From: an uncultured Candidatus Saccharibacteria bacterium
GTDB lineage: Bacteria; Patescibacteriota; Doudnabacteria; UBA920
Length of the DNA stretch: 64,000 nucleotides
NCBI GenBank assembly: GCA_964512925.1
Contig: CAZEKH010000002.1
Coordinates: 57,831 to 121,830 of the forward strand
Direction: 5' to 3'
Part shown: piece after piece, positions 1 through 64,000 of the stretch
How positions within the stretch are numbered: position 1 is the stretch's first letter
Layout: each line of letters opens with the position of its first letter
Position numbers and translations under genes: made by a program
Notes under the pieces: model-generated
What the model was told of the DNA's origin: nothing
The model's database searches: none
What the model saw: only the letters and a program-made list of their open reading frames with translations

Positions 1-326
1 CCCAAAGCCCCGGCCCTGGCTAATGCTACTGCCATTTCACTCTCTGTAACCGTATCCATAGGCGAGGAGATTATGGGTAAATTTAAACATATCCCCTTAC
101 CCAAATCTATTCTTAAATCTGTTTCTTTGCGGGAACGGATAGCAGATCGTTTGGGTACTAACAAAACATCGTCAAAAGTTATGCCGCTTGCCCAATTTTC
201 AGGAGATTGTTGCATTCGATTTAAACAGCTAATAAGCTGTAAATAAAATATCGCTCAAACTGATGTCTTAAAATATCTTATCACTTTCAGATCAAAACAC
301 CAACATAACAACTTTCAAACCAAATC

Positions 327-941
327 TTATTTTCCTTTCAGTATTTTAGTAAGTAGCTCTCTATATTTATCTGCCATTTTTTCATAACCTTTGGCATTGG
401 GGTGGATGGCGTCATACATCAAATCTTTTTTTCCCAAAATCCCGCCCAAAACATCGTCCACATAGTTTACTTCTAGCTCAGAAGCCAACTTTCTATAAGC
501 GCTGTTATAGTTTCCCAAAACACCTCCGCTGATTCCGCTTAGTACAACTGTTGAGCCGGTATTTTTTATCTCCAGTATCATCTCCCGCAAATTCCCCAAG
601 GTTTCTTCTTTAGGGTAGCGCCTTAGTATGTCGTTGCCGCCTAAAACTATGATCACGATTTTTGGCTCTTTTTCCAACACATCTTTTTTAAGCCTGAGCT
701 TGGCTGTACTGGTAGTGTCCCCGCTTAGTCCGGCATTAAGCACTTTTACTCCCAGCTTTTTTTCCAACTGCGCCACGAAATTGTCTTTCTCAGTGGCGCC
801 CACCCCATAGACCAAACTGTCGCCAAAAGCAATAATATTTGTCCCAGAGGTAGGAAAATATATTTTTTCACCGCTTGAAAAAAACCATAGAGCGGTAAAA
901 AATAAAAGCAATATAGCTATAACCACATAAACAATACGCAT
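327..941 (-). CDS. SGNH/GDSL-family hydrolase (lipase/acylhydrolase-like) with N-terminal membrane anchor
   Basis: Motifs FGDSLVYG (GDSL block), GGNDIL and DAIHPN (DxxH) in the order typical of SGNH hydrolases. N-terminal hydrophobic helix. Confidence 0.8.
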   Translation of the reverse strand: MRIVYVVIAILLLFFTALWFFSSGEKIYFPTSGTNIIAFGDSLVYGVGATEKDNFVAQLEKKLGVKVLNAGLSGDTTSTAKLRLKKDVLEKEPKIVIIVLGGNDILRRYPKEETLGNLREMILEIKNTGSTVVLSGISGGVLGNYNSAYRKLASELEVNYVDDVLGGILGKKDLMYDAIHPNAKGYEKMADKYRELLTKILKGK

Positions 942-1077
942 AAAAACTGGTATTACATTAAAATGTATCTATTCTTCAAAACCTACAAAAAAAGTTTTTC
1001 TAGGGACGCTCACCTGCTCCTAAACTCATATCGTCTCTTTGTTCTACTGGACCATAGAATGGAACCTTTGCATCAGA

Positions 1078-1281
1078 CTATTTAATGTGGATATAAATCC
1101 TTTGGGTGGCGCCTTCTTTTTTTGCATCATCCAAATGATAAATATCTACTTTTCTTCCATCCAGAACAGCGTCACGAATTCTAGGTTCAAATTGTACAGC
1201 AGGTGGTTCATTCATAACCATAATATCGGTAAAGGGTCGAAGCTGATCTGTTAAACCTTTTTTTCTATTGCCTCTTTCCAA
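1078..1281 (-). CDS. hypothetical small protein (67 aa)
   Basis: Intact ORF with plausible composition. No recognisable motif. Confidence 0.35.
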   Translation of the reverse strand: MERGNRKKGLTDQLRPFTDIMVMNEPPAVQFEPRIRDAVLDGRKVDIYHLDDAKKEGATQRIYIHIK

Positions 1282-1566
1282 AATTCATAACCCTTCCATA
1301 TTTCGTTGTTTATTATTTCGTTCATATTTTTATGAATTAATTGATGATTTATTTAATCCAACATCATTATATCACTAAATATTGCTATCGTACTGCCTGC
1401 TAATATAAAAATCTCAATGAATACTGGTTGATTGGAATATATTGATAACCCCTCCTTCCCCGCCACAACAGATATAAATAGATGGTCGGGAAATTATATC
1501 TCTCAAATAATAAAAAAGAGCGGCCGTCGGTTGCCCGGCTGGTCGCCCTTGAACTTAGTCAGCCCA

Positions 1567-1884
1567 TCACTGCTTCTTGGGCGGATTGTTTGGGTCTTCA
1601 CCCAAGCTGATTTTCATACTCTTCATGAACCTCTGATCTTCCGATGTAAAATTCGGCTTGCCGCCTCCGGTGGTTGCCGACGGTCGTGGGCTTTCAGGCT
1701 TTCCCGTGGAAGCGTCATCCTGTTTCTGAAAGCCAATTGTACACTCGAGGATCAGAAAAACTTCGTAGCCTGCTTTCTGAATTGCCTCGATAGCTTCCGC
1801 AATGCGTTCGCTCCCGGACAGCGCATCATTGATCGCCTGGCCAAGTTCCTGCATCAGTCTTTGCAGCTTTTCATCCATTGCCAT
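1567..1884 (-). CDS. hypothetical acidic helical protein (about 105 aa)
   Basis: ORF trimmed to the ATG preceded by AAGGAGG (MAMDEKLQRL...). The plus-strand ORF 1432..1950 has antisense-like composition. Confidence 0.45.
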   Translation of the reverse strand: MAMDEKLQRLMQELGQAINDALSGSERIAEAIEAIQKAGYEVFLILECTIGFQKQDDASTGKPESPRPSATTGGGKPNFTSEDQRFMKSMKISLGEDPNNPPKKQ

Positions 1885-2499
1885 TGTTATTGCCTCCTTG
1901 CGGCTGATAAAACATTTAACATTACCATAAAAACGGACTATGGTCAATAGCCTGCTGACTTAATACTTACAACTACCAAATACCAAAAAAGCGCTACCAT
2001 AAAAGGTAGAGCTTTTTCTTTGGCTCCGACTCTGGGACGGTTTTCGAACTGCTAAATGGGCTAAATTACTGGAATTCCCAGAATTAACTAGCGCTGCTAT
2101 ACAAAATTTACTGTTTATAAATTAACGTGCGGAATTTCGTCTGTTTCTTTCCTGTGCATCTGCAACACGTCTAGCGTCTTCAGTTTTTTCAGTACTATGT
2201 TCAATACGGGTTTTAGTATCAACATTTGGCAACAATGGGGCAACAATGGGGACATGACCCATTATTCATTATTACTTACTTTGTACAAAATAAATGGCTC
2301 CTGACCCTTTTTGGTTTTTCCGAACAAGTGGAATAGCTACCGCAATTTGAACTGGCAGGAGCAGTATCCGGCGTTTGATACAATAAAGGCCGATTTAGAG
2401 GAGATTTTGGCTGTTAAATAAATTCTGGACAAGTGGGAGGGGGAAGGATTTTTTAAGAAAATCTAATTTAGGTTAGGCGGGGTACCATGGATAATAGTT

Positions 2500-3660
2500 T
2501 TAAGCTAAATTATCGAACTTTCTTTTTTGGTGCTTTTGAACAAGACTATTAAAATACCTAATACCAAGAGAGTCAAATTCAAACCCCACATACTTTATCG
2601 GAGTTACCCTTAGGTCGTCCACCCAACTTTTCCAATGAATATCTCCCCCTAATATTATTTTTCCAAAACCTTCATTTATTTGAATATTTAAACACGCAAT
2701 AAAAAAGTATAAGGCAATATCAAAATGTCTTTGCCACGTGCCAAATATATATTCTTTCGGTTTAGGCATTAAACCATGAGCAATATGATTTCTAAGTGTA
2801 AAAAATCTATCCGCCCAAATTTCTTTCTTTGTCCCGACTTCAAACTCTTTTATCGCACCATCTCTTTCCGAACTGTAACGGTATTTTTTATCAGTTTTAT
2901 TATTTAGATTATTTTTAATAAAATTTTTTACTTTTCTTCTACCTTTCCCCGGCAGGATCCCGAGCAGAACTTCGAAAGCCGATGCTTGTAATAAAATTCT
3001 AGCATTATGGCTTATTTGCGATGAGTTATAATAACTCTCATAAAACAACTCAATAGCTGAAATTATTCTCCTAAAATATTTTGGTTTTTGTTTCCTTAAA
3101 CGTATAAGTGCATCGAACAAATCTTGATCCACTTCTCGGAATAAGGGAGTTGGCACGTATCGAGGGCGAATTGTTTTGTTCTCTTTTATATCAATTCCCC
3201 CATGACCCATAGGGACTGCAAAACCACCCCATTCAGTCATATAATCACTATCTAAAACTATTGAAAAATGTATCTTTTCAAAATTATCAGAACTTGCCAT
3301 CCAGTGACTAGAATTAACATTTCTTTTAATAGTGTTCGATCTCGACAAAAAACTAATAAATAGAATTAGCCTGGCATCATTAGCTTTAACTTGGTCGGTT
3401 TTGTTAAATTCCCTAAAGTCATTCTTACCGACTTGAATTAGTCCTACCCCTCTAACGCGATAACCCTCATGTGTTTTATAATTAGCAAGCACAAGGTCAA
3501 TTTTGGCTTTTAACTGTTCGTCGGTAATGTATTTTTGATTACTAGTGTCAAAATTCCATATTTTTGCAAAACCAAAGTCTATCTCACGAACGTCACTTAA
3601 AGTTAAATAAGGTAGGCAAATAAAAAAGAATCTTTTATTCTGTGGCTGTGGTATAGTCAT
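2500..3660 (-). CDS. hypothetical protein with C-terminal R-x4-H (RNHIAHG) motif; possible HEPN/Abi-like protein
   Basis: 386-aa ORF in a very AT-rich stretch. LRNHIAHG fits the R-x4-6-H HEPN signature. Assignment is speculative. Confidence 0.45.
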   Translation of the reverse strand: MTIPQPQNKRFFFICLPYLTLSDVREIDFGFAKIWNFDTSNQKYITDEQLKAKIDLVLANYKTHEGYRVRGVGLIQVGKNDFREFNKTDQVKANDARLILFISFLSRSNTIKRNVNSSHWMASSDNFEKIHFSIVLDSDYMTEWGGFAVPMGHGGIDIKENKTIRPRYVPTPLFREVDQDLFDALIRLRKQKPKYFRRIISAIELFYESYYNSSQISHNARILLQASAFEVLLGILPGKGRRKVKNFIKNNLNNKTDKKYRYSSERDGAIKEFEVGTKKEIWADRFFTLRNHIAHGLMPKPKEYIFGTWQRHFDIALYFFIACLNIQINEGFGKIILGGDIHWKSWVDDLRVTPIKYVGFEFDSLGIRYFNSLVQKHQKRKFDNLA

Positions 3661-3760
3661 TTTTCTATTCTGATAGGTTTGATTAACTGGGAAAAATTAT
3701 TATTTGGAAAATTTATGGCTTTTTTTGGAAACTTAAAATGTTTAAGTTTTTGCATATTTT

Positions 3761-4222
3761 TTATTCATTTAAACGTTTCCAAATAACTTTGCTACCTTTC
3801 CCCTCTATATTACCAGTTTCAGAATCGTACTCATTAACAGACCACGAAAATATTTGCCATCCGTAACCATCGTACAAATATAACTCATCTCGACTAATTA
3901 TTTTATTCTCGCCATTACTGAATAACATCTTATTATTGGCAATATAAGGAAAATCCGGATTACCTGTTTTATTAAACTCAGTATCATCCCCCGAATAATG
4001 AAAACCTTGCTGATCAGTAATCATGTCAACAAAAGATTGTTTGCTTTCAGGAGGCAACTTTTTATAAAAGTTAGTATTATCAAAACTTTTGATTGCAGTT
4101 TGGTATGGATCTTCACCCGATTCCCTATTTGCATTCCAAAAAACTAAAGTCAAAATTATTGCGACCAGTACGACAATTAAAATTTTAAACCAATTTTCTT
4201 TTAAAAATCTCATACAGTGCAA
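3761..4222 (-). CDS. hypothetical N-terminally membrane-anchored protein
   Basis: 153-aa ORF with a single N-terminal TM helix (ILIVVLVAIILTLVFW). First of three tandem similar-architecture genes. Confidence 0.5.
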   Translation of the reverse strand: MHCMRFLKENWFKILIVVLVAIILTLVFWNANRESGEDPYQTAIKSFDNTNFYKKLPPESKQSFVDMITDQQGFHYSGDDTEFNKTGNPDFPYIANNKMLFSNGENKIISRDELYLYDGYGWQIFSWSVNEYDSETGNIEGKGSKVIWKRLNE

Positions 4223-4227
4223 ATATT

Positions 4228-4707
4228 TTATTCTGGATTAGAAATCTCAAACAGTTCATGTTTTCTAGCCAAATAATCCTTTTGTTGTTGTAAATTGTAA
4301 TTAACCAACTCCATATCCATCTCGTTTGTTATGTTTGATGTATACGATGCTTCAAAAACATTTGTTTTTAAATTTTTTATAAATCTATATTCTTGAGAGC
4401 CATTACCAGAAAAAAATGTAATTGTGCCTGTTTCCACAAAGCACGTAGATTCTTTTTCATTATAGTGGAATCTAGCTGGAATTATTGTTTTATTGAGTAA
4501 GCTAGATTTTTCATCACGCTCATATTTCTCAAAAAATTCATTGCCAATTTTTCGGCATGCATCTTCATTTTCTAAAAGCTCGTCCTTAACTAGTTTGAGC
4601 TGTTTTTGTTTTGGGACAATAACTAAATAATTATAAAATGAGTAAGTTATTATTAACCCACATATTAGTAAAAAAATCTTTGTCCAGTTTCCTTTTACCC
4701 AATTCAT
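4228..4707 (-). CDS. hypothetical N-terminally membrane-anchored protein
   Basis: 159 aa with N-terminal TM helix. Tandem with neighbours at 5-bp spacing. Confidence 0.5.
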   Translation of the reverse strand: MNWVKGNWTKIFLLICGLIITYSFYNYLVIVPKQKQLKLVKDELLENEDACRKIGNEFFEKYERDEKSSLLNKTIIPARFHYNEKESTCFVETGTITFFSGNGSQEYRFIKNLKTNVFEASYTSNITNEMDMELVNYNLQQQKDYLARKHELFEISNPE

Positions 4708-4712
4708 AATAA

Positions 4713-5207
4713 TTATTTTGCGGGTTTAATTTTTCCAATATAAATATAATAAAAAATCCATTTAGGTACTTGTAAGAAAAACCATGCTAGCGCTAAAGAA
4801 AAGGGTGCGTATAGCAAAAGCCATAAAAGGGATGCTGGTTTCTGATGATTTTTGTCATATAAATCAAGGTCTAATTTTGAAGATTCGCTTTCACCGTAAA
4901 TCTCTTTAAAAACATAGGGTGAGTAGCTAGTCATTCGTTTTATAACCTTATCTGAAATTTCTTTAGTATTGAACCCCGCTTCTTTAAGATCCTTTATTTC
5001 TTTAATTTGTTTGTTGGTAGTATCCTGTTCTTTCAAATACTCTTGCCTATCCTCATTAAGCTTAATCCCAACACTAATACTTGATAGAACGGCTAACCCG
5101 AAACAAAAAATGGCAAAACATACATATAAAACTTTTAAAGTTCTATACCATGCTTTGCTATTTAAATAGCTGAGTGATTTGATTTCCATGACTGTATTAG
5201 TACACAT
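4713..5207 (-). CDS. hypothetical membrane protein (two TM segments)
   Basis: 164 aa with hydrophobic helices near the N- and C-termini. Confidence 0.5.
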   Translation of the reverse strand: MCTNTVMEIKSLSYLNSKAWYRTLKVLYVCFAIFCFGLAVLSSISVGIKLNEDRQEYLKEQDTTNKQIKEIKDLKEAGFNTKEISDKVIKRMTSYSPYVFKEIYGESESSKLDLDLYDKNHQKPASLLWLLLYAPFSLALAWFFLQVPKWIFYYIYIGKIKPAK

Positions 5208-5612
5208 TTAGTCTATACCTAAGCCATAAATTTGTAAATATGACTAAAACAGTCTTTTTTAGAGGTACTTAAAAACCTTTACCTCTTAAGCAACTTTCAT
5301 ATTCTAGTTTAGGGGTTTGAGCCCACCAATTTTTTTCTGGTTGTGCTAATTGTGGTATTTCTGGACAAGAAGCACGGCACCAAAAATCCTCGCATTTTAG
5401 ACGACATGCATTTGCTGTATCAAATTGTTCTTGTAGGAAACAAAGGGGTCAGGAGCTTTTTTATAAGAGTTTTTTGTTGGCTCCCTCCTTCGTCCCGATG
5501 ATCATCGGGACTACGGCGGACAGGCTGGGATTCCGTTTTGCACCCGAACCCCCGACCAACCAAGGGATGGTGCCGGGAGTTTTCCTATCGGAAAAAACGA
5601 GGGTATAGCCTA

Positions 5613-5882
5613 TTATTTCTTCCAAGGATTTTGTTTAAAGTAGTCTTCCAAAACTTTTTCTAACTCTTTCTTACCATTTCCGCCTTTGAGGTACAATTCT
5701 CTGCGTTTGGCATCCGACTCTAGTAGAAAAGCTTCGTAGTGGATGAGAGTTAAAGGACGGCGGTGTTTGGTAGCGGTTACAAAACCTGATTCGTGAGATT
5801 TTATTCTACTTTTCAAGTCAGGAGTGTAACCAGTATATAGAAGTCCATCTTTCTGACTATGTAATACATATATATAAAACAT
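5613..5882 (-). CDS. GIY-YIG nuclease superfamily protein (full length, 89 aa)
   Basis: YIYVL...DGLLYTGYT.DL..R...H...G matches the GIY-YIG motif arrangement of small UPF0213-like nucleases. Confidence 0.75.
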   Translation of the reverse strand: MFYIYVLHSQKDGLLYTGYTPDLKSRIKSHESGFVTATKHRRPLTLIHYEAFLLESDAKRRELYLKGGNGKKELEKVLEDYFKQNPWKK

Positions 5883-5991
5883 ATTAATATTTTACCATAA
5901 AGAAAAACCATCCTGAGATGGTTTTTCTAACTTACTATGCTAAACGTATCTATGGCTCACCCGCTGAGCGGGTGTATAGCCACGCTTAGCG

Positions 5992-6066
5992 TGGCTCGGG
6001 AGCTGGGATTCGAACCCAGGACCCATCGGTTAACAGCCGATTGCTCTACCGCTGAGCTACTCCCGA
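5992..6066 (-). tRNA. tRNA-Asn (anticodon GTT), CCA encoded
   Basis: Hand-folded cloverleaf: acceptor TCGGGAG/CTCCCGA, D-arm GCTC..GAGC, anticodon stem ATCGG/CCGAT with loop CTGTTAA, T-arm CTGGG-TTCGAAT-CCCAG, discriminator G plus CCA. Confidence 0.85.
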
Positions 6067-6302
6067 ATGATATTTTTCATTTGTCTTCTACCAGATGCAC
6101 TTTTGAAAAATTTTTCTCTTAGACGTGCATCTTGCAAATTATTATATTCTTCAAAATATATTAACTTCCAAGGTGCATACCTTTTTGTATAAAAATGTTT
6201 TTTTGAATTGTGCTCACTGAGTCTAATTTCTAAAGTTCTATCTGTACTACCAACATAAGTTTTTTTATAGTTCAAGCTTTTTAAAATATAGAGGTAAGGC
6301 AT
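6057..6302 (-). CDS. GIY-YIG nuclease superfamily protein (81 aa); last codons plus stop lie in tRNA-Asn 5' acceptor stem
   Basis: YLYILKS...KTYVGST.D...R..EH motif. C-terminus ...NIIRE is encoded by ATTCGGGAG, and the TAG stop is tRNA positions 8-10. Confidence 0.7.
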   Translation of the reverse strand: MPYLYILKSLNYKKTYVGSTDRTLEIRLSEHNSKKHFYTKRYAPWKLIYFEEYNNLQDARLREKFFKSASGRRQMKNIIRE

Positions 6303-6380
6303 AAATTTTTTGCTCTACCCGCCTCGACTCCCGAAGCTCGTCTTCGGCGAGGCGGGCCGCTGAGCTACCAGCCTCGACGT
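6303..6380 (-). repeat. tRNA-Asn D-arm-like fragment (GGTAGCTCAGCGG...TAGAGCA) interrupted by a perfect 9-bp-stem palindrome (CCCGCCTCG...CGAGGCGGG)
   Basis: Minus-strand sequence reproduces the tRNA D-arm flanking a 39-nt hairpin insertion. It sits between two GIY-YIG ORFs. Confidence 0.45.
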
Positions 6381-6575
6381 CTAGGCGGGCTCCCGAATAT
6401 TTTCGTCAAGCCATTTACGACCCTGACCAGACTTTAAAAACTTTTCTCTTTTTAAAGCCTCGCTTTTAGTAGTAAATGATTCGTTATAAATTAAAATCCA
6501 AGGTCTATTTTTAGGAGTAATAATACTGACCTGCCTCCAACCAGCTTGCGGATGGCAGAACTCCCGAATATCCAA
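6381..6575 (-). pseudogene. truncated GIY-YIG nuclease gene (C-terminal half only, fused to a leftover ...IRE end of another copy)
   Basis: RPWILIYNESF...ALKREKFLKSGQGRKWLDENIRE aligns with the C-terminal half of the 6057..6302 protein. The N-terminal GIY-YIG block is absent, and MDIRE at the start repeats the IRE/ATTCGGGAG terminus. Confidence 0.5.
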
Positions 6576-6699
6576 ATGTTAAACTAACTTTAGATAGTTT
6601 AACACCTATTACTTTTTTTTTCAATAGTTATAAAGGTCTGATATAATATACCGGACGATGAAATAATTACAATACTTTTTTGAACTTTAAAATATTATT

Positions 6700-7188
6700 A
6701 TGCAAATAAATTTTATAAATCCGGAAATATCCGTCATTATAACAGGGATGTTGCCGATTTTTGAAGTGCGGGGAGCTTTGCCTTTGGCATTGTTTTACTA
6801 CCACTTTTCCCCTCTCAAATCCTACCTATTGTCGGTTTTTGGCAACCTCCTGCCCATCCTTCCCCTGCTTTTTGGCCTAAAAATCTTTTCTGAATATTTG
6901 GCTCATAAAGTCTACTTTTTAAACAGGCTCTTAAACTGGCTTTATGAAAAAACCAGGCAAAGGCACGGAGACCATTTTGAATCCTATTCCTGGGCGCCTT
7001 TTGCCCTGTTTGTTTTTGTTGCCATCCCCATACCCTTAACTGGAGCTTGGAGCGGTATTTTGGCTGCCATCACTTTTGGTATTCCTTTTTGGCGGTCTTT
7101 TATTGCTATTTCTGCCGGAGTTTTGGTGTCAGGTGCAGCAGTTCTTGCGATTTCCTTGTTAGGCTTAAATTTTAAAGAAATATTTTAA
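6700..7188 (+). CDS. small polytopic membrane protein (possibly putative small multidrug export family)
   Basis: 162 aa with about 4 TM helices. An IPIPLTGAWSG-like motif is recalled from the Sm_multidrug_ex family. Family assignment is tentative. Confidence 0.5.
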   Translation: MQINFINPEISVIITGMLPIFEVRGALPLALFYYHFSPLKSYLLSVFGNLLPILPLLFGLKIFSEYLAHKVYFLNRLLNWLYEKTRQRHGDHFESYSWAPFALFVFVAIPIPLTGAWSGILAAITFGIPFWRSFIAISAGVLVSGAAVLAISLLGLNFKEIF

Positions 7189-7213
7189 ATTTTATTAATC
7201 CCAAACACTTTTT

Positions 7214-7633
7214 ATGAACATGTTCAAACCAACAAATCAAAAAACTATTTCCGGCTATTTAAACGCCCTGGTCCCAGAGCGAAAAAAATCTGTGGTTTTT
7301 CTGCATAACTTCATACAAAAAACCGTACCCAAACTAAAACCGCATTTTGCCTACAACATGCTGGGCTACGGAACTTTTCCTTACACCAACTACAAAAAAC
7401 AGATCGTAAATTGGCCAGTGGTTGCTTTGGCTAGTCAAAAAAATCACATTAGCATCTATGTCTGCGCGCTGGATGCCGGTAAATATCTGGCAGAAAAATA
7501 CAAAAAAGATTTGGGAAAAGTCAGTGTCGGCAAAAGCTGTATTCGTTTTAGAAAACTGGAGAATTTAAATCTTGATATGTTAAAAAAAATATTAAAGCTG
7601 GCAGCTAAAAATCCGGGCTTGGTTTTAAAATAA
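7214..7633 (+). CDS. DUF1801/YdhG-like domain protein
   Basis: 139-aa soluble protein whose pattern resembles the YdhG/DUF1801 family. Weak assignment. Confidence 0.45.
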   Translation: MNMFKPTNQKTISGYLNALVPERKKSVVFLHNFIQKTVPKLKPHFAYNMLGYGTFPYTNYKKQIVNWPVVALASQKNHISIYVCALDAGKYLAEKYKKDLGKVSVGKSCIRFRKLENLNLDMLKKILKLAAKNPGLVLK

Positions 7634-7689
7634 ACATTTTAGAGTGTTTCAAAAACAGGATAAATTTCAATTTATTCATATACAAAAAT

Positions 7690-7720
7690 ACCCAGCCCGT
7701 TTAAAAGGGCTGGGTATTTT
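7690..7720. terminator. rho-independent terminator hairpin between convergent genes
   Basis: ACCCAGCCC-GTTTAAAA-GGGCTGGGT followed by ATTTT. Lies between the 7214..7633 (+) and 7729..8487 (-) genes. Confidence 0.6.
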
Positions 7721-7728
7721 ATAAAAAT

Positions 7729-8487
7729 TTATTTTAACTCAACGTTGGAACTGATCTTAACTGTAAACAAATCATCAATAAACCCGTCAGCAACTTTGCT
7801 GGAGGCGTAAGTGATCCCCCACAATGTCCTATCCAGCTTGGTTTCTGCGGTAAAAACAGCTGTCTGTCCGCTTTGTACGACAGTGCCGGAAAACACGACT
7901 GGTTTGGTTAAGCCTTTTAAAGTCAGATTGCCGGAAAATTCGTAAGTTTGCTTGCCTGAAGATTCAGAAACTAACTTTGCGGAAGAAATATTCAACTCGC
8001 CAGTAGGATATTTTTCCACATCAAAAAAATCCGGGCTTTTGAGATGGCCGGAAAGCTTATCCTGCCCGTCGCCTTTGCCGGTTGTCAAAGTTTCTATGCT
8101 TGCCATATTTAAAACAGCATTAGCTGAGACAATTTTTCCATCCTTATAAAGCACATTGCCGGAAGAAATATCTATTTTACCCGCATCTTCATAGCCTGCC
8201 ACCAAAGTTTTTCTGCCTATCCAGGCCAATTTGGTATTTTGGGAGGTTAAAGCGACACTGCCAGAAAAAGCAGTCGCTTGAGCCGGCACAGAAGGAGTCA
8301 CAGAAACTGCCGGGGTCGGAGTGGCCGCAGCGTTTGTCGGCTGCTCCGTATTTTTACCATTTAAATCCTGTAAATAGCTATCTACGGCGTCTGAAGTTTG
8401 CTTATTGTAATATCCGGAATAGGCATAGACACCGCCCAGACCCAAAACTAATATTCCTAACACTATACCAATGGCTTTTTTGCTCAT
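7729..8487 (-). CDS. YceI-like domain protein (polyisoprenoid-binding family), N-terminally anchored
   Basis: N-terminal TM or signal helix and a Thr/Pro-rich linker. C-terminal region has a YceI-like pattern (NLTLKGLTKPVVF...). Confidence 0.65.
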   Translation of the reverse strand: MSKKAIGIVLGILVLGLGGVYAYSGYYNKQTSDAVDSYLQDLNGKNTEQPTNAAATPTPAVSVTPSVPAQATAFSGSVALTSQNTKLAWIGRKTLVAGYEDAGKIDISSGNVLYKDGKIVSANAVLNMASIETLTTGKGDGQDKLSGHLKSPDFFDVEKYPTGELNISSAKLVSESSGKQTYEFSGNLTLKGLTKPVVFSGTVVQSGQTAVFTAETKLDRTLWGITYASSKVADGFIDDLFTVKISSNVELK

Positions 8488-8596
8488 TTTTTTCCTTTCT
8501 TTTTTAATTTTTCCTTAATTCTCATAGCAAAAATATGCTATGATATGGATATGCTTAAATACTTAAATATATTCTAAGCCTTATATAGGCTACCAT

Positions 8597-9406
8597 ATGT
8601 TTAATACAAAAACAACCATAAAATATTTCCTGTTTGCCAGCGTCCTTTTTTTCTTATTGCCTGTTTTTAAGGCGCAAGGATTAGAACCCAAAACGCTTAA
8701 TTTAAACGGCACTGTTACCCAAATTTCCGGGTTACAAGTATATTTCAAATCCCCTTCATCTGCCAAATATACAGCAGAAATTTCCACAGCCAAGCTGTTT
8801 AGAAAAAACGGCACTGAAATTTCTGTTTCAGAGATTCTTCCCGGGGATAAAATTGAAGTAAAAGGCAAAGTTTGGCCGGACAACAGCATAAATGCGGAAT
8901 ATGTAAAAAATCTTTCGCTATACCCTCACCGCTCAACTTTTATCGGAAAAATCACAGGTATCAATTTTCAAAAATCAGAATTCACTCTGGAATCCGGCAG
9001 TGTAAGCCGCCTGGTTAAAACTTCCCAGCTCACAGCTTATAAAAACAGCGGCTCTATATCCGGCTTTAGCAATCTGGAAATCGGGATGTCAGCGACTGTC
9101 AAAGCCGCCTGGGAAAGAAAGGACTCGGTTTTAACCGCTGAAAGCGTGGAGGCTAAACAAAAACTGATTAATATCACTATAACTGGGACGCTGGTTATGA
9201 CCAGCCCTGAAGCTTTCACCATAGTCGGAGATAACAATGTTATCTACGGAATCAGTCTCAACAATGCTGTCCTAGTGTCCAAAAGCGGAAAAAAACTTTC
9301 TCTCTCGGCTTTTCAAAACGGTCAGCAGGTAAAAGTCGAAGGCAAGCACACATCCGGTTTGGTAAAAATTTTTGCAACCAAAATCCGTAATCTTAACTTT
9401 AAATAA
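8597..9406 (+). CDS. secreted repeat protein (DUF5666-like OB repeats)
   Basis: Signal peptide (FLFASVLFFLLPVFKAQG) and three repeats of a G.V..I.....F.L.SG pattern ending in V.V.GK. Confidence 0.5.
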   Translation: MFNTKTTIKYFLFASVLFFLLPVFKAQGLEPKTLNLNGTVTQISGLQVYFKSPSSAKYTAEISTAKLFRKNGTEISVSEILPGDKIEVKGKVWPDNSINAEYVKNLSLYPHRSTFIGKITGINFQKSEFTLESGSVSRLVKTSQLTAYKNSGSISGFSNLEIGMSATVKAAWERKDSVLTAESVEAKQKLINITITGTLVMTSPEAFTIVGDNNVIYGISLNNAVLVSKSGKKLSLSAFQNGQQVKVEGKHTSGLVKIFATKIRNLNFK

Positions 9407-10510
9407 ATGAATTTAGCCATAATATTTTTTTTAAGTATCGTTGAAGGAATTATCCTGTTTGGACATTTTTTAGTTTACAAAACTTTGACCAAATTCTGGC
9501 CGGCCGTCGCTTTTTGGCCCAACCTGAAACTTATCACTTTAATTTTAGGTTTTAGTTTTTTGATATTTTCCATACTTATCAACTACCAATTCAACTGGTT
9601 TTTATCCTGGGGCTACTATGTTTCTTCAGTTTGGCTCGGGACTCTGCATCTGCTGGTCTGGGCCAGCATCGCAGTTTGGCTTTTGTATATCCCGGTGAAA
9701 ATTTTTGGTTTAAATGTTTCAATGCTCTTGTCCGTAAAAACGCTTTTTTCTCTGGCTATTTTGTTTAGCCTGTACGGCTTATATCATTCTTACCAAACCC
9801 GCGTAACCGCTTACGAGGTAACCCTGCCAAACCTGCCCGCATACTGGCAAGGCAAAAAAATCGCGCTCGTAGCTGATACCCACCTGGGAGATGTCACAAA
9901 CATCGGTTTTTCAAAAAAAATCGCCAAACTTATCGCGGAGCAAAATCCCGAAGCAGTCCTAATCGCCGGGGATTTTTTTGACGGACCGCCAGCCAATTTT
10001 ACGGAACTGGCGATGCCGTTTGGACAGATCAAAGCCCCGTCCGGCGTGTTTTTTGCCAATGGCAACCACGAAGAATTTTCCGACAACCGCCCGTTTGCCG
10101 AAGCCATACAAGCTTCCGGCATTGTCAATGTGACAAACAAAAAAACCGAAGTTAAGGGCCTGCAAATTTTAGGCGTGTCATATGCAGGCACTGGCAAGTA
10201 TGAGGGGCTCTTAGCCCACTTAAAGCCTCTGGAGATAGACCCGAAAAAACCATCTATCCTCATCAAACACTCGCCCAACGCTCTTTCTGCCGCAGCAGAG
10301 TCAGGCGTCAGCCTGACAGTATCTGGCCACAGCCATAGTGGCCAAGTCTGGCCTGGAATGTATTTTACCCGCAAAATTTTCAAAGGCTATGACTACGGCC
10401 TAAAACCATTTGGCAAAATGCTTCAGATAACCACCTCAGGCGCCGGCACCTGGGGGCCCCCGCAGCGCCTGGGCACCAACAGTGAAATTGTCATTCTAAC
10501 TTTAAACTAA
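9407..10510 (+). CDS. membrane-anchored calcineurin-like metallophosphoesterase
   Basis: N-terminal TM helices. Phosphoesterase motifs DTHLG, GDFFDG, GNHE and GHSHSG occur in order. Start abuts the stop of the upstream gene. Confidence 0.8.
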   Translation: MNLAIIFFLSIVEGIILFGHFLVYKTLTKFWPAVAFWPNLKLITLILGFSFLIFSILINYQFNWFLSWGYYVSSVWLGTLHLLVWASIAVWLLYIPVKIFGLNVSMLLSVKTLFSLAILFSLYGLYHSYQTRVTAYEVTLPNLPAYWQGKKIALVADTHLGDVTNIGFSKKIAKLIAEQNPEAVLIAGDFFDGPPANFTELAMPFGQIKAPSGVFFANGNHEEFSDNRPFAEAIQASGIVNVTNKKTEVKGLQILGVSYAGTGKYEGLLAHLKPLEIDPKKPSILIKHSPNALSAAAESGVSLTVSGHSHSGQVWPGMYFTRKIFKGYDYGLKPFGKMLQITTSGAGTWGPPQRLGTNSEIVILTLN

Positions 10511-10621
10511 AGGCTCGCAGTTCCGCCAGGAGAAGCCAGCTTAAATGATTTAGCTTAAGTCCTAAATCTGTAACTTTATTTTGTTTAAAGCGTATTTATA
10601 TACATAAACACAAAGCCAAGT

Positions 10622-11179
10622 ATGACTGAACAGGATGCGATTTCTGCCGTATTAAGCGGCCAAACAGAAAGGTTTTCAGAAATTTATGATTCTTATATCA
10701 AGAAAATCTACGATTTTTTATATGCCCGAACTTTGCACAAACCAACAGCCGAAGATCTAACTTCCCAAGTATTTTTTAAGGCTTATAAAAATTTGTTCCA
10801 ATACAAGCCTAACAAAATAGGAGTCGGGCCCTGGCTGTACGGCATCGCCAGGAACACCCTGATAGACCACTTTAGGCAAAACAAAACCGAACTGCCCATT
10901 GAGACGGTATACGACCTTTCTTCAGACAGTCGGCCGGAGGTAGACACGGACCAGCAAATCAGAAAAGAGCATATAACTAAGCTTTTAAATTTTTTATCGC
11001 CAAAACACAAACAAATCGTGTTATTGCGCCTGTGGGAAGGTTTGTCGCACCAGGAAATCGCCCAAGCGCTCAACATCAGCGAAGCCTCCAGTAAAACAGA
11101 ATTTTTTCGAGCAATCAAATCTCTCAAAGAACACTCAGGCGGTTTAATGTTAGCCTTTATACTATTAACAAAATTCTAA
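10622..11179 (+). CDS. ECF-type RNA polymerase sigma-70 factor
   Basis: Region 2 (GIARNTLIDHFRQ) and region 4 HTH (LLRLWEGLSHQEIAQALNISE). Confidence 0.85.
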   Translation: MTEQDAISAVLSGQTERFSEIYDSYIKKIYDFLYARTLHKPTAEDLTSQVFFKAYKNLFQYKPNKIGVGPWLYGIARNTLIDHFRQNKTELPIETVYDLSSDSRPEVDTDQQIRKEHITKLLNFLSPKHKQIVLLRLWEGLSHQEIAQALNISEASSKTEFFRAIKSLKEHSGGLMLAFILLTKF

Positions 11180-13453
11180 ATGGAAAATTCTGCCGACATT
11201 TTAAAAGAGCTTTACGCCATAGATCCTTCGCTGAAAGAATACGAAGGCAGGCTTTTGCCGATTTTACAAAAATTAATCCGTGAAAAACCCGCCTCTATAC
11301 TTGATCCCGCTTTTGTCCAAACATTAAAACAGCGGCTTGTGGAAGATAATAAACTTCCAGAAACCGCGGCTCAATCATCTATCATTAACTTTTTTTCTAT
11401 GAACAAATTCGCATACGGCTCATTTGCGGTCCTCACAGCAATGGTCATCGCCGGCGTTAGTTTTTACGCCGGGCAAAAAAAATCCGGTCAATTAATTAAG
11501 TTGCCGAACATCTCTGACACTGTCAGCCTGAAAAACAATCCAAAAACCCAAAGTTCGCTGAAAACTTTTGCTTCCGGGGAAGAATACCTTTCTTACCTAG
11601 AAACAGCGCAGAGCTCTTACGGATATGGAGGCGGAGGCGGCTTGATGGAAAAAACCCTGGTCGCGCCAATGTCTGCTTCAGACTCTGCCGGAATTTTACA
11701 AAATGAATTTAGAGCTGCACCCACCTCTAACCTTACCGCAAATTCAGCACCAAGATCTTCCCAAACCAACACACAGGTTTTAAGCATTGACGAACCTGAT
11801 GTGGTTAAAAATGACGGAAAAAATCTTTTTGTTTCAATTGACAATCCGATTTATTATTTTAGACAACCTCTGCCATTTGAAGGCGATATGCCTCAACCGG
11901 GCTCCAAAATTCTTCCACCATATAGCCAACCACAATCACAAACCCAAATCTTAGCCGCCTTTCCTCCTGAGGGTCTTAAAAAATTAGGCAAAATAGACAA
12001 GCAGGGTGAACTGCTTCTGTCCGGCAATACTTTAATGATTTTTTCTTACGAGGGCGTCTCGGCTTTTGATGTTTCTGACAAGCAAAATCCTAAAACAGCC
12101 TGGAAACTCAAATACGAACAAAACAGCCAGCTAGCCACGGCTCGCCTTTTTGAAGGCAAACTTTATATGGTTACCAGAAGCTACCCAGACTACGGCTTGC
12201 CTTGCCCAATTATGCCCCTATCCGTGGACAATGCAAAAATTGAAATCGCCTGCAACCAAATCTATCATCCTGTCTCCCCGATTTCAGACACCAGCCTGTT
12301 TTCAGCTTTTAAAATAGACCCAAAAAACGGACAAGTGGAAAACAAAAGTTCGTTTATGGGCTCCTACGGCCAATCAGTCGCCTATATGTCGGAAAACGCC
12401 CTCTATATAACATACTCTTACCAGCCAGACCAAATCAAAACTTTGCTCAGCTTTTTAAATGAAGACGGCAAAAACTTTTTTTCTTCCGAACTCATAAGCA
12501 AAATTAAACGTCTGGATTCTTATGAGTTAAGCCAAAGCGCAAAAATGGTAGAATTGCAAAACCTTCTCTACTCCTGGCAAAAAGGCGCGGATCAAGACGA
12601 GATGCTGAAAAAACAAACAGAACTGGAAAATCTGGCGCAAAGCTATATCAAAAAACACCAGCGCGAACTAAGCTTAACCGGCATTGCCAAAATCTCCTTA
12701 AAAAATATGTCCGTGGAAAAAACCGCATCAGTGCCAGGAACGCCTTTAAACCAGTTTTCCCTGGATGAATACAAAAACAATCTAAGAATCGCCGTAACCA
12801 TCGGCTCCCAGGGTGGATTTTTCTGGGGCGGTTGGTCTGCCAGTCAAAACACTGTCAACGATGTCTATGTTTTAGACAGCGATCTGGATATTTCCGGCGC
12901 AGTCCGCGACCTTGGCAAAGGCGAAACCATCCATTCAGCCCGCTTTATAGGTAACCGCGGTTATGTCGTAACTTTCCGCCAAACCGACCCGTTCTATGTG
13001 CTGGACTTGTCCAATGCAAAAAATCCCCAGCTTTCTGGCGAACTTAAAATTCCTGGTTTTTCCTCTTACCTGCACCCGCTCAAAGACGATTTGATCTTGG
13101 GAGTTGGCCAGGAAAACAGTAAGGTTAAACTCTCCTTGTTTGACGTATCAAACCCGACCAATCCTCTGGAAGTGGACAAATATATGTTAAATGAGTACTG
13201 GTCAGAGGCGCAACAAAACCATCACGCCTTTTTGCAGGATGAAAAATATCAAGTCTTCTTTTTGCCAGGCGGGCAAAATGGCTATGTGGTTTCCTATAAA
13301 AATAACCGTCTAAATTTGGAAAAAGCCATTGCCTCCACCCAAACCAAACGGGCGGTATATATGGGCGACTATCTCTATATAATCGGTACTGACAAAATTT
13401 CAGTGTACAGTGAAAAAACTTGGGAGAAGGTGAAAGAGTTGGACATACAATAA
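11180..13453 (+). CDS. putative membrane-spanning anti-sigma factor with large extracytoplasmic beta-propeller-like domain
   Basis: Starts 1 nt after the sigma factor stop. About 80-aa cytoplasmic N-terminus, one TM helix (FAVLTAMVIAGVSFYAG), then about 650 aa extracellular. Domain identity is uncertain. Confidence 0.5.
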   Translation: MENSADILKELYAIDPSLKEYEGRLLPILQKLIREKPASILDPAFVQTLKQRLVEDNKLPETAAQSSIINFFSMNKFAYGSFAVLTAMVIAGVSFYAGQKKSGQLIKLPNISDTVSLKNNPKTQSSLKTFASGEEYLSYLETAQSSYGYGGGGGLMEKTLVAPMSASDSAGILQNEFRAAPTSNLTANSAPRSSQTNTQVLSIDEPDVVKNDGKNLFVSIDNPIYYFRQPLPFEGDMPQPGSKILPPYSQPQSQTQILAAFPPEGLKKLGKIDKQGELLLSGNTLMIFSYEGVSAFDVSDKQNPKTAWKLKYEQNSQLATARLFEGKLYMVTRSYPDYGLPCPIMPLSVDNAKIEIACNQIYHPVSPISDTSLFSAFKIDPKNGQVENKSSFMGSYGQSVAYMSENALYITYSYQPDQIKTLLSFLNEDGKNFFSSELISKIKRLDSYELSQSAKMVELQNLLYSWQKGADQDEMLKKQTELENLAQSYIKKHQRELSLTGIAKISLKNMSVEKTASVPGTPLNQFSLDEYKNNLRIAVTIGSQGGFFWGGWSASQNTVNDVYVLDSDLDISGAVRDLGKGETIHSARFIGNRGYVVTFRQTDPFYVLDLSNAKNPQLSGELKIPGFSSYLHPLKDDLILGVGQENSKVKLSLFDVSNPTNPLEVDKYMLNEYWSEAQQNHHAFLQDEKYQVFFLPGGQNGYVVSYKNNRLNLEKAIASTQTKRAVYMGDYLYIIGTDKISVYSEKTWEKVKELDIQ

Positions 13454-13543
13454 TTATCTTTGATCCTTAATCTTTAATCCTTTATCCTTTTTTAGATATT
13501 TGTAGGTATCTGTAGATTTGGATAAATTTGTAAATTTGAATTT

Positions 13544-13921
13544 ATGAATGAAGAAGAACTTAAAAAGAAACTCACTCCCGAGCAATACAAAATCCTCAGG
13601 GAAAAAGGCACGGAAAGACCTTTTTCCAGTCCGCTTTTAGATATGAAAGAGCCGGCTGAATTTGCCTGCGCTGCCTGCGGAAATGTGTTGTTTGACTCCA
13701 AAGCCAAATTTGACTCTGGCACCGGCTGGCCAAGTTTTGATCAGGCTTTACCCGGAGCAGTTAAATTTTCCGAAGACACTGAGTACGGTATGACCCGCAC
13801 CGAAGTTACTTGCGCCCAATGCGGCAGCCACTTAGGTCATGTATTTGAAGATGGACCCGCTGAAAGCACTGGCAAACGCTTTTGCATCAACGGCGCCTGC
13901 TTGCTAGTAAACAAGCACTAA
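13544..13921 (+). CDS. msrB: peptide-methionine (R)-S-oxide reductase MsrB
   Basis: Two CxxC zinc motifs (CAACGN..., CAQCGSHLGHVF), GWPSF and HLGHVFxDGP signature. Confidence 0.9.
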   Translation: MNEEELKKKLTPEQYKILREKGTERPFSSPLLDMKEPAEFACAACGNVLFDSKAKFDSGTGWPSFDQALPGAVKFSEDTEYGMTRTEVTCAQCGSHLGHVFEDGPAESTGKRFCINGACLLVNKH

Positions 13922-13990
13922 GAGCTTACACCAAGATGGAAGTCTTTAAAAAAGACTTCCATCTTTTATTTGCGCTGAAAACTGGCTTGG

Positions 13991-14527
13991 GTGTATGATA
14001 TGCTTATGAACGAATTGGAAGAAAAAAACCTGCACGAACACCTGGTTCGTAAAAGCGTGTCTGTTTTGCTTTTCAAGGGCGGACTGGTTTTTTTCTTTTA
14101 CTATGCCGTAAGCCTCTTTCTCCGCTGGATGGAAAAAAACAACGCCAATTCGTTGCAAAACTTTACCGGCCTACAATATCAGTCTTCTGCTTCACCCCTG
14201 ACTTATGCAATTTATATCTGGCCGATATTTTTTGGCCTGGTGATGCTGGTTGTGGTTTTGTCCTGGGTCTATGAATATTATATTTTTAAGCTGGACAGGA
14301 TTATTGTCAGAAAGGGCATCCTGTTCAGCTCTGAAGCAGTCTATGAGATAGAAAACATTCACGCAGCCGACGTCTTCCAAGGACTTGTGGGAAAAATCCT
14401 GGACACCGGCACCTTGATCCTAAAATACGGCGCCCGGGGCGTAGAAAAAACCGTGGTCTTAAAAAATATTCCCCGTCCGTATCATGTACTTTCCACAGTA
14501 AAAAATCCATCAGGCAATATATCCTGA
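13991..14527 (+). CDS. membrane protein with bacterial PH (bPH_2/YdbS-like) domain
   Basis: Two TM helices followed by RIIVRKGILFSSEAVYEIENIH...VLKNIPRP, typical of the bPH_2 family. Confidence 0.55.
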   Translation: MYDMLMNELEEKNLHEHLVRKSVSVLLFKGGLVFFFYYAVSLFLRWMEKNNANSLQNFTGLQYQSSASPLTYAIYIWPIFFGLVMLVVVLSWVYEYYIFKLDRIIVRKGILFSSEAVYEIENIHAADVFQGLVGKILDTGTLILKYGARGVEKTVVLKNIPRPYHVLSTVKNPSGNIS

Positions 14528-14614
14528 ATAACTCATCCCCGTCCCTCTTCAAAGGCCGGGGTTTGCTTTTAAATATTGCTTCAGATAAAATATCTGAAAG
14601 ATTAACTTTTATAT

Positions 14615-15544
14615 ATGTCAAAAAATAAATATATTACCATCGGTCTTGTCCAGACAAAAGTTTCCGCTGATATTAAAATCAATGTGGAAAAAACAATCAG
14701 ACTAATAGGTCAAGCGGCAAAAAAAGGCGCGAAAATTATCGCTCTTCAGGAACTTTTCCAAACCCCATACTTTCCCCAGTGGGAAAAAAAGAACAAAGAC
14801 GACTACGCTGAAACCCTTAGCGGCTATACTGTTTTGGAAATGAAGAAAGCTGCGGTGAAATACAAAGTGACTTTGGTCGTTCCAATTTACGAAAAAAAGG
14901 GCAAAAAATACTTCAACACCGCCATTGTCTTAAACAAACTCGGAAAAATAGTCGGTCAGTACCACAAAATTCATATTCCCCACGATCCGGGATTTTACGA
15001 AAAGGAGTATTTTGAACATTCAACCGAAGGCTACAAAATTTTTCAAGTAGACAATGTAAAATTTGCGGTCTTAATCTGCTACGACCAGTGGTTTCCGGAA
15101 GCAGCCCGCATGGCGCGGCTTTCCGGCGCGGAAATAATTTTTTATCCCACAGCCATTGCCGATATCATTGGCTATAGGCATAAAAATGACTGGCACGATG
15201 CCTGGGAAACTTCTATGCGGGGACACGCCATAGCTAACAGTGTTTATGTGGCAGCTATAAACCGCACCGGTACAGAAGGACGCTGTAAATTTTGGGGCCA
15301 GTCTTTTGTTGCCGATGCCTGGGGCAAAGTGTTAAAAAGAACCTCCAAAGACAGGGAAGAGGTGCTGGTGCAAAAAATTGATCTGGAATACAACAAATTT
15401 CTTTCCGAAGGTTGGGGCTTTTTAAGAAACCGCAGACCGGACACATACAAAGACCTAGTGTCAAACAAGCTGATAAAAAAATCCAAAAAACTCGCTAGTG
15501 TAGACCATTACGCGGACGAAAAACGCGCTCTTGGACAATTGTAA
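14615..15544 (+). CDS. aguB: N-carbamoylputrescine amidase (carbon-nitrogen hydrolase family)
   Basis: CN-hydrolase Glu-Lys-Cys triad context (IALQELF, ...CYDQWFPE). Adjacent to agmatine deiminase. Confidence 0.8.
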   Translation: MSKNKYITIGLVQTKVSADIKINVEKTIRLIGQAAKKGAKIIALQELFQTPYFPQWEKKNKDDYAETLSGYTVLEMKKAAVKYKVTLVVPIYEKKGKKYFNTAIVLNKLGKIVGQYHKIHIPHDPGFYEKEYFEHSTEGYKIFQVDNVKFAVLICYDQWFPEAARMARLSGAEIIFYPTAIADIIGYRHKNDWHDAWETSMRGHAIANSVYVAAINRTGTEGRCKFWGQSFVADAWGKVLKRTSKDREEVLVQKIDLEYNKFLSEGWGFLRNRRPDTYKDLVSNKLIKKSKKLASVDHYADEKRALGQL

Positions 15545-15652
15545 TTTTTTTTCTTTATTTTTTTCACTTTCCCGCTTCAATGTTGAAATAATTTAACCAA
15601 TAATAATTAAAGACTCCAACCAGTTAATAATTTTGTTCATTTTTGTTCAATT

Positions 15653-16705
15653 ATGGTCAATTTTGTCAATTCTAAATACCTTCTTCCCGCCGAATGGGAA
15701 CCACATCAAGCCATCTGGCTAGCCTGGCCACATGACACTATTACATTTCCTACCAGCCTAAACAAAGTCAGGACAGATGTAGTTAAAATAATTTCTGCCA
15801 TCCACCAAAGCGAACAAGTGGAGCTTTTAGTTTTGGATGACGCTATGCAAAAACAAGCCTCAGATAAACTACAAATAGCCGGTATAGACCTGTCCAAAAT
15901 AACTTTCAGACAAACTGATTATATGGACGGATGGATGCGCGACTGCAGCGGGCTTACAGTAAAAGACGAAACAGGAAAACCCAGCTTAATAAATTTCATA
16001 TTTAACATCTGGGGCAACAAATTTCCAGACCTGGAGATAGACAAACAAATCGCGGAAAAAGTCAGTACCTGGGTCGGTATAAGCAAAATAGACCTACCGA
16101 TTGTTCTAGAGGGTGGAGCCATAGATGTAAACGGCTCCGGCGTTCTTCTGACCACTGAGCAGTGTCTGTTAAATATAAACCGAAACCCTGGCAAAACCAA
16201 AGAGGAACTGGAGAAATATTTTGCAGAATACTTGGGCGTAAAAAAAACCATTTGGCTGAAAAAAGGCCTGTTTAACGACCACACCGACGGGCATATAGAC
16301 GACATCGCCCGGTTTGCCTCTGCAAATACTATCCTTTGCGCATTTGAAGAAAACCCCGAAGACGAAAACTACCAGTCTTTAAAAGATAATTTTGAACAGC
16401 TTTCAAAAGAAACTGACGCTTTTGGCAAACCATTCCAAATCATAAAACTGCCTATGCCCCACTTTTCCTACGAAGTGGAAGCTGCCGGCACCCACTCCAA
16501 AAAAGCTCCCGCCTCCTATACCAATTTTTACATTGGCAACACTGTGGTGTTAGTCCCGGTTTACAACGACCCAAGCGACACAAAAGCTCTGGAAATAATC
16601 CAAAAATGTTTTCCTAACAAAAAAGTTGTCGGTATAGAATGCAGAGACCTCCTCTACGGCGGCGGCGCAGTCCACTGCCTAACTATGCAGCAGCCTGCAA
16701 ACTAG
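15653..16705 (+). CDS. aguA: agmatine deiminase (PAD_porph family)
   Basis: WLAWPHD at the N-terminus and C-terminal GGGAVHCLTMQQP catalytic-Cys signature. Confidence 0.9.
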   Translation: MVNFVNSKYLLPAEWEPHQAIWLAWPHDTITFPTSLNKVRTDVVKIISAIHQSEQVELLVLDDAMQKQASDKLQIAGIDLSKITFRQTDYMDGWMRDCSGLTVKDETGKPSLINFIFNIWGNKFPDLEIDKQIAEKVSTWVGISKIDLPIVLEGGAIDVNGSGVLLTTEQCLLNINRNPGKTKEELEKYFAEYLGVKKTIWLKKGLFNDHTDGHIDDIARFASANTILCAFEENPEDENYQSLKDNFEQLSKETDAFGKPFQIIKLPMPHFSYEVEAAGTHSKKAPASYTNFYIGNTVVLVPVYNDPSDTKALEIIQKCFPNKKVVGIECRDLLYGGGAVHCLTMQQPAN

Positions 16706-16752
16706 GGGGTAGCGTATAGGGTACAGTAGATTAAAAAAATAGAATCAAAACT

Positions 16753-16780
16753 TTGACAGATATTTTGCATCTGGTAAAAT
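16753..16780 (+). promoter_or_regulatory. sigma-70-like promoter candidate (TTGACA-N16-TAAAAT) upstream of the deoxyhypusine-synthase-like gene
   Basis: Read directly from the sequence. It lies about 150 nt upstream of the ATG, with two hairpins in the leader. Confidence 0.3.
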
Positions 16781-16933
16781 AATTTTGACATTAATTTTCG
16801 CTTGAACTTGTTTAAGTCCCCTCTCTTTTACAAAGAGAGGGTTAGGGTGAGTTAAAAAAACTTCTCCCATCCCGCTGAATTAAAATAGCGGGAGAGAATA
16901 CCGAGAAATTCGCGGAAAGCAAAAAGGATAAAA

Positions 16934-18034
16934 ATGGACAAGAAAAAAATTGGTAAACTTTCTAAAGGTTTGCAGGAACTCATACAAGAAGAACCAAACG
17001 CAAAGACTAGCGGGACAGTCAGTCAGTTTGTCAGTAAATCAGTAAAACCGGTTTCGGCTTACGCTGAAAGGACGCTTAACCACTTAAACGGCGGTTCTAC
17101 TTTGCAGGCGGCTTTATGGCTAAAAGAACATTTAAAAAACGGCGGTAAAATTGTAGTTACTTTGGCCGGCGCCCTCTCCTCTTTTCAAGTGGGCGTAATG
17201 CTTTCAGAACTCATAAGAAAAAACAAAGTTCATTTAGTTTCCGCCACCGGAGCCAACCACGAAGAAAGCTACTACCGCTATGTAGCCCACTCCCACTATG
17301 CCTATATCCCCCGCTATACAGAGCTAACTCCAGAGCAGGAAGCTGAACTGCGGGATGCCGGACTTAGGAGAATAACCGACACTTTTTTGCCTGAAGACGA
17401 AAGCGTCAGGATAATGGAGCCTCACCTTTTGAAAATGTGGAAAGAAGCTGAGAAAAAAAATGAAAGCTATTTTCCCCATGAATATTTTAGAAGGCTCTAT
17501 AAAGAAAAACTCATCAAACCAGACCCCAAAGCAAACCCTCTGGACGCTTGGACTTACGCGGCATTTGAAAAAAACATTCCTATTGTTATCCCAGGCTTTG
17601 AAGACAGCACAATGGGCAATATTTTTGCCAGCTATACCTACAAAGGCTCATTAAAAAGCAAAAAAGATGTATTTTTAAATGGTAGTGTAATGAAGACCGG
17701 ACTAGACTATTTCCACCTAATGTATGACTGGTACGCCAAAGAAAGCAAAGACGCGCCCATAGCTTTCCTACAGCTCGGCGGCGGTATAGCAGCTGACTTT
17801 CCGATCTGTGTCGTACCTTCCATCAAGCACGATCTTAAACACCACAAAGTCCGGGACTGGGCAGGCTTCATAGAAATCGGTTCCTCGCCTATGTCCTACG
17901 GCTCCTACTCAGGAGCTGGCGGCAAGGAAAAGATAACCTGGGACAAACTCTCCACCCAAAGCTACTATCAGATCATCCAAAGCGATGTTACAGTTGCTTT
18001 CCCCTGGATAGCCGCCATACTTTTAGACTTATAA
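16934..18034 (+). CDS. deoxyhypusine synthase-like protein (probable homospermidine synthase)
   Basis: DHS-family NAD-binding pattern (VTLAGALSS..., ...VSATGANHEESY). It follows the aguA and aguB genes. Confidence 0.75.
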   Translation: MDKKKIGKLSKGLQELIQEEPNAKTSGTVSQFVSKSVKPVSAYAERTLNHLNGGSTLQAALWLKEHLKNGGKIVVTLAGALSSFQVGVMLSELIRKNKVHLVSATGANHEESYYRYVAHSHYAYIPRYTELTPEQEAELRDAGLRRITDTFLPEDESVRIMEPHLLKMWKEAEKKNESYFPHEYFRRLYKEKLIKPDPKANPLDAWTYAAFEKNIPIVIPGFEDSTMGNIFASYTYKGSLKSKKDVFLNGSVMKTGLDYFHLMYDWYAKESKDAPIAFLQLGGGIAADFPICVVPSIKHDLKHHKVRDWAGFIEIGSSPMSYGSYSGAGGKEKITWDKLSTQSYYQIIQSDVTVAFPWIAAILLDL

Positions 18035-18147
18035 TATTAGCCTCATAAAAAACAATAAACCCCGCTATCCTAAAATGGAGTAGCGGGGTTTACCCAGCCC
18101 AAATAAATGAAATTAAATACAAATTTAAAAATTTTTTGAAAAACAAA

Positions 18148-18195
18148 CAATAAACCCAGCTCACGACTTTTAATCAAATCATTTGAGCTGGGTTT
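18148..18195. terminator. terminator-like hairpin in the convergent intergenic region
   Basis: AAACCCAGCTCA...TGAGCTGGGTTT with T-rich flank on the minus-strand side. Confidence 0.35.
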
Positions 18196-18527
18196 ACTTT
18201 GAGGTAACTTTTCCCATATGCGATTTTCTTTTTTTCTACTTATCCGCCAGTTCGGCGAAGTTAGATGTAAGGCTTAGCCGCCTTTAGGGCTTTTCGCTGA
18301 TCCGCCATAAGGCGGAGGAAAAGCTACCCGAGTGACCTAAAACCGTTAATCATCTATTACATTCCTTTCTAAATATATCGTACTCCCGTAAAATTTACCC
18401 GTCAATGCCATTTATCCACCGCTTGGCTTAAATAATAAACAAAATAAAAAACCCGCCATTTCCAGGCGGATTTTTATTTGATTTTAAAAATATTATGTGT
18501 GCAATTTTACTTAATTTTGCTCAATTT

Positions 18528-19850
18528 CTAATAGTCTTTAAGCTTATGCACGCTGGTATGGTCGCGGATTTTTTCCAAAGCTTTGGACTCAATCTGCCTG
18601 ATGCGTTCGCGGGTTACCCCAAACTCTTCGCCCACTTCTTCCAAAGTATGAGTTACGCCGTCTTCAAGTCCAAAACGCATTTTTAATATCTTTTGCTCTC
18701 TGGGGTCCAGGTCGTGCATTATGCCCTGCACATACTCTTTCAAAATCTGCCGGCCTGCCATATCGTGGGGCTTGGCTGTGTCCTCGTCAACAATGAAATC
18801 CCCCAAAGAAGTATCTTCCCCTTCGTCTTCGCCTACGGGAGAATCTATGGATACCGTTTCCTGGGAAATCTTTTTTAAGTGGTAAACTTTTTCCACCTCT
18901 ATGCCCATCTCAGCAGCTATCTCTTCCGGCAAAGGTTCTCTGCCTAAATCCTGAACCAAGGACCTTTCAGCCTGGGCGTACTTATTTAAAGTTTCCACCA
19001 TATGCACCGGAATGCGGATGGTGCGGCTTTGGTCGGCTAAAGCGCGGGTGATAGCCTGCCTTATCCACCAGGTTGCATAAGTGGAAAATTTATAACCTTT
19101 AGTCCAATCAAATTTTTCTACTGCACGGAAAAGACCTAGGTTACCTTCTTGAATAAGATCCAAAAGTCCCAAATTTCTTCCCATATATTTTTTTGCAATG
19201 GAAACCACCAGCCTTAAGTTAGCTTCAGTCAATTTCTTCCTGGCTGCCACATCGCCCTTTTCCACTCTTTTTGCCAAATCAATTTCTTCCTCGCCAGTCA
19301 AAAGAGGCACCTTGCCTATCTCGCGCAAATACATCTGGATAGAGTCATCGTAAATGTCGCCCAAGTCAAAAGCCTCAGCCGTTTCTTCCTGTTGTTTCTT
19401 TTTTTTCTTGGCCGCGGCTTTGGCTTTGGAATCTTTCGGCTCCTCTTCCGGCTCGGCTTTTTTGTTCTGCTCCCAAACGCTGGCGACTTCCTGATCAACC
19501 ACTTCCACGCCGCGCTTGTCTAAGATGTCTAAAACTTTTTCCAAGGCTTCCACATTGTCTTCAAAATACGGAAAAGCGTGGAGGATCTCAGCTTCCGTGA
19601 CAAAACTCCGTTCAAAGCCCTTATCCAAAAGTTTTTGCGCCAATTTTTCCGCTTCCTCGGCTGAAAACTCGGGCAATTTGTTTTTGATTTTGATTTCAGA
19701 TTTTTTCTGCAGACGCCTCAAAATCGCCTTTTTTACACTCGGGTTTTTTTTGCCCGCAGTTTTTTTAAAGGTTTTTTTTGCCCGCAGTTTTTTTAAAGGT
19801 TTTTTTACCTTTGCACTTTTCTTGATTTTGCTGACTTTATGCTTTTTCAT
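18528..19850 (-). CDS. rpoD: RNA polymerase sigma factor RpoD (sigma-70) with Lys-rich N-terminal extension
   Basis: Regions 1.2-4.2 are present ([39 protein letters not shown], region-4 HTH). Adjacent to dnaG. Confidence 0.9.
19743..19798. repeat. perfect 28-bp tandem duplication (2 copies) containing A8/A7 homopolymers inside the rpoD 5' coding region
   Basis: GTTTTTTTTGCCCGCAGTTTTTTTAAAG occurs twice head-to-tail. The two copies are read in different frames ([11 protein letters not shown] vs [10 protein letters not shown]). Confidence 0.7.
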
Positions 19851-21611
19851 TTAGGAGGATAAAAATTTTTCCCAAAAAATCCTTTTTCGGGAAATTTCTT
19901 CAAAATCTCTGCTTAATTTTGACAAACTTTCTGAATTCTTGCCTATTTCCGCCTGGCGGATCTCGCTTTGCAGCTTTTGCTGCTGCTTTTTAAAAGAATT
20001 TATGAGTAAAATGCCAAAAGCTCTTTTAAGTTCACGAAAAAAAATCTCCCTGTCCGTACTCTCTGCTAACATAGATTCTACCATAAATTCAGCCTCTTTG
20101 GCTAGTGCGCTGGAAGCGTCAAGCAAAACTTCCTTATCCTGAAAACCCGGAGCCAGTATTTCAGCGATGCGGGAGTCGGAAAAATCCCCTATCTTGCTTT
20201 CTTTATAAACCATTGCCCGAAAATCCGCATCCAGAAGCATTCCGCCCAAAATCTGCTTTTCCAAAGCCAAAACCCCTTCTGGCAGGCTGGTTTTAGGTTT
20301 ATTTTCCGGCTTTACCACACCGCCCCGGTTTTGTCTGACCAGCTCCCTGATGGTCCTGTCGGACACAGAAAATTTTTCCGACATTCTGCGGATATAATGA
20401 TCCTGCTCCAAAGCATCGCTGACATAAGCAAGTAGCGGCACCGTATGCTCGGTTAAGTAGTGCTTTTGTTCTACCGGGTCTTTAGGGAAAAGTTTTAAAG
20501 CAAAATCCATCTGCCAATCCAAAAACCAAACCGCTTCTGATACCGCCTTCTTCCAGAGGTTGGGACTTTTTTTTATGAGTTCGTCAGGGTCTTTGGCCGC
20601 GCCTAAGACCACCACTTTCAAACGGAAACCCTGCTTTAAAGCCAGCTCCCCGGCTTTTCTACAAGCCGCTTCGCCGGCCTGGTCTGAATCAAAACAAAAT
20701 TTTAAATTTTTACTAAGCGGCGAAAGCAAATTCAGCTGTTCTAAAGTCAAAGCCGTGCCGCTGCCGGCTACTACATTTTCAAACCCGGCCTGGTGCGCGG
20801 CTATACAGTCCATCTGCCCTTCCACCAAGACAGCCTCGTCATTTTTACGGATAGATTTTTTGGCAAAATTCAAACCAAACAAAATTTTACTCTTGTGGTA
20901 AATCAAACTTTCCGGCGAATTTATATATTTACCAGCTTTGCCGTCGTCCAAAGACGGCAGTATACGGGCGGAAAAACCCACAGCCTGGCCAAAAGAGTCA
21001 AAGATCGGAAAAGTGATGCGGCCGCGAAACCGGTCATACACCTGCCCGCGTTCGTTTTTAGTCAGCACCCCGGCCTGTATAGCCGCCTCAGGAAAAACTT
21101 TCTTTTTTTGCAAAGCCTGCTCTAAAGTATGAAAATCCGCTGGCGCAAAACCGACCTGCCATTTTTTTAAAGTTTCTTCCGCAAGTCCCCTTTTTTGCAA
21201 ATACTCCAAAGCCTCTTTGGCGCGCCTGTCTTCAAACAAAATTTTATGGTAAAATCTGGCGGCAAAGTCATTGATTTTGTTTAGCAGTTCTTTTTCGTCA
21301 CGGATTTTCGGATCCTGGGGCCTAAACTCCGGCAAAGTGACGCCGGCTTTTTGGGCTAAAATTTTCAAAGCTTCCTTAAAGTCCACATTTTCAAACTTCT
21401 CCACGAATTCAAAAATATCCCCGCCTTCCCCACAACCAAAACAGTGCCATACCTGGCGGGCAGGGTTAATATGGAAAGACGGCGTCCGTTCGTTATGAAA
21501 AGGACACAAAGCTTTAAAATTCGCCCCGGCTTTTTTCACCTGGATATACCCCCCTATCACATCCGCCACACTCAGCCGGTCTTTTATGTCTTGTACTGTT
21601 GAATCAGCCAT
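19851..21611 (-). CDS. dnaG: DNA primase DnaG
   Basis: CHC2 zinc finger (CPFHNERTPSFHINPARQVWHCFGCGEGGD) and TOPRIM (VLVEGQMDCIAAHQAG). Confidence 0.9.
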   Translation of the reverse strand: MADSTVQDIKDRLSVADVIGGYIQVKKAGANFKALCPFHNERTPSFHINPARQVWHCFGCGEGGDIFEFVEKFENVDFKEALKILAQKAGVTLPEFRPQDPKIRDEKELLNKINDFAARFYHKILFEDRRAKEALEYLQKRGLAEETLKKWQVGFAPADFHTLEQALQKKKVFPEAAIQAGVLTKNERGQVYDRFRGRITFPIFDSFGQAVGFSARILPSLDDGKAGKYINSPESLIYHKSKILFGLNFAKKSIRKNDEAVLVEGQMDCIAAHQAGFENVVAGSGTALTLEQLNLLSPLSKNLKFCFDSDQAGEAACRKAGELALKQGFRLKVVVLGAAKDPDELIKKSPNLWKKAVSEAVWFLDWQMDFALKLFPKDPVEQKHYLTEHTVPLLAYVSDALEQDHYIRRMSEKFSVSDRTIRELVRQNRGGVVKPENKPKTSLPEGVLALEKQILGGMLLDADFRAMVYKESKIGDFSDSRIAEILAPGFQDKEVLLDASSALAKEAEFMVESMLAESTDREIFFRELKRAFGILLINSFKKQQQKLQSEIRQAEIGKNSESLSKLSRDFEEISRKRIFWEKFLSS

Positions 21612-21715
21612 ACAATCTCAACCAATTATTCTAAGTTAATATTAGCTTTTTTGCAGCCTTCCCGCAACTGAAAATAGCCCAATATTGCTGGACGAAAACC
21701 CAAATAATTGATAAA

Positions 21716-23344
21716 CTAACTCTCAGTTATATCTGGAGAGATCGCATAGTGGTCGAGTGCGCTCGCTTGGAAAGCGAGTAAACCTTTACCGGTTTCGGGG
21801 GTTCGAATCCCCCTCTCTCCGCCAGATTTCCAAGTTTGAACCGAAGTGTTTGCAAGGCTTTTTGAGCCTTTAGACGGCTTCGGAGGTTCGATCTTGGAGA
21901 CTTGCAAGTCCATAAGAACATCAAAGACTGGCGTCCATATCGGCGTCAGTTTTTGATTCCTGACGACAAAACCCTCAAAGCAAAGCTTCATCAATGTACG
22001 CTTTTGGTGCAAACCACTCGTCTGGAATACTCTATCCGCATGATCAGTGAAGTCCAAAAGCTCGTTGAACTTTTGAACAAACTTGTCCGACTTTCCCTCG
22101 AGCTCTCCCAAGCGATCCTGATACATCTCTTTCTCTCGCAAGAGCTCGTCCTGAATCTTTATAAATACATCTGCGTCAATGATGCGTTTTGAACGATCCA
22201 CCACGATATTGCGGATCTGTTGCTGAAGCCTTATAAGCTCTTGCTTGAGACTTTTTCTCTCTTTATCCTCCTGATCCAAACGCTCTTTAGCGAAATATTG
22301 AAAATAAGAATCAAGTACCTTTTTGAATTTATCTGGAAGCTGTACTCGTCCGAGCATTACTGCAACCTGCGCCTCGACATCCTCCCAGCGCATATATTTC
22401 TTTTCTACACACTTGGGGTCTTTACGATGACTGCACGAATAATATAGATGGCCTTTTTGCATTTGACCACAAAGCATTGATCCGCAGTCACCACACCTCA
22501 TAAAACCAGCCATTGGATACGAGTGCTTTCGTGTGCGGTCGGCGTAGTGATTATGTTGCTCGATAATTTCTTGAACATCATCAAAAAGTTTTTTGGTTAC
22601 AAGAGGAGGAAAATTTGCCTGAGAAGTTGCTGAGCGAGTTTTAATAAGACCGTAATAGAGTGAATTTGCCAGTATATGCTCAAGAGTCTTACGGCCGACC
22701 AATTTGCCACTGCGAGTCTTTAAACCACGTTTATTGAGCTCTGCTGACAGAGATTCGTAGGAATACTTGCCGGAAGCATAAAGCTCAAAAGCCAACTTTA
22801 TATACGGAGCTCGAATATTATCGATTATAAGCGACTTAGACTTCTTATCATTTAAATAGCCTAAAGGTGCCACTCCCGGAAACCTGCCACGTTCTACAGC
22901 CTCTTTAAGACCTTTCTTGACCTCCCAGCTGATGTTCTGAGATGTCCATTGAGCGATTGACGACATGATGTTTTCAACAAGCTCACCGGAAAAGGATTCA
23001 TCAAATTGCTCGACTACTGAGATAAGGCGGACGTCATGCTTCTTTAGCATCATCTTGATAGCCGCGTAGTCGGCGACGTTACGGCACATACGGTCAAGCT
23101 TGTGGATTAGGATAACATCAACTTTATTGTCGGTCTTTGCTCGATGAAGCATTTTTTGAATCTGTGGACGTTCAACGGTTCGAGCTGATTCACCTTTTTC
23201 TTCATAAACGCCATCTGGTAGTAGATTCCAATGGTGATCCATGCCGTATTTTTGGCATGCTTTGACCTGTGCAGGAATACTCAATTCTCGTTCGGCCTGA
23301 CGAGAGGTAGAGACACGGCCGTAAATTAAATAATTTGTGCTCAT
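21716..23344 (-). CDS. large serine recombinase (phage integrase); annotated 3' end reads through tRNA-Ser
   Basis: N-terminal resolvase catalytic motif (LIYGRVSTSRQ), recombinase domain, Cys-rich zinc ribbon (CGDCGSMLCG...YYSCSHRK) and coiled coil. The last ~35 codons are antisense to the tRNA. Confidence 0.85.
   Translation of the reverse strand: MSTNYLIYGRVSTSRQAERELSIPAQVKACQKYGMDHHWNLLPDGVYEEKGESARTVERPQIQKMLHRAKTDNKVDVILIHKLDRMCRNVADYAAIKMMLKKHDVRLISVVEQFDESFSGELVENIMSSIAQWTSQNISWEVKKGLKEAVERGRFPGVAPLGYLNDKKSKSLIIDNIRAPYIKLAFELYASGKYSYESLSAELNKRGLKTRSGKLVGRKTLEHILANSLYYGLIKTRSATSQANFPPLVTKKLFDDVQEIIEQHNHYADRTRKHSYPMAGFMRCGDCGSMLCGQMQKGHLYYSCSHRKDPKCVEKKYMRWEDVEAQVAVMLGRVQLPDKFKKVLDSYFQYFAKERLDQEDKERKSLKQELIRLQQQIRNIVVDRSKRIIDADVFIKIQDELLREKEMYQDRLGELEGKSDKFVQKFNELLDFTDHADRVFQTSGLHQKRTLMKLCFEGFVVRNQKLTPIWTPVFDVLMDLQVSKIEPPKPSKGSKSLANTSVQTWKSGGERGIRTPETGKGLLAFQASALDHYAISPDITES
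21735..21824 (+). tRNA. tRNA-Ser (anticodon GGA), type II with long variable arm, CCA encoded
   Basis: Hand-folded: acceptor GGAGAGA/TCTCTCC, 3-bp D stem, anticodon stem CTCGC/GCGAG with loop TTGGAAA, variable arm AAACC..GGTTT, T-arm GGGGG-TTCGAAT-CCCCC, G-CCA. Confidence 0.85.
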
Positions 23345-23395
23345 AATTTTGTTTCTAAAAAGCGGCAGGGCTCTCGCATTGAGAGCCCTGTGTGG

Positions 23396-24121
23396 TTAGT
23401 ATTTTTTTAAGTGATAAATTAGCCGACCTATTATCTTGCTCTCCGTGAGACGATAGGTTTTTTTGAAGCCTTCCTTCTCCGGCCGGAGTTCCAAATGATC
23501 TCCTCGTTCGAAATAGTGGGTCATGATTATTCCGTCTGGAGTACCCACTATTGTGATATCGCCGTTCTTCGGCGGCTGGTCGGCATCAAGGATTATAAAG
23601 TCGCCGGAAAGAATGCCTGCGTCCGGCAGATCAAGATCGGTGACTCGGATTCCGAACACCCGATGCTCAACTGGAAAGTTTTCGTGCGGTAGCATGACGA
23701 ACTCGTTGGTCATGCTCAGATGATCATCGAGATTGTCTATCGGAATCGCCACGAGCACCGGCAGTTTAAAATGTCCTTCGACCGAAAAAGTATTTTTCAA
23801 ATCTTCCAACCCCTGTTCCAATTTGGCGGTTGCCTCATGCATCCGCTTCTCGCCGACATCTTTCATGTTGAACTTATAGTTGGTGTCCATGCTGACCTTG
23901 AGGATCTTGGCCTCGGTCCAACGTTTCTTCAAATCGGCCTCCGGCAGATCATAAGCCGTGGCCAAAATCGACATTTGCTTTGCTGACGGGACACGTGTCC
24001 CGTTCTCCAGCTGGCTGACATAGCTCGACGAAAAGCCGAGCCGCTCGGCTACCTCCTTGATCGTCCGACCACTGGTCTCACGTTTTTGTCTCAGATACGA
24101 ACCAAATGACATAAATGGCAT
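23396..24121 (-). CDS. CI-like repressor (XRE HTH + S24 LexA-like peptidase domain)
   Basis: N-terminal HTH (TIKEVAERLGFSSSYVSQLENG). C-terminal S24-like region (GDFIILD...GDITIV). Confidence 0.8.
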   Translation of the reverse strand: MPFMSFGSYLRQKRETSGRTIKEVAERLGFSSSYVSQLENGTRVPSAKQMSILATAYDLPEADLKKRWTEAKILKVSMDTNYKFNMKDVGEKRMHEATAKLEQGLEDLKNTFSVEGHFKLPVLVAIPIDNLDDHLSMTNEFVMLPHENFPVEHRVFGIRVTDLDLPDAGILSGDFIILDADQPPKNGDITIVGTPDGIIMTHYFERGDHLELRPEKEGFKKTYRLTESKIIGRLIYHLKKY

Positions 24122-24130
24122 ATTTTTATT

Positions 24131-24251
24131 AGTTAAGGTTATTAATTGCTTAACTCCAGTTTAGTATACAGTAGCAAAATTGTAAAGATTAAGCAACTTT
24201 GCTTATCCACACCCCCAAATATTGACCAAGTAAGCAAAATTGCTTAATATG
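24131..24251. promoter_or_regulatory. cI/cro divergent control region: two 16-bp palindromic operators (TAAGCAA-NN-TTGCTTA), a third imperfect copy, and a TTGACC-N17-TAATAT promoter for cro
   Basis: Operators at 24190..24205 and 24231..24246. Imperfect copy around 24131..24157. -35 at 24223..24228 and -10 at 24246..24251, with the cro ATG at 24279. Confidence 0.6.
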
Positions 24252-24278
24252 ACTGTAGAGGTCTATTAGCTAATAAAT

Positions 24279-24485
24279 ATGAAAACAACACCAACGAATG
24301 TAAGGCTGAGAGATCTTCGGATCAAGAAAGGGCTGACTCAATATCAGCTCGCTCGGATTCTTGGGTTTCGGCACAACACGGCGATCAGCCGGTACGAGAT
24401 CGGCCGCAAGCGTCCGAATCTCGAAACTGCCCAGCGGATCGCCCTTGCGCTGGGGGCAAAAGTTGAGGACATCTTTTTGCCATAG
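24279..24485 (+). CDS. Cro-like XRE-family HTH regulator
   Basis: 68 aa with HTH (LTQYQLARILGFRHNTAISRYE). Divergent from the repressor. Confidence 0.7.
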   Translation: MKTTPTNVRLRDLRIKKGLTQYQLARILGFRHNTAISRYEIGRKRPNLETAQRIALALGAKVEDIFLP

Positions 24486-24542
24486 CCCTAAGGCGTACGG
24501 AGTCAAAAAAGTGTGAGGTCACTCTTATGAACCGCAACGCAC

Positions 24543-24821
24543 ATGTCACAACCAACGAAGGACGAGGAAGCTCTTGTCGAGCTTACCAAGAATGCTCTCG
24601 CCGATGTCCTTGGCCGAGAACCTACCAAGCAAGAGGTTTGGCGTGTTCATGCAGGATTCAAGCGCATGGCATTCATGCTCTTGGATCACTTAGATCACAT
24701 CAAAAAGTATGACGATGAGAATCCTGACCAAAAGAATCTTCCAGAGGATCTGGAAACGGATCACGAGGAAGCCGCCGACCCGGAGAGAACTCTTGGCGAG
24801 GAGGGAGAGCTTGCTGAGTAA
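24543..24821 (+). CDS. hypothetical acidic early protein
   Basis: ORF follows cro. An overlapping alternative frame (24709..24921) exists. Confidence 0.35.
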   Translation: MSQPTKDEEALVELTKNALADVLGREPTKQEVWRVHAGFKRMAFMLLDHLDHIKKYDDENPDQKNLPEDLETDHEEAADPERTLGEEGELAE

Positions 24822-24943
24822 TTTTGCAATCCGCGAATTGGAGAATCCAAGAATACGGCGTGATTTTTGTAGAGCGATGGACAACATCGATCGGGCTTTG
24901 CCCAAATCCAGAGAGTGGTAGATAGCGCCTTACTCTCCCCTCA

Positions 24944-25549
24944 ATGGCGCCAGACGTGAAGGGAGGAATAAGGTGCGATCTTGAGGTCGATCCACCTTTT
25001 TATTCGTTGTCCATGCCGGATGAAAAAATAAAAGTCAGAGATTTAAGAAATGGCGATTGGTACTGGGTCAGCAAAGTGCTTCTCGATGAGTACGGCGACC
25101 GACTCAAGCCGATCGGCATTGCGATTTATAACTGCCTGGCGGCTCATGCTAATCAGGAGGGTTTTTGTTTTCCGTCTCATGGCTACATCGCCAAGAAAAT
25201 CGGTGCGAGCATCTCAAGCGTCCAACGTGGCATTCGGGATCTCATCAAACTGGAGATCATCCGCAAGAGCCGCCAGCGATATCACAATGTGTATTACCTG
25301 TTGAAAATAGATAGGTCATATAGACCGAACTCAAACGAGACCGGTCAGGCAGACCGGCAGTTCGGTCACACAGACCGGTCAGATCAGTCAGCCGGAACTA
25401 CTAACAAGAATAAAGAAAAAGAATTAATTAATAAGAAATCCGGATTTTATAAAAAAACTGGGGATAACTTAAAAGAAATGAAAGCTCTGCTCGTTGAAAA
25501 AATGTCGATACCGGGTCCGAGAATAAGATCGCCGCTTGATGACACCTAA
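24944..25549 (+). CDS. winged-helix DNA-binding protein (possible phage replication/regulatory protein)
   Basis: GYIAKKIGASISSVQRGIRDLIKLEIIRK is a winged-helix-type HTH. Location in the early region. Confidence 0.5.
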   Translation: MAPDVKGGIRCDLEVDPPFYSLSMPDEKIKVRDLRNGDWYWVSKVLLDEYGDRLKPIGIAIYNCLAAHANQEGFCFPSHGYIAKKIGASISSVQRGIRDLIKLEIIRKSRQRYHNVYYLLKIDRSYRPNSNETGQADRQFGHTDRSDQSAGTTNKNKEKELINKKSGFYKKTGDNLKEMKALLVEKMSIPGPRIRSPLDDT

Positions 25550-25691
25550 TCCTGAATTTGCCGGTTCGGGAGTAGTCGAACCTGAACTGCAAATCTTATT
25601 CATTAATCCCTCTATGATGAGGATCGAGGATTTCTGAAGCCGAACATTTTTGTGAGCGACACCCAGAAGCCTCTTGCACAACTAAAACAGT

Positions 25692-25991
25692 ATGGATAAA
25701 GAGGAGTACAACGTAGGAAATTGTCCCCATTGCACGAAAATTATTTTTCGCGATGGTAAATTTAATTCCGAAGCCACGTTCACAACAAGGTGTCCTCACT
25801 GCCAGAAACCTCTCAAGGTGACAATAAGGAAAAGGATAGAGATTATCATCGTGCCACTCGAGCCAAAGCCGGGATGCAAGATCGACAAGAAAATAACCGG
25901 CGGTCTCATCGTTCTGATCGTAGTTCTTTATTTGCCTCCGCTGATCAGCTTTTTGAACGATGCATCCGACATATTGGACGCATTGACCTGA
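25692..25991 (+). CDS. small zinc-ribbon protein with C-terminal TM helix
   Basis: CPHC...CPHC pair plus hydrophobic C-terminus. The overlapping minus ORF 25596..26099 looks like antisense. Confidence 0.4.
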   Translation: MDKEEYNVGNCPHCTKIIFRDGKFNSEATFTTRCPHCQKPLKVTIRKRIEIIIVPLEPKPGCKIDKKITGGLIVLIVVLYLPPLISFLNDASDILDALT

Positions 25992-26215
25992 CGGACAACG
26001 GTTCTTCGAAATCAAGAACAAAAAGGAGCCAGAAAAGCCCCTTTTTGCCATTTGTTTGCCCCTTGGGCGAGCTTTGTGACCCGGGCCAGAGATTTGCACC
26101 AGTTGCCCGACAATTTTACATATTTGACCGAGGTTGATAGATCGTGCCAGTTTTTATTAAAAAAAGATAAACATCCGCTGGACTTGTTCCGAGGGTAAGC
26201 ATATGTTCGTGTTGT

Positions 26216-26530
26216 ATGCTCGACTTTGACCACGATGACATCCAAGCAGTGATCAAGGCCGCCAAAGACGTGCGGCCAAAGTATCACGGTTGGATCGCAA
26301 ATCCAATATCTTCGCTTCCCGAACCGAAAGCAAAACTAAAAGCCGCCATAAAAGAACGGATCAGACTTTTAGCTGGATCATATATTGCACTTGCTGGATT
26401 CGTAGACGATGACGACTTGAAAGCGGCCGAGGACAATCCGGAAAAGACAAAAGTTATCTATCAGAAAATCCTCGAGGACATGGAAAAAGCACAGAAAGAA
26501 ATGCGGGAATTTAAAATAATAGATTTATAA
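26216..26530 (+). CDS. hypothetical protein
   Basis: 104-aa ORF with balanced composition. No known motif. Confidence 0.4.
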   Translation: MLDFDHDDIQAVIKAAKDVRPKYHGWIANPISSLPEPKAKLKAAIKERIRLLAGSYIALAGFVDDDDLKAAEDNPEKTKVIYQKILEDMEKAQKEMREFKIIDL

Positions 26531-26538
26531 AAAGAAAG

Positions 26539-26577
26539 AACCCCCGGTCAGCTTCCGTAGAAGCCGAACCGGGGGTT
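26539..26577 (-). terminator. GC-rich hairpin terminator closing the minus-strand ARC-like cassette (bidirectional context)
   Basis: AACCCCCGGTCAGCTTC-CGTAG-AAGCCGAACCGGGGGTT with a T-rich tract on the minus-strand side. Confidence 0.55.
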
Positions 26578-26591
26578 GTTGATTGAAAGAA

Positions 26592-27005
26592 CTACTGTTG
26601 TAACTCCTTGATGGTCGTGTCCTGCTCGATGAGCTTTTCTCTCGCTTTTTCGAGCGCGGCCCGCAGGAGATCTGCCTCGTCATTGTTCTCAATGATCAAT
26701 CCTTGGAAGGATCGATAGACAACGAACGAAACAGGCATTGCGAGGGCGACGATGGCGAAAGCGGACAGTACGAGGTCAAGCGGCCACCACCATTGAATAA
26801 TCCTCGGCTGGTAGCATGCTACCAGTGCGAAGCTCACCCAATGACTCATGCAGTACGGGCAAGTGAACAGCTTTCCGAGCCATTCATTGCGTTCTCGTAT
26901 CCACTCGCGCAGATACTGGAACACACTTGCTCTTGTGATGGTAAGCGAGATGACGGCGACTGGCAGTGACAGGAGAAGCACCACCAAAAGCGACTGTGTA
27001 TTCAT
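26592..27005 (-). CDS. small 3-TM membrane protein with CPYC motif
   Basis: Start set at the ATG after TAAGGAGG (MNTQSLL...). FTCPYCMSHW sits between TM1 and TM2. Last gene of the coupled cassette. Confidence 0.5.
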   Translation of the reverse strand: MNTQSLLVVLLLSLPVAVISLTITRASVFQYLREWIRERNEWLGKLFTCPYCMSHWVSFALVACYQPRIIQWWWPLDLVLSAFAIVALAMPVSFVVYRSFQGLIIENNDEADLLRAALEKAREKLIEQDTTIKELQQ

Positions 27006-27016
27006 GGCGTTCCTCC

Positions 27017-27187
27017 TTAACACCCACACTGCTTGCGCGGCGTGGTTTTTTGTAGGAGCTTGTCGATCTCATTCAAGAGATCTCCAACCTCCGGGACTTC
27101 AGCCTTCCGATCCTTCAGCTCGAGCGGAGTGTTGCCGTTGCCGTTGGTCGGACGCTGTGTTTTCGGTTTTTTCTGATCGAATTGCAT
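27017..27187 (-). CDS. 56-aa protein with Pup-like Mpa-binding helix motif (EVGDLLNEIDKLLQK), C-terminus ...RKQCGC
   Basis: ATG preceded by AAGGAGG, 10 nt after the AAA gene stop. DLLNEIDKLL resembles Pup DDLLDEIDDVL. It lacks the GGQ/GGE end. Confidence 0.45.
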   Translation of the reverse strand: MQFDQKKPKTQRPTNGNGNTPLELKDRKAEVPEVGDLLNEIDKLLQKTTPRKQCGC

Positions 27188-27197
27188 AGCGTCCTCC

Positions 27198-29192
27198 TTA
27201 ATTGGCCGCGGCGCCGGAACTCTGCCGGAGCTTGCGGATACTGACGACGTCGTCGCGGAAATCGTGAACGAAATCCGCAATCTCATCGTTGTGGTTGAGG
27301 TCGAAGTTCTGCTGGAACACGCATTCCACAGACTGCATCAAGTCATCCTTCGACATCCCTTGCGGTTTGCCGGTGGAGATATCCCGATGCAGGGCAATGG
27401 ACGTTGCTTGATCCACAACGCCAGCAATCATGGCACCACTGGCCAAGTCTCCCAGCGTGAAGCTACGAGTCTCGTCTTTGTGATTGCCGTTGAGCTGGAT
27501 CGAGTAGAGCACGCGTTTTTCCGAGAACAACTCGAGCGCGCCGACATCCGAGAGCTCGTCATGCGTGTAGCCGTTGTAAAGCGGCACTCGCTTGAGGTAG
27601 AGCCCGAAGATATCACGCGAAGCGTTGAGGTCGGGACGGATGATTTTGACCTTGCGGTCAACACGCCCGTCGCGCGTAACTGCCGGATCGAGGATGTCAG
27701 CCCGATTGGTTGCCAAGAGCACGATTGCTCCGGTTTCCTCGAGGCCGTCCATCTCTGCCAGGAACTGAGGAACGATGGTACGCTCGATGTCCGAACTGAT
27801 TCCCATGCCACGCTTACCGAGAATAGCGTCAGCTTCGTCGATGAAGATCACCGCCGGGTAGCCGTGCTGTTCCTTGTGCTTGCGCGAACGTTGGAAGATC
27901 TGTCGGATGGTTGCCTCCGCAACACCCACGAACCGGTCCAAAATTTCAGGGCCTTTGACGTAGATGAAACCGGAGGGAGCGGAACTGCCGCTGTGAAGCT
28001 TGGCGAGCGCTGTTGCGGCCGCCTTGCCGAGCATGGTCTTTCCGCATCCGGGAGGGCCGTACAGCAGGACACCCTTGATGGGCTTTTTGCCGTAGTGCTT
28101 GTAAATGTCCGGGTAACGGAATGGGAGTTCGATCGCTTCGACCATCTGCTTTTTGGCTTCCACCAAACCGCCGATGTCTTCCCATGCGACATTCGTTGCC
28201 GCCGTGAATGAGAAGCGTTCGTCCTCTTTGCCGAGGTTGAGTCCGATGACAGTGGCACTCTGGTCGAGAACCACGCGATCACCGATTTCCGGTTTAGCCG
28301 GAAGTTTACCATTGAGCACGACACGGATTGCTCCGTTGTGCTCGACTTCGCTCACAGTGTTGTCGATTGGCCGCCGCACGATGGAAATTTCTCCAGCGTA
28401 AACGGGAATCGCCACGTCCACTATTTGCATTGTCTGCATGGACAGCTTGACGGTGTCGCCCGGTTTGACATCTTTGTTGGCCGGCAACTCGACTTCGAGT
28501 TGCTTGCCTTCGTGGAGGACGATTGCCGTGCCGATGAACTGGTTTACGGGTTCGACATAAATCGAGGTCCCGACCCAGAACCAAGGCTCGTCATCAACCT
28601 TCTCGATGCGGACTCTGCGCCATTCTCCGTCGACGTTCCGGATCGTACCGGTTTTGCCGACATAGCGCTTGTCGCCGTTCTCGAACTTTCCAACGATGTC
28701 GACCTTGATTCCCTGAAGGAAATCCTGGGGTCTCGCATCGGGCTGATTCGGGATGGCGAGAGTCATGTTCTTGATCTGGGCGTAGTAGCGACTGGTGTCT
28801 CCGTCACTGAACTTAACGGTAATAACACCGTCGGAGTCCGGAGTGCGAACCACCATGCCGACTTCACCTTCACGATTGTCTGCGCCGGGCAGGATACGCA
28901 CCTGCGTATCTTTGGCGTATGCCGTTTTCTTTTCTGCATCGACGCGCAACACCACAGCGAGCACGAGCGGTGAGGCCGTGAGCTGTTGAAGCAGTTCGTT
29001 CTGCTCTGCCAGTTTGCCTTTGGCGGCTTCGAGCACCGCACGAAGCTCTTGAACTTCTTGCGAACTCTCGACCTCAAGCTGTTGCTTGAGCTGGCCGATA
29101 GTGTTCTGCAACTTCTCGGTTTGGGATTGACGCTGTTGATTCAGCTCTTCCCGTTTCGTGAGCATTTCGCCCAATTCGTCTCTCTTCTTCAT
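27198..29192 (-). CDS. ARC/Mpa-type (proteasome-associated-ATPase-like) AAA+ ATPase: N-terminal coiled coil, OB/beta-barrel region, AAA module
   Basis: Walker A GPPGCGKT, Walker B VIFIDEAD, second region of homology TNRADILDPAVTRDGRVDRK. ARC-type insertion AKLHSGSSAPSGFIYVKGPE and C-terminal SGAMIAGVVDQA...TGKPQG block. No C-terminal GQYL. Confidence 0.8.
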   Translation of the reverse strand: MKKRDELGEMLTKREELNQQRQSQTEKLQNTIGQLKQQLEVESSQEVQELRAVLEAAKGKLAEQNELLQQLTASPLVLAVVLRVDAEKKTAYAKDTQVRILPGADNREGEVGMVVRTPDSDGVITVKFSDGDTSRYYAQIKNMTLAIPNQPDARPQDFLQGIKVDIVGKFENGDKRYVGKTGTIRNVDGEWRRVRIEKVDDEPWFWVGTSIYVEPVNQFIGTAIVLHEGKQLEVELPANKDVKPGDTVKLSMQTMQIVDVAIPVYAGEISIVRRPIDNTVSEVEHNGAIRVVLNGKLPAKPEIGDRVVLDQSATVIGLNLGKEDERFSFTAATNVAWEDIGGLVEAKKQMVEAIELPFRYPDIYKHYGKKPIKGVLLYGPPGCGKTMLGKAAATALAKLHSGSSAPSGFIYVKGPEILDRFVGVAEATIRQIFQRSRKHKEQHGYPAVIFIDEADAILGKRGMGISSDIERTIVPQFLAEMDGLEETGAIVLLATNRADILDPAVTRDGRVDRKVKIIRPDLNASRDIFGLYLKRVPLYNGYTHDELSDVGALELFSEKRVLYSIQLNGNHKDETRSFTLGDLASGAMIAGVVDQATSIALHRDISTGKPQGMSKDDLMQSVECVFQQNFDLNHNDEIADFVHDFRDDVVSIRKLRQSSGAAAN

Positions 29193-29485
29193 GACTGACC
29201 TCCTGACCTTTTGACGTAGTTTTGAGTTTGACCATCTTCGGGATTTTCGAGGCAGACGTCGACTGCTCTCAAAACTTTTGTTCCCGACTGGTCGTCAATT
29301 GTGCCGACAGCGAAATGGACATTGAGCCCTCTCGCCAGTTCCAGTCCACCACGGACTGAAGCCACGACAAGCTTTTGCCCATCGTGCGGACTTTCGGAAT
29401 CTTTCACACGCACCTTCCAGGTCGGTTGACCTTTCGGGGATGTGTCAGACCCGACAACGAAACCTCTGTGCCGTTTCTGATCCAT
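29189..29485 (-). CDS. 99-aa beta-rich protein ending ...NYVKRSGGQS; stop overlaps the AAA gene ATG
   Basis: Start set at the ATG after AAAGGAG (MDQKRHRG...). The C-terminal tail resembles the Pup tail (AYVQKGGQ) plus one Ser. ATGA start/stop overlap with the downstream gene. Confidence 0.45.
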   Translation of the reverse strand: MDQKRHRGFVVGSDTSPKGQPTWKVRVKDSESPHDGQKLVVASVRGGLELARGLNVHFAVGTIDDQSGTKVLRAVDVCLENPEDGQTQNYVKRSGGQS

Positions 29486-29759
29486 GACCTTACTCCTTTC
29501 TGACCGGTATGTTTCTGTTGTTGCCGTTTGACCGAATTTGACCGTTTTGACCACCTCCTTTTCAGTTTTCAAAGATCTACTTCGGTTTCCAAGACACACG
29601 CCTTGGAATAGCTCATTATCGCATATTTGGCTTTGTTTGTCAATAACCAAGCCAAAACGCCGATTTTAGCTAACTTCTAAGCCCTATATTGCCGCCTAGG
29701 TAAGTTTTATACAAATTTCAGAGATTAAAGGATCTCCACTTTTACCTACTTTTTTATAT

Positions 29760-30092
29760 TCAATTTTGAAAAATATAAATCAAATTATTCCTGAAAATAA
29801 AAACAAGGACAATGAAAAATAAGGTCCCCAACAAGGAAATCTTTGAGTAATTATCGGCATGAGTTTTGCCGCCAATCAGAATATAGGTGAGCTCGTCAAC
29901 AAACAAGCCGAGACCTATAGCGAATACCAGCACGGAATGAATAAGTAAACCCACCACTATCCCGAGGAGTCCAAACATGTAATGGTGCGTTCTGAATTTT
30001 CCGATCGTCGGTGCTGGTATTGGGCGTAGAAAAAGAAATAAACGAGTAGCCAAAATAGTTATCAAAAAAGTAAAAAAGAAGTAGATATTCAT
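29760..30092 (-). CDS. small polytopic membrane protein
   Basis: 110 aa with about 3 TM helices. ATGA-type overlap with the upstream SET-domain gene. Confidence 0.45.
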   Translation of the reverse strand: MNIYFFFTFLITILATRLFLFLRPIPAPTIGKFRTHHYMFGLLGIVVGLLIHSVLVFAIGLGLFVDELTYILIGGKTHADNYSKISLLGTLFFIVLVFIFRNNLIYIFQN

Positions 30093-30469
30093 TTTATTTC
30101 TCGGTGCTGGTCGATGTCGCCGTAAAAATCTTTATAATTCACAATCAATTCTTCTCCCGACTGTATGTCTCTCATTGCTGTCGTTATATCATCCATCCTC
30201 TCGTCGCAATTTGGATTGTCGGAATGATTGAAAAAACGAGCATCATCAGAACATAGTAAATACTTACTGTGCTTTTTATCAAGATATGCGTAATTGTAAA
30301 ACTGTTCTTTTGCCGGTCCAGATAGCTTTTTGATCTCTTCTTCCGTCATTAGGAGATCAAACCCCGGCATAAACTTCCAGACAGCAGTTCCTTTTGGAAT
30401 AAATTGATCAGCAAATAGACCTATACCCTGAATCTTACTTGGTGCAATTTTTGTTTTTACGCATAGCAT
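30089..30469 (-). CDS. minimal SET-domain protein (putative protein-lysine methyltransferase)
   Basis: GIGLFA...IPKGT (N-SET GxG), RFFNHSDNPNC (the NHSCxPN SAM/pseudoknot motif), GEELIVNY (ELxxxY). Size is about that of viral vSET. Confidence 0.75.
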   Translation of the reverse strand: MLCVKTKIAPSKIQGIGLFADQFIPKGTAVWKFMPGFDLLMTEEEIKKLSGPAKEQFYNYAYLDKKHSKYLLCSDDARFFNHSDNPNCDERMDDITTAMRDIQSGEELIVNYKDFYGDIDQHREIK

Positions 30470-30478
30470 AAATTTCTT

Positions 30479-33463
30479 TTACGATCTTATATATTTCTCG
30501 TCTCTAATATCGAAAGCCGGCAATGTACCCTCAAGTACATCGGAAGCCTTTTTATTTATATCGCAATTCTCGATACTGCCGAATGTATATCTGATCTGAT
30601 TTTTCTGTTTATTCATCGAGGCGGCGATGATCTGTTCAGCATCACAGACGATAGCCAAGTTGGGATTGTGGGTAACAATGATAACCTGTCTTTTTAGTTT
30701 TGCTTTCCGGATATACGGCACCAAAAGTTCAAAAATCGACTCGTTGTCGAGATTTTCCTCCGGCTGATCCATAATTAAAGGTCCACGGTCTTTATCGATC
30801 AGCAAGTAGAAAATCAAGAGAAGGGCACCCTTTTCACCCGGAGAGAACTCGTTGCTGTTCAAGTCCTTGCCGTTGAATAAAACTTTATATTTAACATCGA
30901 GATAATCTAAACCAAAGACGTAATCGTAGAATGAGACATTGTCACCCTTCAGTTGAGAGCAGATCGTGTTCTGTTTTTCTGGGGTCTTTGTCTTGTCGCT
31001 CGTAAGGTGATCGATCAATTCCTGCCTGAACGCCTTGACTCCGATAGGATTTGAAAAATCAGCTTTCTCGATAACCTTGCCGAGTATCTTTTGCCCGTTA
31101 TCGGCATACTGAAAGCTTCCATCACGACCCTGATTTATGAACCCTAAGAATTTAGCTGGGAATGATGCCTTGTCGAATACAATGCCTGCATCGAACTCGA
31201 GCATGCTACCCGTTTTCTGTTGCGTTTCTTTTTCTGACTCGATGAATTTTTGGAGAGGCATATAAACCTCTTTGTAAAATTCGCTTTTTTGTTGAAGTCC
31301 GGAATATAGCTTGTCGGACAGACCATCTCTGCTTACCATCGCCGCCTTCAGATCGGCATGAATTTTTTTATCAAGGTATTTTATTTCAGCCTCAATTGAT
31401 TTGATGGTCTCAAAAGTTTGATCATCGGCCGTTCCTTCAATCTCTTTTTTGCGCTCATTGTATTCCTTGAGTTTGTCTTGATAGGTCGAATATTTTCTCT
31501 GATCCTCACCAAGAACATCGATCAGTTTTTTCTTTTGACCTTCCAGCTCCAATTTCTTAGCATACAAACTGGTAGACGAAGTTCCGTTCTGATCAAGAAG
31601 TACGGTCAGCTTATCTCTTTTTGTGGTGAGCTTACTTTCTGTCGATTCAAGGATTTTGCTATGGACTGTTACCGTAAATAATTTTGTAAGGTCGATCGAA
31701 AGAAGTTTTGCGTCATCCGCAAAATCTCTTGAAATACTATCTGCACTTTGGGAGAGACGTTCAACTGCCGCCTTTAATTTTCCGAGTTTCAGGATCTTAT
31801 CGTTTACCGATTTGAGCGTGGCTTTTGTAGTATCTATTCTTGTTGAGACGGTCCCGATCTCGGTGGTTATTTTTGCGAGTTTATCTTGATCGCTTTTCTT
31901 GGGCTGTTTTTTGGGAGCCTGCACAGCTTTCGGCTTGGCCAGACTATTTAGTTCCTGCTGTTTGGCTTTGAGTTTGTTGCTCAGTGTTTCAAGATACTTA
32001 GGCAGTAGTTTATTTTCTAATTTTACGATCTCCTCGTTGGACAGATGTAAATCATTCTTGATCTGAGTGAGATTGCCATCGATTGTCGAGGTCTTGATGC
32101 GGATAAGGTCTTCAAGTGTAGTCGCTCCAAGTCGGCTCTCATCGGGGATATAAGAAAAAATAACTTTGTCTACTTCTCTCTGAAACTGGGTACTGACACC
32201 ATCTTCGTTGCATATCGTCTCAACGTATTTCTGCGGTAGATATTTAACTTTCTCAACTTCGGCCGGATTAACTTCGGCATCAAGATTTTCGGTGACTGAC
32301 GTCTTATCCAGCCAAGTCAAAACCGCCTCGTAATTTTTGGCGAGTCCTTTCTTTCTGAATTTGTCCTTATTAAGAAAGGAGAAATCCTTCGGTGCTATTT
32401 TGGTTCTTCCACAAAGAGCGATGATGTCATTCAGAGCACTTTTGCCTTGACCCTTTCTGCCTATGATCGCTACCAGTCCGGGGTTTAAGGGTATATCATC
32501 GTTGAACCAACCGGAGACTTGTTTGCCATCTGTATTACGGACATTTATAGATTCGATGAATCTCGAACTATTTGATTCAACGTCCATCAATTTATCCGGT
32601 TTGTCACCAAAGAATGTTCGTTCTCTCGGTTCGTGAGTAATCTGCCGCAAACCCTCGAAAGTTTTGTCTGCTTTTATCCAAGTCGGATAAGTGTGCCTGC
32701 CTTCATTTAAAAACGTCTTGCCGACCTTATCATCAAAATCTTTGAAAGAGTGTGCGTCGCTCCCTGAAACACACGGTTTTTTCTTTTTTACCTCGCCGCG
32801 ATCATTAAGGAAAAATTCTCTGTCCTTATCGTCACAGCCAAAGTAAATATCCGCCACTCGTTTGTCAGTTTCTTCGGCGACTGCGTTTTTTCTTGAATTA
32901 TTTTTTTCCGGTTGGAGACCTCCATGACCATGAGCCATTAGTATTCTAAAATAGGGCTTCTTGTCTCCAAAGGTATCCTTAAGAGCCTCGTCGATGAGCG
33001 GAATTGTTGTAAAGGCAGTTTTGAAATCACTGTCGGTTTTAAGCTCGTTCGCCTTTTTCTTCTTGCCGTTTCCGTCCGTATTTTCCAACTTCAAATTGGA
33101 CAAGAAGCTCTGCAAATCTTTGTCGGGTAGTTCATTGTTAAAAATAAGATGCAGATCATAGCCCTCATTGTGACTATTGGACGAACGATCGACTCGCAAT
33201 TCTACATTTGGGAAAAACACCTTTTCGGATTTTGGATATTTGGCTTGAAATTTCTTTTTGAATTCCAGATAATTCTCGACTGAAAAATAATCGGTAATGC
33301 CGAAAACTTCCACGTCTGATCGCTCAACCTTGTCGCAGAATTCAGCCCAGACATCACCGCCGTTGGCCAGGGCGTATCCGTTGTTTAATTTGGTAAAAGG
33401 CACGTGGAGATGTAAATCCCACTTTCGCCATTCTGAACCTTTTGGATAAGCTAAATTGCCCAT
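30479..33463 (-). CDS. PHP-domain + SMC/ABC-type ATPase fusion protein (architecture of the Ppl defence protein)
   Basis: PHP motifs DLHLH, GITDY, PNVELRV, GSDAHS. Walker A GRKGQGKSAL, about 350-aa coiled coil, signature FSPGEKGALL, Walker B LIMDQPEENLD, H-loop VTHNP. Confidence 0.75.
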   Translation of the reverse strand: MGNLAYPKGSEWRKWDLHLHVPFTKLNNGYALANGGDVWAEFCDKVERSDVEVFGITDYFSVENYLEFKKKFQAKYPKSEKVFFPNVELRVDRSSNSHNEGYDLHLIFNNELPDKDLQSFLSNLKLENTDGNGKKKKANELKTDSDFKTAFTTIPLIDEALKDTFGDKKPYFRILMAHGHGGLQPEKNNSRKNAVAEETDKRVADIYFGCDDKDREFFLNDRGEVKKKKPCVSGSDAHSFKDFDDKVGKTFLNEGRHTYPTWIKADKTFEGLRQITHEPRERTFFGDKPDKLMDVESNSSRFIESINVRNTDGKQVSGWFNDDIPLNPGLVAIIGRKGQGKSALNDIIALCGRTKIAPKDFSFLNKDKFRKKGLAKNYEAVLTWLDKTSVTENLDAEVNPAEVEKVKYLPQKYVETICNEDGVSTQFQREVDKVIFSYIPDESRLGATTLEDLIRIKTSTIDGNLTQIKNDLHLSNEEIVKLENKLLPKYLETLSNKLKAKQQELNSLAKPKAVQAPKKQPKKSDQDKLAKITTEIGTVSTRIDTTKATLKSVNDKILKLGKLKAAVERLSQSADSISRDFADDAKLLSIDLTKLFTVTVHSKILESTESKLTTKRDKLTVLLDQNGTSSTSLYAKKLELEGQKKKLIDVLGEDQRKYSTYQDKLKEYNERKKEIEGTADDQTFETIKSIEAEIKYLDKKIHADLKAAMVSRDGLSDKLYSGLQQKSEFYKEVYMPLQKFIESEKETQQKTGSMLEFDAGIVFDKASFPAKFLGFINQGRDGSFQYADNGQKILGKVIEKADFSNPIGVKAFRQELIDHLTSDKTKTPEKQNTICSQLKGDNVSFYDYVFGLDYLDVKYKVLFNGKDLNSNEFSPGEKGALLLIFYLLIDKDRGPLIMDQPEENLDNESIFELLVPYIRKAKLKRQVIIVTHNPNLAIVCDAEQIIAASMNKQKNQIRYTFGSIENCDINKKASDVLEGTLPAFDIRDEKYIRS

Positions 33464-33580
33464 ATTTACCAGTAAACTAAACTAATGTTTATAAATGCAT
33501 TATATCCCTCTTGACTTCATTTTGTCAATAATATACACTGGAAATAAGGAAATATAGACATTCCAGCGAACAAAACCACT

Positions 33581-34150
33581 ATGGACAGCTTAATTGCAAA
33601 ATTATATCAGTCAAATAAGACAATCCTGACCACCAAGGATCTGGCTTTGATTTGGGAGGAAAACGACAAACTGAAGTTAAACGTTAAAGCCGGATATTAC
33701 GTTAGACAGGGTGCATTGATCCGCCTGACCAGAGGCGTTTTTGCTAAGGATAAAAACTTCAATTCAAAGGAACTGGCGACCAGTCTCTATACTCCCTCCT
33801 ACATCAGCTTTGAAACGGTCTTGAGAGAATCCGGTGTTATCTTCCAGCACTACGATACAACCTTCGTTGCCGCCCAGCACCCGAAAACGGTAACGATCGA
33901 TAAATACACCTTCATCTTCAGAAAGCTGAAGGATGCTGTGCTGTTCAATACCACGGGAATAATAAACAAGGATAACTACAGCATCGCCACTCCGGAGAGA
34001 GCCTTCTTGGACATGATTTATCTGTCGCCGAATTACTACTTCGACAATCTGAAAGGGATCAACTGGGAAAAGTGTGAGGAGATCGTGAAAATTTACGATA
34101 ACAAGCAATTAATCAAGAGGTTGAATAAGTATAAGAAAAATTCTCAATAA
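33581..34150 (+). CDS. AbiEi-family antitoxin/transcriptional regulator (type IV TA)
   Basis: N-terminal wHTH-like segment. Size and pattern resemble AbiEi. Immediately precedes an AbiEii-type NTase. Confidence 0.6.
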   Translation: MDSLIAKLYQSNKTILTTKDLALIWEENDKLKLNVKAGYYVRQGALIRLTRGVFAKDKNFNSKELATSLYTPSYISFETVLRESGVIFQHYDTTFVAAQHPKTVTIDKYTFIFRKLKDAVLFNTTGIINKDNYSIATPERAFLDMIYLSPNYYFDNLKGINWEKCEEIVKIYDNKQLIKRLNKYKKNSQ

Positions 34151-34154
34151 AAAT

Positions 34155-34868
34155 ATGTTGAATAAAGAAAAGCATCAGTTAATAATGGGTCAGGTTTTGA
34201 AAGACATCTATACCGATGTCTCGATTAGTCCGCTCTTGGGTTTCAAAGGCGGCACCTGTGCTTACTTTTTCTATAACCTGCCGAGATTCTCGGTGGACTT
34301 GGATTTTGATTTGCTGGAAGTGACCGAGGAAAACCAAAAGATGGTTTTTGAAAAGATTGTCGCTATTTTAAGCAAGTACGGGACAATCAAGGATCAGTAC
34401 ATCAAGAGGTTTACAGTTTTTGCATTACTCTCCTACGGCGACGAGGATCACAATGTCAAAGTTGAGATCAATGTCCGCAAGCTGGCGGAAAATATAAAAG
34501 ACCTTTACGAGATGAAGGAATATCTGGGTATTTCAATGTTGGCGGCCAAGAAAGATTATTTGTTCGCTGGCAAATTGGCGGCTTTGACTTTGAGAACCGA
34601 AACAGCCATGAGAGACATTTTTGATATCCAGTATTTTGCCAAGAATCACTGGGATATCAATGCTGAAGTCATAAAGAATTTTACCGGGAAAACCGTCAAA
34701 GAATATCTGCCGGATTGCATCGCCTTTATCGAGAAAACCAAAGACAGCCAAATGTTGCAGGGGTTGGGAGAGCTGATTGATAGCGAGAAGCAGAAAGACT
34801 GGGTCCGAAATCACCTGAAAGCGGATGCTATCTTTATGCTGAAAAATTACCAATCTGTATTAAAATAA
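34155..34868 (+). CDS. AbiEii/AbiGii-family nucleotidyltransferase toxin
   Basis: NTase motif GGTCAYFFYNLPRFSVDLDFD (GS...DxD) and DUF1814-like C-terminal region. Confidence 0.75.
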   Translation: MLNKEKHQLIMGQVLKDIYTDVSISPLLGFKGGTCAYFFYNLPRFSVDLDFDLLEVTEENQKMVFEKIVAILSKYGTIKDQYIKRFTVFALLSYGDEDHNVKVEINVRKLAENIKDLYEMKEYLGISMLAAKKDYLFAGKLAALTLRTETAMRDIFDIQYFAKNHWDINAEVIKNFTGKTVKEYLPDCIAFIEKTKDSQMLQGLGELIDSEKQKDWVRNHLKADAIFMLKNYQSVLK

Positions 34869-34875
34869 AAACATT

Positions 34876-35358
34876 ATGGACAAAGAAAAAGACAAACGAT
34901 ACCTAAAGAAGTTCGAGATCGTCGAAACCGAAGTCGAACTTCCGATCCAAGGCCAAGTCCGTGATCCGGAAGACCTGTATAAGTTCCTCAAAGATTTGGA
35001 AAGTGAAAGTGTTTCCAAGGTTATAGGAATTTACCTCGATGACAAAAACCTCTTCCTCGGACACCAAGTATTCCTCGGCATGTCACCGCAGATTTTTGAT
35101 ACGCAACTCCTATACCACTACTACGCCCTCTTTCTGGCCAAGAAGTTTATGATCCTGATAAACCACCCGAACTCTGATGATCCGACTCCGGATGATGCTG
35201 ACAAGAAGCTGATCCGGGCCCTGCAAGCCGATGCTCAAGTGCTCTCGTTTAAACCTTTCTTTGCTGATTTTATTATCGTGGCAGGACGGTCATATTTCAG
35301 TATGGCCACAAACGACGGCACTGCTGGTCATGTGCATCAAAAGCATATACCGGAGTAA
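34876..35358 (+). CDS. RadC-like JAB/MPN-domain protein
   Basis: INHPNSDDPTPDDAD matches the RadC HNHPSGxPxPSxxD metal-binding motif. Confidence 0.65.
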   Translation: MDKEKDKRYLKKFEIVETEVELPIQGQVRDPEDLYKFLKDLESESVSKVIGIYLDDKNLFLGHQVFLGMSPQIFDTQLLYHYYALFLAKKFMILINHPNSDDPTPDDADKKLIRALQADAQVLSFKPFFADFIIVAGRSYFSMATNDGTAGHVHQKHIPE

Positions 35359-35508
35359 GCTCTTTTTCCCCACTTTTCTGCTAAAATAGCTGAACAACTG
35401 AATAAAGGCCTAAACCCGGTCCCGGGCATGGTCGCAAAACCATCCAACTGTCCTCGCAAAGGATTTTTCCGTGCATGTTGCGGAAGATGGTTTTGCGAGG
35501 ATTTTGTT

Positions 35509-36558
35509 TTACTCATGAATCCAATACCAGCACTGGTTTTTAAGGTCTTGGCTCAGTTGGTAGGTGTGAGCATGAGAAAGCGCACCCAAGTACGACTGAA
35601 GCGACTGAAATAAAGAATGTTCGTCGATCTCGCCTCGACGAAATTGCATCACTCGGTATTTAAGTTTACGAAATATTCTATGTTTCGTTTTGCTTCTAAG
35701 TAACCGATAGTGTGGCAGAATCACGTATCCCAAAAAATCTACTCCTTGGCCAACGTCAAGAATTGAACATTTCGTGGGATGCAAAGATAGCTTCAATTTG
35801 TCCCCGATAAATTTCTGGAACGAAATGATGAGGCTATCCAGATATTCTTTGTCTGTCGATACAACTATAAAGTCGTCGGTGTAGCGCGCGTAATGTTTGA
35901 CTTTTAAGTCATGCTTAACGAATTGGTCGAATTCGTTCATGTAGACATTGGCAAACAATTGCGAAGTAAGATTGCCGATCGGAAGACCGTGACGATCAAA
36001 AAGTGTCGTTTGGCCGGCCGCAAAGCTTCTGACAATCTGCTCCAATAGCCACATGGTGTCCGGATCAGCAAGTCGTTTTCTGAGAATTGCCAAAAGAATT
36101 TCGTGATCGATCGAATCGAAAAACTTTCGCACATCGCATTTGAGAGCAAAACAAGGCCTTGTATAGTTTTGGCTCTCTTTCCGGATCATGCTCTCGGCCG
36201 CCAACACTCCCTTGTGCGTCCCTTTGCCAACCCGGCATGAAAATGAATTGGCAATAAAGGTCTTCTCAAAAATAGGATTCAGGATTCGGAAAACCGCATG
36301 GTGCAAGACTCGATCTCGCACCATAGCCTTGTGAATGTGGCGAACTTTCGGATCGCAAATGTAAAAACTTGCATACGGTCCATGGGAATAACGCTTGGTA
36401 ATCAAGTCGTGATGCAAAGGGAAAAGATTTTGCTCAAGCGAAAACTCGAAAGCCTGAACATCAGCCTTCTTGCCCTTATCGCTTCGGAACTGCTCCCATG
36501 CCTTAACAATATTTTCCAGCGATGTGATCTGATTGAATAAATCCTTATAAATCTTCAT
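35509..36558 (-). CDS. diversity-generating retroelement reverse transcriptase
   Basis: RT motifs 1-7 including GLPIGNLTSQLFANVY (the I/LGxxxSQ form typical of DGR RTs) and YTDDFIV (YxDD). Start set at MKIYKDLF... (an upstream ATG is possible). Confidence 0.85.
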   Translation of the reverse strand: MKIYKDLFNQITSLENIVKAWEQFRSDKGKKADVQAFEFSLEQNLFPLHHDLITKRYSHGPYASFYICDPKVRHIHKAMVRDRVLHHAVFRILNPIFEKTFIANSFSCRVGKGTHKGVLAAESMIRKESQNYTRPCFALKCDVRKFFDSIDHEILLAILRKRLADPDTMWLLEQIVRSFAAGQTTLFDRHGLPIGNLTSQLFANVYMNEFDQFVKHDLKVKHYARYTDDFIVVSTDKEYLDSLIISFQKFIGDKLKLSLHPTKCSILDVGQGVDFLGYVILPHYRLLRSKTKHRIFRKLKYRVMQFRRGEIDEHSLFQSLQSYLGALSHAHTYQLSQDLKNQCWYWIHE

Positions 36559-36562
36559 AACT

Positions 36563-36913
36563 ATGAATGACTTTGATATTCCCATCTTCAAGAAAGCGTA
36601 CGATCTGTTCAAACTCTTTCATGAATACAGAAGGGTTGTGCCAAAACAAGATCGGTTCACGATTTTTGAACGGTGCGAACAGCTAATTCTTGACGTAATT
36701 GAAAGCATCCTGCAAGCAAGCAGTGAGCAAAAGCAGGTAAAAGTTCCAACACTGGAACGATGCAGTCTAAAACTTAACATGCTCCGGGTCTTTATCCGAC
36801 TAATGAAAGACATTAGAGCGATCGACTCAAAAAAGTATGTAGCATTAGAAAGTGTCGTGGACGAAATCGGCCGAATGCTCGGTGGCTGGATTCGGTCAAC
36901 TAAATCCTGTTAA
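36563..36913 (+). CDS. avd: DGR accessory variability determinant (Avd-like four-helix-bundle protein)
   Basis: 116 aa. The C-terminus VDEIGRMLGGWIRSTKS resembles Bordetella phage bAvd (IAEVGRILGSWIARVNRKG). Start is 5 nt from the RT start on the opposite strand. Confidence 0.7.
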   Translation: MNDFDIPIFKKAYDLFKLFHEYRRVVPKQDRFTIFERCEQLILDVIESILQASSEQKQVKVPTLERCSLKLNMLRVFIRLMKDIRAIDSKKYVALESVVDEIGRMLGGWIRSTKSC

Positions 36914-36959
36914 TAGAAAGGGCATCCGTTTTTCGGATGCCCTTTCTTGTTGTAGAGAG

Positions 36960-37090
36960 ACTTCGAGAGGAAGGCTGAAGCGGAACCGTAGTTCTCGTTG
37001 GCATCGTCGAACCACTTGGTGTCGAACTTGACCCCGTCGTCGTCGAAGTTGAAGATCGGGGCGTTCGAGAAATCGCCATCGGCATCCGGA
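36960..37090 (-). repeat. DGR template repeat (TR), 131 bp
   Basis: Reverse complement aligns base-for-base with 38311..38441. The 9 mismatches are all adenines in this copy. It carries AAC codons where VR varies. Confidence 0.85.
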
Positions 37091-37558
37091 ATATTGTCCC
37101 CATCCATCCGTGTCACCGAGCTTTGAGCTTTACTTCCCGTTGGAAACGGAACTATGAGCTCTTAGCTTTGAACTTAATTTGACAGTATTTACCTCACGGC
37201 AAAACCTGTACCAGACGAGGGCAAGCAGTATCCCATCAACACAACACGCTCATAGAAGCCGTAGCCTCCATGACTCTGGTTGCTATCGTTGAAACGATAG
37301 AGTTCGGCGACAGCAATCCTTGAATGGCTGTACATTAGCCTATACTCAAGCCTATTATACCCCAAAGAGATTGCCGCCTCAAACGCCTTGACAAAACGCA
37401 TTAAATTTGTTAAGGTGAAGCGTCTGAATAGTTCTTTGTTATTTGGCTTATTTATGAGGTAGCGCATTGGGCGTAATTGCGTTTTTGTGCCTATTGCGCT
37501 ACCTCACACAGAGGAAAGCCGTTTGCCAGAGCGACTCTGGTAAATTCAAATTAGGAGG

Positions 37559-38443
37559 TTGACGATGACGACACAATCGATCACGTCCATCACAGACGGT
37601 CAGAGAAAGCAGTACAAACGGTTCGTTGAGGACGCCGCAGACAAAGCGCTTGCGGAAGTCGGACTCGACAAGGACGGAATTCAGAAGCTCATCGAAAAGG
37701 GCGATGAATTCCAGTCACGGATCGTGGAGGCAGTCCGGGAACTTTCCGTGAACGATGAGTTTGCGGACGAGGAAGTTGAATCGAACTATGAATACCCGGG
37801 TGTCTACAAGGTCAGGGCTGTCGCTGAACAAGTGGCAACGTTGCGCGAGGTCTTTCCGGAACTCAAGGACGCCACATTCGACGAAAGCATCGCCGCGAGG
37901 CCGCTTCCCCCGAACGCCGAAGGATGGTTCGCCATCCCCAGGTGGGAAAAGCTTGCTTCTGTCTACGGCGAAGCCGTCGACAAGATGCTTGCGACCATGA
38001 GGTCCGAACGCCGCCGATTCCAAAACTATTGTGAGGATCGGACGGGCGAGGAATACCTGCGCCAGCATGCCAAGACGGTCAAAGCGTTCCAGAAGCTCAT
38101 CGACGAGCAGAAAGGACACGACATTCTGATCGTTCCGTGCCAGTTCGGTCTCCGTCACCGCGGACGCTCGGTTCGCCGGGCCCACGAAGTGATGAACGCC
38201 GCAGAGTTCGGTCTCGGCGCATTCGCTGTCGGGTGTATGCTACTGACACATCCCGAACGGCTCCAAGCCTACGAGAACCTGTTTGTCGACTGCGCCGGAG
38301 ACGAATACTCTCCGGCTGCCGATGGCGATTTCTCGCACGCCCCGCTCTTCCGCTTCGACGACGACGGGGTCGAGTTCGACACCCAGTGGTTCGACGATGC
38401 CAACGAGAGCTACGGTTCCGCTTCAGCCTTCCTCTCGCAGTAA
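37559..38443 (+). CDS. DGR target (variable) protein, 294 aa, no signal peptide, VR at C-terminus
   Basis: RBS AGGAGG. The C-terminal 44 aa (ADGDFSHAPLFRFDDDGVEFDTQWFDDANESYGSASAFLSQ) is encoded by VR. TR encodes ...SNAPIFNFDDDGVKFDTKW...ENYGS... Confidence 0.75.
   Translation: MTMTTQSITSITDGQRKQYKRFVEDAADKALAEVGLDKDGIQKLIEKGDEFQSRIVEAVRELSVNDEFADEEVESNYEYPGVYKVRAVAEQVATLREVFPELKDATFDESIAARPLPPNAEGWFAIPRWEKLASVYGEAVDKMLATMRSERRRFQNYCEDRTGEEYLRQHAKTVKAFQKLIDEQKGHDILIVPCQFGLRHRGRSVRRAHEVMNAAEFGLGAFAVGCMLLTHPERLQAYENLFVDCAGDEYSPAADGDFSHAPLFRFDDDGVEFDTQWFDDANESYGSASAFLSQ
38311..38441 (+). repeat. DGR variable repeat (VR), 131 bp, ending at the target gene stop
   Basis: 122/131 identity to TR. 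All 9 differences (A>C x6, A>G x3) are at TR adenines. A GC hairpin CCGCCGCAGGCGG lies 50 bp downstream. Confidence 0.85.
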
Positions 38444-39095
38444 TTGATCCTTGAGGTCTTGAATTCTTGAGTCTTTTGACTCCTTGAATTCCGCCGCAGG
38501 CGGTCGAAAAAAATTGGGGTTATCCACAGTACATCGTGGATAACCCCTTTCTCTTTTTACATATGTTCAAAACTTATTTATTTTGATAAAATAACATTAC
38601 AATCCAAATGCCTAAACCTGTCGGAATAATTTCGGCAGGCATGGCATAAATCCATCCAAGGTATAGAACCCGTCGTCAGGGATCCTTGGATGGTCGTGTG
38701 GGGAAACTCATGCGTTGAGGCCGAAAGGTCTCTACTCTTGGCGGCGGGCTTTATGCAAAACGATCCCTATTCCAAGAGTAGTTTTTTTGTTATGCACAGT
38801 CTGGCATTGACCGGACTATTGCAAAGAATTTGTGTGCGGTGATATAATAAATTTAACAACTGAATAATTTATGCCTCAAGGGGCATCCTGAAAGGTATTC
38901 CGAGTTTAAGAGCTCGCGATCCGTTATCACTTTTTGTGATTGCAGATCGCGAGCTCTTTTTGTTTTCAGTTGTTGTCAGCTCTCTGATACCCTCGATGGT
39001 CGACATCCGCAATCTGTAATCGACCTCACACTGCCTGGTGCTCACGGGTACTGGGTATATAAAAAACATACAGAGGATGCGCGGGTGTCAGAGAT

Positions 39096-40133
39096 TTGAA
39101 TCAAAAAATAATTATGTTTTCCAAATTCCAATCATTACCAAGTTACTTCGGCGGCAAGCGAAAGCTGGTCAAATATATTTTTAAGCCAATCAAAAAGACT
39201 GATGGAATTTTTATTGACGCATTTCTCGGTGGCGGATCAGTCAGCCTCTATGCCAAGGCCAAAGGATACAAAGTCATCGCCAACGATATTGCATTCCGGT
39301 CCCTCATTATCGGCAAGGCCATCATCGCCAACAACAGCGTGAAGCTCACAACCGAGGACTTAGCGAGACTGTTCGTGGAAACCAAGCATGATGGATTTAT
39401 AAAAAAGAATTACTGCCCGAAAGTATTCACCACCAAGATCGCAGAATTTCTCGACAATGCGGTGGTAGCCGCCAGACAGGTGGAAAACGAAACCAAACGA
39501 TATCTCCTCCTGCACCTTTTAATAAAATTTATTCTGTCCTGTCGACAATTCGGAAAATTTACACACACCCGGGACACGCTGGACTTGGAAGCCCGAAAAT
39601 GGGAGTGGCCGCTACGGTCCAAGTCTCATGCCCCTAAGAATCTCCGGATGATCCAAAACCCGATGATGACTCTGGAAAAATTAAAAGACGAGGTCAATCA
39701 TGGCATCTTTGATAACCATCAAGACAATGAAATACACCAAAAAGACGTGTTCGATTTCCTCAAGAACGTGGCTGGTGATGTTATTTATTTTGATCCTCCT
39801 TATCCTGGCTCTTCTGCCTACGAAGTTGAGTACGGCATTTTAGATAACCTCTTGGCCGGTAAAAAGCTCGATAACAAGCCGAGCGGATTCTCTAACAAGG
39901 ACGCTGACGAATTTCTGGAAAGATTGTTTGAATCGGCAAAACATATCCCTCAATGGGTCATCTCGCTCGGTCAAAACAAAGAGGACATCGGCGTGAAGCC
40001 GGAAAAATTATTGGCAATGGTGCAGAAACACCGGAAAGCCGAAGTGATCATGCTTGATCACAAATGGTCGGTGTCGAACGCCGGCGGCCGCAACCAGAGC
40101 AATAACATTGAGTACATGATTGTAACCTTATGA
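39096..40133 (+). CDS. Dam-family N6-adenine DNA methyltransferase (orphan, phage-encoded)
   Basis: N-terminal YFGGKRKL (the GGK motif of D12-class MTases) and catalytic DPPY (IYFDPPYPG). Confidence 0.75.
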   Translation: MNQKIIMFSKFQSLPSYFGGKRKLVKYIFKPIKKTDGIFIDAFLGGGSVSLYAKAKGYKVIANDIAFRSLIIGKAIIANNSVKLTTEDLARLFVETKHDGFIKKNYCPKVFTTKIAEFLDNAVVAARQVENETKRYLLLHLLIKFILSCRQFGKFTHTRDTLDLEARKWEWPLRSKSHAPKNLRMIQNPMMTLEKLKDEVNHGIFDNHQDNEIHQKDVFDFLKNVAGDVIYFDPPYPGSSAYEVEYGILDNLLAGKKLDNKPSGFSNKDADEFLERLFESAKHIPQWVISLGQNKEDIGVKPEKLLAMVQKHRKAEVIMLDHKWSVSNAGGRNQSNNIEYMIVTL

Positions 40134-40924
40134 CAAAAGAAAAAACACAAATCAAGACGGTGAAAATAAAGGAATGCGTTCCGAACTCTTGGAATCCCAA
40201 CGAGATGAACGCACGCCAGTATGCATCGCTGAAAAAAGCAATCACGAAATTCGGACAAACGAAACCGATCCAAGTCGGTGTCTGGCCGAATATGAAAGTC
40301 AAAGACGGCTACGTGATCGTCGGCGGTTTCCACACATGGAAAGTGCTCGGTGAACTTGGCAATACCGAGATCGAAGCGAACGTCCACGATTTCAAAAACG
40401 AGAACGAAGCTAAACTCTACGGACTGACCGACAACATTCATGGGTCCAACCAGCAACTCAAGCTCGGCAAGCTCGCCTTTGAACTGACCCAAAACGGCTA
40501 TTCGATAAAAGAGATTGCTTCAAACCTCGGCGAGGAGGACGTGAATGTGAAAGATGCTCTTGATCTGGTAAAAGACGAGATAGAAAAGAAAATGGTCGAG
40601 CTTAAGAAAGCCGAGCGTGAGAACTTTGTCGCTTTGAACTTCATCGTCGACAAAGACCCCAAAGAAGCCGCCGATGAATTTATAAAAGCAGTTACCGATT
40701 TTGCAAAGACGAAAGGCGTAAAGGTCGGCAAGGTGAGCAAAGACATCAATGCCCACCGAGAGACCATTGCGCTTATAAGCTTTAACGTTACCAATCCGCA
40801 GAAAACAGTCATTGACGAAGCGTTGGCCGAGGTCGCCAAAGCCGAGGGTGTGAGCGAGAGCAAAGCACTGGAAATCATCTGTTCAGAGCGCATTGCGGAA
40901 ATAAACGGCAATAAACGGAAATAA
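40130..40924 (+). CDS. ParB/Srx-like nuclease-domain protein
   Basis: N-terminal VKIKECVPNSWNPNEM...KPIQVGVW...GGFHTWKV resembles the ParB N-terminal domain. Lies upstream of the terminase genes. Confidence 0.6.
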   Translation: MTKEKTQIKTVKIKECVPNSWNPNEMNARQYASLKKAITKFGQTKPIQVGVWPNMKVKDGYVIVGGFHTWKVLGELGNTEIEANVHDFKNENEAKLYGLTDNIHGSNQQLKLGKLAFELTQNGYSIKEIASNLGEEDVNVKDALDLVKDEIEKKMVELKKAERENFVALNFIVDKDPKEAADEFIKAVTDFAKTKGVKVGKVSKDINAHRETIALISFNVTNPQKTVIDEALAEVAKAEGVSESKALEIICSERIAEINGNKRK

Positions 40925-40925
40925 A

Positions 40926-41351
40926 ATGGCCAAGAATGTCGACATACAAAATCAAAAGTATCAGGAAGCGATTAGCCTCAAATACAGCGGCGAGTCGTAT
41001 ATCGTCATTGCCAAAAAGCTCAAGACGCCGCTCTCAACCGTGCAGAAGTGGTTCATGTTCGGCGGACTGCTCAAAGAGGAATACGACAAATTCCGTGACG
41101 AGCAGAATGAGATTAAGAAAGCAGATGCCCAAGAGATACTCCGAAAGAACCTCGCCGTTGCGGCGAGCATGATGATCGCCCTTATGGGCAGTTCCGATGA
41201 CAATGTTAAATTTCGTGCCGCCAAAGAAGTCCTCGACCGAGAACTTGGGAGTCCGAAAGAAACGGTCGAACATCGGGGATTATTTGGATCAGACCTAAGC
41301 TATGAACAAATCCTCCGCAAATCAAGAGAAAAACCCCCTCCAGATGGTTAA
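40926..41351 (+). CDS. putative terminase small subunit (HTH protein)
   Basis: 141 aa with an HTH-like N-terminus. Position is immediately before the large terminase. Confidence 0.45.
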   Translation: MAKNVDIQNQKYQEAISLKYSGESYIVIAKKLKTPLSTVQKWFMFGGLLKEEYDKFRDEQNEIKKADAQEILRKNLAVAASMMIALMGSSDDNVKFRAAKEVLDRELGSPKETVEHRGLFGSDLSYEQILRKSREKPPPDG

Positions 41352-42951
41352 CGAACTCACGGAAGTGATGAGGATTTGCGATGCTGATCCGCAAGAATTC
41401 ATCCAGAACTGCTTATCAATTAAAACCAAGAATCAGCAAACTGTTCTTTTACACCTGAATACCGCTCAATCCATGATCTACAACCGGATCAAGAAACTGC
41501 GAGCGCTGGGTAAGCCGATAAGAATGCTAATCCTCAAAGCCAGACAGGAGGGAGTCTCAACACTGTGCGAAGGACTGATATTCGAAAGGACTGCACGGTT
41601 TGAGAACACCAACTCACTGATCGTTGCCCACGAACCCGAATCAACCGATGCAATCTTTGCCATGAGTAAGCTGTTCTACGACATGCTTCCCCTGTGGGCG
41701 AAGCCAATGCGACGGTACGACAACAAAAAGCAGATGGTGTTCGAGAATCCCGAGGAAAAGACGAGAAGCGCAGACCCCGGACTGCGATCCCGAATGGTGA
41801 TCGCAACAGCAGACAAAGTGAAAGTCGGTAGAGGTTTAACCCTCCACAACTTCCACGGCTCGGAGGTGGCCTTCTGGAAAAATGCCAAAGACCTCATGCT
41901 CTCCGTCCTGCAAGCAATCCCGAACCTGCCAAATACCAGCGTCTTCCTTGAATCAACTGCCAATGGCTTCGGGGGTGACGGCGAATATTTCTACCGAACA
42001 GTGCAAGACTCACTGGCCGGCAAGAACGAATTTGAGCTTATATTCCTGCCGTGGCACCTGATGCCCGAATACAGCACGGACTTCGGAAGCGATAAAGAAA
42101 AAATAAAGTTTTCTGAATCACTGGACGAATACGAACGGGATCTCAAAGCGAACGCAAAATTGACCCTTGAACAGCTTAACTGGAGACGCTGGGCGATCCA
42201 CAACCTCTGCGGCGGCGACGTCGACAAGTTCAAACAGGAATACCCAGCCACCATCGAGGAAGCGTTCGTCGCATCAAGCAAAGCAGTTATCCCGAAGCAG
42301 TACATCGAAGCCCAGAGTAAATTCACAAGGCAACCTATACGAAAGCTTGATGACATCCTGATTTATGAGGAACCCAACCTCCGACACTTCTACAGCCTGG
42401 GTGCAGACCCAAGCGAAGGGATCGGACAGGATGACTCGGCGATCACCGTAATCGACAAGATGACCGGACGTGAAGTCGGAAGTTACGTAGGACAGATACA
42501 GCCAGACCTGTTTGCCAAGAAAATAAAACAGACTGCTGAACTGTTCAACGATGCACTGGCAGTGATCGAAATAAACAATCATGGGCTGGCGGTTATAAAC
42601 GCACTGAAAGCCGAATATGGAAACATCTACCAACGAACCATCTTCGACAAGGTCACCAACACCAAGAGAAAAGAACTGGGATGGAAAACAAGCCAGACCA
42701 CCAAACCTCTCATGGTCGATGACTTCATTGCCGGATTGCGTGACGAGGAAATCGGACTGTCGAGCCAAGGCACGGTAAGCCAGATGATGACCTTCGTACA
42801 CACAAGCGAAAGCAACCGGTACGGCATGGGTGCGGAAACAGGACAAAAAGACGACTGCCTTATCTCGGCAATGCTCGCATGGCAAGGACTGAAAGAACTG
42901 CCAAGCGCAATGCCGAAACCAACGAAAGGTCGATCAATAAAACTTTACTAA
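41302..42951 (+). CDS. terminase large subunit
   Basis: ATPase Walker A variant ILKARQEGVST, Walker B-like LHNFHGSE and a C-terminal nuclease-like region. Followed by a portal-sized gene. Confidence 0.75.
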   Translation: MNKSSANQEKNPLQMVNELTEVMRICDADPQEFIQNCLSIKTKNQQTVLLHLNTAQSMIYNRIKKLRALGKPIRMLILKARQEGVSTLCEGLIFERTARFENTNSLIVAHEPESTDAIFAMSKLFYDMLPLWAKPMRRYDNKKQMVFENPEEKTRSADPGLRSRMVIATADKVKVGRGLTLHNFHGSEVAFWKNAKDLMLSVLQAIPNLPNTSVFLESTANGFGGDGEYFYRTVQDSLAGKNEFELIFLPWHLMPEYSTDFGSDKEKIKFSESLDEYERDLKANAKLTLEQLNWRRWAIHNLCGGDVDKFKQEYPATIEEAFVASSKAVIPKQYIEAQSKFTRQPIRKLDDILIYEEPNLRHFYSLGADPSEGIGQDDSAITVIDKMTGREVGSYVGQIQPDLFAKKIKQTAELFNDALAVIEINNHGLAVINALKAEYGNIYQRTIFDKVTNTKRKELGWKTSQTTKPLMVDDFIAGLRDEEIGLSSQGTVSQMMTFVHTSESNRYGMGAETGQKDDCLISAMLAWQGLKELPSAMPKPTKGRSIKLY

Positions 42952-42952
42952 T

Positions 42953-44860
42953 ATGGCTGACACCAAAAAACTACAAAAATATAATACCGAGTACGATGAA
43001 GCGAAAAAGAACTTCATGTACTACTACAAGCCAGAATTTGACCGGGCGTACAAACTGTTTGCGTCCTACAACGGCGATCGTGCCGTAGAACTCGAACAGA
43101 CGACAGACGGTGAAGTGTGGCAATCCAACGTCTTCATTCCCCAAGTTTTTGCATACATCAAAACCTTTTTACAAAAGACGGTCGGCATCACCCCGGACTT
43201 TAAGCTCGAGGGCAAGAACAGTGAAGCCGTCAAAGACCTTGTCCTCTGGCTCTGGGAAATTGGCATGAGTGACGACCTGATCGACTACTTCCTGCAAGTT
43301 TTCATCTGCGGAACGACCATTGGCAAAGATTTCCTGAAAAAAGAATCAAAGAAAAAGAGACAGTCGGAAATAAACATAATCGACAAGATCAAGAAGCTCG
43401 TCTTCAAGACCGCAACATCCAAGATCGTCTTCAGACCAGACTTTGACCCTGTGGACATTTACAACTTCTATCCGCATACGAGGATGAAAAAGATATCCGA
43501 TCCGTTCCCGGTATTCCACCGATACGTGCTGACCTTAGATGAAATGAAAGCCCAATATCCCGATGTGCCTGCCAGTATGTGGAATCAATTTGTGGACAAG
43601 GAAGGCGAAGTCATCAAGTCCGGCGGTGATACCACTGACTATGCCTACGTGAGAAAAGAAGTCCTGATCCAACTGCGAAAGAATATCCGAGAGACAACCA
43701 AAGCCTCCACGCCGATCCAGGGCAACCCAAACAATCCGGTCCAACTGCCGACCCCGAGCGACAAACTCTTTGAGGTCGTTGAGCGGTGGACTGACGACAC
43801 CTTCACCGTATTTTTGCCGATGGAAGGGACACCGATAGAAATTAAAGACAGCGACAATCCATACGACCACCAGTCCAAACCATACTCACGAACCGGATTC
43901 TTCCCAAGGCCATTCTCGTTCTACTGGCTCGGTATTCCGAAGCTCGTTGACCACCTGCAAGAACTTTTGAACTCCGTAACCAACCAGAGAGTCGATGCCG
44001 TAACCATGAAAATTCACAGCATGATTGCGGCCGCACCAGTGGCTCTCCCCGGATACAAACAATCAAGCATCACCGTAAGACCACTTGGAATCCTGTGGAC
44101 GAATGACCCGAACTCAGTAAAAGAGCTTAAATTCGGAGATGTGAACTCCTCTGCGTTTATCGAACCTGATCACATCAAGGAAGCCATGAGGATTGCAGTC
44201 GGTATCGATGAATACACCACGACGGCCGGTGCAGACCAAAAACAGACAGCCACCGTTGCGTCGTTCATGCGAGAGGCAACGCTCGAGGGAGTAAAGCTAT
44301 TCCTGATCATGCTTCGCAATTCCTACGTGATGCACTTTGAACACTGGATCGGCATGATGAAGCAGTTCTGGACGACTAAGTCTGTAATGCCGGACAAGGC
44401 AGTCGCAATCCTGATGCGACATGGACTTATAAACGATGCCACCGAAAAGATTGACGGGGTGTTCGACAATGACTACGAAATGTCCCTCGAATCCACATCG
44501 AGTCTTGCCACCTCCACTGAACTCCGTAAATCAAAAGACTTGGAACTCTGGGGACTCATCAAAGACGTGAATGAACTGACCGATCCGGAAACCGGAACAG
44601 TGTACTCGATAAAGAAATTCAAGATTTTAACGAAGCTCTTTGAGGACTACGGCTGGGAACCAACCAACTACGTTGCCGAAAACAAACCTGCACCAGTAGT
44701 ACCGAATCCTACCGACCAAACACCGCCGAGCCCCGGAGAAATGCCGATAGCCCCCGGTGATGCACCTGCCATCGACCCGAACGAAGGATCAATGCCTGCC
44801 AAAGAACCACTGCCGGGAAATAAAATGGGTGCGATTTTCGGCGGTGCCATGAAGCAATAA
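42953..44860 (+). CDS. probable portal protein
   Basis: 635 aa, directly after TerL. No strong motif, so the call is by size and position. Confidence 0.55.
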   Translation: MADTKKLQKYNTEYDEAKKNFMYYYKPEFDRAYKLFASYNGDRAVELEQTTDGEVWQSNVFIPQVFAYIKTFLQKTVGITPDFKLEGKNSEAVKDLVLWLWEIGMSDDLIDYFLQVFICGTTIGKDFLKKESKKKRQSEINIIDKIKKLVFKTATSKIVFRPDFDPVDIYNFYPHTRMKKISDPFPVFHRYVLTLDEMKAQYPDVPASMWNQFVDKEGEVIKSGGDTTDYAYVRKEVLIQLRKNIRETTKASTPIQGNPNNPVQLPTPSDKLFEVVERWTDDTFTVFLPMEGTPIEIKDSDNPYDHQSKPYSRTGFFPRPFSFYWLGIPKLVDHLQELLNSVTNQRVDAVTMKIHSMIAAAPVALPGYKQSSITVRPLGILWTNDPNSVKELKFGDVNSSAFIEPDHIKEAMRIAVGIDEYTTTAGADQKQTATVASFMREATLEGVKLFLIMLRNSYVMHFEHWIGMMKQFWTTKSVMPDKAVAILMRHGLINDATEKIDGVFDNDYEMSLESTSSLATSTELRKSKDLELWGLIKDVNELTDPETGTVYSIKKFKILTKLFEDYGWEPTNYVAENKPAPVVPNPTDQTPPSPGEMPIAPGDAPAIDPNEGSMPAKEPLPGNKMGAIFGGAMKQ

Positions 44861-44864
44861 ATCT

Positions 44865-45104
44865 ATGAAAGACACATTCAACAAAGAAACCGAGGAAACC
44901 ATAAGCAATCTTTATGAGACAAAGTATTTTAATGCGTTGTCCGAACTTGTTGCCAATGAACTGGAAGTCACCAAGACATGGCTACTCAACAAAGGACTCT
45001 CGGCAGATGAGATCAGATTTTATCAAGGTCGAGCCGAGGGCTTGGGAGTAATCCTGCTTCGGATAAAAACCATTCACGATGACCATATGAAAGCACCAAC
45101 ATAA
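44865..45104 (+). CDS. hypothetical small head-module protein
   Basis: 79-aa ORF 5 nt after the portal stop. Confidence 0.3.
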   Translation: MKDTFNKETEETISNLYETKYFNALSELVANELEVTKTWLLNKGLSADEIRFYQGRAEGLGVILLRIKTIHDDHMKAPT

Positions 45105-45304
45105 ACAACTGCAACTCAAGGAAATCGCCAAAATTTTGAGAGGTTCAGCTGGCCTCTTAAGATGGGATTTCTGGCGATTTCCACATCTTGAGAAGCCAAC
45201 CGAGCCTCCGCAAAGGGGCTCGGTTTATTAATACAGCGGACACCAAAGTAGGTCTCTCGTGAGGTCAGACCGAAAAATGGAGCAATCCGTTGCAATAAAA
45301 GCCT

Positions 45305-46165
45305 ATGGAAAAACCAAACAATTCCGGCGCCGATCCGAACGCAAAGCCAGAGACTCCGTCTTTTGACGATGCGGTCGGTAAGGAACAACCGGTCAATTCC
45401 GTTCCGTCGGGCACTCCGAGCGGAGACCAACCTGACAAGAAACCAGACGCCAAAGGTGACAAGCCTGCGGATCAATCTGGCGGCACACCCAACGATAAGG
45501 GTGGAAGTCCCGAGGGTAAAGACAAAAAGCCCGAGGGCGACAAAACCTTCTGGGGCAAGTTCAAGAGTGAGGATGATGCGAAGCACTCCTATGACGAAGC
45601 CCAGACCAAGATCATCGAGCAAGGCAAAGAGATCAACGATCTCAAAACTGCCGCCGAGAAAAACGACCAGTTTCTCTCGATACTCGACAAGGCATTGGTC
45701 AAGAATCCGCAACTGGCCGAACAGCTGAAAGCGAGTCTCGCTGAAGCCATGAAAGCCGGCGATGCAGAGCCGAAGGATACGCCCGATATCGAAGCCATCC
45801 TCGATAAGAAACTTGAGGAGCGAGAGACAAAGGCAAAGACGAAAGCAGAGATCGACAAATGGATCGGTGAACACGAGGACTTCAAGGAACCGGAGATCGG
45901 CCACCAAGTACTCGATATCATCGAAAAAGAAAAGCTTCCGTTCAATGCCCGAACCCTGCAACTTGCTTACGATTCCATCACCAAGGATTCGCAAGCCAAG
46001 AAAGCGGCAGACGAAGCTCTCAAGAAAGAGGAGGTGAAAAATCTCGAGCGAGAGAACGCATCCGGTGTCGGCGGTGGCACGCCAGCCACCAAAGGCGACA
46101 CGCCACAAGAGAATCCGTTCGATGATCTTGTGGGATCAAGTATCAACCCAAATAAAGTTCGGTAA
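45305..46165 (+). CDS. probable scaffolding protein
   Basis: Low-complexity Pro/Gly/Lys-rich N-terminus, then a long charged helical region. Position is before the capsid gene. Confidence 0.5.
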   Translation: MEKPNNSGADPNAKPETPSFDDAVGKEQPVNSVPSGTPSGDQPDKKPDAKGDKPADQSGGTPNDKGGSPEGKDKKPEGDKTFWGKFKSEDDAKHSYDEAQTKIIEQGKEINDLKTAAEKNDQFLSILDKALVKNPQLAEQLKASLAEAMKAGDAEPKDTPDIEAILDKKLEERETKAKTKAEIDKWIGEHEDFKEPEIGHQVLDIIEKEKLPFNARTLQLAYDSITKDSQAKKAADEALKKEEVKNLERENASGVGGGTPATKGDTPQENPFDDLVGSSINPNKVR

Positions 46166-46225
46166 CGCTTATAAGATTTGAGGTCTCGTGAGCGGCTACT
46201 GAATCTTAAATAAAAAAAACAACCT

Positions 46226-47449
46226 ATGCCTGAACCAACTCACATCCAAGGCACGAGAACTACGCTGAATATTGAAACCAGCCAGCGCATTCCCGATGTC
46301 GAGGATAAAATTTTCCTCCTTGAACCAGGCGATTCACCGCTCACTGCCTTTTTGACCCAAATCGGAAAGGTTGCGGATGGTGGCGGCAAGTTCAAGGGCA
46401 TGGCTCTCCAAAAAAGAGTCGTGTACAACCCGGAGTTCACTGAATACGAGGATCAGTACTCCGGAGTCTGGGCTCGGATCAACAACGGCGGCGGATATCT
46501 ATCCTCTGCCACTGATCTGGTCGTAGACAGTCCCGGCGCATCGATCTTCACTAAGTACGATCTGATCAAAAACAGCCGTACCGGTGAAATCATGCGTGTC
46601 ACCTCGATCAATTACTCCACGAACACCCTCACCGTGACTCGTGGAGCCGGTGCCACTGCGGCGGCCGCCATCAACGATGACGACTGGCTTTTGGTCATCG
46701 GTCCCGCCTTTGAAGAAGGGTCAAAGTCTGGCGATTCCAACACGACCAAGCTCGTGAAAGTCACCAACTACACCCAAATCTTCAAGACGAAGTTCGGCGT
46801 GACCCAAACCGAGAACGCTTCGAAGCTCTACCCGACCGGCAACCCCGGTGCGGACTTGAAGTACCTGCGTGCAAAGCACGGTATCGAACAAGCAAAGAAA
46901 ATCGAACGCGCATATTGGTTCGGTGAAAAGAAAGAAGTCACCGGTCCAGACGGCAAGCCGTTGCGTCTGACTGGAGGCATCTTGGAAGCCATCATCTCTG
47001 CCGGCAACGTGCAGGACGAAGCGGCTTCATCTCTCACCGAAGCGGAATTCCGTTCCTTCTTGCAGAACTACGCATTCAAGTACGGCTCATCCGAGAAGTA
47101 CTTCTTCTGCGGAAACACGGTGCTCGGATATTTGGAAGGGTTTGCAACTTCCAAGATGTACATCGTGCCGACCGACAAGACGTACGGCGTAGAAGTACGC
47201 AAGTTCCAGTCATCGTTCGGAACCTTGAACATCGTGCGTCACCCGATGTTCGACAATCAGTACGCCGGTATGGGAGTCGTGATCGATCTCTCCACACTCA
47301 AGCATTGCCCTCTGAATGGCCGAGACACTTCTCTCGAAACCAACATTCAGGACAACGATGCTGACGAGGAAGTCGATCAGTACAAGTCCGAAGCCGGTTT
47401 GCAGAGAGTTAACTTCGAAAAGAACGCATTGCTCAAAGGCGTTGCCTAA
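46226..47449 (+). CDS. probable major capsid protein
   Basis: 407 aa following the scaffold. Call is by size, position and composition. Confidence 0.55.
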   Translation: MPEPTHIQGTRTTLNIETSQRIPDVEDKIFLLEPGDSPLTAFLTQIGKVADGGGKFKGMALQKRVVYNPEFTEYEDQYSGVWARINNGGGYLSSATDLVVDSPGASIFTKYDLIKNSRTGEIMRVTSINYSTNTLTVTRGAGATAAAAINDDDWLLVIGPAFEEGSKSGDSNTTKLVKVTNYTQIFKTKFGVTQTENASKLYPTGNPGADLKYLRAKHGIEQAKKIERAYWFGEKKEVTGPDGKPLRLTGGILEAIISAGNVQDEAASSLTEAEFRSFLQNYAFKYGSSEKYFFCGNTVLGYLEGFATSKMYIVPTDKTYGVEVRKFQSSFGTLNIVRHPMFDNQYAGMGVVIDLSTLKHCPLNGRDTSLETNIQDNDADEEVDQYKSEAGLQRVNFEKNALLKGVA

Positions 47450-47548
47450 ACCTAAGGGCTCTGCTCTGACTCGCTGGCCTCCACCCTCGTGGAAGCCAGG
47501 AGTAAGGGCGGAGGCCGATGATTACAAAATAATTCAATTACCACATAT

Positions 47549-47902
47549 ATGGCTAAATATAATTCACACATCAAATCCTTAAAGATCGTCCTCAAACCGG
47601 CAATGCCTGTGTTTGAAGGCGGTCAGAAAGTCGGCGACTCACAAGGCAAGTACGCCCTGTTTGCCGACGGTAAGTTCGAGACACAAGACGAGGAAGTTAT
47701 CGCAAAGCTTGAGTCTCTGTCCACATTCAACGTGGACTTCTGGAAAGTTTCCGATGAACCGGAAAAAACCAAAGAGCCGGAGGTCGGCGGCGATTTGCAG
47801 AAGCACACCAAGAAAGAACTCCAAGCGATGGCCGAGGAAAAAGGCATTCAGCTTGATGGATCAGAGACCAAAGATCGACTGATCGAGCTCTTAGAGCAGT
47901 AG
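47549..47902 (+). CDS. head-associated small protein with Rho-N/SAP-like C-terminal motif
   Basis: C-terminus TKKELQAMAEEKGIQLDGSETKDRLIELL resembles the Rho_N/SAP helix-hairpin. Confidence 0.35.
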   Translation: MAKYNSHIKSLKIVLKPAMPVFEGGQKVGDSQGKYALFADGKFETQDEEVIAKLESLSTFNVDFWKVSDEPEKTKEPEVGGDLQKHTKKELQAMAEEKGIQLDGSETKDRLIELLEQ

Positions 47903-47936
47903 ACCACATTAAGGTCGATTAATTCCAAAAAATCTT

Positions 47937-48716
47937 ATGCCAATCGTATCTGCTGACTTAAAAGAATATAAATCGTCTGCCGCCAACAGCGACGGTGCTG
48001 ACATTTCTGCGACTGAAGTCGTGGACAACACCGACAACAACCTCTTCACCGATATCACCGGCGATGAAGCGGCGGCCGGTGGCACGGAATACCGAAAAAT
48101 ATTCCGAAAAAATAATCACGGCACTCTGACGTGGCAAAACGTGGTCTCGTGGCTTCAGAGCCAGCCCACCAATGCCGCCCTCTCGTTCGGCTACGGCGTA
48201 AACCATGCCGATGATGCCGACGGTGCTCAAGGAAACATGTCGGCGTTCGGGGCAAATGCCGTTGTTGCTGTCGTTTCCGACGGTGCGGACGTGAGACAAG
48301 TAACGATCGTGGGAGAGGATGCCTCGGGCAACCGCCAGAGCGAAACCCTCACCCTAAACGGCACCACCGAGGTCGTGGGTGCTTTAACTTTCTCCAAACT
48401 TTACGGCGCATCCTTGAACTCTCTGTCTGCATCAAGAACCGTAACCATCCGACAAGGATCAGGAGGGACGACCAGAGGCACCATTGCCCCAAATAAAAAG
48501 ATCAGTTTTATCTGGTACGGCAAAAAGTATTCGGGTGCATCTGCCGTGAATGCCGAGGGCGGTGACATGGCAAGCAAAGCGGCCGGAATGAAAAACGGCG
48601 ACGTTGCCCCTGCCGGAAACTTCGGCCTCTGGTATCGGCTGACATGGCCTGCCGGTGCCGGTGCAGTGACGGCCAACACCACCCAAGTGAAATCCGAGGG
48701 TGATACTGCCGCTTAA
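47937..48716 (+). CDS. hypothetical structural protein
   Basis: Gly/Ala/Thr-rich 259-aa ORF in the structural block. Confidence 0.35.
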   Translation: MPIVSADLKEYKSSAANSDGADISATEVVDNTDNNLFTDITGDEAAAGGTEYRKIFRKNNHGTLTWQNVVSWLQSQPTNAALSFGYGVNHADDADGAQGNMSAFGANAVVAVVSDGADVRQVTIVGEDASGNRQSETLTLNGTTEVVGALTFSKLYGASLNSLSASRTVTIRQGSGGTTRGTIAPNKKISFIWYGKKYSGASAVNAEGGDMASKAAGMKNGDVAPAGNFGLWYRLTWPAGAGAVTANTTQVKSEGDTAA

Positions 48717-48721
48717 ACTCT

Positions 48722-50293
48722 ATGACCACGACATTCCTGCAAAAGAAAAATAATGCCAAGTCGACTCTGGCAACTGTTGGAGGAATAAATAACTCCGTCA
48801 CGGCGTTGGATGTCCAATCTGGTGACGGTACGAAATTCCCAGCAGTTCCGTTCAATGCGACTCTCTACTCCGATGCCGGGACTCCGGCAAACGGCGAGAT
48901 CGTAAAAGTCACCAGTAAAGGAACCGGTGACAATTGGACGATTGTCCGAGCTCAAGAATCCACCACTGCCCAAACATGGGCTCAAGGAATCAAGGTGGAA
49001 CTTTTGGTAACGGCAAAACTTTTGCAGGACTTGGACACGGCGGTCAACAATCTGGAAAAAAGAGTCCAAGTCGTGGTGGCCACTGATGGATCGGGCGACT
49101 ACAACACTGACGGCACGGCCGACAATGTTGAAATTCAGCAAGCAATCGACAGTCTGCCGTCCGGTGGAGGCATCGTCCTACTCAAAGCCGGAACGTACAC
49201 GATTAATGCCACGATCAACGTTCTGAAAAACAACGTGATCATCCGCGGCGAAGGTAAGGTAACAAAAATGTTCCTTGCCAACAGCTCGAACGTGAACATG
49301 CTCTACATCGGTAACGGCTCGACCGTAGCCAATGACTGCGTGGTCGAGGATATCTTCTTCGATCCGAATGGTGCAAACCAAACATCGCTCGGTTCAGCCG
49401 TATGCATTTACGGAACGTCCGGCGTCAAAGCCCTACGCAACATCATCCGAGGATGCCGGTTCACCAAATGCCAAAACGATAACGTAAAGCTGATCTACGC
49501 CGACAGAAACATTGTTGCCAACAACATCTTCGATGAATGCACGAACGGTGCTGGACTGGGAATTTTCTCGAGCTCGCAATCCAACAACGTGAACGAGAAT
49601 ATATTCATCCATTGCACCTATGGCGTGTACTCGAACAGTCACTACAACAACATCTCCGGTAACGTATTTGTCGACAACACCTATGGCGTGGGTCTGAACG
49701 GAGTGGTCAATTGCAGTGTTTCCGGAAACTGGTTCGGGAGTGTCTCTTATTACCAGACAGGCGTATGGCTGGCTGGTGCGTCTGCACGACACTCGATCAC
49801 CGGCAACACTTTCTACCAGCCATACAGGGCAGTTCTCGGAGATGCCAATACTGGCCTTTACTCAAATGTCATCAGTGGCAACAGCATCCACCTGTCGAAC
49901 CAAGAAGCGATCTACCTGCAAGCCGGTGCGAACCAAAATAACATCGTAGGAAATACGATCCGACAATCATCTCTTCACGCAATCAGAATCAGAGGATCAA
50001 AGAATGTCATCTCAAGCAACGTGCTAAGCGATAACGGCGGCGGTGCGAACAACACCTACAGTGATATTTTTCTCGATGACGACGGTACCACGTTCTCAAC
50101 CTACAACGTGGTGATTGGCAACAACTGCCAAGCGGCTGGGGCCAACAAAGTCGCATACCACATCCGAGAAAATGCAGTCGGTGATGATTACAACCTGATA
50201 ATAGGAAACATCTGCAAGGACGGAGTGACCGCCCAAATCAGCGTGCAGGGAGTGAACTCAGTGCGAGGAACTAACATACCGGCATCGGGATAA
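48722..50293 (+). CDS. right-handed parallel beta-helix (pectate-lyase-fold) tail fibre/tailspike, possible depolymerase
   Basis: Repeated 22-25-aa PbH1-like units rich in N/G/V/I (NNIFDECTNGAG, NIFIHCTYGVYSNS, GNVFVDNTYGVGL, GNSIHLSNQ, GNTIRQSS...). Confidence 0.6.
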   Translation: MTTTFLQKKNNAKSTLATVGGINNSVTALDVQSGDGTKFPAVPFNATLYSDAGTPANGEIVKVTSKGTGDNWTIVRAQESTTAQTWAQGIKVELLVTAKLLQDLDTAVNNLEKRVQVVVATDGSGDYNTDGTADNVEIQQAIDSLPSGGGIVLLKAGTYTINATINVLKNNVIIRGEGKVTKMFLANSSNVNMLYIGNGSTVANDCVVEDIFFDPNGANQTSLGSAVCIYGTSGVKALRNIIRGCRFTKCQNDNVKLIYADRNIVANNIFDECTNGAGLGIFSSSQSNNVNENIFIHCTYGVYSNSHYNNISGNVFVDNTYGVGLNGVVNCSVSGNWFGSVSYYQTGVWLAGASARHSITGNTFYQPYRAVLGDANTGLYSNVISGNSIHLSNQEAIYLQAGANQNNIVGNTIRQSSLHAIRIRGSKNVISSNVLSDNGGGANNTYSDIFLDDDGTTFSTYNVVIGNNCQAAGANKVAYHIRENAVGDDYNLIIGNICKDGVTAQISVQGVNSVRGTNIPASG

Positions 50294-50299
50294 AAAATT

Positions 50300-51643
50300 A
50301 TGTTCAACACGTACCCACTCAATTCTGCCCAGCTCAACAGCACCGCATCACAGCCGGTGTCGCAGTCAGTGAGCTATGTGCTGGATGTATTCACCCTGAT
50401 AACCAAGCCGGTCACGTATCTGTTCGATCAGTGCGTGGCAGTTCTCTCAAATAAAACTTATAAGCTTGACATCACGAATCTTGCGGCGAAATCAATCGCA
50501 TACGTGTTTGACGAACTGGTGCTTGTACTCAAATCCATTGCCTACGTTCTCGACCTCCGAAATCTCGCAACGAAAGCCCTGACCTACGTGCTTGATCTTA
50601 AAAATCTTGCGCTAAAGTCCATCCAGTATCTCTGGGATCAGAGAGTTCTCGCAATCAAAGCGATCACGTATCCATTCGACATCATCTGGGGTGCGGTACT
50701 GGCAACGATCTATAAACTTGATCTCCGAAATCTCGCAACAAAAAACATTCGGTACATGCTCGACACCCTGATCACATTAGGGAGATCGATAACGTACAAA
50801 TTTGATTCGTTCCTTTCGGCGATCCGGCTGACAGCCTATAAGCTCGATATCCGAAACCTTGCCACTAAGATAGCAACCTACCTGATCGACATCGGAGGCG
50901 TCGTGGCAAGAATTGAAACTTACAAATTAGATATCAGGAACCTGACAGGCCGAACCGTGAGCTACCTCATGGACATACGAGGACTAGCCGGCAAAGTGTG
51001 GCGTTACGCATTCGACATCAGAAATCTTGCAACCAAGTCCGGACAATATCTGCTGGACATCCTGAACGCCACCAGCAAGAACGTGCGATATGCCTTCGAC
51101 ATCCTGCTCTACGTGATGACACAAACATCGTACCTGTTTGACGTGAGAAGTCTGACCGCTAAAGCAACGAGATATCTGCTGGACATCCGGTCCCTCATTG
51201 CCCGAACTCTTACCTACAAGCTCGATATCCGAGGACTCGTGCTCAAGATAACTGCCTACGTTTTGGATATCAGAAGTTTGATCGCAAAATCCATGACTTA
51301 CGTGATCCGGATTCTAAGTCGAATCGCCAAGTGGTGGACGTACAAGTTCGACATCCTGATCACACTCGGAAAGTTCTGGACATACAAATGGAATGTTCGA
51401 GTGCTTATCGCAAAGATTTGGAAGTATGTATTCGACATCTGGAAAATCCCCGAGGGAGTAAAGATCGTCGTTGAATTCTTAAGTGCAAAACTTTCGGTGC
51501 TTATGCTTTCAGCCAAAGAATCTCTCGGACTCGTGAATGCCAAGACAAGCATTGAGGTCAAGACCGCCCGGCAAGACCAGCAGATGCAGACAGCCAAAAC
51601 TGACGTGGTTCTGCCGAGCGATAAAAAAGATATAAACCTATGA
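50300..51643 (+). CDS. tandem 11-residue (33-bp) repeat protein, probable fibre/whisker
   Basis: About 35 consecutive hendecad units of consensus xYxLDIRNLAxK (YVLDLRNLATK, YKLDIRNLATK, YLLDIRSLIAR...). Confidence 0.6.
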   Translation: MFNTYPLNSAQLNSTASQPVSQSVSYVLDVFTLITKPVTYLFDQCVAVLSNKTYKLDITNLAAKSIAYVFDELVLVLKSIAYVLDLRNLATKALTYVLDLKNLALKSIQYLWDQRVLAIKAITYPFDIIWGAVLATIYKLDLRNLATKNIRYMLDTLITLGRSITYKFDSFLSAIRLTAYKLDIRNLATKIATYLIDIGGVVARIETYKLDIRNLTGRTVSYLMDIRGLAGKVWRYAFDIRNLATKSGQYLLDILNATSKNVRYAFDILLYVMTQTSYLFDVRSLTAKATRYLLDIRSLIARTLTYKLDIRGLVLKITAYVLDIRSLIAKSMTYVIRILSRIAKWWTYKFDILITLGKFWTYKWNVRVLIAKIWKYVFDIWKIPEGVKIVVEFLSAKLSVLMLSAKESLGLVNAKTSIEVKTARQDQQMQTAKTDVVLPSDKKDINL

Positions 51644-51954
51644 GCGTAAAAATTGTACAAAATGACACACTGCCGCCGATCGAGTTTACCCTCACGCAGG
51701 ACGGTGCGCCGGTCGATCTGACCGGATGCACGGTGAAGTTCTACATGAAGGATTCCACGAGCGGATCGGTGAAAATAAACGGCGTCAACTGCACCATCAT
51801 GGATGCCAAAAAAGGAAAATGCCGATATAGCTGGACATCGTCAGACACCAACACGGTCGGCACGTATCTCGGTGAGGTCGAGGTCACGTTCCCAGACGGA
51901 AAAATCCAAACCGGATATAAGCAAACGTCCATCATTATCCGTGATGACATTTAA
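51640..51954 (+). CDS. small Ig-like/BppU-N-like structural protein
   Basis: IEFTLTQDGAPVDLTGCTVKFYMKD pattern resembles baseplate BppU N-terminal/Ig-like domains. Weak assignment. Confidence 0.35.
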   Translation: MSVKIVQNDTLPPIEFTLTQDGAPVDLTGCTVKFYMKDSTSGSVKINGVNCTIMDAKKGKCRYSWTSSDTNTVGTYLGEVEVTFPDGKIQTGYKQTSIIIRDDI

Positions 51955-51959
51955 AACCT

Positions 51960-52592
51960 ATGAACAGAGGCGACATTAAAAAAGCAATCAAGAACGAGGT
52001 CGACGACCAGACCCTCGATGACACTTTGCTCAACACGTGGATACAGCGTGGTGATGAGAAAGTGCAGACATGGCGTCCGGCCGAGGATCGAGACCAAACC
52101 TTCGACTACTGGGACTATCTCAAGACTGAACAGCCGTACACCACAGTTGCAAACCAGACCAAATATCCGGTCCCGGAAAACTTCAGAGCGTTCATGGAAC
52201 TTAAGATTGGCACAGACACCAAACCATACGTGCTGATAGATTTTCGCAAAAGAAGCGACTACACCGACCATGCCACATACCTGCTCGGCGGATATTTCTA
52301 TCCGATCGCAATACCAACGCAAGACGGCGACAGCATGAATTTGGTATTCGTCCGCATCTCTGACGAATTCTCGTCCGACAATGACGAGCCAGAGGTCGAA
52401 AAGCTATACCACCAAGCCTATGTCGAGTGGGGCAAGAAAATGTACTACAACCAGCAGGGCGACACCGAGCTTGAACGGCAAGCAGATGGAAACTTTGAGC
52501 GGATCATACTCGGCAAATGGCGAGATCAAGAGATTGCACGAATGGCCGCCGCTTCCGATCAGGCCGAGATTCCAAGAAGCAGTCTCGTATAA
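51960..52592 (+). CDS. hypothetical structural protein
   Basis: 210-aa ORF with a 5-nt gap to the upstream gene. Confidence 0.35.
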   Translation: MNRGDIKKAIKNEVDDQTLDDTLLNTWIQRGDEKVQTWRPAEDRDQTFDYWDYLKTEQPYTTVANQTKYPVPENFRAFMELKIGTDTKPYVLIDFRKRSDYTDHATYLLGGYFYPIAIPTQDGDSMNLVFVRISDEFSSDNDEPEVEKLYHQAYVEWGKKMYYNQQGDTELERQADGNFERIILGKWRDQEIARMAAASDQAEIPRSSLV

Positions 52593-52597
52593 AAACT

Positions 52598-54286
52598 ATG
52601 TCACTACCAAAACAAATCTGGAAAACGTCACGATTCCACAAAGGCATCTCGAACCTGAATTCCGAGGGTACCTTTTGGTTTTCAAACGGATTGGAGTTTG
52701 ACCAGAGTCCGCCGTATCTCAAAGTTGCCAGCAAATTTTTCAAAGAAAGCGACAGCATAAGCGTGCCGACTTTAAACCAGCCGTCATACATGTGCTATTT
52801 CAATTACGCCTACTATGCCGTGAATCACGATGACGGAAAGATTTTTCAAAACACCTACGCCAGCTGGTCAGAAGTGCATGACAGTACGAACATCTGGGGA
52901 GGAAGCGGAATGTATGCCGATAACGATTATCTCTATTACGCCGGAAGCACCTGGGTCGGGCGGTACGATAAAACAACGTGGGTAGACAACTGGCAATCAT
53001 TCAACGTCAACACGGCTTTTGATGACGTGCCGATCACAAAGTTTTTGAAATTTATCTGCTTCGGAAATAAAAATTATTTGGCAACGTGGGATACCGGTGC
53101 AACCACATGGAATCCCGGACGACTAACTCTGCCTGCCGGATACGTGATTGTCTGGCTTGCGCCGCTGACCGACTACCTCATTATTTCCGCCCACCATCCG
53201 ACATTCGGGTCCGCCTTATTCTTCTGGGACGGATACTCGCAGACCTATAACCGAGTTCTCCAGCTGACTCAAACGCAAAGTCTTGCCGGAGTCGTTGATA
53301 AAAACGTCCTGTACTTTTTGACGAGAGACGGCTGGATCTGCCGATTCAACGGAACCGGCATCGAAAAGTTAAACCGATTCCCGGACATGGACAATGCCGA
53401 CTACATATCCCTCAAAGCGGAATGCATGAAAGTCTACCAAGGCCTGATTTATATCGCCAAAGGATCAAACACCTACGATGCGAGCCACAGAAACCAATAT
53501 TGCGGAATCTGGTGCTACAACCCGGACACCAACGCCCTGTACTTTAAACACCGCTTCTCAAACAACGCTGTCATCCACGTGACTCCGGGAGTGGCCGCAG
53601 TTTATTGCCTCTATGTCGATAACACCTCAATTCGAGTCGGATACACCGATGGCAACAAGCACATCATCGACACAAATAGCGATACCGGAACATTCCGTCC
53701 ATACGACTTTGGTGCGTATTGGATCAGTCCGCTCATCGACAACGATCCGTATCTCCGCAAACGATGGAAGCAGATTATTTTGAACTTTTTCAAACCGATG
53801 CCGAACAGCAGTTTTGCCCGGTTCGAAGTGAAATACAACACGAGCGAGCAGTCTATCCGGGAAGTGAGAGTAACGAGCGGCGGCGGTTCGGATTATTTCA
53901 CCTTGCCATACATCTACAGCTCATACGAGGTCGGTGACGAGGTGATGGTTTTGGCCGGAGTGGCCGCCGGGCAGATCAGACACATCAAGAGCATCGACAT
54001 GGCCACCAAGACAATCTACTTGGACGAACCGCTTTATTGGATGGGCGGTTCGCAAGGATACATCCAAGCTAACGAGTACGTAGCGATCACGCCGTTTAAG
54101 CGTCTCGGCACGATCAAAGGAAGCGACAATGTGAGCAAAGTAAACAAGATGCTTCGGTTCAATGCGAGGTCGAAAAAAATTCAGTTCAAGATCGAAATAT
54201 GGAGTAATTCCGGATACGGCGGTGAATGGGATATGGGACTCCGTGACGTCTCGGCCATTTATACGCCGGATCGAATAATCAAATAA
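52598..54286 (+). CDS. hypothetical structural protein (Trp/Tyr-rich, possible receptor-binding/baseplate)
   Basis: Start trimmed to the ATG 6 nt after the upstream stop (MSLPKQIW...). Confidence 0.4.
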   Translation: MSLPKQIWKTSRFHKGISNLNSEGTFWFSNGLEFDQSPPYLKVASKFFKESDSISVPTLNQPSYMCYFNYAYYAVNHDDGKIFQNTYASWSEVHDSTNIWGGSGMYADNDYLYYAGSTWVGRYDKTTWVDNWQSFNVNTAFDDVPITKFLKFICFGNKNYLATWDTGATTWNPGRLTLPAGYVIVWLAPLTDYLIISAHHPTFGSALFFWDGYSQTYNRVLQLTQTQSLAGVVDKNVLYFLTRDGWICRFNGTGIEKLNRFPDMDNADYISLKAECMKVYQGLIYIAKGSNTYDASHRNQYCGIWCYNPDTNALYFKHRFSNNAVIHVTPGVAAVYCLYVDNTSIRVGYTDGNKHIIDTNSDTGTFRPYDFGAYWISPLIDNDPYLRKRWKQIILNFFKPMPNSSFARFEVKYNTSEQSIREVRVTSGGGSDYFTLPYIYSSYEVGDEVMVLAGVAAGQIRHIKSIDMATKTIYLDEPLYWMGGSQGYIQANEYVAITPFKRLGTIKGSDNVSKVNKMLRFNARSKKIQFKIEIWSNSGYGGEWDMGLRDVSAIYTPDRIIK

Positions 54287-54290
54287 CAAT

Positions 54291-54584
54291 ATGCCTGAAG
54301 AAATAAATTCAACGATCGACATGTCGTCAGCGGCACAGGAAACTGCGCCGGGAATAGCGACTCCGGCCGTGCCGGCACCGGACAAACAACAGGACGGCAA
54401 ATTCAAACTGGAGAGGATCGATGCCGACAACGTGAGAAAGATAGACTCACGCACCGACACGACCGTACTCCACATCCCAGCCCTCGAAAAACACAAAGCG
54501 GAACTCGAGGACGAGATGAGCAGACTGCAAGTACAGCTCGACCAAATCAATGAGGTCTTGGGCGAGTATAAAAAACTTCAATAA
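54291..54584 (+). CDS. hypothetical coiled-coil protein
   Basis: 97-aa ORF. Confidence 0.3.
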   Translation: MPEEINSTIDMSSAAQETAPGIATPAVPAPDKQQDGKFKLERIDADNVRKIDSRTDTTVLHIPALEKHKAELEDEMSRLQVQLDQINEVLGEYKKLQ

Positions 54585-54588
54585 ATTT

Positions 54589-54789
54589 ATGGCTGATCCA
54601 AACAACAACCAACCGTTCGATCCACAGCTGGGTTCAATCCTGAATCTCTTGCGAGACATTCCGATTCTCAATTCTGCACCGGCAGACACGCCGAGAACTC
54701 CGATAAGTTTCGCTCTGTACGATAGCGGAGGTGTGAGGCGGTTCTACATTTTCTTTAACGGTGCGTGGAGGTACGTAACTCTTACTTAA
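54589..54789 (+). CDS. hypothetical small protein
   Basis: Trimmed to the ATG following the upstream stop (MADPNNNQ...). Confidence 0.3.
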   Translation: MADPNNNQPFDPQLGSILNLLRDIPILNSAPADTPRTPISFALYDSGGVRRFYIFFNGAWRYVTLT

Positions 54790-54793
54790 AATT

Positions 54794-56113
54794 ATGGCAA
54801 CGATAACAATACAAAAAGGTCAAACCTTATCGGGAATCGCCAAACAGCAAGGCACGACAGTCGATGCTTTGATGAAAGCAAATCCGACCATCAAGAATGC
54901 GAATTTGATCTACGCTGGATCAGCATTGAATTTGCCGGAAGCGCCGAAACCCGTTGTTGCCCCGGGGGCGAGCGGTTCTGCCCCGGTTGCACCCGTGACA
55001 CCTTCTACGCCGGTTGCGACCCGTGTTGACCAAATTTCGAGCCCGGGGGCGAGCCCTGTGCCAGCAAAAAGCACCCTTTATGGCGCTGAAGTGCCTTCTT
55101 CGACTTCTTTGCTACAACAATACCGATCATCGCTCGGACTCGATACTGCCCTCAAAAGCATGCAGGATAGCCAGACTTCCTACCTCGACACTCTCAAGAA
55201 TTTGCCGAAAAAATCTGATCTTTATAAAACCGAACGAACCAATCGTGGCATTGATCAGATGCAGACAAATTTGCAGAGCTTGGATGACCGACTGGCGACA
55301 ATGGAAAACTCTATCAATGATTCCGAAAAAGATATCCGTGACCGAATCATCAAAAGCGGAGGCATGGTGACCGAAAGCCAGACGCAAAGATTAGTCGCTT
55401 CCGAAAAGAATCCTCTCGTCGAGGAATATCGAAAGTTGCTCGATGAACGCAATCGTCTAGCCGAAAAAATGGGAGTAGCTGATGCGGCGGCAAAAGATGC
55501 GGCCGGCATGGCATATGAGGATTCAACGCTTCCACTCACGGTTGCTGAAAAAACAATGGGATTCCAAAAAGACCAATACTCAGTTCTCGGCGATCTCTTA
55601 AGTCAGGTATTCGGCGCATCCGAAAAAGATGTGGCAAACATAATCGATTCAGCCAAGTACGGCAAAGAGCAGGAAAAGAAAGATGCTCAAGAAGTGATCG
55701 ATCGGGCAATCAAACTCGCAGACCTAGCAAACAGCACACCGGCCGGAACTTCCTACAACATCGGCGGAACGACAGTGGTCGGGAAAAAGACTTCCAGCGG
55801 ATCTGGTGATGGATCAACGGGAGATGTAGAAGCATACGCTCTCGAACTGCTCAACAATCCAAACTTCTCAATTGCCAATGTGCCACAGAACATCCGAGGT
55901 CAGGTTCTGGCCAAGAGAGATCAAATAGTGAATGACGCCAATCAGGCAGACGAAGCGGCGGCCGCTTCTCAACCAAGTCAGCCGCCAATAACCGCACATG
56001 ACTTCGGTGCCGGAGTTAAAGATGTGTTCACACAAAAGATACCGAGCCTTGCAAAAGCCGGATACACCGGAACCAAGAATTTCTTCAAGGGCTTGTTTGG
56101 CATCGGAAATTAA
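54794..56113 (+). CDS. LysM-domain protein (peptidoglycan-binding; virion-associated or lytic accessory)
   Basis: N-terminal LysM (TIQKGQTLSGIAKQQGTTVDALMKANPTIKNANLIYAGSALNLP). Low-complexity linker. Confidence 0.6.
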   Translation: MATITIQKGQTLSGIAKQQGTTVDALMKANPTIKNANLIYAGSALNLPEAPKPVVAPGASGSAPVAPVTPSTPVATRVDQISSPGASPVPAKSTLYGAEVPSSTSLLQQYRSSLGLDTALKSMQDSQTSYLDTLKNLPKKSDLYKTERTNRGIDQMQTNLQSLDDRLATMENSINDSEKDIRDRIIKSGGMVTESQTQRLVASEKNPLVEEYRKLLDERNRLAEKMGVADAAAKDAAGMAYEDSTLPLTVAEKTMGFQKDQYSVLGDLLSQVFGASEKDVANIIDSAKYGKEQEKKDAQEVIDRAIKLADLANSTPAGTSYNIGGTTVVGKKTSSGSGDGSTGDVEAYALELLNNPNFSIANVPQNIRGQVLAKRDQIVNDANQADEAAAASQPSQPPITAHDFGAGVKDVFTQKIPSLAKAGYTGTKNFFKGLFGIGN

Positions 56114-56119
56114 AACGCT

Positions 56120-58978
56120 ATGGCTTACATCAAAGACCCCACAACTGGAAAATACATACGAACCGACTCAGTGCCGGCGGCTAAACCGATCGTGCCTATA
56201 AAAACATCTGTGCCAGGTTCTTCCGGATCAGTAATGAAGTACGGTAAAGATTCCAGCGGAAAATACACGATGATGCCGAGCGACTCCTCCACTCCTGCCG
56301 GTAAACCGAAAGTGACAACGCTGGCCGGACTCCAAGATTACGCTACCTCGCAAGGCATCGACGTGTCACAATCACAGCCGAAAGAATCTCTCCTGCAACG
56401 ACTCCTCCACTTACTGAACACTGGTGCGTATGCCGTGGGAGGAGTTATCAGCGGAAAAGGAATTATAAAAGGCATTCAGGAACACACTCTGCCATCCGAA
56501 GCTCTTGGCATAAAAAATCCAATCGGCGGATTTATTGCCGACGTGTTGCTTGATCCGACAACGTACATCACGTTCGGCTACGGGGCCGAAGCGAAACTTG
56601 CTACCAAAGCCGGTGAAGTGGCATTGAGCAAAGCCGGAACGACTCTCCTCAAGGATTCAATCTTAAAGCTCGGGGAGGAAGCCGGACGAAAAGCCATGGC
56701 CACCAAAGTGCTTGAGGAGGGCGGCGAAAAGTTCTTGGCCAAAGATGGTCTCAAATTCATGGGCAAACAGATACTGCCTCGAGCTGTTGTGACCGCACCA
56801 TTCAGAGCCGCCGATACGATCGTCGAGAAAACTCCGGTTGTCGGCAAACTTTACCAAGGCGCAAAAGATTTGGCCGGAAAAGCATTCGTACCGTTTAAGT
56901 CCATCAAAGACCTGCCGGGAGGCATCGGACAAGAATATCTCGATAAATTTACTGCCTTCAGCAAAGGAACCAGAGCTGAAGTGAGTAAGGCTGTCGAGGA
57001 AGCGGCAACACTTGGCAAGAGTGCCAAAAAGGAACTCGGAAAAGACGCCGGTTCGTTTGTCGGAAAAACAATCGAGGAAATGGCCACCGGAAAACCTGCC
57101 GAGGCAGTTGCGACGGCCGCGAATATAGCAGAGACAGCTGTACCGAAAGCTGGTACTGGAAATAGTGTGATCGACAACATCATCGAAAACATCCGAGGCC
57201 AGCACAAGGACTTTGCCACCATTGAAAAAGAAAAAGGAATATTGGACACAGAGCTTCCGGATTATGTTCGGCACTATCTCACACCCGAGGGCCGTGACTT
57301 TTTGAATAAGACCGGCATGAATATCACTGCGGAATTAAACAAACCGCTTCGAGTCAAAAATCCGTTCTCAAAAACCAGACAACTCGACGGCACCATTGAG
57401 GGAATTAACAAATACTTCCAAGGCAGATACGGAGTCCAATTGTTTGAACCCGATGCGTTCAAAGCCTTTGCCGCACGTAAAGCCGAACACATCAAGGCCG
57501 TGAACACCTACGACTTTATAACCGATGTTGGAAAGCAGTTCGGCAAACAAGCAGAGGCGGTCACCAAAGAAATAAAAAATCCGATCACCGGCAAGCTCAC
57601 CACTAAAGAAACAATAAAGCCGGTTTTTGAAAACGGCATCAAATACATCGAGAGTTCAGTACCTCAACTCAAAGGAACGCTTCTGCCCGAGCAGATCGTG
57701 AAGCACGTTGACGATACTTATAAAACGCTTACCAACGAGGAAGCAACAAAAAAGTTTATCGGACTCTACGACAAGGTGCTCGGATTTTGGAAAGGATCAG
57801 TTACCGGATGGTTTCCGTCTTTCCACACCCGAAATACCATGGGCGGTATTTTCAATAACTGGATCGCCGGAGTAAAGAGTCCTGCACGATATCTGCAAGC
57901 CGACCAAATCGCACGAGGTGTCGAGGGATCGATCACCACCAAACTTGGCACCAAATATACGTATGGCCAAATCCGTGAATTGGCCACTAAGCTCGGCGCA
58001 ATAGGCCAGCCCGGATATTTGGATGTGATGCGTGAGGTCGAAAAGGACATAGGCAAAGGTCCCGTTTCCAAGCTAATGGATCTGCCTAAAAATGCGATGG
58101 AGATCGTGGAAAACCGACTGCGATTGCCGCTGTTCGTAGATCGCCTGATCAAAGGCGATGCACCAGAGCAAGCCGCAAAACAAGTCTTCCAATTCCACTT
58201 CGACTATGCACCCGAAGCCCTGACCGGCTTTGAGCAGAATGTCATGAAGCGACTGTTGCCGTTCTACCGATGGACAAGAGGCAATATTCCGCTTCAGCTC
58301 GAGCAGATGGTTAAACAGCCAGGCAAGTACGGCGCAATCGGAAAATTTATCGGGAACATCAGTAGCGACAAACAGAAAGCCAAAGAGGAATTCCCGTCAC
58401 TGCCGCCTTACATGCGAGAAGGACTGCCGATCAGACTCGGTGAGAAAAACGGCATTGCCCAATACCTCTATGGTCTGGGACTGCCGGTTGAGGACGTAAA
58501 TCGCATTTATAAAGAGAGTCCACAGAGAACACTCGCCAGTTTCGTCGGCGAACTTTCTCCACTGCTCAAATATCCGATTGAGGTCGGTACCGGACAAAAC
58601 CTCTTCACCGGTGAACCGATCACTCAAAGCAACAACGTCTATCCGTTCGTGAATAAAATCCCCGGACTGCGTGACTGGCTCGGAGTAACCGAACATAAGA
58701 ATAAAGACGGATCGGTGAGCTACCGAGGTGATGCTTATAAGCTTCACTTCCTGAACACCGCTCTTGGGAGGTTTTATACCACGGCCGGAAAACTTACTGA
58801 CGACAACACGTCTGCGGCCGTGAAATTCCTCTACGGCCTGATCGGGGCCAAAGCGAAATCGGTAGACATCGAAAAAGAAAAGTTCTACCGACAGCAAGAT
58901 GTCCGAGCACGATTGGAACAACAGCTGGAAAACAAGGGGTTGATCAATAAGTTTGAGAGCGTCTACGTTCCGAAATAA
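56120..58978 (+). CDS. large (952 aa) virion protein, hypothetical
   Basis: Gly/Lys/Ala-rich N-terminal half. No catalytic motif recognised. Position is before the lysis genes. Confidence 0.45.
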   Translation: MAYIKDPTTGKYIRTDSVPAAKPIVPIKTSVPGSSGSVMKYGKDSSGKYTMMPSDSSTPAGKPKVTTLAGLQDYATSQGIDVSQSQPKESLLQRLLHLLNTGAYAVGGVISGKGIIKGIQEHTLPSEALGIKNPIGGFIADVLLDPTTYITFGYGAEAKLATKAGEVALSKAGTTLLKDSILKLGEEAGRKAMATKVLEEGGEKFLAKDGLKFMGKQILPRAVVTAPFRAADTIVEKTPVVGKLYQGAKDLAGKAFVPFKSIKDLPGGIGQEYLDKFTAFSKGTRAEVSKAVEEAATLGKSAKKELGKDAGSFVGKTIEEMATGKPAEAVATAANIAETAVPKAGTGNSVIDNIIENIRGQHKDFATIEKEKGILDTELPDYVRHYLTPEGRDFLNKTGMNITAELNKPLRVKNPFSKTRQLDGTIEGINKYFQGRYGVQLFEPDAFKAFAARKAEHIKAVNTYDFITDVGKQFGKQAEAVTKEIKNPITGKLTTKETIKPVFENGIKYIESSVPQLKGTLLPEQIVKHVDDTYKTLTNEEATKKFIGLYDKVLGFWKGSVTGWFPSFHTRNTMGGIFNNWIAGVKSPARYLQADQIARGVEGSITTKLGTKYTYGQIRELATKLGAIGQPGYLDVMREVEKDIGKGPVSKLMDLPKNAMEIVENRLRLPLFVDRLIKGDAPEQAAKQVFQFHFDYAPEALTGFEQNVMKRLLPFYRWTRGNIPLQLEQMVKQPGKYGAIGKFIGNISSDKQKAKEEFPSLPPYMREGLPIRLGEKNGIAQYLYGLGLPVEDVNRIYKESPQRTLASFVGELSPLLKYPIEVGTGQNLFTGEPITQSNNVYPFVNKIPGLRDWLGVTEHKNKDGSVSYRGDAYKLHFLNTALGRFYTTAGKLTDDNTSAAVKFLYGLIGAKAKSVDIEKEKFYRQQDVRARLEQQLENKGLINKFESVYVPK

Positions 58979-58982
58979 TCAC

Positions 58983-59210
58983 ATGGATAAAAATTGTTAC
59001 CAAAATCAAATGCAAGATGAGCGTATCGACCGTGTAGAAAAAGCGGTCAACGAGATCAAGGACAATCATCTTGTGCATCTGCAAAACGATGTGACCAAAG
59101 TAAGCACCGACGTTGACTGGCTCAAGCGGTTCTTTTGGATCATCGCCACCGCATCGGTCGGCGGTCTTATTGGGGCACTGATCAATCTTCTAATCACCAT
59201 TAATAAATAA
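58983..59210 (+). CDS. XhlA-like holin-associated protein (coiled coil + C-terminal TM)
   Basis: Start trimmed to MDKNCYQ. C-terminal TM helix FFWIIATASVGGLIGALINLLI. Immediately upstream of the amidase. Confidence 0.5.
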   Translation: MDKNCYQNQMQDERIDRVEKAVNEIKDNHLVHLQNDVTKVSTDVDWLKRFFWIIATASVGGLIGALINLLITINK

Positions 59211-59212
59211 CT

Positions 59213-59794
59213 ATGAACATCATTCAAAAAAAGTCGTCCAATTTCTGGGTAGGACGCAAAGGATACAAGCCGGAAGCGGTTGTCATCCACATCATGGACG
59301 GCACGCTCGCCGGAACCGACTCGTGGTTCGCTAATCCGGCATCGCAAGTAAGCGCACATTACGGCATCGGCCGGAACGGCGAAGTCCATCAGTACGTGCA
59401 GGAAAACGACTCTGCCTGGCATGCTGGCCGGATTGATGCGCCGATCTGGAAGTTTATAAGACCGAACATCAACCCGAACCTGTACACAATTGGCATCGAG
59501 CATGAGGGTAAACCGGAGGATATATGGACTGCCGCCATGAAGCAGTCCAGTGCCGATCTCATCCGAGAGATCTGTGAACGCTGGCAGATTCCCATCGATC
59601 GCAATCATGTCATCGGTCACTACGAAATCTATTCCAAGAAGCCGAACTGCCCGGCAACCAACAAAAGAATCCTCGACGAGCTGGTCGCACTTGCCGGACA
59701 GCAAGTACCGGCCGCAACGCCAAACCCTACTGTCGAGGATGGTGTGAGGAAAATCGAGGAAGGGTTGGCAATAATAAAACAAATAATTTACTAA
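59213..59794 (+). CDS. N-acetylmuramoyl-L-alanine amidase (Amidase_2/PGRP-type endolysin)
   Basis: Zn-ligand pattern (HIMDG...H...), SAHYGIGRNGEVHQYV, AWHAG, HYEIY...CP. Confidence 0.85.
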   Translation: MNIIQKKSSNFWVGRKGYKPEAVVIHIMDGTLAGTDSWFANPASQVSAHYGIGRNGEVHQYVQENDSAWHAGRIDAPIWKFIRPNINPNLYTIGIEHEGKPEDIWTAAMKQSSADLIREICERWQIPIDRNHVIGHYEIYSKKPNCPATNKRILDELVALAGQQVPAATPNPTVEDGVRKIEEGLAIIKQIIY

Positions 59795-59797
59795 ACT

Positions 59798-60019
59798 ATG
59801 ACCACACCACAAAAAGAAGCCCTGAAGCATCTATTGATCGTTTTCTTCTACTCGGCGGTATCATCTGTCCTGCCGATCCTGCTGGTCTACGCCGAGCACG
59901 ACACTCGCTGGACGTTGCTGATCCCGGTCATCAACGCCGCATGGTACGCCATAACCCGATACCTCAAAGAACAGAAGCTCATCGAGGACGTGGTATCCGA
60001 AAAAGGCGAAACGCTTTAA
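59798..60019 (+). CDS. holin (2 TM, 73 aa)
   Basis: Two hydrophobic helices and a charged C-terminus. Follows the endolysin. Confidence 0.5.
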   Translation: MTTPQKEALKHLLIVFFYSAVSSVLPILLVYAEHDTRWTLLIPVINAAWYAITRYLKEQKLIEDVVSEKGETL

Positions 60020-60192
60020 TTTAGCGAAAATCCAGTCTTAATAGACCTTCTGTGCGAAAGCCGGAACCTCAAAAGAGACAGGATTTTCCTTGTAAAATAA
60101 CCTTAAACGGCGTATAATTTTATCAATACGGCCGTAGGATAAGGCCTTTAAGGCGACTACCGGTTCAAACTTCCGGAAATCGCCACCGCCAT

Positions 60193-60223
60193 AAAAACCC
60201 CAGCTTTTAAAGCTGGGGTTTTT
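60193..60223. terminator. palindromic terminator AAAAACCCCAGCTTTTAAAGCTGGGGTTTTT (copy 1 of 2)
   Basis: 8-bp GC-containing stem flanked by A5/T5. A near-identical copy lies at 61421..61452. Confidence 0.6.
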
Positions 60224-60397
60224 ATTGATTTCAGTCAATTTTATCATATTTCTAGTACATTATAATATTGTAATATAAGCCCATAAATTGCTATACTATT
60301 AACAATAATATGGTAGGCAACACAATTCCACGCTTATCAACATTCAGAAAATCGCCCAAGTACTAGGAGTAACAAGCGACAAGCTTTTGAAATAATT

Positions 60398-61246
60398 ATG
60401 ACTACACAGAATCAAACAATTACCAAAATAGCGATATTTCAGAAAAAGGAAGTGCGTAAAACGCTTCATAAAAACGAGTGGTGGTTTGTCATTGAGGATG
60501 TCGTGGCTATTCTGACAGATTCCGTTCAACCCAAAGGTTACATCAAAGATATGCGTAGGCGTGACAAGGAACTCTCCGAAGGATGGGGGCAAATTGCCAC
60601 CCCCCTTTCCATAGACACGGCAGGAGGTCCGCAAAAACTCAACTGTGCGAATACAGAGGGAATTTTTCGTATCATACAATCCATTTCTTCACCCAAGGCT
60701 GAGCCATTCAAACGTTGGTTGGCGAGAGTTGGTTATGAACGAATTGAGGAGATAGAAAACCCAGAACTTGCAACAAAGAGGACTCGTGCATTGTACAAAG
60801 CCAAAGGATATTCTGATACGTGGATTGAGAAACGAATGCGTGGTATTGAAGTCCGCGAAACACTTACTGATGAGTGGAAGAAACGTGGAGTAAAAGAAGG
60901 GCAAGAATACGCGATACTTACTGCAGAAATTTCAAAAGCAACATTTGGAATGACGCCTAGTCAATATCAAAAACTCAAAGGATTGAAACGAGAGAATTTG
61001 CGAGACCACATGAACGATTTGGAGCTTATCTTTTCTATGCTTGGAGAAGCCTCGACCACTGAAATAGCTCGCAATAAAAATACGCAAGGATTTTTGGAGA
61101 ATAAAATCGCCGAAAAAGAAGGCGGTAATATTGCGGGAGAAGCTCGCAAAAAACTTGAATTAAAAAGTGGCAAGAAAGTATCGACTGGAGAGAATTATTT
61201 ACCAAAGTCAAAAAAGAAACGAAAGCTAAAATCTAAAAATACATGA
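60398..61246 (+). CDS. DinD-like (DNA-damage-inducible protein D / Bro-N-family) protein
   Basis: The segment KGLKRENLRDHMNDLELIFSMLGEASTTEIA resembles E. coli DinD (KGLKKNQKILDHMGSTELAANLFRATQTEE), and IFRIIQSISSPKAEPFKRWLARVG resembles a Bro-N domain. Confidence 0.6.
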   Translation: MTTQNQTITKIAIFQKKEVRKTLHKNEWWFVIEDVVAILTDSVQPKGYIKDMRRRDKELSEGWGQIATPLSIDTAGGPQKLNCANTEGIFRIIQSISSPKAEPFKRWLARVGYERIEEIENPELATKRTRALYKAKGYSDTWIEKRMRGIEVRETLTDEWKKRGVKEGQEYAILTAEISKATFGMTPSQYQKLKGLKRENLRDHMNDLELIFSMLGEASTTEIARNKNTQGFLENKIAEKEGGNIAGEARKKLELKSGKKVSTGENYLPKSKKKRKLKSKNT

Positions 61247-61420
61247 AACTGACTTTTGATGAAAACTTAATGGTGAACTATAACAGTGCTTCTCAAAAAA
61301 TTAGAGTTTTGAGTGAGAATTGGATTTTGTACTACATCACAATCCGCTTTTTAGAGTTACCACATGCTTAAACGAAACCACAAATTAACACGCTCAATAC
61401 CAAACAGCTTAACACAATAC

Positions 61421-61452
61421 AAAACCCCAGCTTTTAAAAGCTGGGGGTTTTG
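61421..61452. terminator. palindromic terminator AAAACCCCAGCTTTTAAAAGCTGGGGGTTTTG (copy 2 of 2), bidirectional between DinD-like and ppsA
   Basis: Differs from 60193..60223 by two single-nucleotide insertions. Confidence 0.6.
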
Positions 61453-61485
61453 TATTGAAATGGGATTCAAAATTTTGCTTGCTAT

Positions 61486-63981
61486 TTACTTAATCCTATC
61501 TTCCGCGGCTTTGATTTTCATTGTGGCTTTTAGCACAGTGTCCGGGTTTATGGAGATGGAATCTATACCTTCTTTTAACAAAAACTCGGCAAAGTCTGGA
61601 AAGTCGGAAGGCCCCTGGCCGCAGATGCCGACTTTTTTACCCAAGCGGTGTGCTTCTTTTATAAGAATGCTAATAAGTTTTTTTACTGCCGGGCTTTTTT
61701 CATTGCCAATGTGGGCAATAAGCTTACTGTCCCTATCCAGCCCCAAAGTCAGCTGGGTTAAGTCGTTGGACCCAATAGAAAATCCGTCAAACAAATCTGC
61801 AAACTCCTCAACCAGCAAAATATTGGACGGAATTTCAGCCATTACCCAAATCTCCAAACCTTCCACCAAATCGCCGTTCTTTTTTGCTTTATGCTCTTGT
61901 TCTGTAATGCGTTTCATCTGCCCATACTTTTCTATGAGCGATACAACTTTTTTCCCCTCTTCCGGCGTTCGGCAAAACGGCACCATTACGCTTAAGTTTA
62001 AAAGCCCCATCTCTTCCCTTACCCTTTTTACCGCCTGAACTTCCAAAGCAAAAGCCCTCTCAAAGTTTGGGTCGTAGTAGCGACTTGCTCCCCTCCAGCC
62101 TATCATAGGGTTTTCCTCGTGGGGTTCGTAAATATGCCCGCCTAGGAGGTTAGCATATTCATTGGTTTTAAAATCCGAAAAACGAAGCAGTACATCAAAA
62201 GGGTAAAAAGCCGCGGCCAGCTGGGCTACGCCGTAAGCAAATTTTTCCGTATAAAATTCCACCTTGTCCGCATAACCTTTGGTTCTGGCTTCAATCTGGC
62301 TTTTGACTTTTTCATCCTGCAGGGTTTCAAAGTCCAAAAGCGCGTTGGGGTGTATGCCTATGTAGTTGGAAATCACAAACTCCACGCGAGCGAGGCCCAC
62401 GCCTTTGTGCGGCAGCTGGCAGTGCCGAAAAGACAGCTCCGGGTCTGCTGCTATCATTTTTATATCTACTTTCGGCGGAGTAAATCCGCTTAAGTCGGTC
62501 TGGTGCAAATCAAATTTCAAAAGCCCTTCATACACTCTACCCACTTCACCTTCCGCGCAAGAAACGGTTATCTCCCTGCCTGTGGTTAAAACTGTTGTGG
62601 CATTGCCGCAGCCTACCACTGCCGGAATACCCAGTTCGCGCGACACAATAGCAGCGTGGGAAGTCCTGCCGCCCGCGTTAGTTACTATGGCTGAAGCGAT
62701 TTTCATTATGGGTTCCCAGTCCGGATCCGTGATCTCAGCTACCAAAACTTCGCCTTTTTGAAACTCGTCCAAATGCGTGGCATCTTTTATGTACCTGGCT
62801 TTGCCCTGGCCTATTTTAGACCCAACAGCCGCGCCCTGGCATAAAAGTTTACCTTTTTCCAGCAAAGAATATTCTTCCAAAATATTAACTTTTCTTCTGG
62901 CAACCACAGTTTCCGGCCTGGCCTGAACAATATACAGCTCCTTGGTTTTGCCGTCATACGCCCACTCTATATCCATCGGCCTTTGGTAATGTTCTTCTAT
63001 TATCACTCCCCATTTCGCCAGCTTTAACACCTCTTCATCGCTTAAAACAAACCTCTGCCGGTCTATTTCCGCAACTAAAAATTCCTGCGTACTTTCCGTA
63101 CCGTCTATGGAATACAAAAGTTTTTTTTCTTTACTGCCCATCCGCTTGGAGATTAGCGCGTTGTACCCCTGTTTTAAAGTCGGTTTAAAAACTTTAAACT
63201 CGTCGGGAGTAACCACGCCTTTCACCACATATTCGCCCAAACCCCAGGACCCGTTGATCACCACCATATCTTTAAACCCGCTTTCCGTGTCTATGGTAAA
63301 CATCACTCCGCTCGCCCCGCGGTCGCTGCGGGCCATTTTTTGCACTGCCACTGAAAGCGCGATTTGAAAATGGTCAAAATTCCGGTCGTGGCGGTATGAA
63401 ATTGCCCTGTTGGTAAACAAAGAAGAAATGGCTTTTTTTACCGCTTCCAAAAGATCGTGATTACCACGGATGTTCAGGTAAGTTTCCTGCTGGCCGGCGA
63501 AAGACGAATCCGGCAGGTCTTCAGCTGTGGCCGAACTTCTTACAGCTACATCCAAATCCTCAGGCGGAAGTTTTAGCCGTTTAGCCATTTCCGCGTAAGC
63601 TTCCTCTATCTCTTTTTCCAAATCTTCAGGAAATTCCGCCTCCAAAATCATCTTACGGATGCTATGCCCGCGCTTTTCCAGGTCAGCCATGTCAGAAGTG
63701 TTAAGTCCGGACAACAAATTGCCAATTTTTTCCGCCAATTTATTTTCAGCGATAAAATATCTATATGCTTCAGCCGTAATAGCAAAACCAAAAGGCACGC
63801 GGATCTGCTCGCCGGGAAAAAGTTTGCTTTTAGCTTCAGTTAAATGCTGGTACATTTCCCCTAAGTTGGCATTTTTTCCGCCCACCAAACCAACATCGTT
63901 TTTTCCCACCTCGTCAAACCACAAAATACGCGCTTTTGTTTTGTCCATAGATTTTGTTTTAATTTTATTAAATCCAAACAT
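61486..63981 (-). CDS. ppsA: phosphoenolpyruvate synthase (pyruvate, water dikinase)
   Basis: 831 aa. N-terminal ATP-grasp region, phosphohistidine domain signature GGRTSHAAIVSRELGIPAVVG and C-terminal PEP-utilising TIM-barrel region. Confidence 0.9.
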   Translation of the reverse strand: MFGFNKIKTKSMDKTKARILWFDEVGKNDVGLVGGKNANLGEMYQHLTEAKSKLFPGEQIRVPFGFAITAEAYRYFIAENKLAEKIGNLLSGLNTSDMADLEKRGHSIRKMILEAEFPEDLEKEIEEAYAEMAKRLKLPPEDLDVAVRSSATAEDLPDSSFAGQQETYLNIRGNHDLLEAVKKAISSLFTNRAISYRHDRNFDHFQIALSVAVQKMARSDRGASGVMFTIDTESGFKDMVVINGSWGLGEYVVKGVVTPDEFKVFKPTLKQGYNALISKRMGSKEKKLLYSIDGTESTQEFLVAEIDRQRFVLSDEEVLKLAKWGVIIEEHYQRPMDIEWAYDGKTKELYIVQARPETVVARRKVNILEEYSLLEKGKLLCQGAAVGSKIGQGKARYIKDATHLDEFQKGEVLVAEITDPDWEPIMKIASAIVTNAGGRTSHAAIVSRELGIPAVVGCGNATTVLTTGREITVSCAEGEVGRVYEGLLKFDLHQTDLSGFTPPKVDIKMIAADPELSFRHCQLPHKGVGLARVEFVISNYIGIHPNALLDFETLQDEKVKSQIEARTKGYADKVEFYTEKFAYGVAQLAAAFYPFDVLLRFSDFKTNEYANLLGGHIYEPHEENPMIGWRGASRYYDPNFERAFALEVQAVKRVREEMGLLNLSVMVPFCRTPEEGKKVVSLIEKYGQMKRITEQEHKAKKNGDLVEGLEIWVMAEIPSNILLVEEFADLFDGFSIGSNDLTQLTLGLDRDSKLIAHIGNEKSPAVKKLISILIKEAHRLGKKVGICGQGPSDFPDFAEFLLKEGIDSISINPDTVLKATMKIKAAEDRIK

Positions 63982-64000
63982 TTTTGTTTCGTAATTTATA

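Follow-up and report, generated by a model that had tools for sequence, protein, structure and literature searches.

Within a prophage of a Patescibacteria (CPR) genome, a gene pair resembling an AbiE toxin-antitoxin system is followed, after a few nucleotides, by a gene for a RadC-like JAB protein. Do these genes form one defense unit, or does the RadC-like gene belong to something else? We addressed this question in a window of 64,000 nucleotides (the whole stretch of DNA that was analyzed). We read positions 33510-34876 as a self-contained AbiE cassette that a temperate phage acquired and the RadC-like gene as a separate module, and we consider this explanation probable.

The AbiE gene pair and its cassette

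The three ORFs are co-oriented on the plus strand, with 4 nt between abiEi and abiEii and 7 nt between the abiEii stop and the radC ATG; the 8 nt reported in the initial annotation counts to the A of that ATG. Both motif strings quoted there, KGGTCAYFFYNLPRFSVDLDFD and INHPNSDDPTPDDAD, are present in the window translations. The features are as follows.

33511 to 33539, plus strand: promoter-like site of abiE from a consensus scan, with -35 TTGACT (33511-33516), a 17-nt spacer and -10 TACACT (33534-33539)
33538 to 33566, no strand assigned: palindrome cTGGAA-N17-TTCCAg, a candidate operator for AbiEi, which overlaps with the -10 and with the site where transcription is expected to begin
33581 to 34150, plus strand: abiEi, COG5340-type antitoxin/autorepressor, 189 aa
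34155 to 34868, plus strand: abiEii, DUF1814 nucleotidyltransferase toxin, 237 aa
34876 to 35358, plus strand: RadC-like JAB-fold gene, 160 aa, PF04002; at the DNA level the homology module is 34885-35358
35465 to 35487, plus strand: terminator-like hairpin with a T-rich tail, between the radC-like gene and the convergent DGR reverse transcriptase, seen in the consensus scan only

AbiEii scores above the threshold of Pfam PF08843 (E = 2.8e-16, 60.6 bits, cut-off 22.5) and matches the PADLOC AbiEii model PDLC02324 over residues 3-234 (7.2e-68). Its matches in the PDB are 4o8s/4ok0 only (E = 1e-6). Motifs I-IV are intact when the translation is read against PMC3985639 (G32-G33, R44, D48-L-D50, KLAALTLR and RDIFD); all four (hG[GS], R..DhD, KLxAaxxR, +DxxD) are reported there to be required for toxicity of S. 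agalactiae AbiE. The spacing R44-F-S46-V-D48 equals R63-x-T65-x-D67 of the S. agalactiae toxin (2026 preprint), a correspondence of position only, and Ser46 is the predicted counterpart of the phospho-acceptor T65.

AbiEi matches the PADLOC AbiEi model PDLC02255 over its full length (4e-59), but it scores below the cut-offs of Pfam PF13338 (14.8 bits, E = 0.031, cut-off 25) and NCBIfam NF047376 (33.6 bits, 2.9e-8, cut-off 150). The initial annotation had named PF08843 and PF13338 as the profiles that the pair should match, and only the former bore this out. Despite the low PF13338 score, the assignment of AbiEi to its family is supported by the PADLOC match, by hhalign against a PF13338-positive AbiEi (97.2%, E = 4.7e-11, 175 columns) and by synteny. 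Among 80 loci with 71-97% identical AbiEii, an AbiEi gene is directly upstream in 68/68. An AlphaFold2 model of AbiEi, built from 41 shallow homologues (pLDDT 54), gave no Foldseek match in the PDB and was too poor for comparison with 6Y8Q; a profile search of PDB sequences with AbiEi gave no match. The PADLOC and Pfam scores of AbiEii, the PADLOC score of AbiEi and the PF04002 score of the RadC-like protein all lie far above chance. The pair originally proposed is, judged by these matches, an ordinary and apparently intact AbiE toxin-antitoxin/abortive-infection system.

The closest known systems are AbiE of S. agalactiae and L. lactis and MenAT of M. tuberculosis (DUF1814/COG2253 toxin, COG5340 antitoxin). 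As here, the antitoxin gene comes before the toxin gene in a bicistronic unit, the toxin combines PF08843 and motifs I-IV with a Ser/Thr two residues ahead of the first catalytic Asp, the antitoxins are similar in size and an inverted repeat is present at the promoter. Similarity is at the motif level only, however, and AbiEi of the window is without a PDB match. Moreover, the palindrome covers the -10/start site and not the -35, the Gly-to-Asp spacer of AbiEii comprises 14 residues instead of about 15-16, and the host is a CPR prophage.

The limits of the cassette follow from blastn homology to related loci, which covers promoter, palindrome, abiEi and abiEii from about 33510 to 34876. Homology of the AbiE loci stops before radC, and loci with RadC only match 34885-35358. 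The AbiE pair is, by this pattern, a self-contained cassette with its own putative promoter, and it is highly mobile, occurring in many contexts. TTGAC and the -10 block (consensus TACAAT in the abiE family) are kept across 61 distinct loci, which is consistent with promoter activity of 33511-33539.

The palindrome became apparent only when many loci were aligned; searching the abiE intergenic region for inverted repeats in general gave no more than a weak 18-nt pair. Across the alignment of 41 loci, 78.5% of the cells are paired, compared with 30-55% in slid controls. Seven of the ten pairs have changed on both sides, and none of 500 shuffles reached the observed covariation score. S. agalactiae AbiEi binds inverted repeats in its promoter (PMC3985639), and AbiEi of the window may bind the palindrome in a similar manner. 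The element could instead act, in part, as an RNA or DNA hairpin. Since AbiE is well known and its subfamily is already covered by full-length PADLOC models, the core finding is ordinary; cassette limits set to the base and a conserved, covarying, operator-like palindrome add modest value.

The RadC-like gene: fold, active site and neighborhood

The RadC-like protein scores above the PF04002 threshold (6.9e-09, 36.1 bits, cut-off 22.1) and matches 2QLC by sequence (E = 2.9e-4). The core of its AlphaFold2 model has a pLDDT of 70-89, and the top Foldseek matches are all 2QLC chains (E = 2e-8, TM 0.73). It shares with RadC/YicR the JAB/deaminase-like fold and the NHP...D core with H97 and D109. 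A chromosomal DNA-repair RadC (YicR) was considered and rejected: the gene lacks the N-terminal HhH region and falls far under the NCBIfam cut-offs, matching TIGR00608 (35.1 bits, cut-off 133.85) and NF000642 (30.4 bits, cut-off 180) with the C-terminal JAB part only. Phages and conjugative elements typically carry such short, solo RadC-like genes.

The JAB assignment of the quoted motif holds, but the active site is degenerate. In an alignment to 2QLC, the JAMM motif (E...HxH...S..D) is incomplete: Lys48, invariant throughout the family, takes the place of the Glu, Ile95 (relatives have I/L/V/T) that of the first His and an Asp that of the Ser. H97 and D109 are the sole JAMM residues kept, and both are invariant; more distant relatives keep HNHPSG and the Glu. 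The protein is therefore probably not a metallo-hydrolase; since both the catalytic Glu and the first zinc-binding His are lost, a role in binding, either of nucleic acid or of a partner protein, is most likely. Strong conservation of a family-specific N-terminal peptide (RYLKKFEIVET..PIQGQV.DPEDLY), for which disorder is predicted, suggests a partner-binding segment.

Could AbiE be the partner? The consensus scan found no terminator between abiEii and radC. With the 7-nt spacing, this makes co-expression of the RadC-like gene with AbiE probable and functional coupling possible. The hairpin at 35465-35487 could mark the end of the operon; its position falls within the DGR homology module, which begins at 35374. 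Genome and metagenome scans, from which most of the neighborhood data derive, show Fic or AbiE as a neighbor of the RadC-like gene in about 30/38 RadC loci. In 19 of them the upstream gene is Fic (gap 19-40 nt), in 8 it is AbiEii (gap 5-8 nt), and 3 have a different AbiE subfamily downstream. Usually a SoFic-like Fic gene precedes RadC, and variable restriction-modification, TrlF or OLD-like cargo follows at gaps of 2-15 nt. SoFic, an AMPylating abortive-infection protein with a Fic domain, is absent from the window; in the 19 sister loci it fills the slot that AbiE occupies here, and both are nucleotide-transferring toxins. SoFic consists of one gene, whose product contains its own inhibitory helix.

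These associations, the co-orientation of the three genes and the conserved N-terminal peptide could be read as signs of a three-component system, in which abiEi-abiEii-radC form one unit and the RadC-like protein serves nucleotide-transferring toxins (AbiEii, SoFic) as antitoxin-like modulator, sensor or adaptor; a small antitoxin encoded downstream of E. coli SoFic has been described (PMC12249575). Yet a radC-like gene is directly downstream in only 13/63 close AbiE cassettes and missing from the other 50/63, and DNA homology breaks exactly between abiEii and radC. On these two observations, we reject RadC as an obligate partner of AbiE. Some RadC genes have neither toxin beside them and occur in HTH/IS contexts and in a type IV secretion (PrgI/TraC) context, its associations with toxins all fall within one prophage family and are not independent, and in characterized systems AbiEi already provides the antitoxin function. 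We therefore regard the three-component system as improbable. We hold equally little expectation that the degenerate protein is a dedicated third component, partnering SoFic in most sister prophages and AbiEii here through its N-terminal peptide, where it may act as antitoxin-like brake, infection sensor or target adaptor. If this were true, tripartite Fic/AbiE-RadC systems would exist in phages of ultra-small bacteria, and a RadC-type JAB domain would have its first function.

On the distribution of the gene and the homology break, the RadC-like protein is instead not a component of AbiE but a separate module, a conserved gene of the prophage family. That a RadC-like JAB gene follows the AbiE pair, as first described, holds. 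In E. coli cryptic prophages, the RadC-like YeeS, YkfG and YfjY likewise adjoin CbtA/CbeA toxin-antitoxin pairs, with no demonstrated functional link; there, RadC lies upstream of the toxin-antitoxin genes and the toxin CbtA is a cytoskeleton inhibitor.

As a conserved phage gene, it might benefit the phage, by counter-defense or by handling DNA at entry or induction, rather than protect the host, with defense genes inserting on either side. The protein is 63-93% identical across relatives, like core phage genes, and the type IV secretion context would also fit. We nevertheless find this reading somewhat doubtful: the gene is embedded in operons of defense systems, with the short gaps to downstream cargo given above, the degenerate JAMM site speaks against a nuclease or peptidase role, and we know of no RadC protein with a known biochemical function. 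In the literature, RadC-type JAB domains are linked to ArdC anti-restriction, primase and helicase fusions, inactive JAB versions may bind DNA (PMC3239186, PMC5512222), and a phage-benefit type of role has been proposed for RadC domains of conjugative elements.

The prophage and its cargo site

The element has the organization of a prophage, as initially described. A large serine recombinase (21716-23344) and a cI-like (HTH-S24) repressor (23396-24121) are on the left, and methylase, ParB, terminase, portal, capsid and tail genes follow on the right from 39096; a major capsid protein, a tail fiber and a lysin are among the genes. Host genes flank it on both sides (rpoD/dnaG left, PPDK right). 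RpoD of the window matches Patescibacteria/Doudnabacteria at 82-85%. By gene content, the element appears to be a temperate phage of roughly 40 kb, whose insertion site in the Patescibacteria (CPR) genome adjoins tRNA-Ser/dnaG. The same gene set is found in many Patescibacteria genomes and in one IMG/VR contig, and an IMG/VR scan with the RadC protein yielded one locus only.

Divergent from abiE lies a second candidate defense gene.

30479 to 33463, minus strand: TrlF-family PHP + AAA/ABC-type ATPase, 994 aa, NF045780
30089 to 30469, minus strand: SET-domain protein, 126 aa, PF00856 (8.1e-16), directly downstream of TrlF in the same orientation

The large protein had been called Ppl-like, which our searches contradict. 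It matches NCBIfam NF045780 (TrlF) over its full length (6e-190, 634 bits, cut-off 350), whereas Ppl NF042955 (88.9 bits, cut-off 1000) aligns with the C-terminal 150 residues only and the PADLOC Ppl model (8e-17) with the C-terminus only. It shares with the Ppl/TrlF PHP-ATPases the layout of a large ATPase with an ABC/SMC-type C-terminus. The consensus scan found a perfect TTGACA-18-TATAAT on the minus strand (33528 to 33499). A 664-aa AAA protein was not classed as a defense system, its IetA-like matches spanning the generic AAA core only.

Related prophages are 80-93% identical (aa) in MTase, ParB, TerL, portal and MCP and carry other cargo at the same place: type I and type III restriction-modification, N6/N4 methylases, OLD/AAA_15, a second AbiE subfamily, SoFic (1.3e-43) and TrlF. 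This cargo bears out the initial view of a defense island, and the AbiE pair is a further member of a known system within a prophage defense hotspot. By comparison of the sister prophages, the RadC-like gene marks the site at which this phage family swaps defense genes. A hotspot of this kind, with a fixed site, conserved flanks and unrelated systems replacing one another, is known from temperate phages of another family and host phylum; the site described here differs in having a conserved RadC-like gene inside the variable region, with slots on both sides.

Proposed mechanism and significance

The mechanism that we propose is transferred from homologues, AbiE of S. agalactiae and MenAT of M. 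tuberculosis, with which the shared similarity is at the motif level only. AbiEi would bind the palindrome over the -10/start site and repress the operon, and it would hold the nucleotidyltransferase AbiEii inactive. A 2026 preprint proposes that AbiEi triggers auto-phosphorylation of the toxin, at T65 in S. agalactiae, and assigns AbiE to type VII instead of type IV; the type IV label given initially is the classical one. Following that model, AbiEi would induce auto-phosphorylation of AbiEii at the predicted site Ser46. If control by AbiEi were lost, for example upon infection by another phage, AbiEii would add nucleotides to tRNA 3' ends, which would halt translation and abort the infection. 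The module may also stabilize the prophage. In the same scheme, the RadC-like gene would be a prophage-family gene in the swap site, with a SoFic-like Fic or AbiE upstream and restriction-modification, TrlF or OLD-like genes downstream or opposite. Toxicity, neutralization, operator binding, tRNA modification and phage exclusion are thus expected by analogy with the characterized systems.

The defense role merits caution. In E. coli, AbiE of S. agalactiae did not protect cells from 32 coliphages, so a defense role is not to be assumed here, and AbiE stabilizes plasmids (PMC3985639). Together with the mobility of the cassette across many contexts, this would fit an addiction or stabilization module of the prophage or of an accessory island, rather than host anti-phage defense. 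We consider it rather unlikely that this is the main role: AbiE sits amid bona fide defense cargo (restriction-modification, SoFic, OLD-like, TrlF) in which systems replace one another, L. lactis AbiE does confer abortive infection, and both roles may coexist.

We thus favor a self-contained AbiE cassette beside a separate RadC-like module. With its JAMM catalytic residues lost and its sequence strongly conserved, the tight RadC-like clade offers a tractable entry to the function of RadC-type JAB domains. Patescibacteria are often said to be poor in defense systems. The prophage family described here, which is widespread and has a defined swap site, supplies them with AbiE, SoFic, restriction-modification, TrlF and OLD-like systems.

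The AbiE gene pair

All three co-oriented ORFs and both peptide strings quoted in the initial annotation were found in the window, with gaps of 4 nt between abiEi and abiEii and 7 nt between abiEii and the RadC-like gene.

Features around the abiE genes (window positions)
29760-30469, minus: SET-domain protein and small hydrophobic 110-aa ORF, after TrlF in the same orientation
30479-33463, divergent from abiE: TrlF-family protein, 994 aa
about 33510-34876: AbiE cassette (blastn homology)
33538-33566: palindrome cTGGAA...TTCCAg (multi-locus alignment)
33581-34150, plus: abiEi, 189 aa
34155-34868, plus: abiEii, 237 aa
34876-35358, plus: RadC-like gene, 160 aa
34885-35358: RadC module (blastn homology)
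from 35374: module of the diversity-generating retroelement, DGR (blastn homology)
35509-36558, minus: DGR reverse transcriptase (RT)
36563-36913, plus: DGR Avd
about 36935-37085, minus: DGR TR
37559-38443, plus: DGR target gene, VR at about 38310-38443
from about 38811: phage methylase backbone (blastn homology)

The toxin identity was borne out: AbiEii, a nucleotidyltransferase (NTase), scores 60.6 bits against Pfam PF08843 (cut-off 22.5) and 7.2e-68 against the full-length PADLOC AbiEii model. The 189-aa protein scores only 14.8 bits against PF13338 (cut-off 25), a formal failure, which the initial annotation had named as counting against its identity as AbiEi, and 33.6 bits against NCBIfam NF047376 (cut-off 150). 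A precomputed Pfam domain is present in none of the 2010 homologues, and PDB matches were obtained neither by profile nor by fold, the AlphaFold2 model (pLDDT 54) being too poor for use. However, sixteen PADLOC AbiEi models match the protein (best 4e-59, across its full length). In hhalign, a profile of 41 homologues aligns with AbiEi of the related locus L010 (97.2% probability, E 4.7e-11, 175 columns), which passes PF13338 (30.4 bits) and lies upstream of a PF08843 toxin. Of 80 metagenomic loci whose AbiEii is 71-97% identical, 68 have the sequence available, and all 68 carry AbiEi directly upstream of AbiEii. We therefore accept the protein as AbiEi.

Compared with the S. agalactiae AbiEii mutational map (PMC3985639), the translated window AbiEii keeps all four motifs (G32-G33, R44...D48-L-D50, KLAALTLR and RDIFD), and the module looks functional. 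The accompanying 'type IV' label is dated, because a 2026 preprint reclassifies AbiE as type VII, with pyrimidine-specific NTase activity. According to the preprint, binding by AbiEi induces AbiEii to auto-phosphorylate T65, a residue two positions ahead of the first catalytic Asp; Ser46 of the window AbiEii has the equivalent spacing (R44-F-S46-V-D48).

Control region and cassette borders

Comparison of the region with 127 related loci by blastn gave sharp module borders. Homology of the AbiE cassette starts exactly at the -35 TTGAC of a promoter-like TTGACT-17-TACACT (33511-33539), found by consensus scan. In aligned upstream regions of 61 distinct loci, TTGAC and the -10 block (consensus TACAAT) are conserved, and so is the palindrome that comes next. 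Its arms pair in 78.5% of cells (41 sequences), compared with 30-55% when the partner is slid; both sides changed in 7 of 10 pairs, and the observed score was reached by 0 of 500 shuffles. Because of its position over the -10 and the expected start site, we read the palindrome as a candidate operator for AbiEi, comparable to the inverted repeats that the S. agalactiae protein binds (PMC3985639), although it may partly act as a hairpin. The opposite strand of the same intergenic region carries a perfect TTGACA-18-TATAAT (consensus scan), serving the divergent TrlF gene.

The RadC-like gene and its product

The RadC-like gene, initially grouped with AbiE, does adjoin abiEii downstream, but it is not part of the AbiE system: among 63 close AbiE cassettes, RadC is directly downstream in just 13, three times as a fragment. 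Its homologues (63-93% identity, all from Patescibacteria metagenome-assembled genomes, MAGs) follow a gene for a Fic protein of ~355 aa in 19 loci (gap 19-40 nt; Pfam Fic 1.4e-15, PADLOC SoFic 1.3e-43) and follow abiEii in 8 (gap 5-8 nt), counts that include some redundant loci. A different AbiE subfamily is located downstream of RadC in three loci, and neither Fic nor AbiE accompanies it in two contexts (HTH/IS; PrgI/TraC type IV secretion). In L048, L049, L041, L078 and L040, the AbiE cassette is followed only by a 57-63-codon RadC-like remnant (residues about 36-92 or about 3-65), which points to decay or to recombination within RadC at cassette junctions.

The assignment to the JAB fold held (PF04002, 36.1 bits, cut-off 22.1). 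Chlorobium RadC (2QLC) is the sole PDB sequence match, and its chains are all the top Foldseek matches (E 2e-8, TM 0.73) of the AlphaFold2 model (mean pLDDT 67; confident core of 70-89 at residues 40-140). Aligned with 2QLC, the window protein has Lys48 in place of the JAMM Glu (invariant among 41 family members), Ile95 in place of the HxH motif's first His (a position that is I/L/V in the family) and Asp in place of the Ser; only His97 and Asp109 of this degenerate site are retained. Searching 1.84 billion representatives exhaustively gave only 135 relatives at E<=1e-3. The first His is also missing from the nearest of these (38-50% identity), two of which lack both, and more distant ones retain HNHPSG and the Glu. 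Judged from these losses, the window protein is one of a small, derived clade of likely pseudo-enzymes. The N-terminal peptide RYLKKFEIVET.VELPIQGQV.DPEDLY (residues 1-32, 34876-34971) is nearly invariant across the family and predicted to be disordered (pLDDT <40). Many homologues have a DGTAC(H/R)CGHQEY motif at the C-terminal side, lost in the window copy (AGHVHQKH).

RadC-type JAB domains may be DNA-binding after zinc-ligand loss, and are commonly carried by mobile elements (Iyer and colleagues; PMC3239186, PMC5512222). We favour binding as the function of the RadC-like product, be its gene part of the phage backbone or a modulator of the toxins nearby.

Prophage context and proposed role

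Carriage by a prophage was confirmed by gene order: host rpoD/dnaG, large serine recombinase, cI-like repressor, early genes and accessory region on the left; methylase, ParB, the packaging and structural genes (terminase, portal, capsid, tail), lysin, Bro-N gene and host PPDK on the right. The host RpoD is of Patescibacteria, with best named matches in Doudnabacteria (82-85%). Methylase-carrying prophages of ~44 kb have been reported in Patescibacteria (PMC12455944). At the left edge of the prophage, the 3' end of the serine-recombinase ORF (21716-23344, minus) encloses a tRNA-Ser (GGA) at 21735-21821 (plus), called by ARAGORN and by Rfam (58.9 bits). Either this tRNA gene is a candidate attachment site, or the ORF has been called too long at that end.

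In sister prophages (backbone amino acid identity 80-93%), cargo between repressor and methylase differs, including type I RM, type III Mod+Res, other N6/N4 methylases, OLD/AAA_15 ATPase, Dcm and TrlF, and the interval is shortest in L045 (about 4 kb) and longest in the window (about 15 kb). The proposed defence island is thus a defence hotspot of the type described for P2/P4 (PMC9122126), and its constant element is the RadC-like gene. In Fic-type loci RadC heads the cargo operon and is directed away from the methylase; in AbiE-type loci, the window among them, it is directed toward the methylase, and the cargo (here TrlF) is divergent. Prophages with 80-93% identical terminase, portal and capsid proteins occur in MAGs labelled as different classes of Patescibacteria: Saccharibacteria, Parcubacteria/Paceibacteria, Gottesmanbacteria, Kaiserbacteria and others (L009, L010, L013, L023, L024, L026, L029, L045 and others), and in small genomes labelled 'Gammaproteobacteria'. 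Either these prophages have an unusually wide range of hosts, or the labels and binning are unreliable.

The divergent 994-aa protein is placed in the TrlF family by its model score of 634 bits (cut-off 350); the family takes its name from a Photorhabdus temperature-restriction locus. Membership of the Ppl family was rejected (88.9 bits, cut-off 1000), so 'Ppl-like' survives as an architectural description only. The 126-aa SET-domain protein (PF00856, 8e-16) belongs to a class of methyltransferases that is unusual as phage cargo. The segment 27198-29650 (minus), GC-rich (56%, flanks about 40-45%), encodes a 664-aa ATPase (Pfam AAA domain; PADLOC IetA/TRIP13 matches on the AAA core only) and a 153-aa protein without family match, possibly another acquired system. 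The DGR (35509-38443), directly after the RadC-like gene, is complete: TR/VR mismatches are all at TR adenines, TR and RT are on the strand opposite to Avd and target gene, and the divergent RT and Avd genes start only some 4 nt from each other, a layout repeated in L017, L018 and L023. A LOOT RNA (RF03000; 38609-38732, plus; 78.8 bits, gathering 46.4) lies between DGR target gene and methylase.

Going by its homologues, AbiEi would autorepress abiE and neutralise AbiEii, probably via Ser46 phosphorylation, and AbiEii would transfer nucleotides to tRNA, leading to abortive infection and/or prophage stabilisation. Because S. agalactiae AbiE gave E. coli protection against 0 of 32 phages, we regard a defence phenotype of the window AbiE as plausible only. 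The system is essentially an ordinary AbiE family member in a Patescibacteria prophage, correctly annotated; the RadC-anchored defence hotspot and the clade of probable pseudo-JAB proteins are modestly interesting by-products.

Follow-up and report, generated by a model that had tools for sequence, protein, structure and literature searches.

In most diversity-generating retroelements (DGRs) of CPR bacteria, the parts are arranged as TR-(avd)-RT, and avd is encoded in reverse orientation. Wu et al. (2018, PMC5758913) describe this order as B3 and report it for 90% of the DGRs of CPR bacteria; they also state that essentially no information existed on the phage association of these elements. 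Targets of CPR clade 2 have already been reported to possess neither a transmembrane (TM) segment nor a known domain (Roux et al. 2021, PMC8144416), and DGR targets predicted to be cytoplasmic also exist in the literature (PMC10907252). The DGR of the Bordetella phage BPP-1 (mtd-avd-TR-brt) is arranged differently. All of its genes lie on one strand, avd is placed upstream of the template repeat (TR), TR is followed by a structured RNA (Sp, Rfam RT-10), and the target is a tail-fibre protein. In this system, Avd binds the Sp 3-33 stem (bioRxiv 10.1101/2023.10.23.563531).

The window, i.e., the whole stretch of 64,000 nucleotides analysed here, contains a locus that we take, with a probability of about 0.85, to be a complete CPR-type DGR of architecture B3 in the accessory part of a prophage-like element integrated in a Patescibacteria chromosome. 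As in the CPR-type DGRs described previously (PMC5758913, PMC8144416), TR, an opposite-strand avd and a reverse transcriptase (RT) gene are combined in a Patescibacteria host, the variable repeat (VR) is C-terminal, the mismatches are adenine-specific, and the target lacks a TM segment, a signal peptide and a known domain. The features shared with BPP-1 are the SQ motif of the RT, Avd, the adenine mutagenesis of TR/VR, a VR that closes the target gene at its 3′ end, a GC hairpin behind VR, and a stem-loop just after TR that is comparable to the Avd-binding Sp 3-33. Unlike BPP-1, the window has its large covarying structure upstream of TR, and the sequence downstream of TR is antisense to avd. 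Since the element is placed among the CPR-type DGRs, its unusual-looking gene orientation and its target without an export signal are normal. Thus, the locus is a further example of a DGR type that is already known, and neither of these two traits is new; as a DGR, it adds little to the gene order and the domain-less, signal-less CPR targets catalogued since 2017-2021. Judged from its host, architecture and target type rather than from a tree, it probably belongs to RT clade 2 of Roux et al.

Cassette layout and repeats

The RT gene (35509-36558, minus strand) encodes 349 aa from an ATG at 36558, and RT homologues in relatives align from residue 1 of this start. Its product matched PF00078 (E 4e-24) and phrog_1423 (E 7e-115), and the GLPIGNLTSQ and YTDD motifs that it carries mark it as a DGR-type RT. 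The accessory gene avd (36563-36913, plus strand; 116 aa) stands head-to-head with the RT gene, and its product matched PF22296 (bAvd; E 5e-19, 69.1 bits against a cut-off of 40), NCBIfam NF033474 (DivGenRetAVD; 83.8 bits against a curated cut-off of 80) and phrog_3206. The original prediction of a DGR-type RT with GLPIGNLTSQ accompanied by Avd was borne out by these matches. The target gene lies at 37565-38443 on the plus strand, with AGGAGG 6 nt upstream of its ATG, and encodes 292 aa. All three ORFs are intact.

On the minus strand, TR (37090-36960) is followed by the antisense avd and then by the RT gene (36558-35509), which is the B3 order. The divergent starts of avd and RT had been described as 5 nt apart; the divergence stands, but 4 nt separate the two ATGs. 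In all 34 relatives carrying both RT and Avd, the two genes were likewise head-to-head within the TR-(avd)-RT order, and their starts were 0-23 nt apart in 33 of these, the exception being locus L084 with 650 nt. The cassette was inverted relative to the target, as in the window, in 9/33 relatives. Accordingly, the layout with a divergent avd and with TR and RT on the strand opposite to the target had been read correctly, but its description as unusual was not upheld.

TR (36960-37090, minus strand; 131 nt with 28 adenines) and VR (38311-38441, plus strand), which forms the final 43 codons of the target, are the top inverted repeat of the region (131 nt, 93%). On realignment, the predicted gapless pair was recovered at the same coordinates, with 9 mismatches, at each of which a TR adenine is replaced by C or G in VR. 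As 28 of the 131 TR nucleotides are adenines, the probability that 9/9 mismatches would fall on adenines by chance is about (28/131)^9, or ~1e-6. In the target frame, all nine fall in the first or second position of a codon, as do 27 of the 28 TR adenines. When the TR/VR differences were checked in the 33 relatives with a TR, 589 of 628 mismatches were located at TR adenines, which agrees with the predicted adenine specificity. The homology between TR and VR ends abruptly at both sides, and VR ends 2 nt short of the end of the stop codon. The last mismatch (CGAAG in TR, CGCAG in VR) was identical in every relative inspected and thus represents a fixed difference rather than a random mutagenesis event, leaving 8 variable differences. 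Apart from this fixed one, the adenine-poor 3′ segment is the same in TR and VR. Read from the sequence, an IMH-like 3′ boundary with a GC-rich inverted repeat downstream appears to be present at VR. We regard as established the identity and order of the parts, the restriction of TR/VR differences to adenines, and the retention of the layout in relatives.

Structured RNA before TR and conserved sequence behind VR

A structured leader before TR, a covarying hairpin after TR and conserved sequence after VR were also established. The conserved leader of the TR RNA (37091-37348, minus strand; ~260 nt) overlaps a mechanical ORF at 37189-37467. Its fold, obtained with RNAalifold from 26 loci, comprises 59 pairs, 44 of which show compensatory changes, and 95.2% of the leader cells were paired, compared with 36-49% when the partners were slid. 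A weak, partial match to Rfam RT-7 (RF03028) at 37219-37280 reached 26.8 bits, below the gathering threshold of 116.8, and spanned only the 5′ 46 model positions; in five related loci, no match to the Rfam RT-x families was found at E <=0.1. Just upstream of the leader, a promoter-like site, TTGAGG-17-TATAAT, is located at 37354-37382 (minus strand), and the TATAAT-like box is kept at the same position in relatives. On the other side, a 14-bp perfect hairpin (36915-36947) lies between the 3′ end of TR and the avd stop codon, and a 12-bp stem of this hairpin covaries across 26 loci. It is probably a bidirectional terminator, and its position makes it a candidate for the Avd-binding stem-loop of the TR RNA.

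In the mechanism proposed, an RNA of ~430 nt would be transcribed on the minus strand from its own promoter near 37354-37382 and would consist of the structured leader and TR, joined through a 12-nt linker to the hairpin at 36915-36947. A complex of RT and Avd would bind the TR RNA, copy TR into cDNA and misincorporate opposite adenines, and the cDNA would then be substituted for VR in the 3′-terminal part of the target gene. The direction of homing would be set by the fixed 3′ TR/VR difference together with the tract and hairpins conserved behind VR. Up to 20 of the final 43 target codons may be recoded in this way.

Directly after the target stop codon, a CTTGA-like repeat tract (38444-38490, plus strand) is found, which is conserved across the family, including copies without a nearby RT. 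A GC hairpin (CCGCC-GCA-GGCGG) follows. Its presence after VR had been predicted correctly, and its position was corrected to 38491-38503; the stem is kept in relatives by compensatory changes read by eye (CACCGC/GCGGTG, CCTGCC/GGCAGG and GCGCC/GGCGC). By analogy, this hairpin may correspond to the GC-rich inverted repeat that follows IMH in the DGR of the Bordetella phage (Wu 2018).

The next element is a 12-bp hairpin with the arms GGGGTTATCCAC and GTGGATAACCCC, which is followed by a T-run and serves as the terminator of the target gene (38516-38547). This segment had been presented as a pair of DnaA-box-like nonamers, and an inverted TTATCCACA/GTGGATAAC pair bound by DnaA would tie the target locus to replication control. 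The pair matches the E. coli DnaA-box consensus exactly, and 17/80 relatives have the identical nonamer downstream of the target. However, the window contains two copies of TTATCCACA against 0.37 expected, a count reached by 5 of 100 shuffles, and the motif in relatives always lies within the stem of a terminator-like hairpin preceding a T-run. The arms of these hairpins covary, e.g., TATCCGC/GCGGATA and TGTTCAC/GTGGACA, and unrelated terminator hairpins occupy the same position in other subclades. Binding of DnaA at this site is therefore considered highly improbable, and the supposed boxes were reassigned to the 12-bp stem of the terminator.

Farther downstream, a LOOT RNA (Rfam RF03000) was identified at 38609-38732 on the plus strand. 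The match is full-length (model positions 1-121) and, at 78.8 bits, exceeds the gathering threshold of 46.4. A -10 box, TGATAAAAT (38584-38592, plus strand), and a terminator-like hairpin with a T-run (38732-38788, plus strand) were read from the sequence. Among the 82 target-centred loci (the window, L004 and L007-L086), 18 contained LOOT, which is a recurrent neighbour of the DGR family. Scanning IMG/VR with an exact LOOT pattern yielded mostly chance matches; with the covariance model, a true LOOT was found in 2/80 fetched loci. The published accounts of CPR-type DGRs (PMC5758913, PMC8144416) mention neither a leader RNA nor a LOOT neighbour, and the covarying leader and recurrent LOOT could guide work on the cDNA priming and regulation of B3-type DGRs.

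The target family and its place of action

The target is a soluble, acidic protein of 292 aa from a very large CPR-specific family, of which it offers a clean, well-resolved example. The family comprises at least 2280 clusters at 90% identity and at least 1842 representatives at 50% identity, with homologues in 247 species-representative genomes. The homologue records that name a specific lineage belong to Patescibacteria groups, and some records are automatically labelled "Gammaproteobacteria" or "bacterium". Across loci, only avd and RT are conserved partners of the target, and other neighbours, namely methylases, type III restriction genes and serine recombinases, each occur in subsets of loci. 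Family members have a conserved scaffold with hypervariable residues at fixed C-terminal positions, and in two related 90% clusters the variation is almost confined to VR; both observations speak for active diversification in relatives. The target matched nothing in Pfam, PHROG, NCBIfam or PADLOC, a Pfam scan of 96 diverse members revealed no shared family, and a profile search of PDB sequences gave no match.

An AlphaFold model built from the 96-sequence diverse alignment was called confident; an earlier one from 40 close homologues was poor (pLDDT 58, and <50 in the VR region). The model points to an N-terminal helical part and a divergent C-type-lectin/FGE-like C-terminal domain whose C-terminal strands carry the variable residues. 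With variable residues so placed, the target would be a variable ligand-binding protein. A Foldseek search of the model against PDB and BFVD returned nothing significant, and no convincing structural match was obtained for the N-terminal ~110 residues. TvpA of Treponema denticola (PDB 2y3c) is a lipoprotein on the cell surface. Unlike TvpA and other FGE-like C-type-lectin targets, the window family has no export signal, and sequence similarity between these proteins and the window target is not detectable. Roux et al. raised the question of whether lectin folds have gone unrecognised among CPR targets and whether these proteins really are not membrane-bound, and the model is relevant to it.

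No hydrophobic segment was found at the N-terminus of the target, and only 1 of the 96 diverse family members has one. The absence of a signal peptide and TM segment was thus predicted correctly; it is not unusual, given this count and the CPR clade-2 targets already reported. The target may still act outside the cell without a classical signal, as a surface or secreted adhesin of an episymbiotic CPR cell or as a virion accessory. Characterised DGR targets mostly bind external ligands (PMC8144416), CPR/DPANN DGRs have been proposed to mediate host-cell interaction (PMC10907252), and the gene is within a prophage-like region. However, besides the rarity of N-terminal hydrophobic segments, the tail module is ~10 kb away and has its own fibre gene (48722-50293), the viral contigs of IMG/VR yielded only 2 family members compared with 247 species genomes, and most family loci lack phage structural genes within 6 kb. 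An action outside the cell is thus possible, at clearly less than even odds.

The DGR-diversified putative sensors of multicellular bacteria are C-type-lectin targets that are predicted to be cytoplasmic and are linked to conflict systems (Dore et al. 2024, PMC10907252), and the window resembles these systems in its defence-gene neighbourhood. However, the sensors, which belong to RT clade 5, carry fused STAND NTPase or MoxR-associated domains, whereas the window target has no NTPase or effector domain and, apart from avd and RT, no conserved partner gene. In a wider proposal, the ~290-aa family would be an intracellular DGR-diversified binder (sensor or anti-defence) on CPR prophages or integrative elements beside defence islands, the leader would replace the Bordetella downstream spacer RNA, and LOOT would be a linked part or an integration landmark for the serine recombinases that occur beside it; this combination is considered unlikely. 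With low confidence, the target is suggested to recognise partners that change in the course of conflict between phage and host or between symbiont and host.

Prophage-like setting and state of the window copy

RpoD encoded on the same contig shows 78-85% identity to Doudnabacteria and Patescibacteria proteins. The host is a member of the Patescibacteria (CPR) and is likely Doudnabacteria-like. An integrated prophage-like region of ~21.7-59 kb encloses the DGR. It includes a serine recombinase gene (21716-23344) that adjoins tRNA-Ser, as well as terminase, portal, capsid and tail genes at 41-59 kb. Direct repeats resembling att sites were sought across 21-62 kb and none was convincing; the extent given for the prophage-like region is therefore approximate. 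AbiEi/AbiEii and ATPase defence genes lie upstream of the DGR and a Dam-type methylase gene lies downstream. The gene annotation thus agrees with the predicted position of the target outside the tail module, between a defence island and the Dam methylase of a phage-like region. The phage association of CPR DGRs was described as essentially unknown (Wu et al. 2018, PMC5758913), and a DGR of this type is now placed inside a prophage-like element beside AbiE and ATPase defence genes.

The window DGR is probably functional. Alternatively, it might be a recently inactivated relic, in which the parts look intact and the target is no longer diversified by this copy. Assemblies from three sequencing runs share one VR haplotype, and the window target is the sole member of its 90% cluster. 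Moreover, several TR adenines have been lost relative to the family consensus (e.g., AAC to GAC and CAAG to CGGG), and only 8 differences at variable positions accompany the fixed one. In the close relative L008, a truncated RT is fused to a recombinase fragment; thus, decay does occur in this lineage. Nevertheless, a relic is judged improbable for the window, as none of the RT, Avd and target ORFs is truncated, the catalytic motifs are present, and the leader, the hairpins and the tract behind VR fit the family consensus. All variable mismatches are still adenine-specific, and the other bases show no drift.

Repeat pair, retroelement genes and genomic setting

A repeat search of 34.5–39.5 kb returned, as its top inverted repeat, 36960–37090 against 38311–38441 (131 nt, 93%). 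The template repeat (TR), read on the minus strand, was aligned without gaps to the variable repeat (VR) on the plus strand, and all nine mismatches were A in TR and C or G in VR. Since TR contains 28 adenines in 131 nt, the probability of nine adenine hits by chance was approximately 1e-6. The similarity ended abruptly at both flanks. Every mismatch fell at codon position 1 or 2 of the target ORF, as did 27 of the 28 TR adenines. The target gene (37565–38443, plus strand; 292 aa) has AGGAGG 6 nt upstream, and its ORF ends 2 nt past VR. The reverse transcriptase (RT) gene (35509–36558, minus strand) was assigned to PF00078 and phrog_1423 (E 7e-115), and both GLPIGNLTSQ and YTDD were present. 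The start codon of avd (36563–36913, plus strand; 116 aa) is spaced 4 nt from that of RT, and its product matched Pfam bAvd and scored above the curated NCBIfam threshold for NF033474, "diversity-generating retroelement protein Avd". The adenine-specific mismatches, the retroelement-type RT with its GLPIGNLTSQ motif and an Avd passing the NF033474 cut-off bear out the original prediction of a diversity-generating retroelement (DGR); the call is correct, and the element is of an already known kind. The single VR was identical in assemblies from three runs, and the 90% cluster of this target has one member. Between the promoter of the TR RNA and the ribosome-binding site of the target, an 18-nt inverted repeat was also found (37455–37506; 89% complementary, 16-nt spacer), a possible operator or 5'-UTR structure for the target.

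In the genomic setting, tRNA-Ser and a large serine recombinase (21716–23344) come after RpoD (18528–19850) and DnaG (19851–21611). The interval from the recombinase to the DGR encodes an IetA-like AAA ATPase, a 994-aa Ppl/AriA-like ATPase, AbiEi/AbiEii and RadC, while 39–59 kb contains a Dam-type methylase, ParB, small and large terminase, portal, major capsid, tail-fibre and lysis-like genes. The content at 61.5–64 kb is again cellular (pyruvate phosphate dikinase). As cellular genes lie on either side, with phage genes and defence ATPases between them, the DGR belongs to the accessory region of an integrated, prophage-like element spanning roughly 21.7–59 kb, the ends being approximate, and the window is cellular chromosome rather than free phage. 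RpoD of the same 192-kb contig shared 78–85% identity with proteins labelled Doudnabacteria or Patescibacteria, which identifies the host, as judged by sequence, as a Candidate Phyla Radiation (CPR) bacterium.

Three further features of this element were recorded. The tRNA-Ser gene (21735–21824, plus strand) overlaps the 3' end of the recombinase ORF (minus strand), consistent with an integration junction located at this tRNA gene or close by. The G+C content rises to 0.56 at 27000–29200, compared with 0.40–0.50 nearby, and this stretch spans the IetA-like ATPase gene (27198–29192, minus strand), suggesting defence cargo acquired separately. Five copies of a 47-nt unit at 50465–51057, spaced by multiples of 42 nt within a 447-aa tail-region ORF (50300–51643), indicate that this ORF encodes a repeat-containing structural protein.

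Cassette layout and target family in relatives

The layout was compared across 82 target-centred loci, namely the window and the related loci L004 and L007–L086. RT and Avd were found within 6 kb of the target in 34 loci; the two genes were divergent in 34/34, with a start spacing of 0–23 nt in 33. TR was found in 33 loci, always just past the avd 3' end and on the RT strand, and 589 of 628 TR/VR mismatches across loci were at TR adenines. Two arrangements were observed. The order was target, TR, avd and RT in 24 loci, with avd reversed and the parts otherwise co-oriented; in nine loci, including the window, the TR-avd-RT block lay upstream, inverted relative to the target. In approximately half of the 82 loci, the target was present with RT and TR absent within 6 kb, and such copies retained the conserved sequence downstream of VR. 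In one relative, L008, a truncated RT gene abuts a C-terminal serine recombinase fragment 83% identical to the recombinase of the window (2133–3558), showing cassette rearrangement or decay within the lineage.

This layout matches the published picture of CPR DGRs. In the CPR-restricted RT clade 2, targets are typically devoid of transmembrane or other conserved domains that can be recognised; whether they are genuinely non-membrane-bound was left undecided (Roux et al., PMC8144416). Accordingly, two points originally described as unusual, the placement of TR and RT opposite the target with a divergent avd and the target without signal peptide or transmembrane segment, are the norm for the lineage, because relatives and published CPR DGRs show the same. 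The absence of such a segment itself was upheld, as an N-terminal hydrophobic segment occurred in only 1 of 96 diverse family members; the most hydrophobic stretch is a conserved internal helix. Predicted cytoplasmic DGR targets have already been discussed for other lineages (PMC10907252).

The target had no match in Pfam, PHROG, NCBIfam or PADLOC. Its relatives numbered at least 2280 at the 90% cluster level, with 1842 representatives at the 50% level, nearly all of approximately 290 aa, and the family was found in 247 genomes when species were scanned with one genome each. Records titled by specific lineage were from Patescibacteria groups, including Parcubacteria, Nealsonbacteria, Uhrbacteria, Magasanikbacteria and Berkelbacteria; among automatically labelled records, some were titled "Gammaproteobacteria" or just "bacterium". 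Only two IMG/VR viral contigs carried the family. The scaffold was unusually conserved (60–77% identity among top matches), and the last 45 residues contained approximately 15–20 fixed hypervariable positions in the pattern SxAPxFxFxxGxVxFxAxWxDxAxxxYGSASAFLSQ. Since the differences inside two 90% clusters were nearly all at hypervariable positions, diversification is ongoing in close relatives. Two tandem full-length copies were noted in L052, L074, L083, L084 and L086; in all of these except L083, the best repeat of VR was the VR of the second copy, without adenine bias.

A shallow alignment gave an unsuccessful AlphaFold model, and an alignment of 96 diverse sequences gave a second one with pLDDT 96.5 and pTM 0.90. 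Foldseek with this model returned no significant match in PDB or BFVD. We read modelled residues of approximately 115–292 as a C-type-lectin/FGE-like domain that is divergent and whose C-terminal strands contain VR; the N-terminal part is predicted to be helical, without a recognisable relative.

RNA elements and proposed working

Upstream of TR, a promoter-like site (TTGAGG-17-TATAAT, 37382–37354, minus strand) precedes a conserved leader of approximately 260 nt (37348–37091, minus strand). The leader structure determined using RNAalifold from 26 loci had 59 pairs, with compensatory changes in 44. On this structure, 95.2% of cells paired, compared with 36–49% when the partners were slid, and the covariation was matched by 0 of 500 shuffles. 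No Rfam family was assigned to the leader, the sole match being a partial RT-7 far below threshold. The mechanical 92-aa ORF annotated here by gene callers (37189–37467) is most likely leader RNA and no gene. A covarying 12–14-bp hairpin (36915–36947), located 12 nt after TR, between TR and the avd stop codon, has the appearance of a bidirectional terminator. Its position is similar to that of the stem-loop bound by Avd in the RNA of the Bordetella phage, which closely follows TR (bioRxiv 10.1101/2023.10.23.563531). The large structured RNA of that system is downstream of TR, whereas it is upstream in the window, where the sequence downstream of TR is antisense to avd. This placement may imply a mechanism different from that of the Bordetella phage.

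Downstream of VR, a CTTGA-like repeat tract (38444–38490), a GC hairpin (38491–38503) and a hairpin with a T-run (38516–38547) were common to relatives. The GC hairpin had been described originally, and its stem, judged by eye, changes by compensatory substitutions in relatives; its position was the only original coordinate that required correction. The hairpin at 38516–38547 had been read as a DnaA-box pair. This reading was rejected because the two nonamer copies in the window were not significant against 0.37 expected, the hairpin arms covary among relatives, and other subclades have unrelated terminator hairpins at the same spot. The last TR/VR mismatch was CGAAG in TR and CGCAG in VR in every locus inspected; it reflects either a constant difference between donor and recipient or selection for the terminal Gln, rather than a sampled mutation.

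What was observed comprises the component parts in their order, the bias towards adenines, RNA elements that are conserved and covary, and diversification in close relatives; the following working is proposed. An RNA of approximately 430 nt, comprising leader, TR and hairpin, would be made from its own promoter, and RT-Avd would copy TR with misincorporation at adenines. The cDNA would replace VR, with guidance from the fixed mismatch at the 3' end and from the tract and hairpins conserved downstream, and a soluble protein would thereby have its lectin-like surface recoded at up to 20 codons.

LOOT RNA and gene neighbourhood

The orphan metagenomic motif LOOT (Rfam RF03000) was located at 38609–38732 (plus strand), 166 nt past the target stop, and has a TGATAAAAT -10 box of its own as well as a terminator-like hairpin. 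Using the covariance model, LOOT was found in 18 of the 82 loci and, in all, in the window, L004, L008, L009, L015, L017, L025, L032, L034, L042–L045, L052, L061, L066, L070, L071, L088 and L112. It was 165–196 nt past the target stop in eight of nine loci with the window-like arrangement. LOOT could be a component of the DGR, an RNA of mobile elements or a landmark for integration. It was the divergent neighbour of a serine recombinase gene, approximately 220 nt away, in L045, L070, L071 and L088. L112, an IMG/VR contig found only via the LOOT pattern, has a different CPR-type DGR directly adjoining LOOT.

Elsewhere in the family, the neighbours were methylases, type III restriction genes and serine recombinases, and in the window AbiE and ATPases. 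Judged by this neighbourhood, a role of the target in conflict or mobile-element biology would fit. Beyond the published accounts consulted, the analysis contributes a prophage context for a CPR-type DGR, a model of high confidence that points to a divergent lectin-like fold in a large target family, and a covarying leader RNA upstream of TR together with the LOOT association.

The Dam-type methylase after LOOT (39096–40133, plus strand) was 91–92% identical in L004, L008 and L017, where the targets were only 64–76% identical, and L017 also has RadC and ParB in common with the window. This suggests that RadC-DGR-LOOT-methylase-ParB is a shared mobile module moving between CPR lineages. In L004, a 340-kb CPR contig, the target is without nearby RT or TR and is accompanied by LOOT and a shortened methylase. 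This group is flanked by 175-nt inverted repeats (7286–7460 and 10860–11034; 98% identity) with a tRNA gene cluster adjacent, and what they bracket may be either a remnant or a segment capable of inversion or movement.
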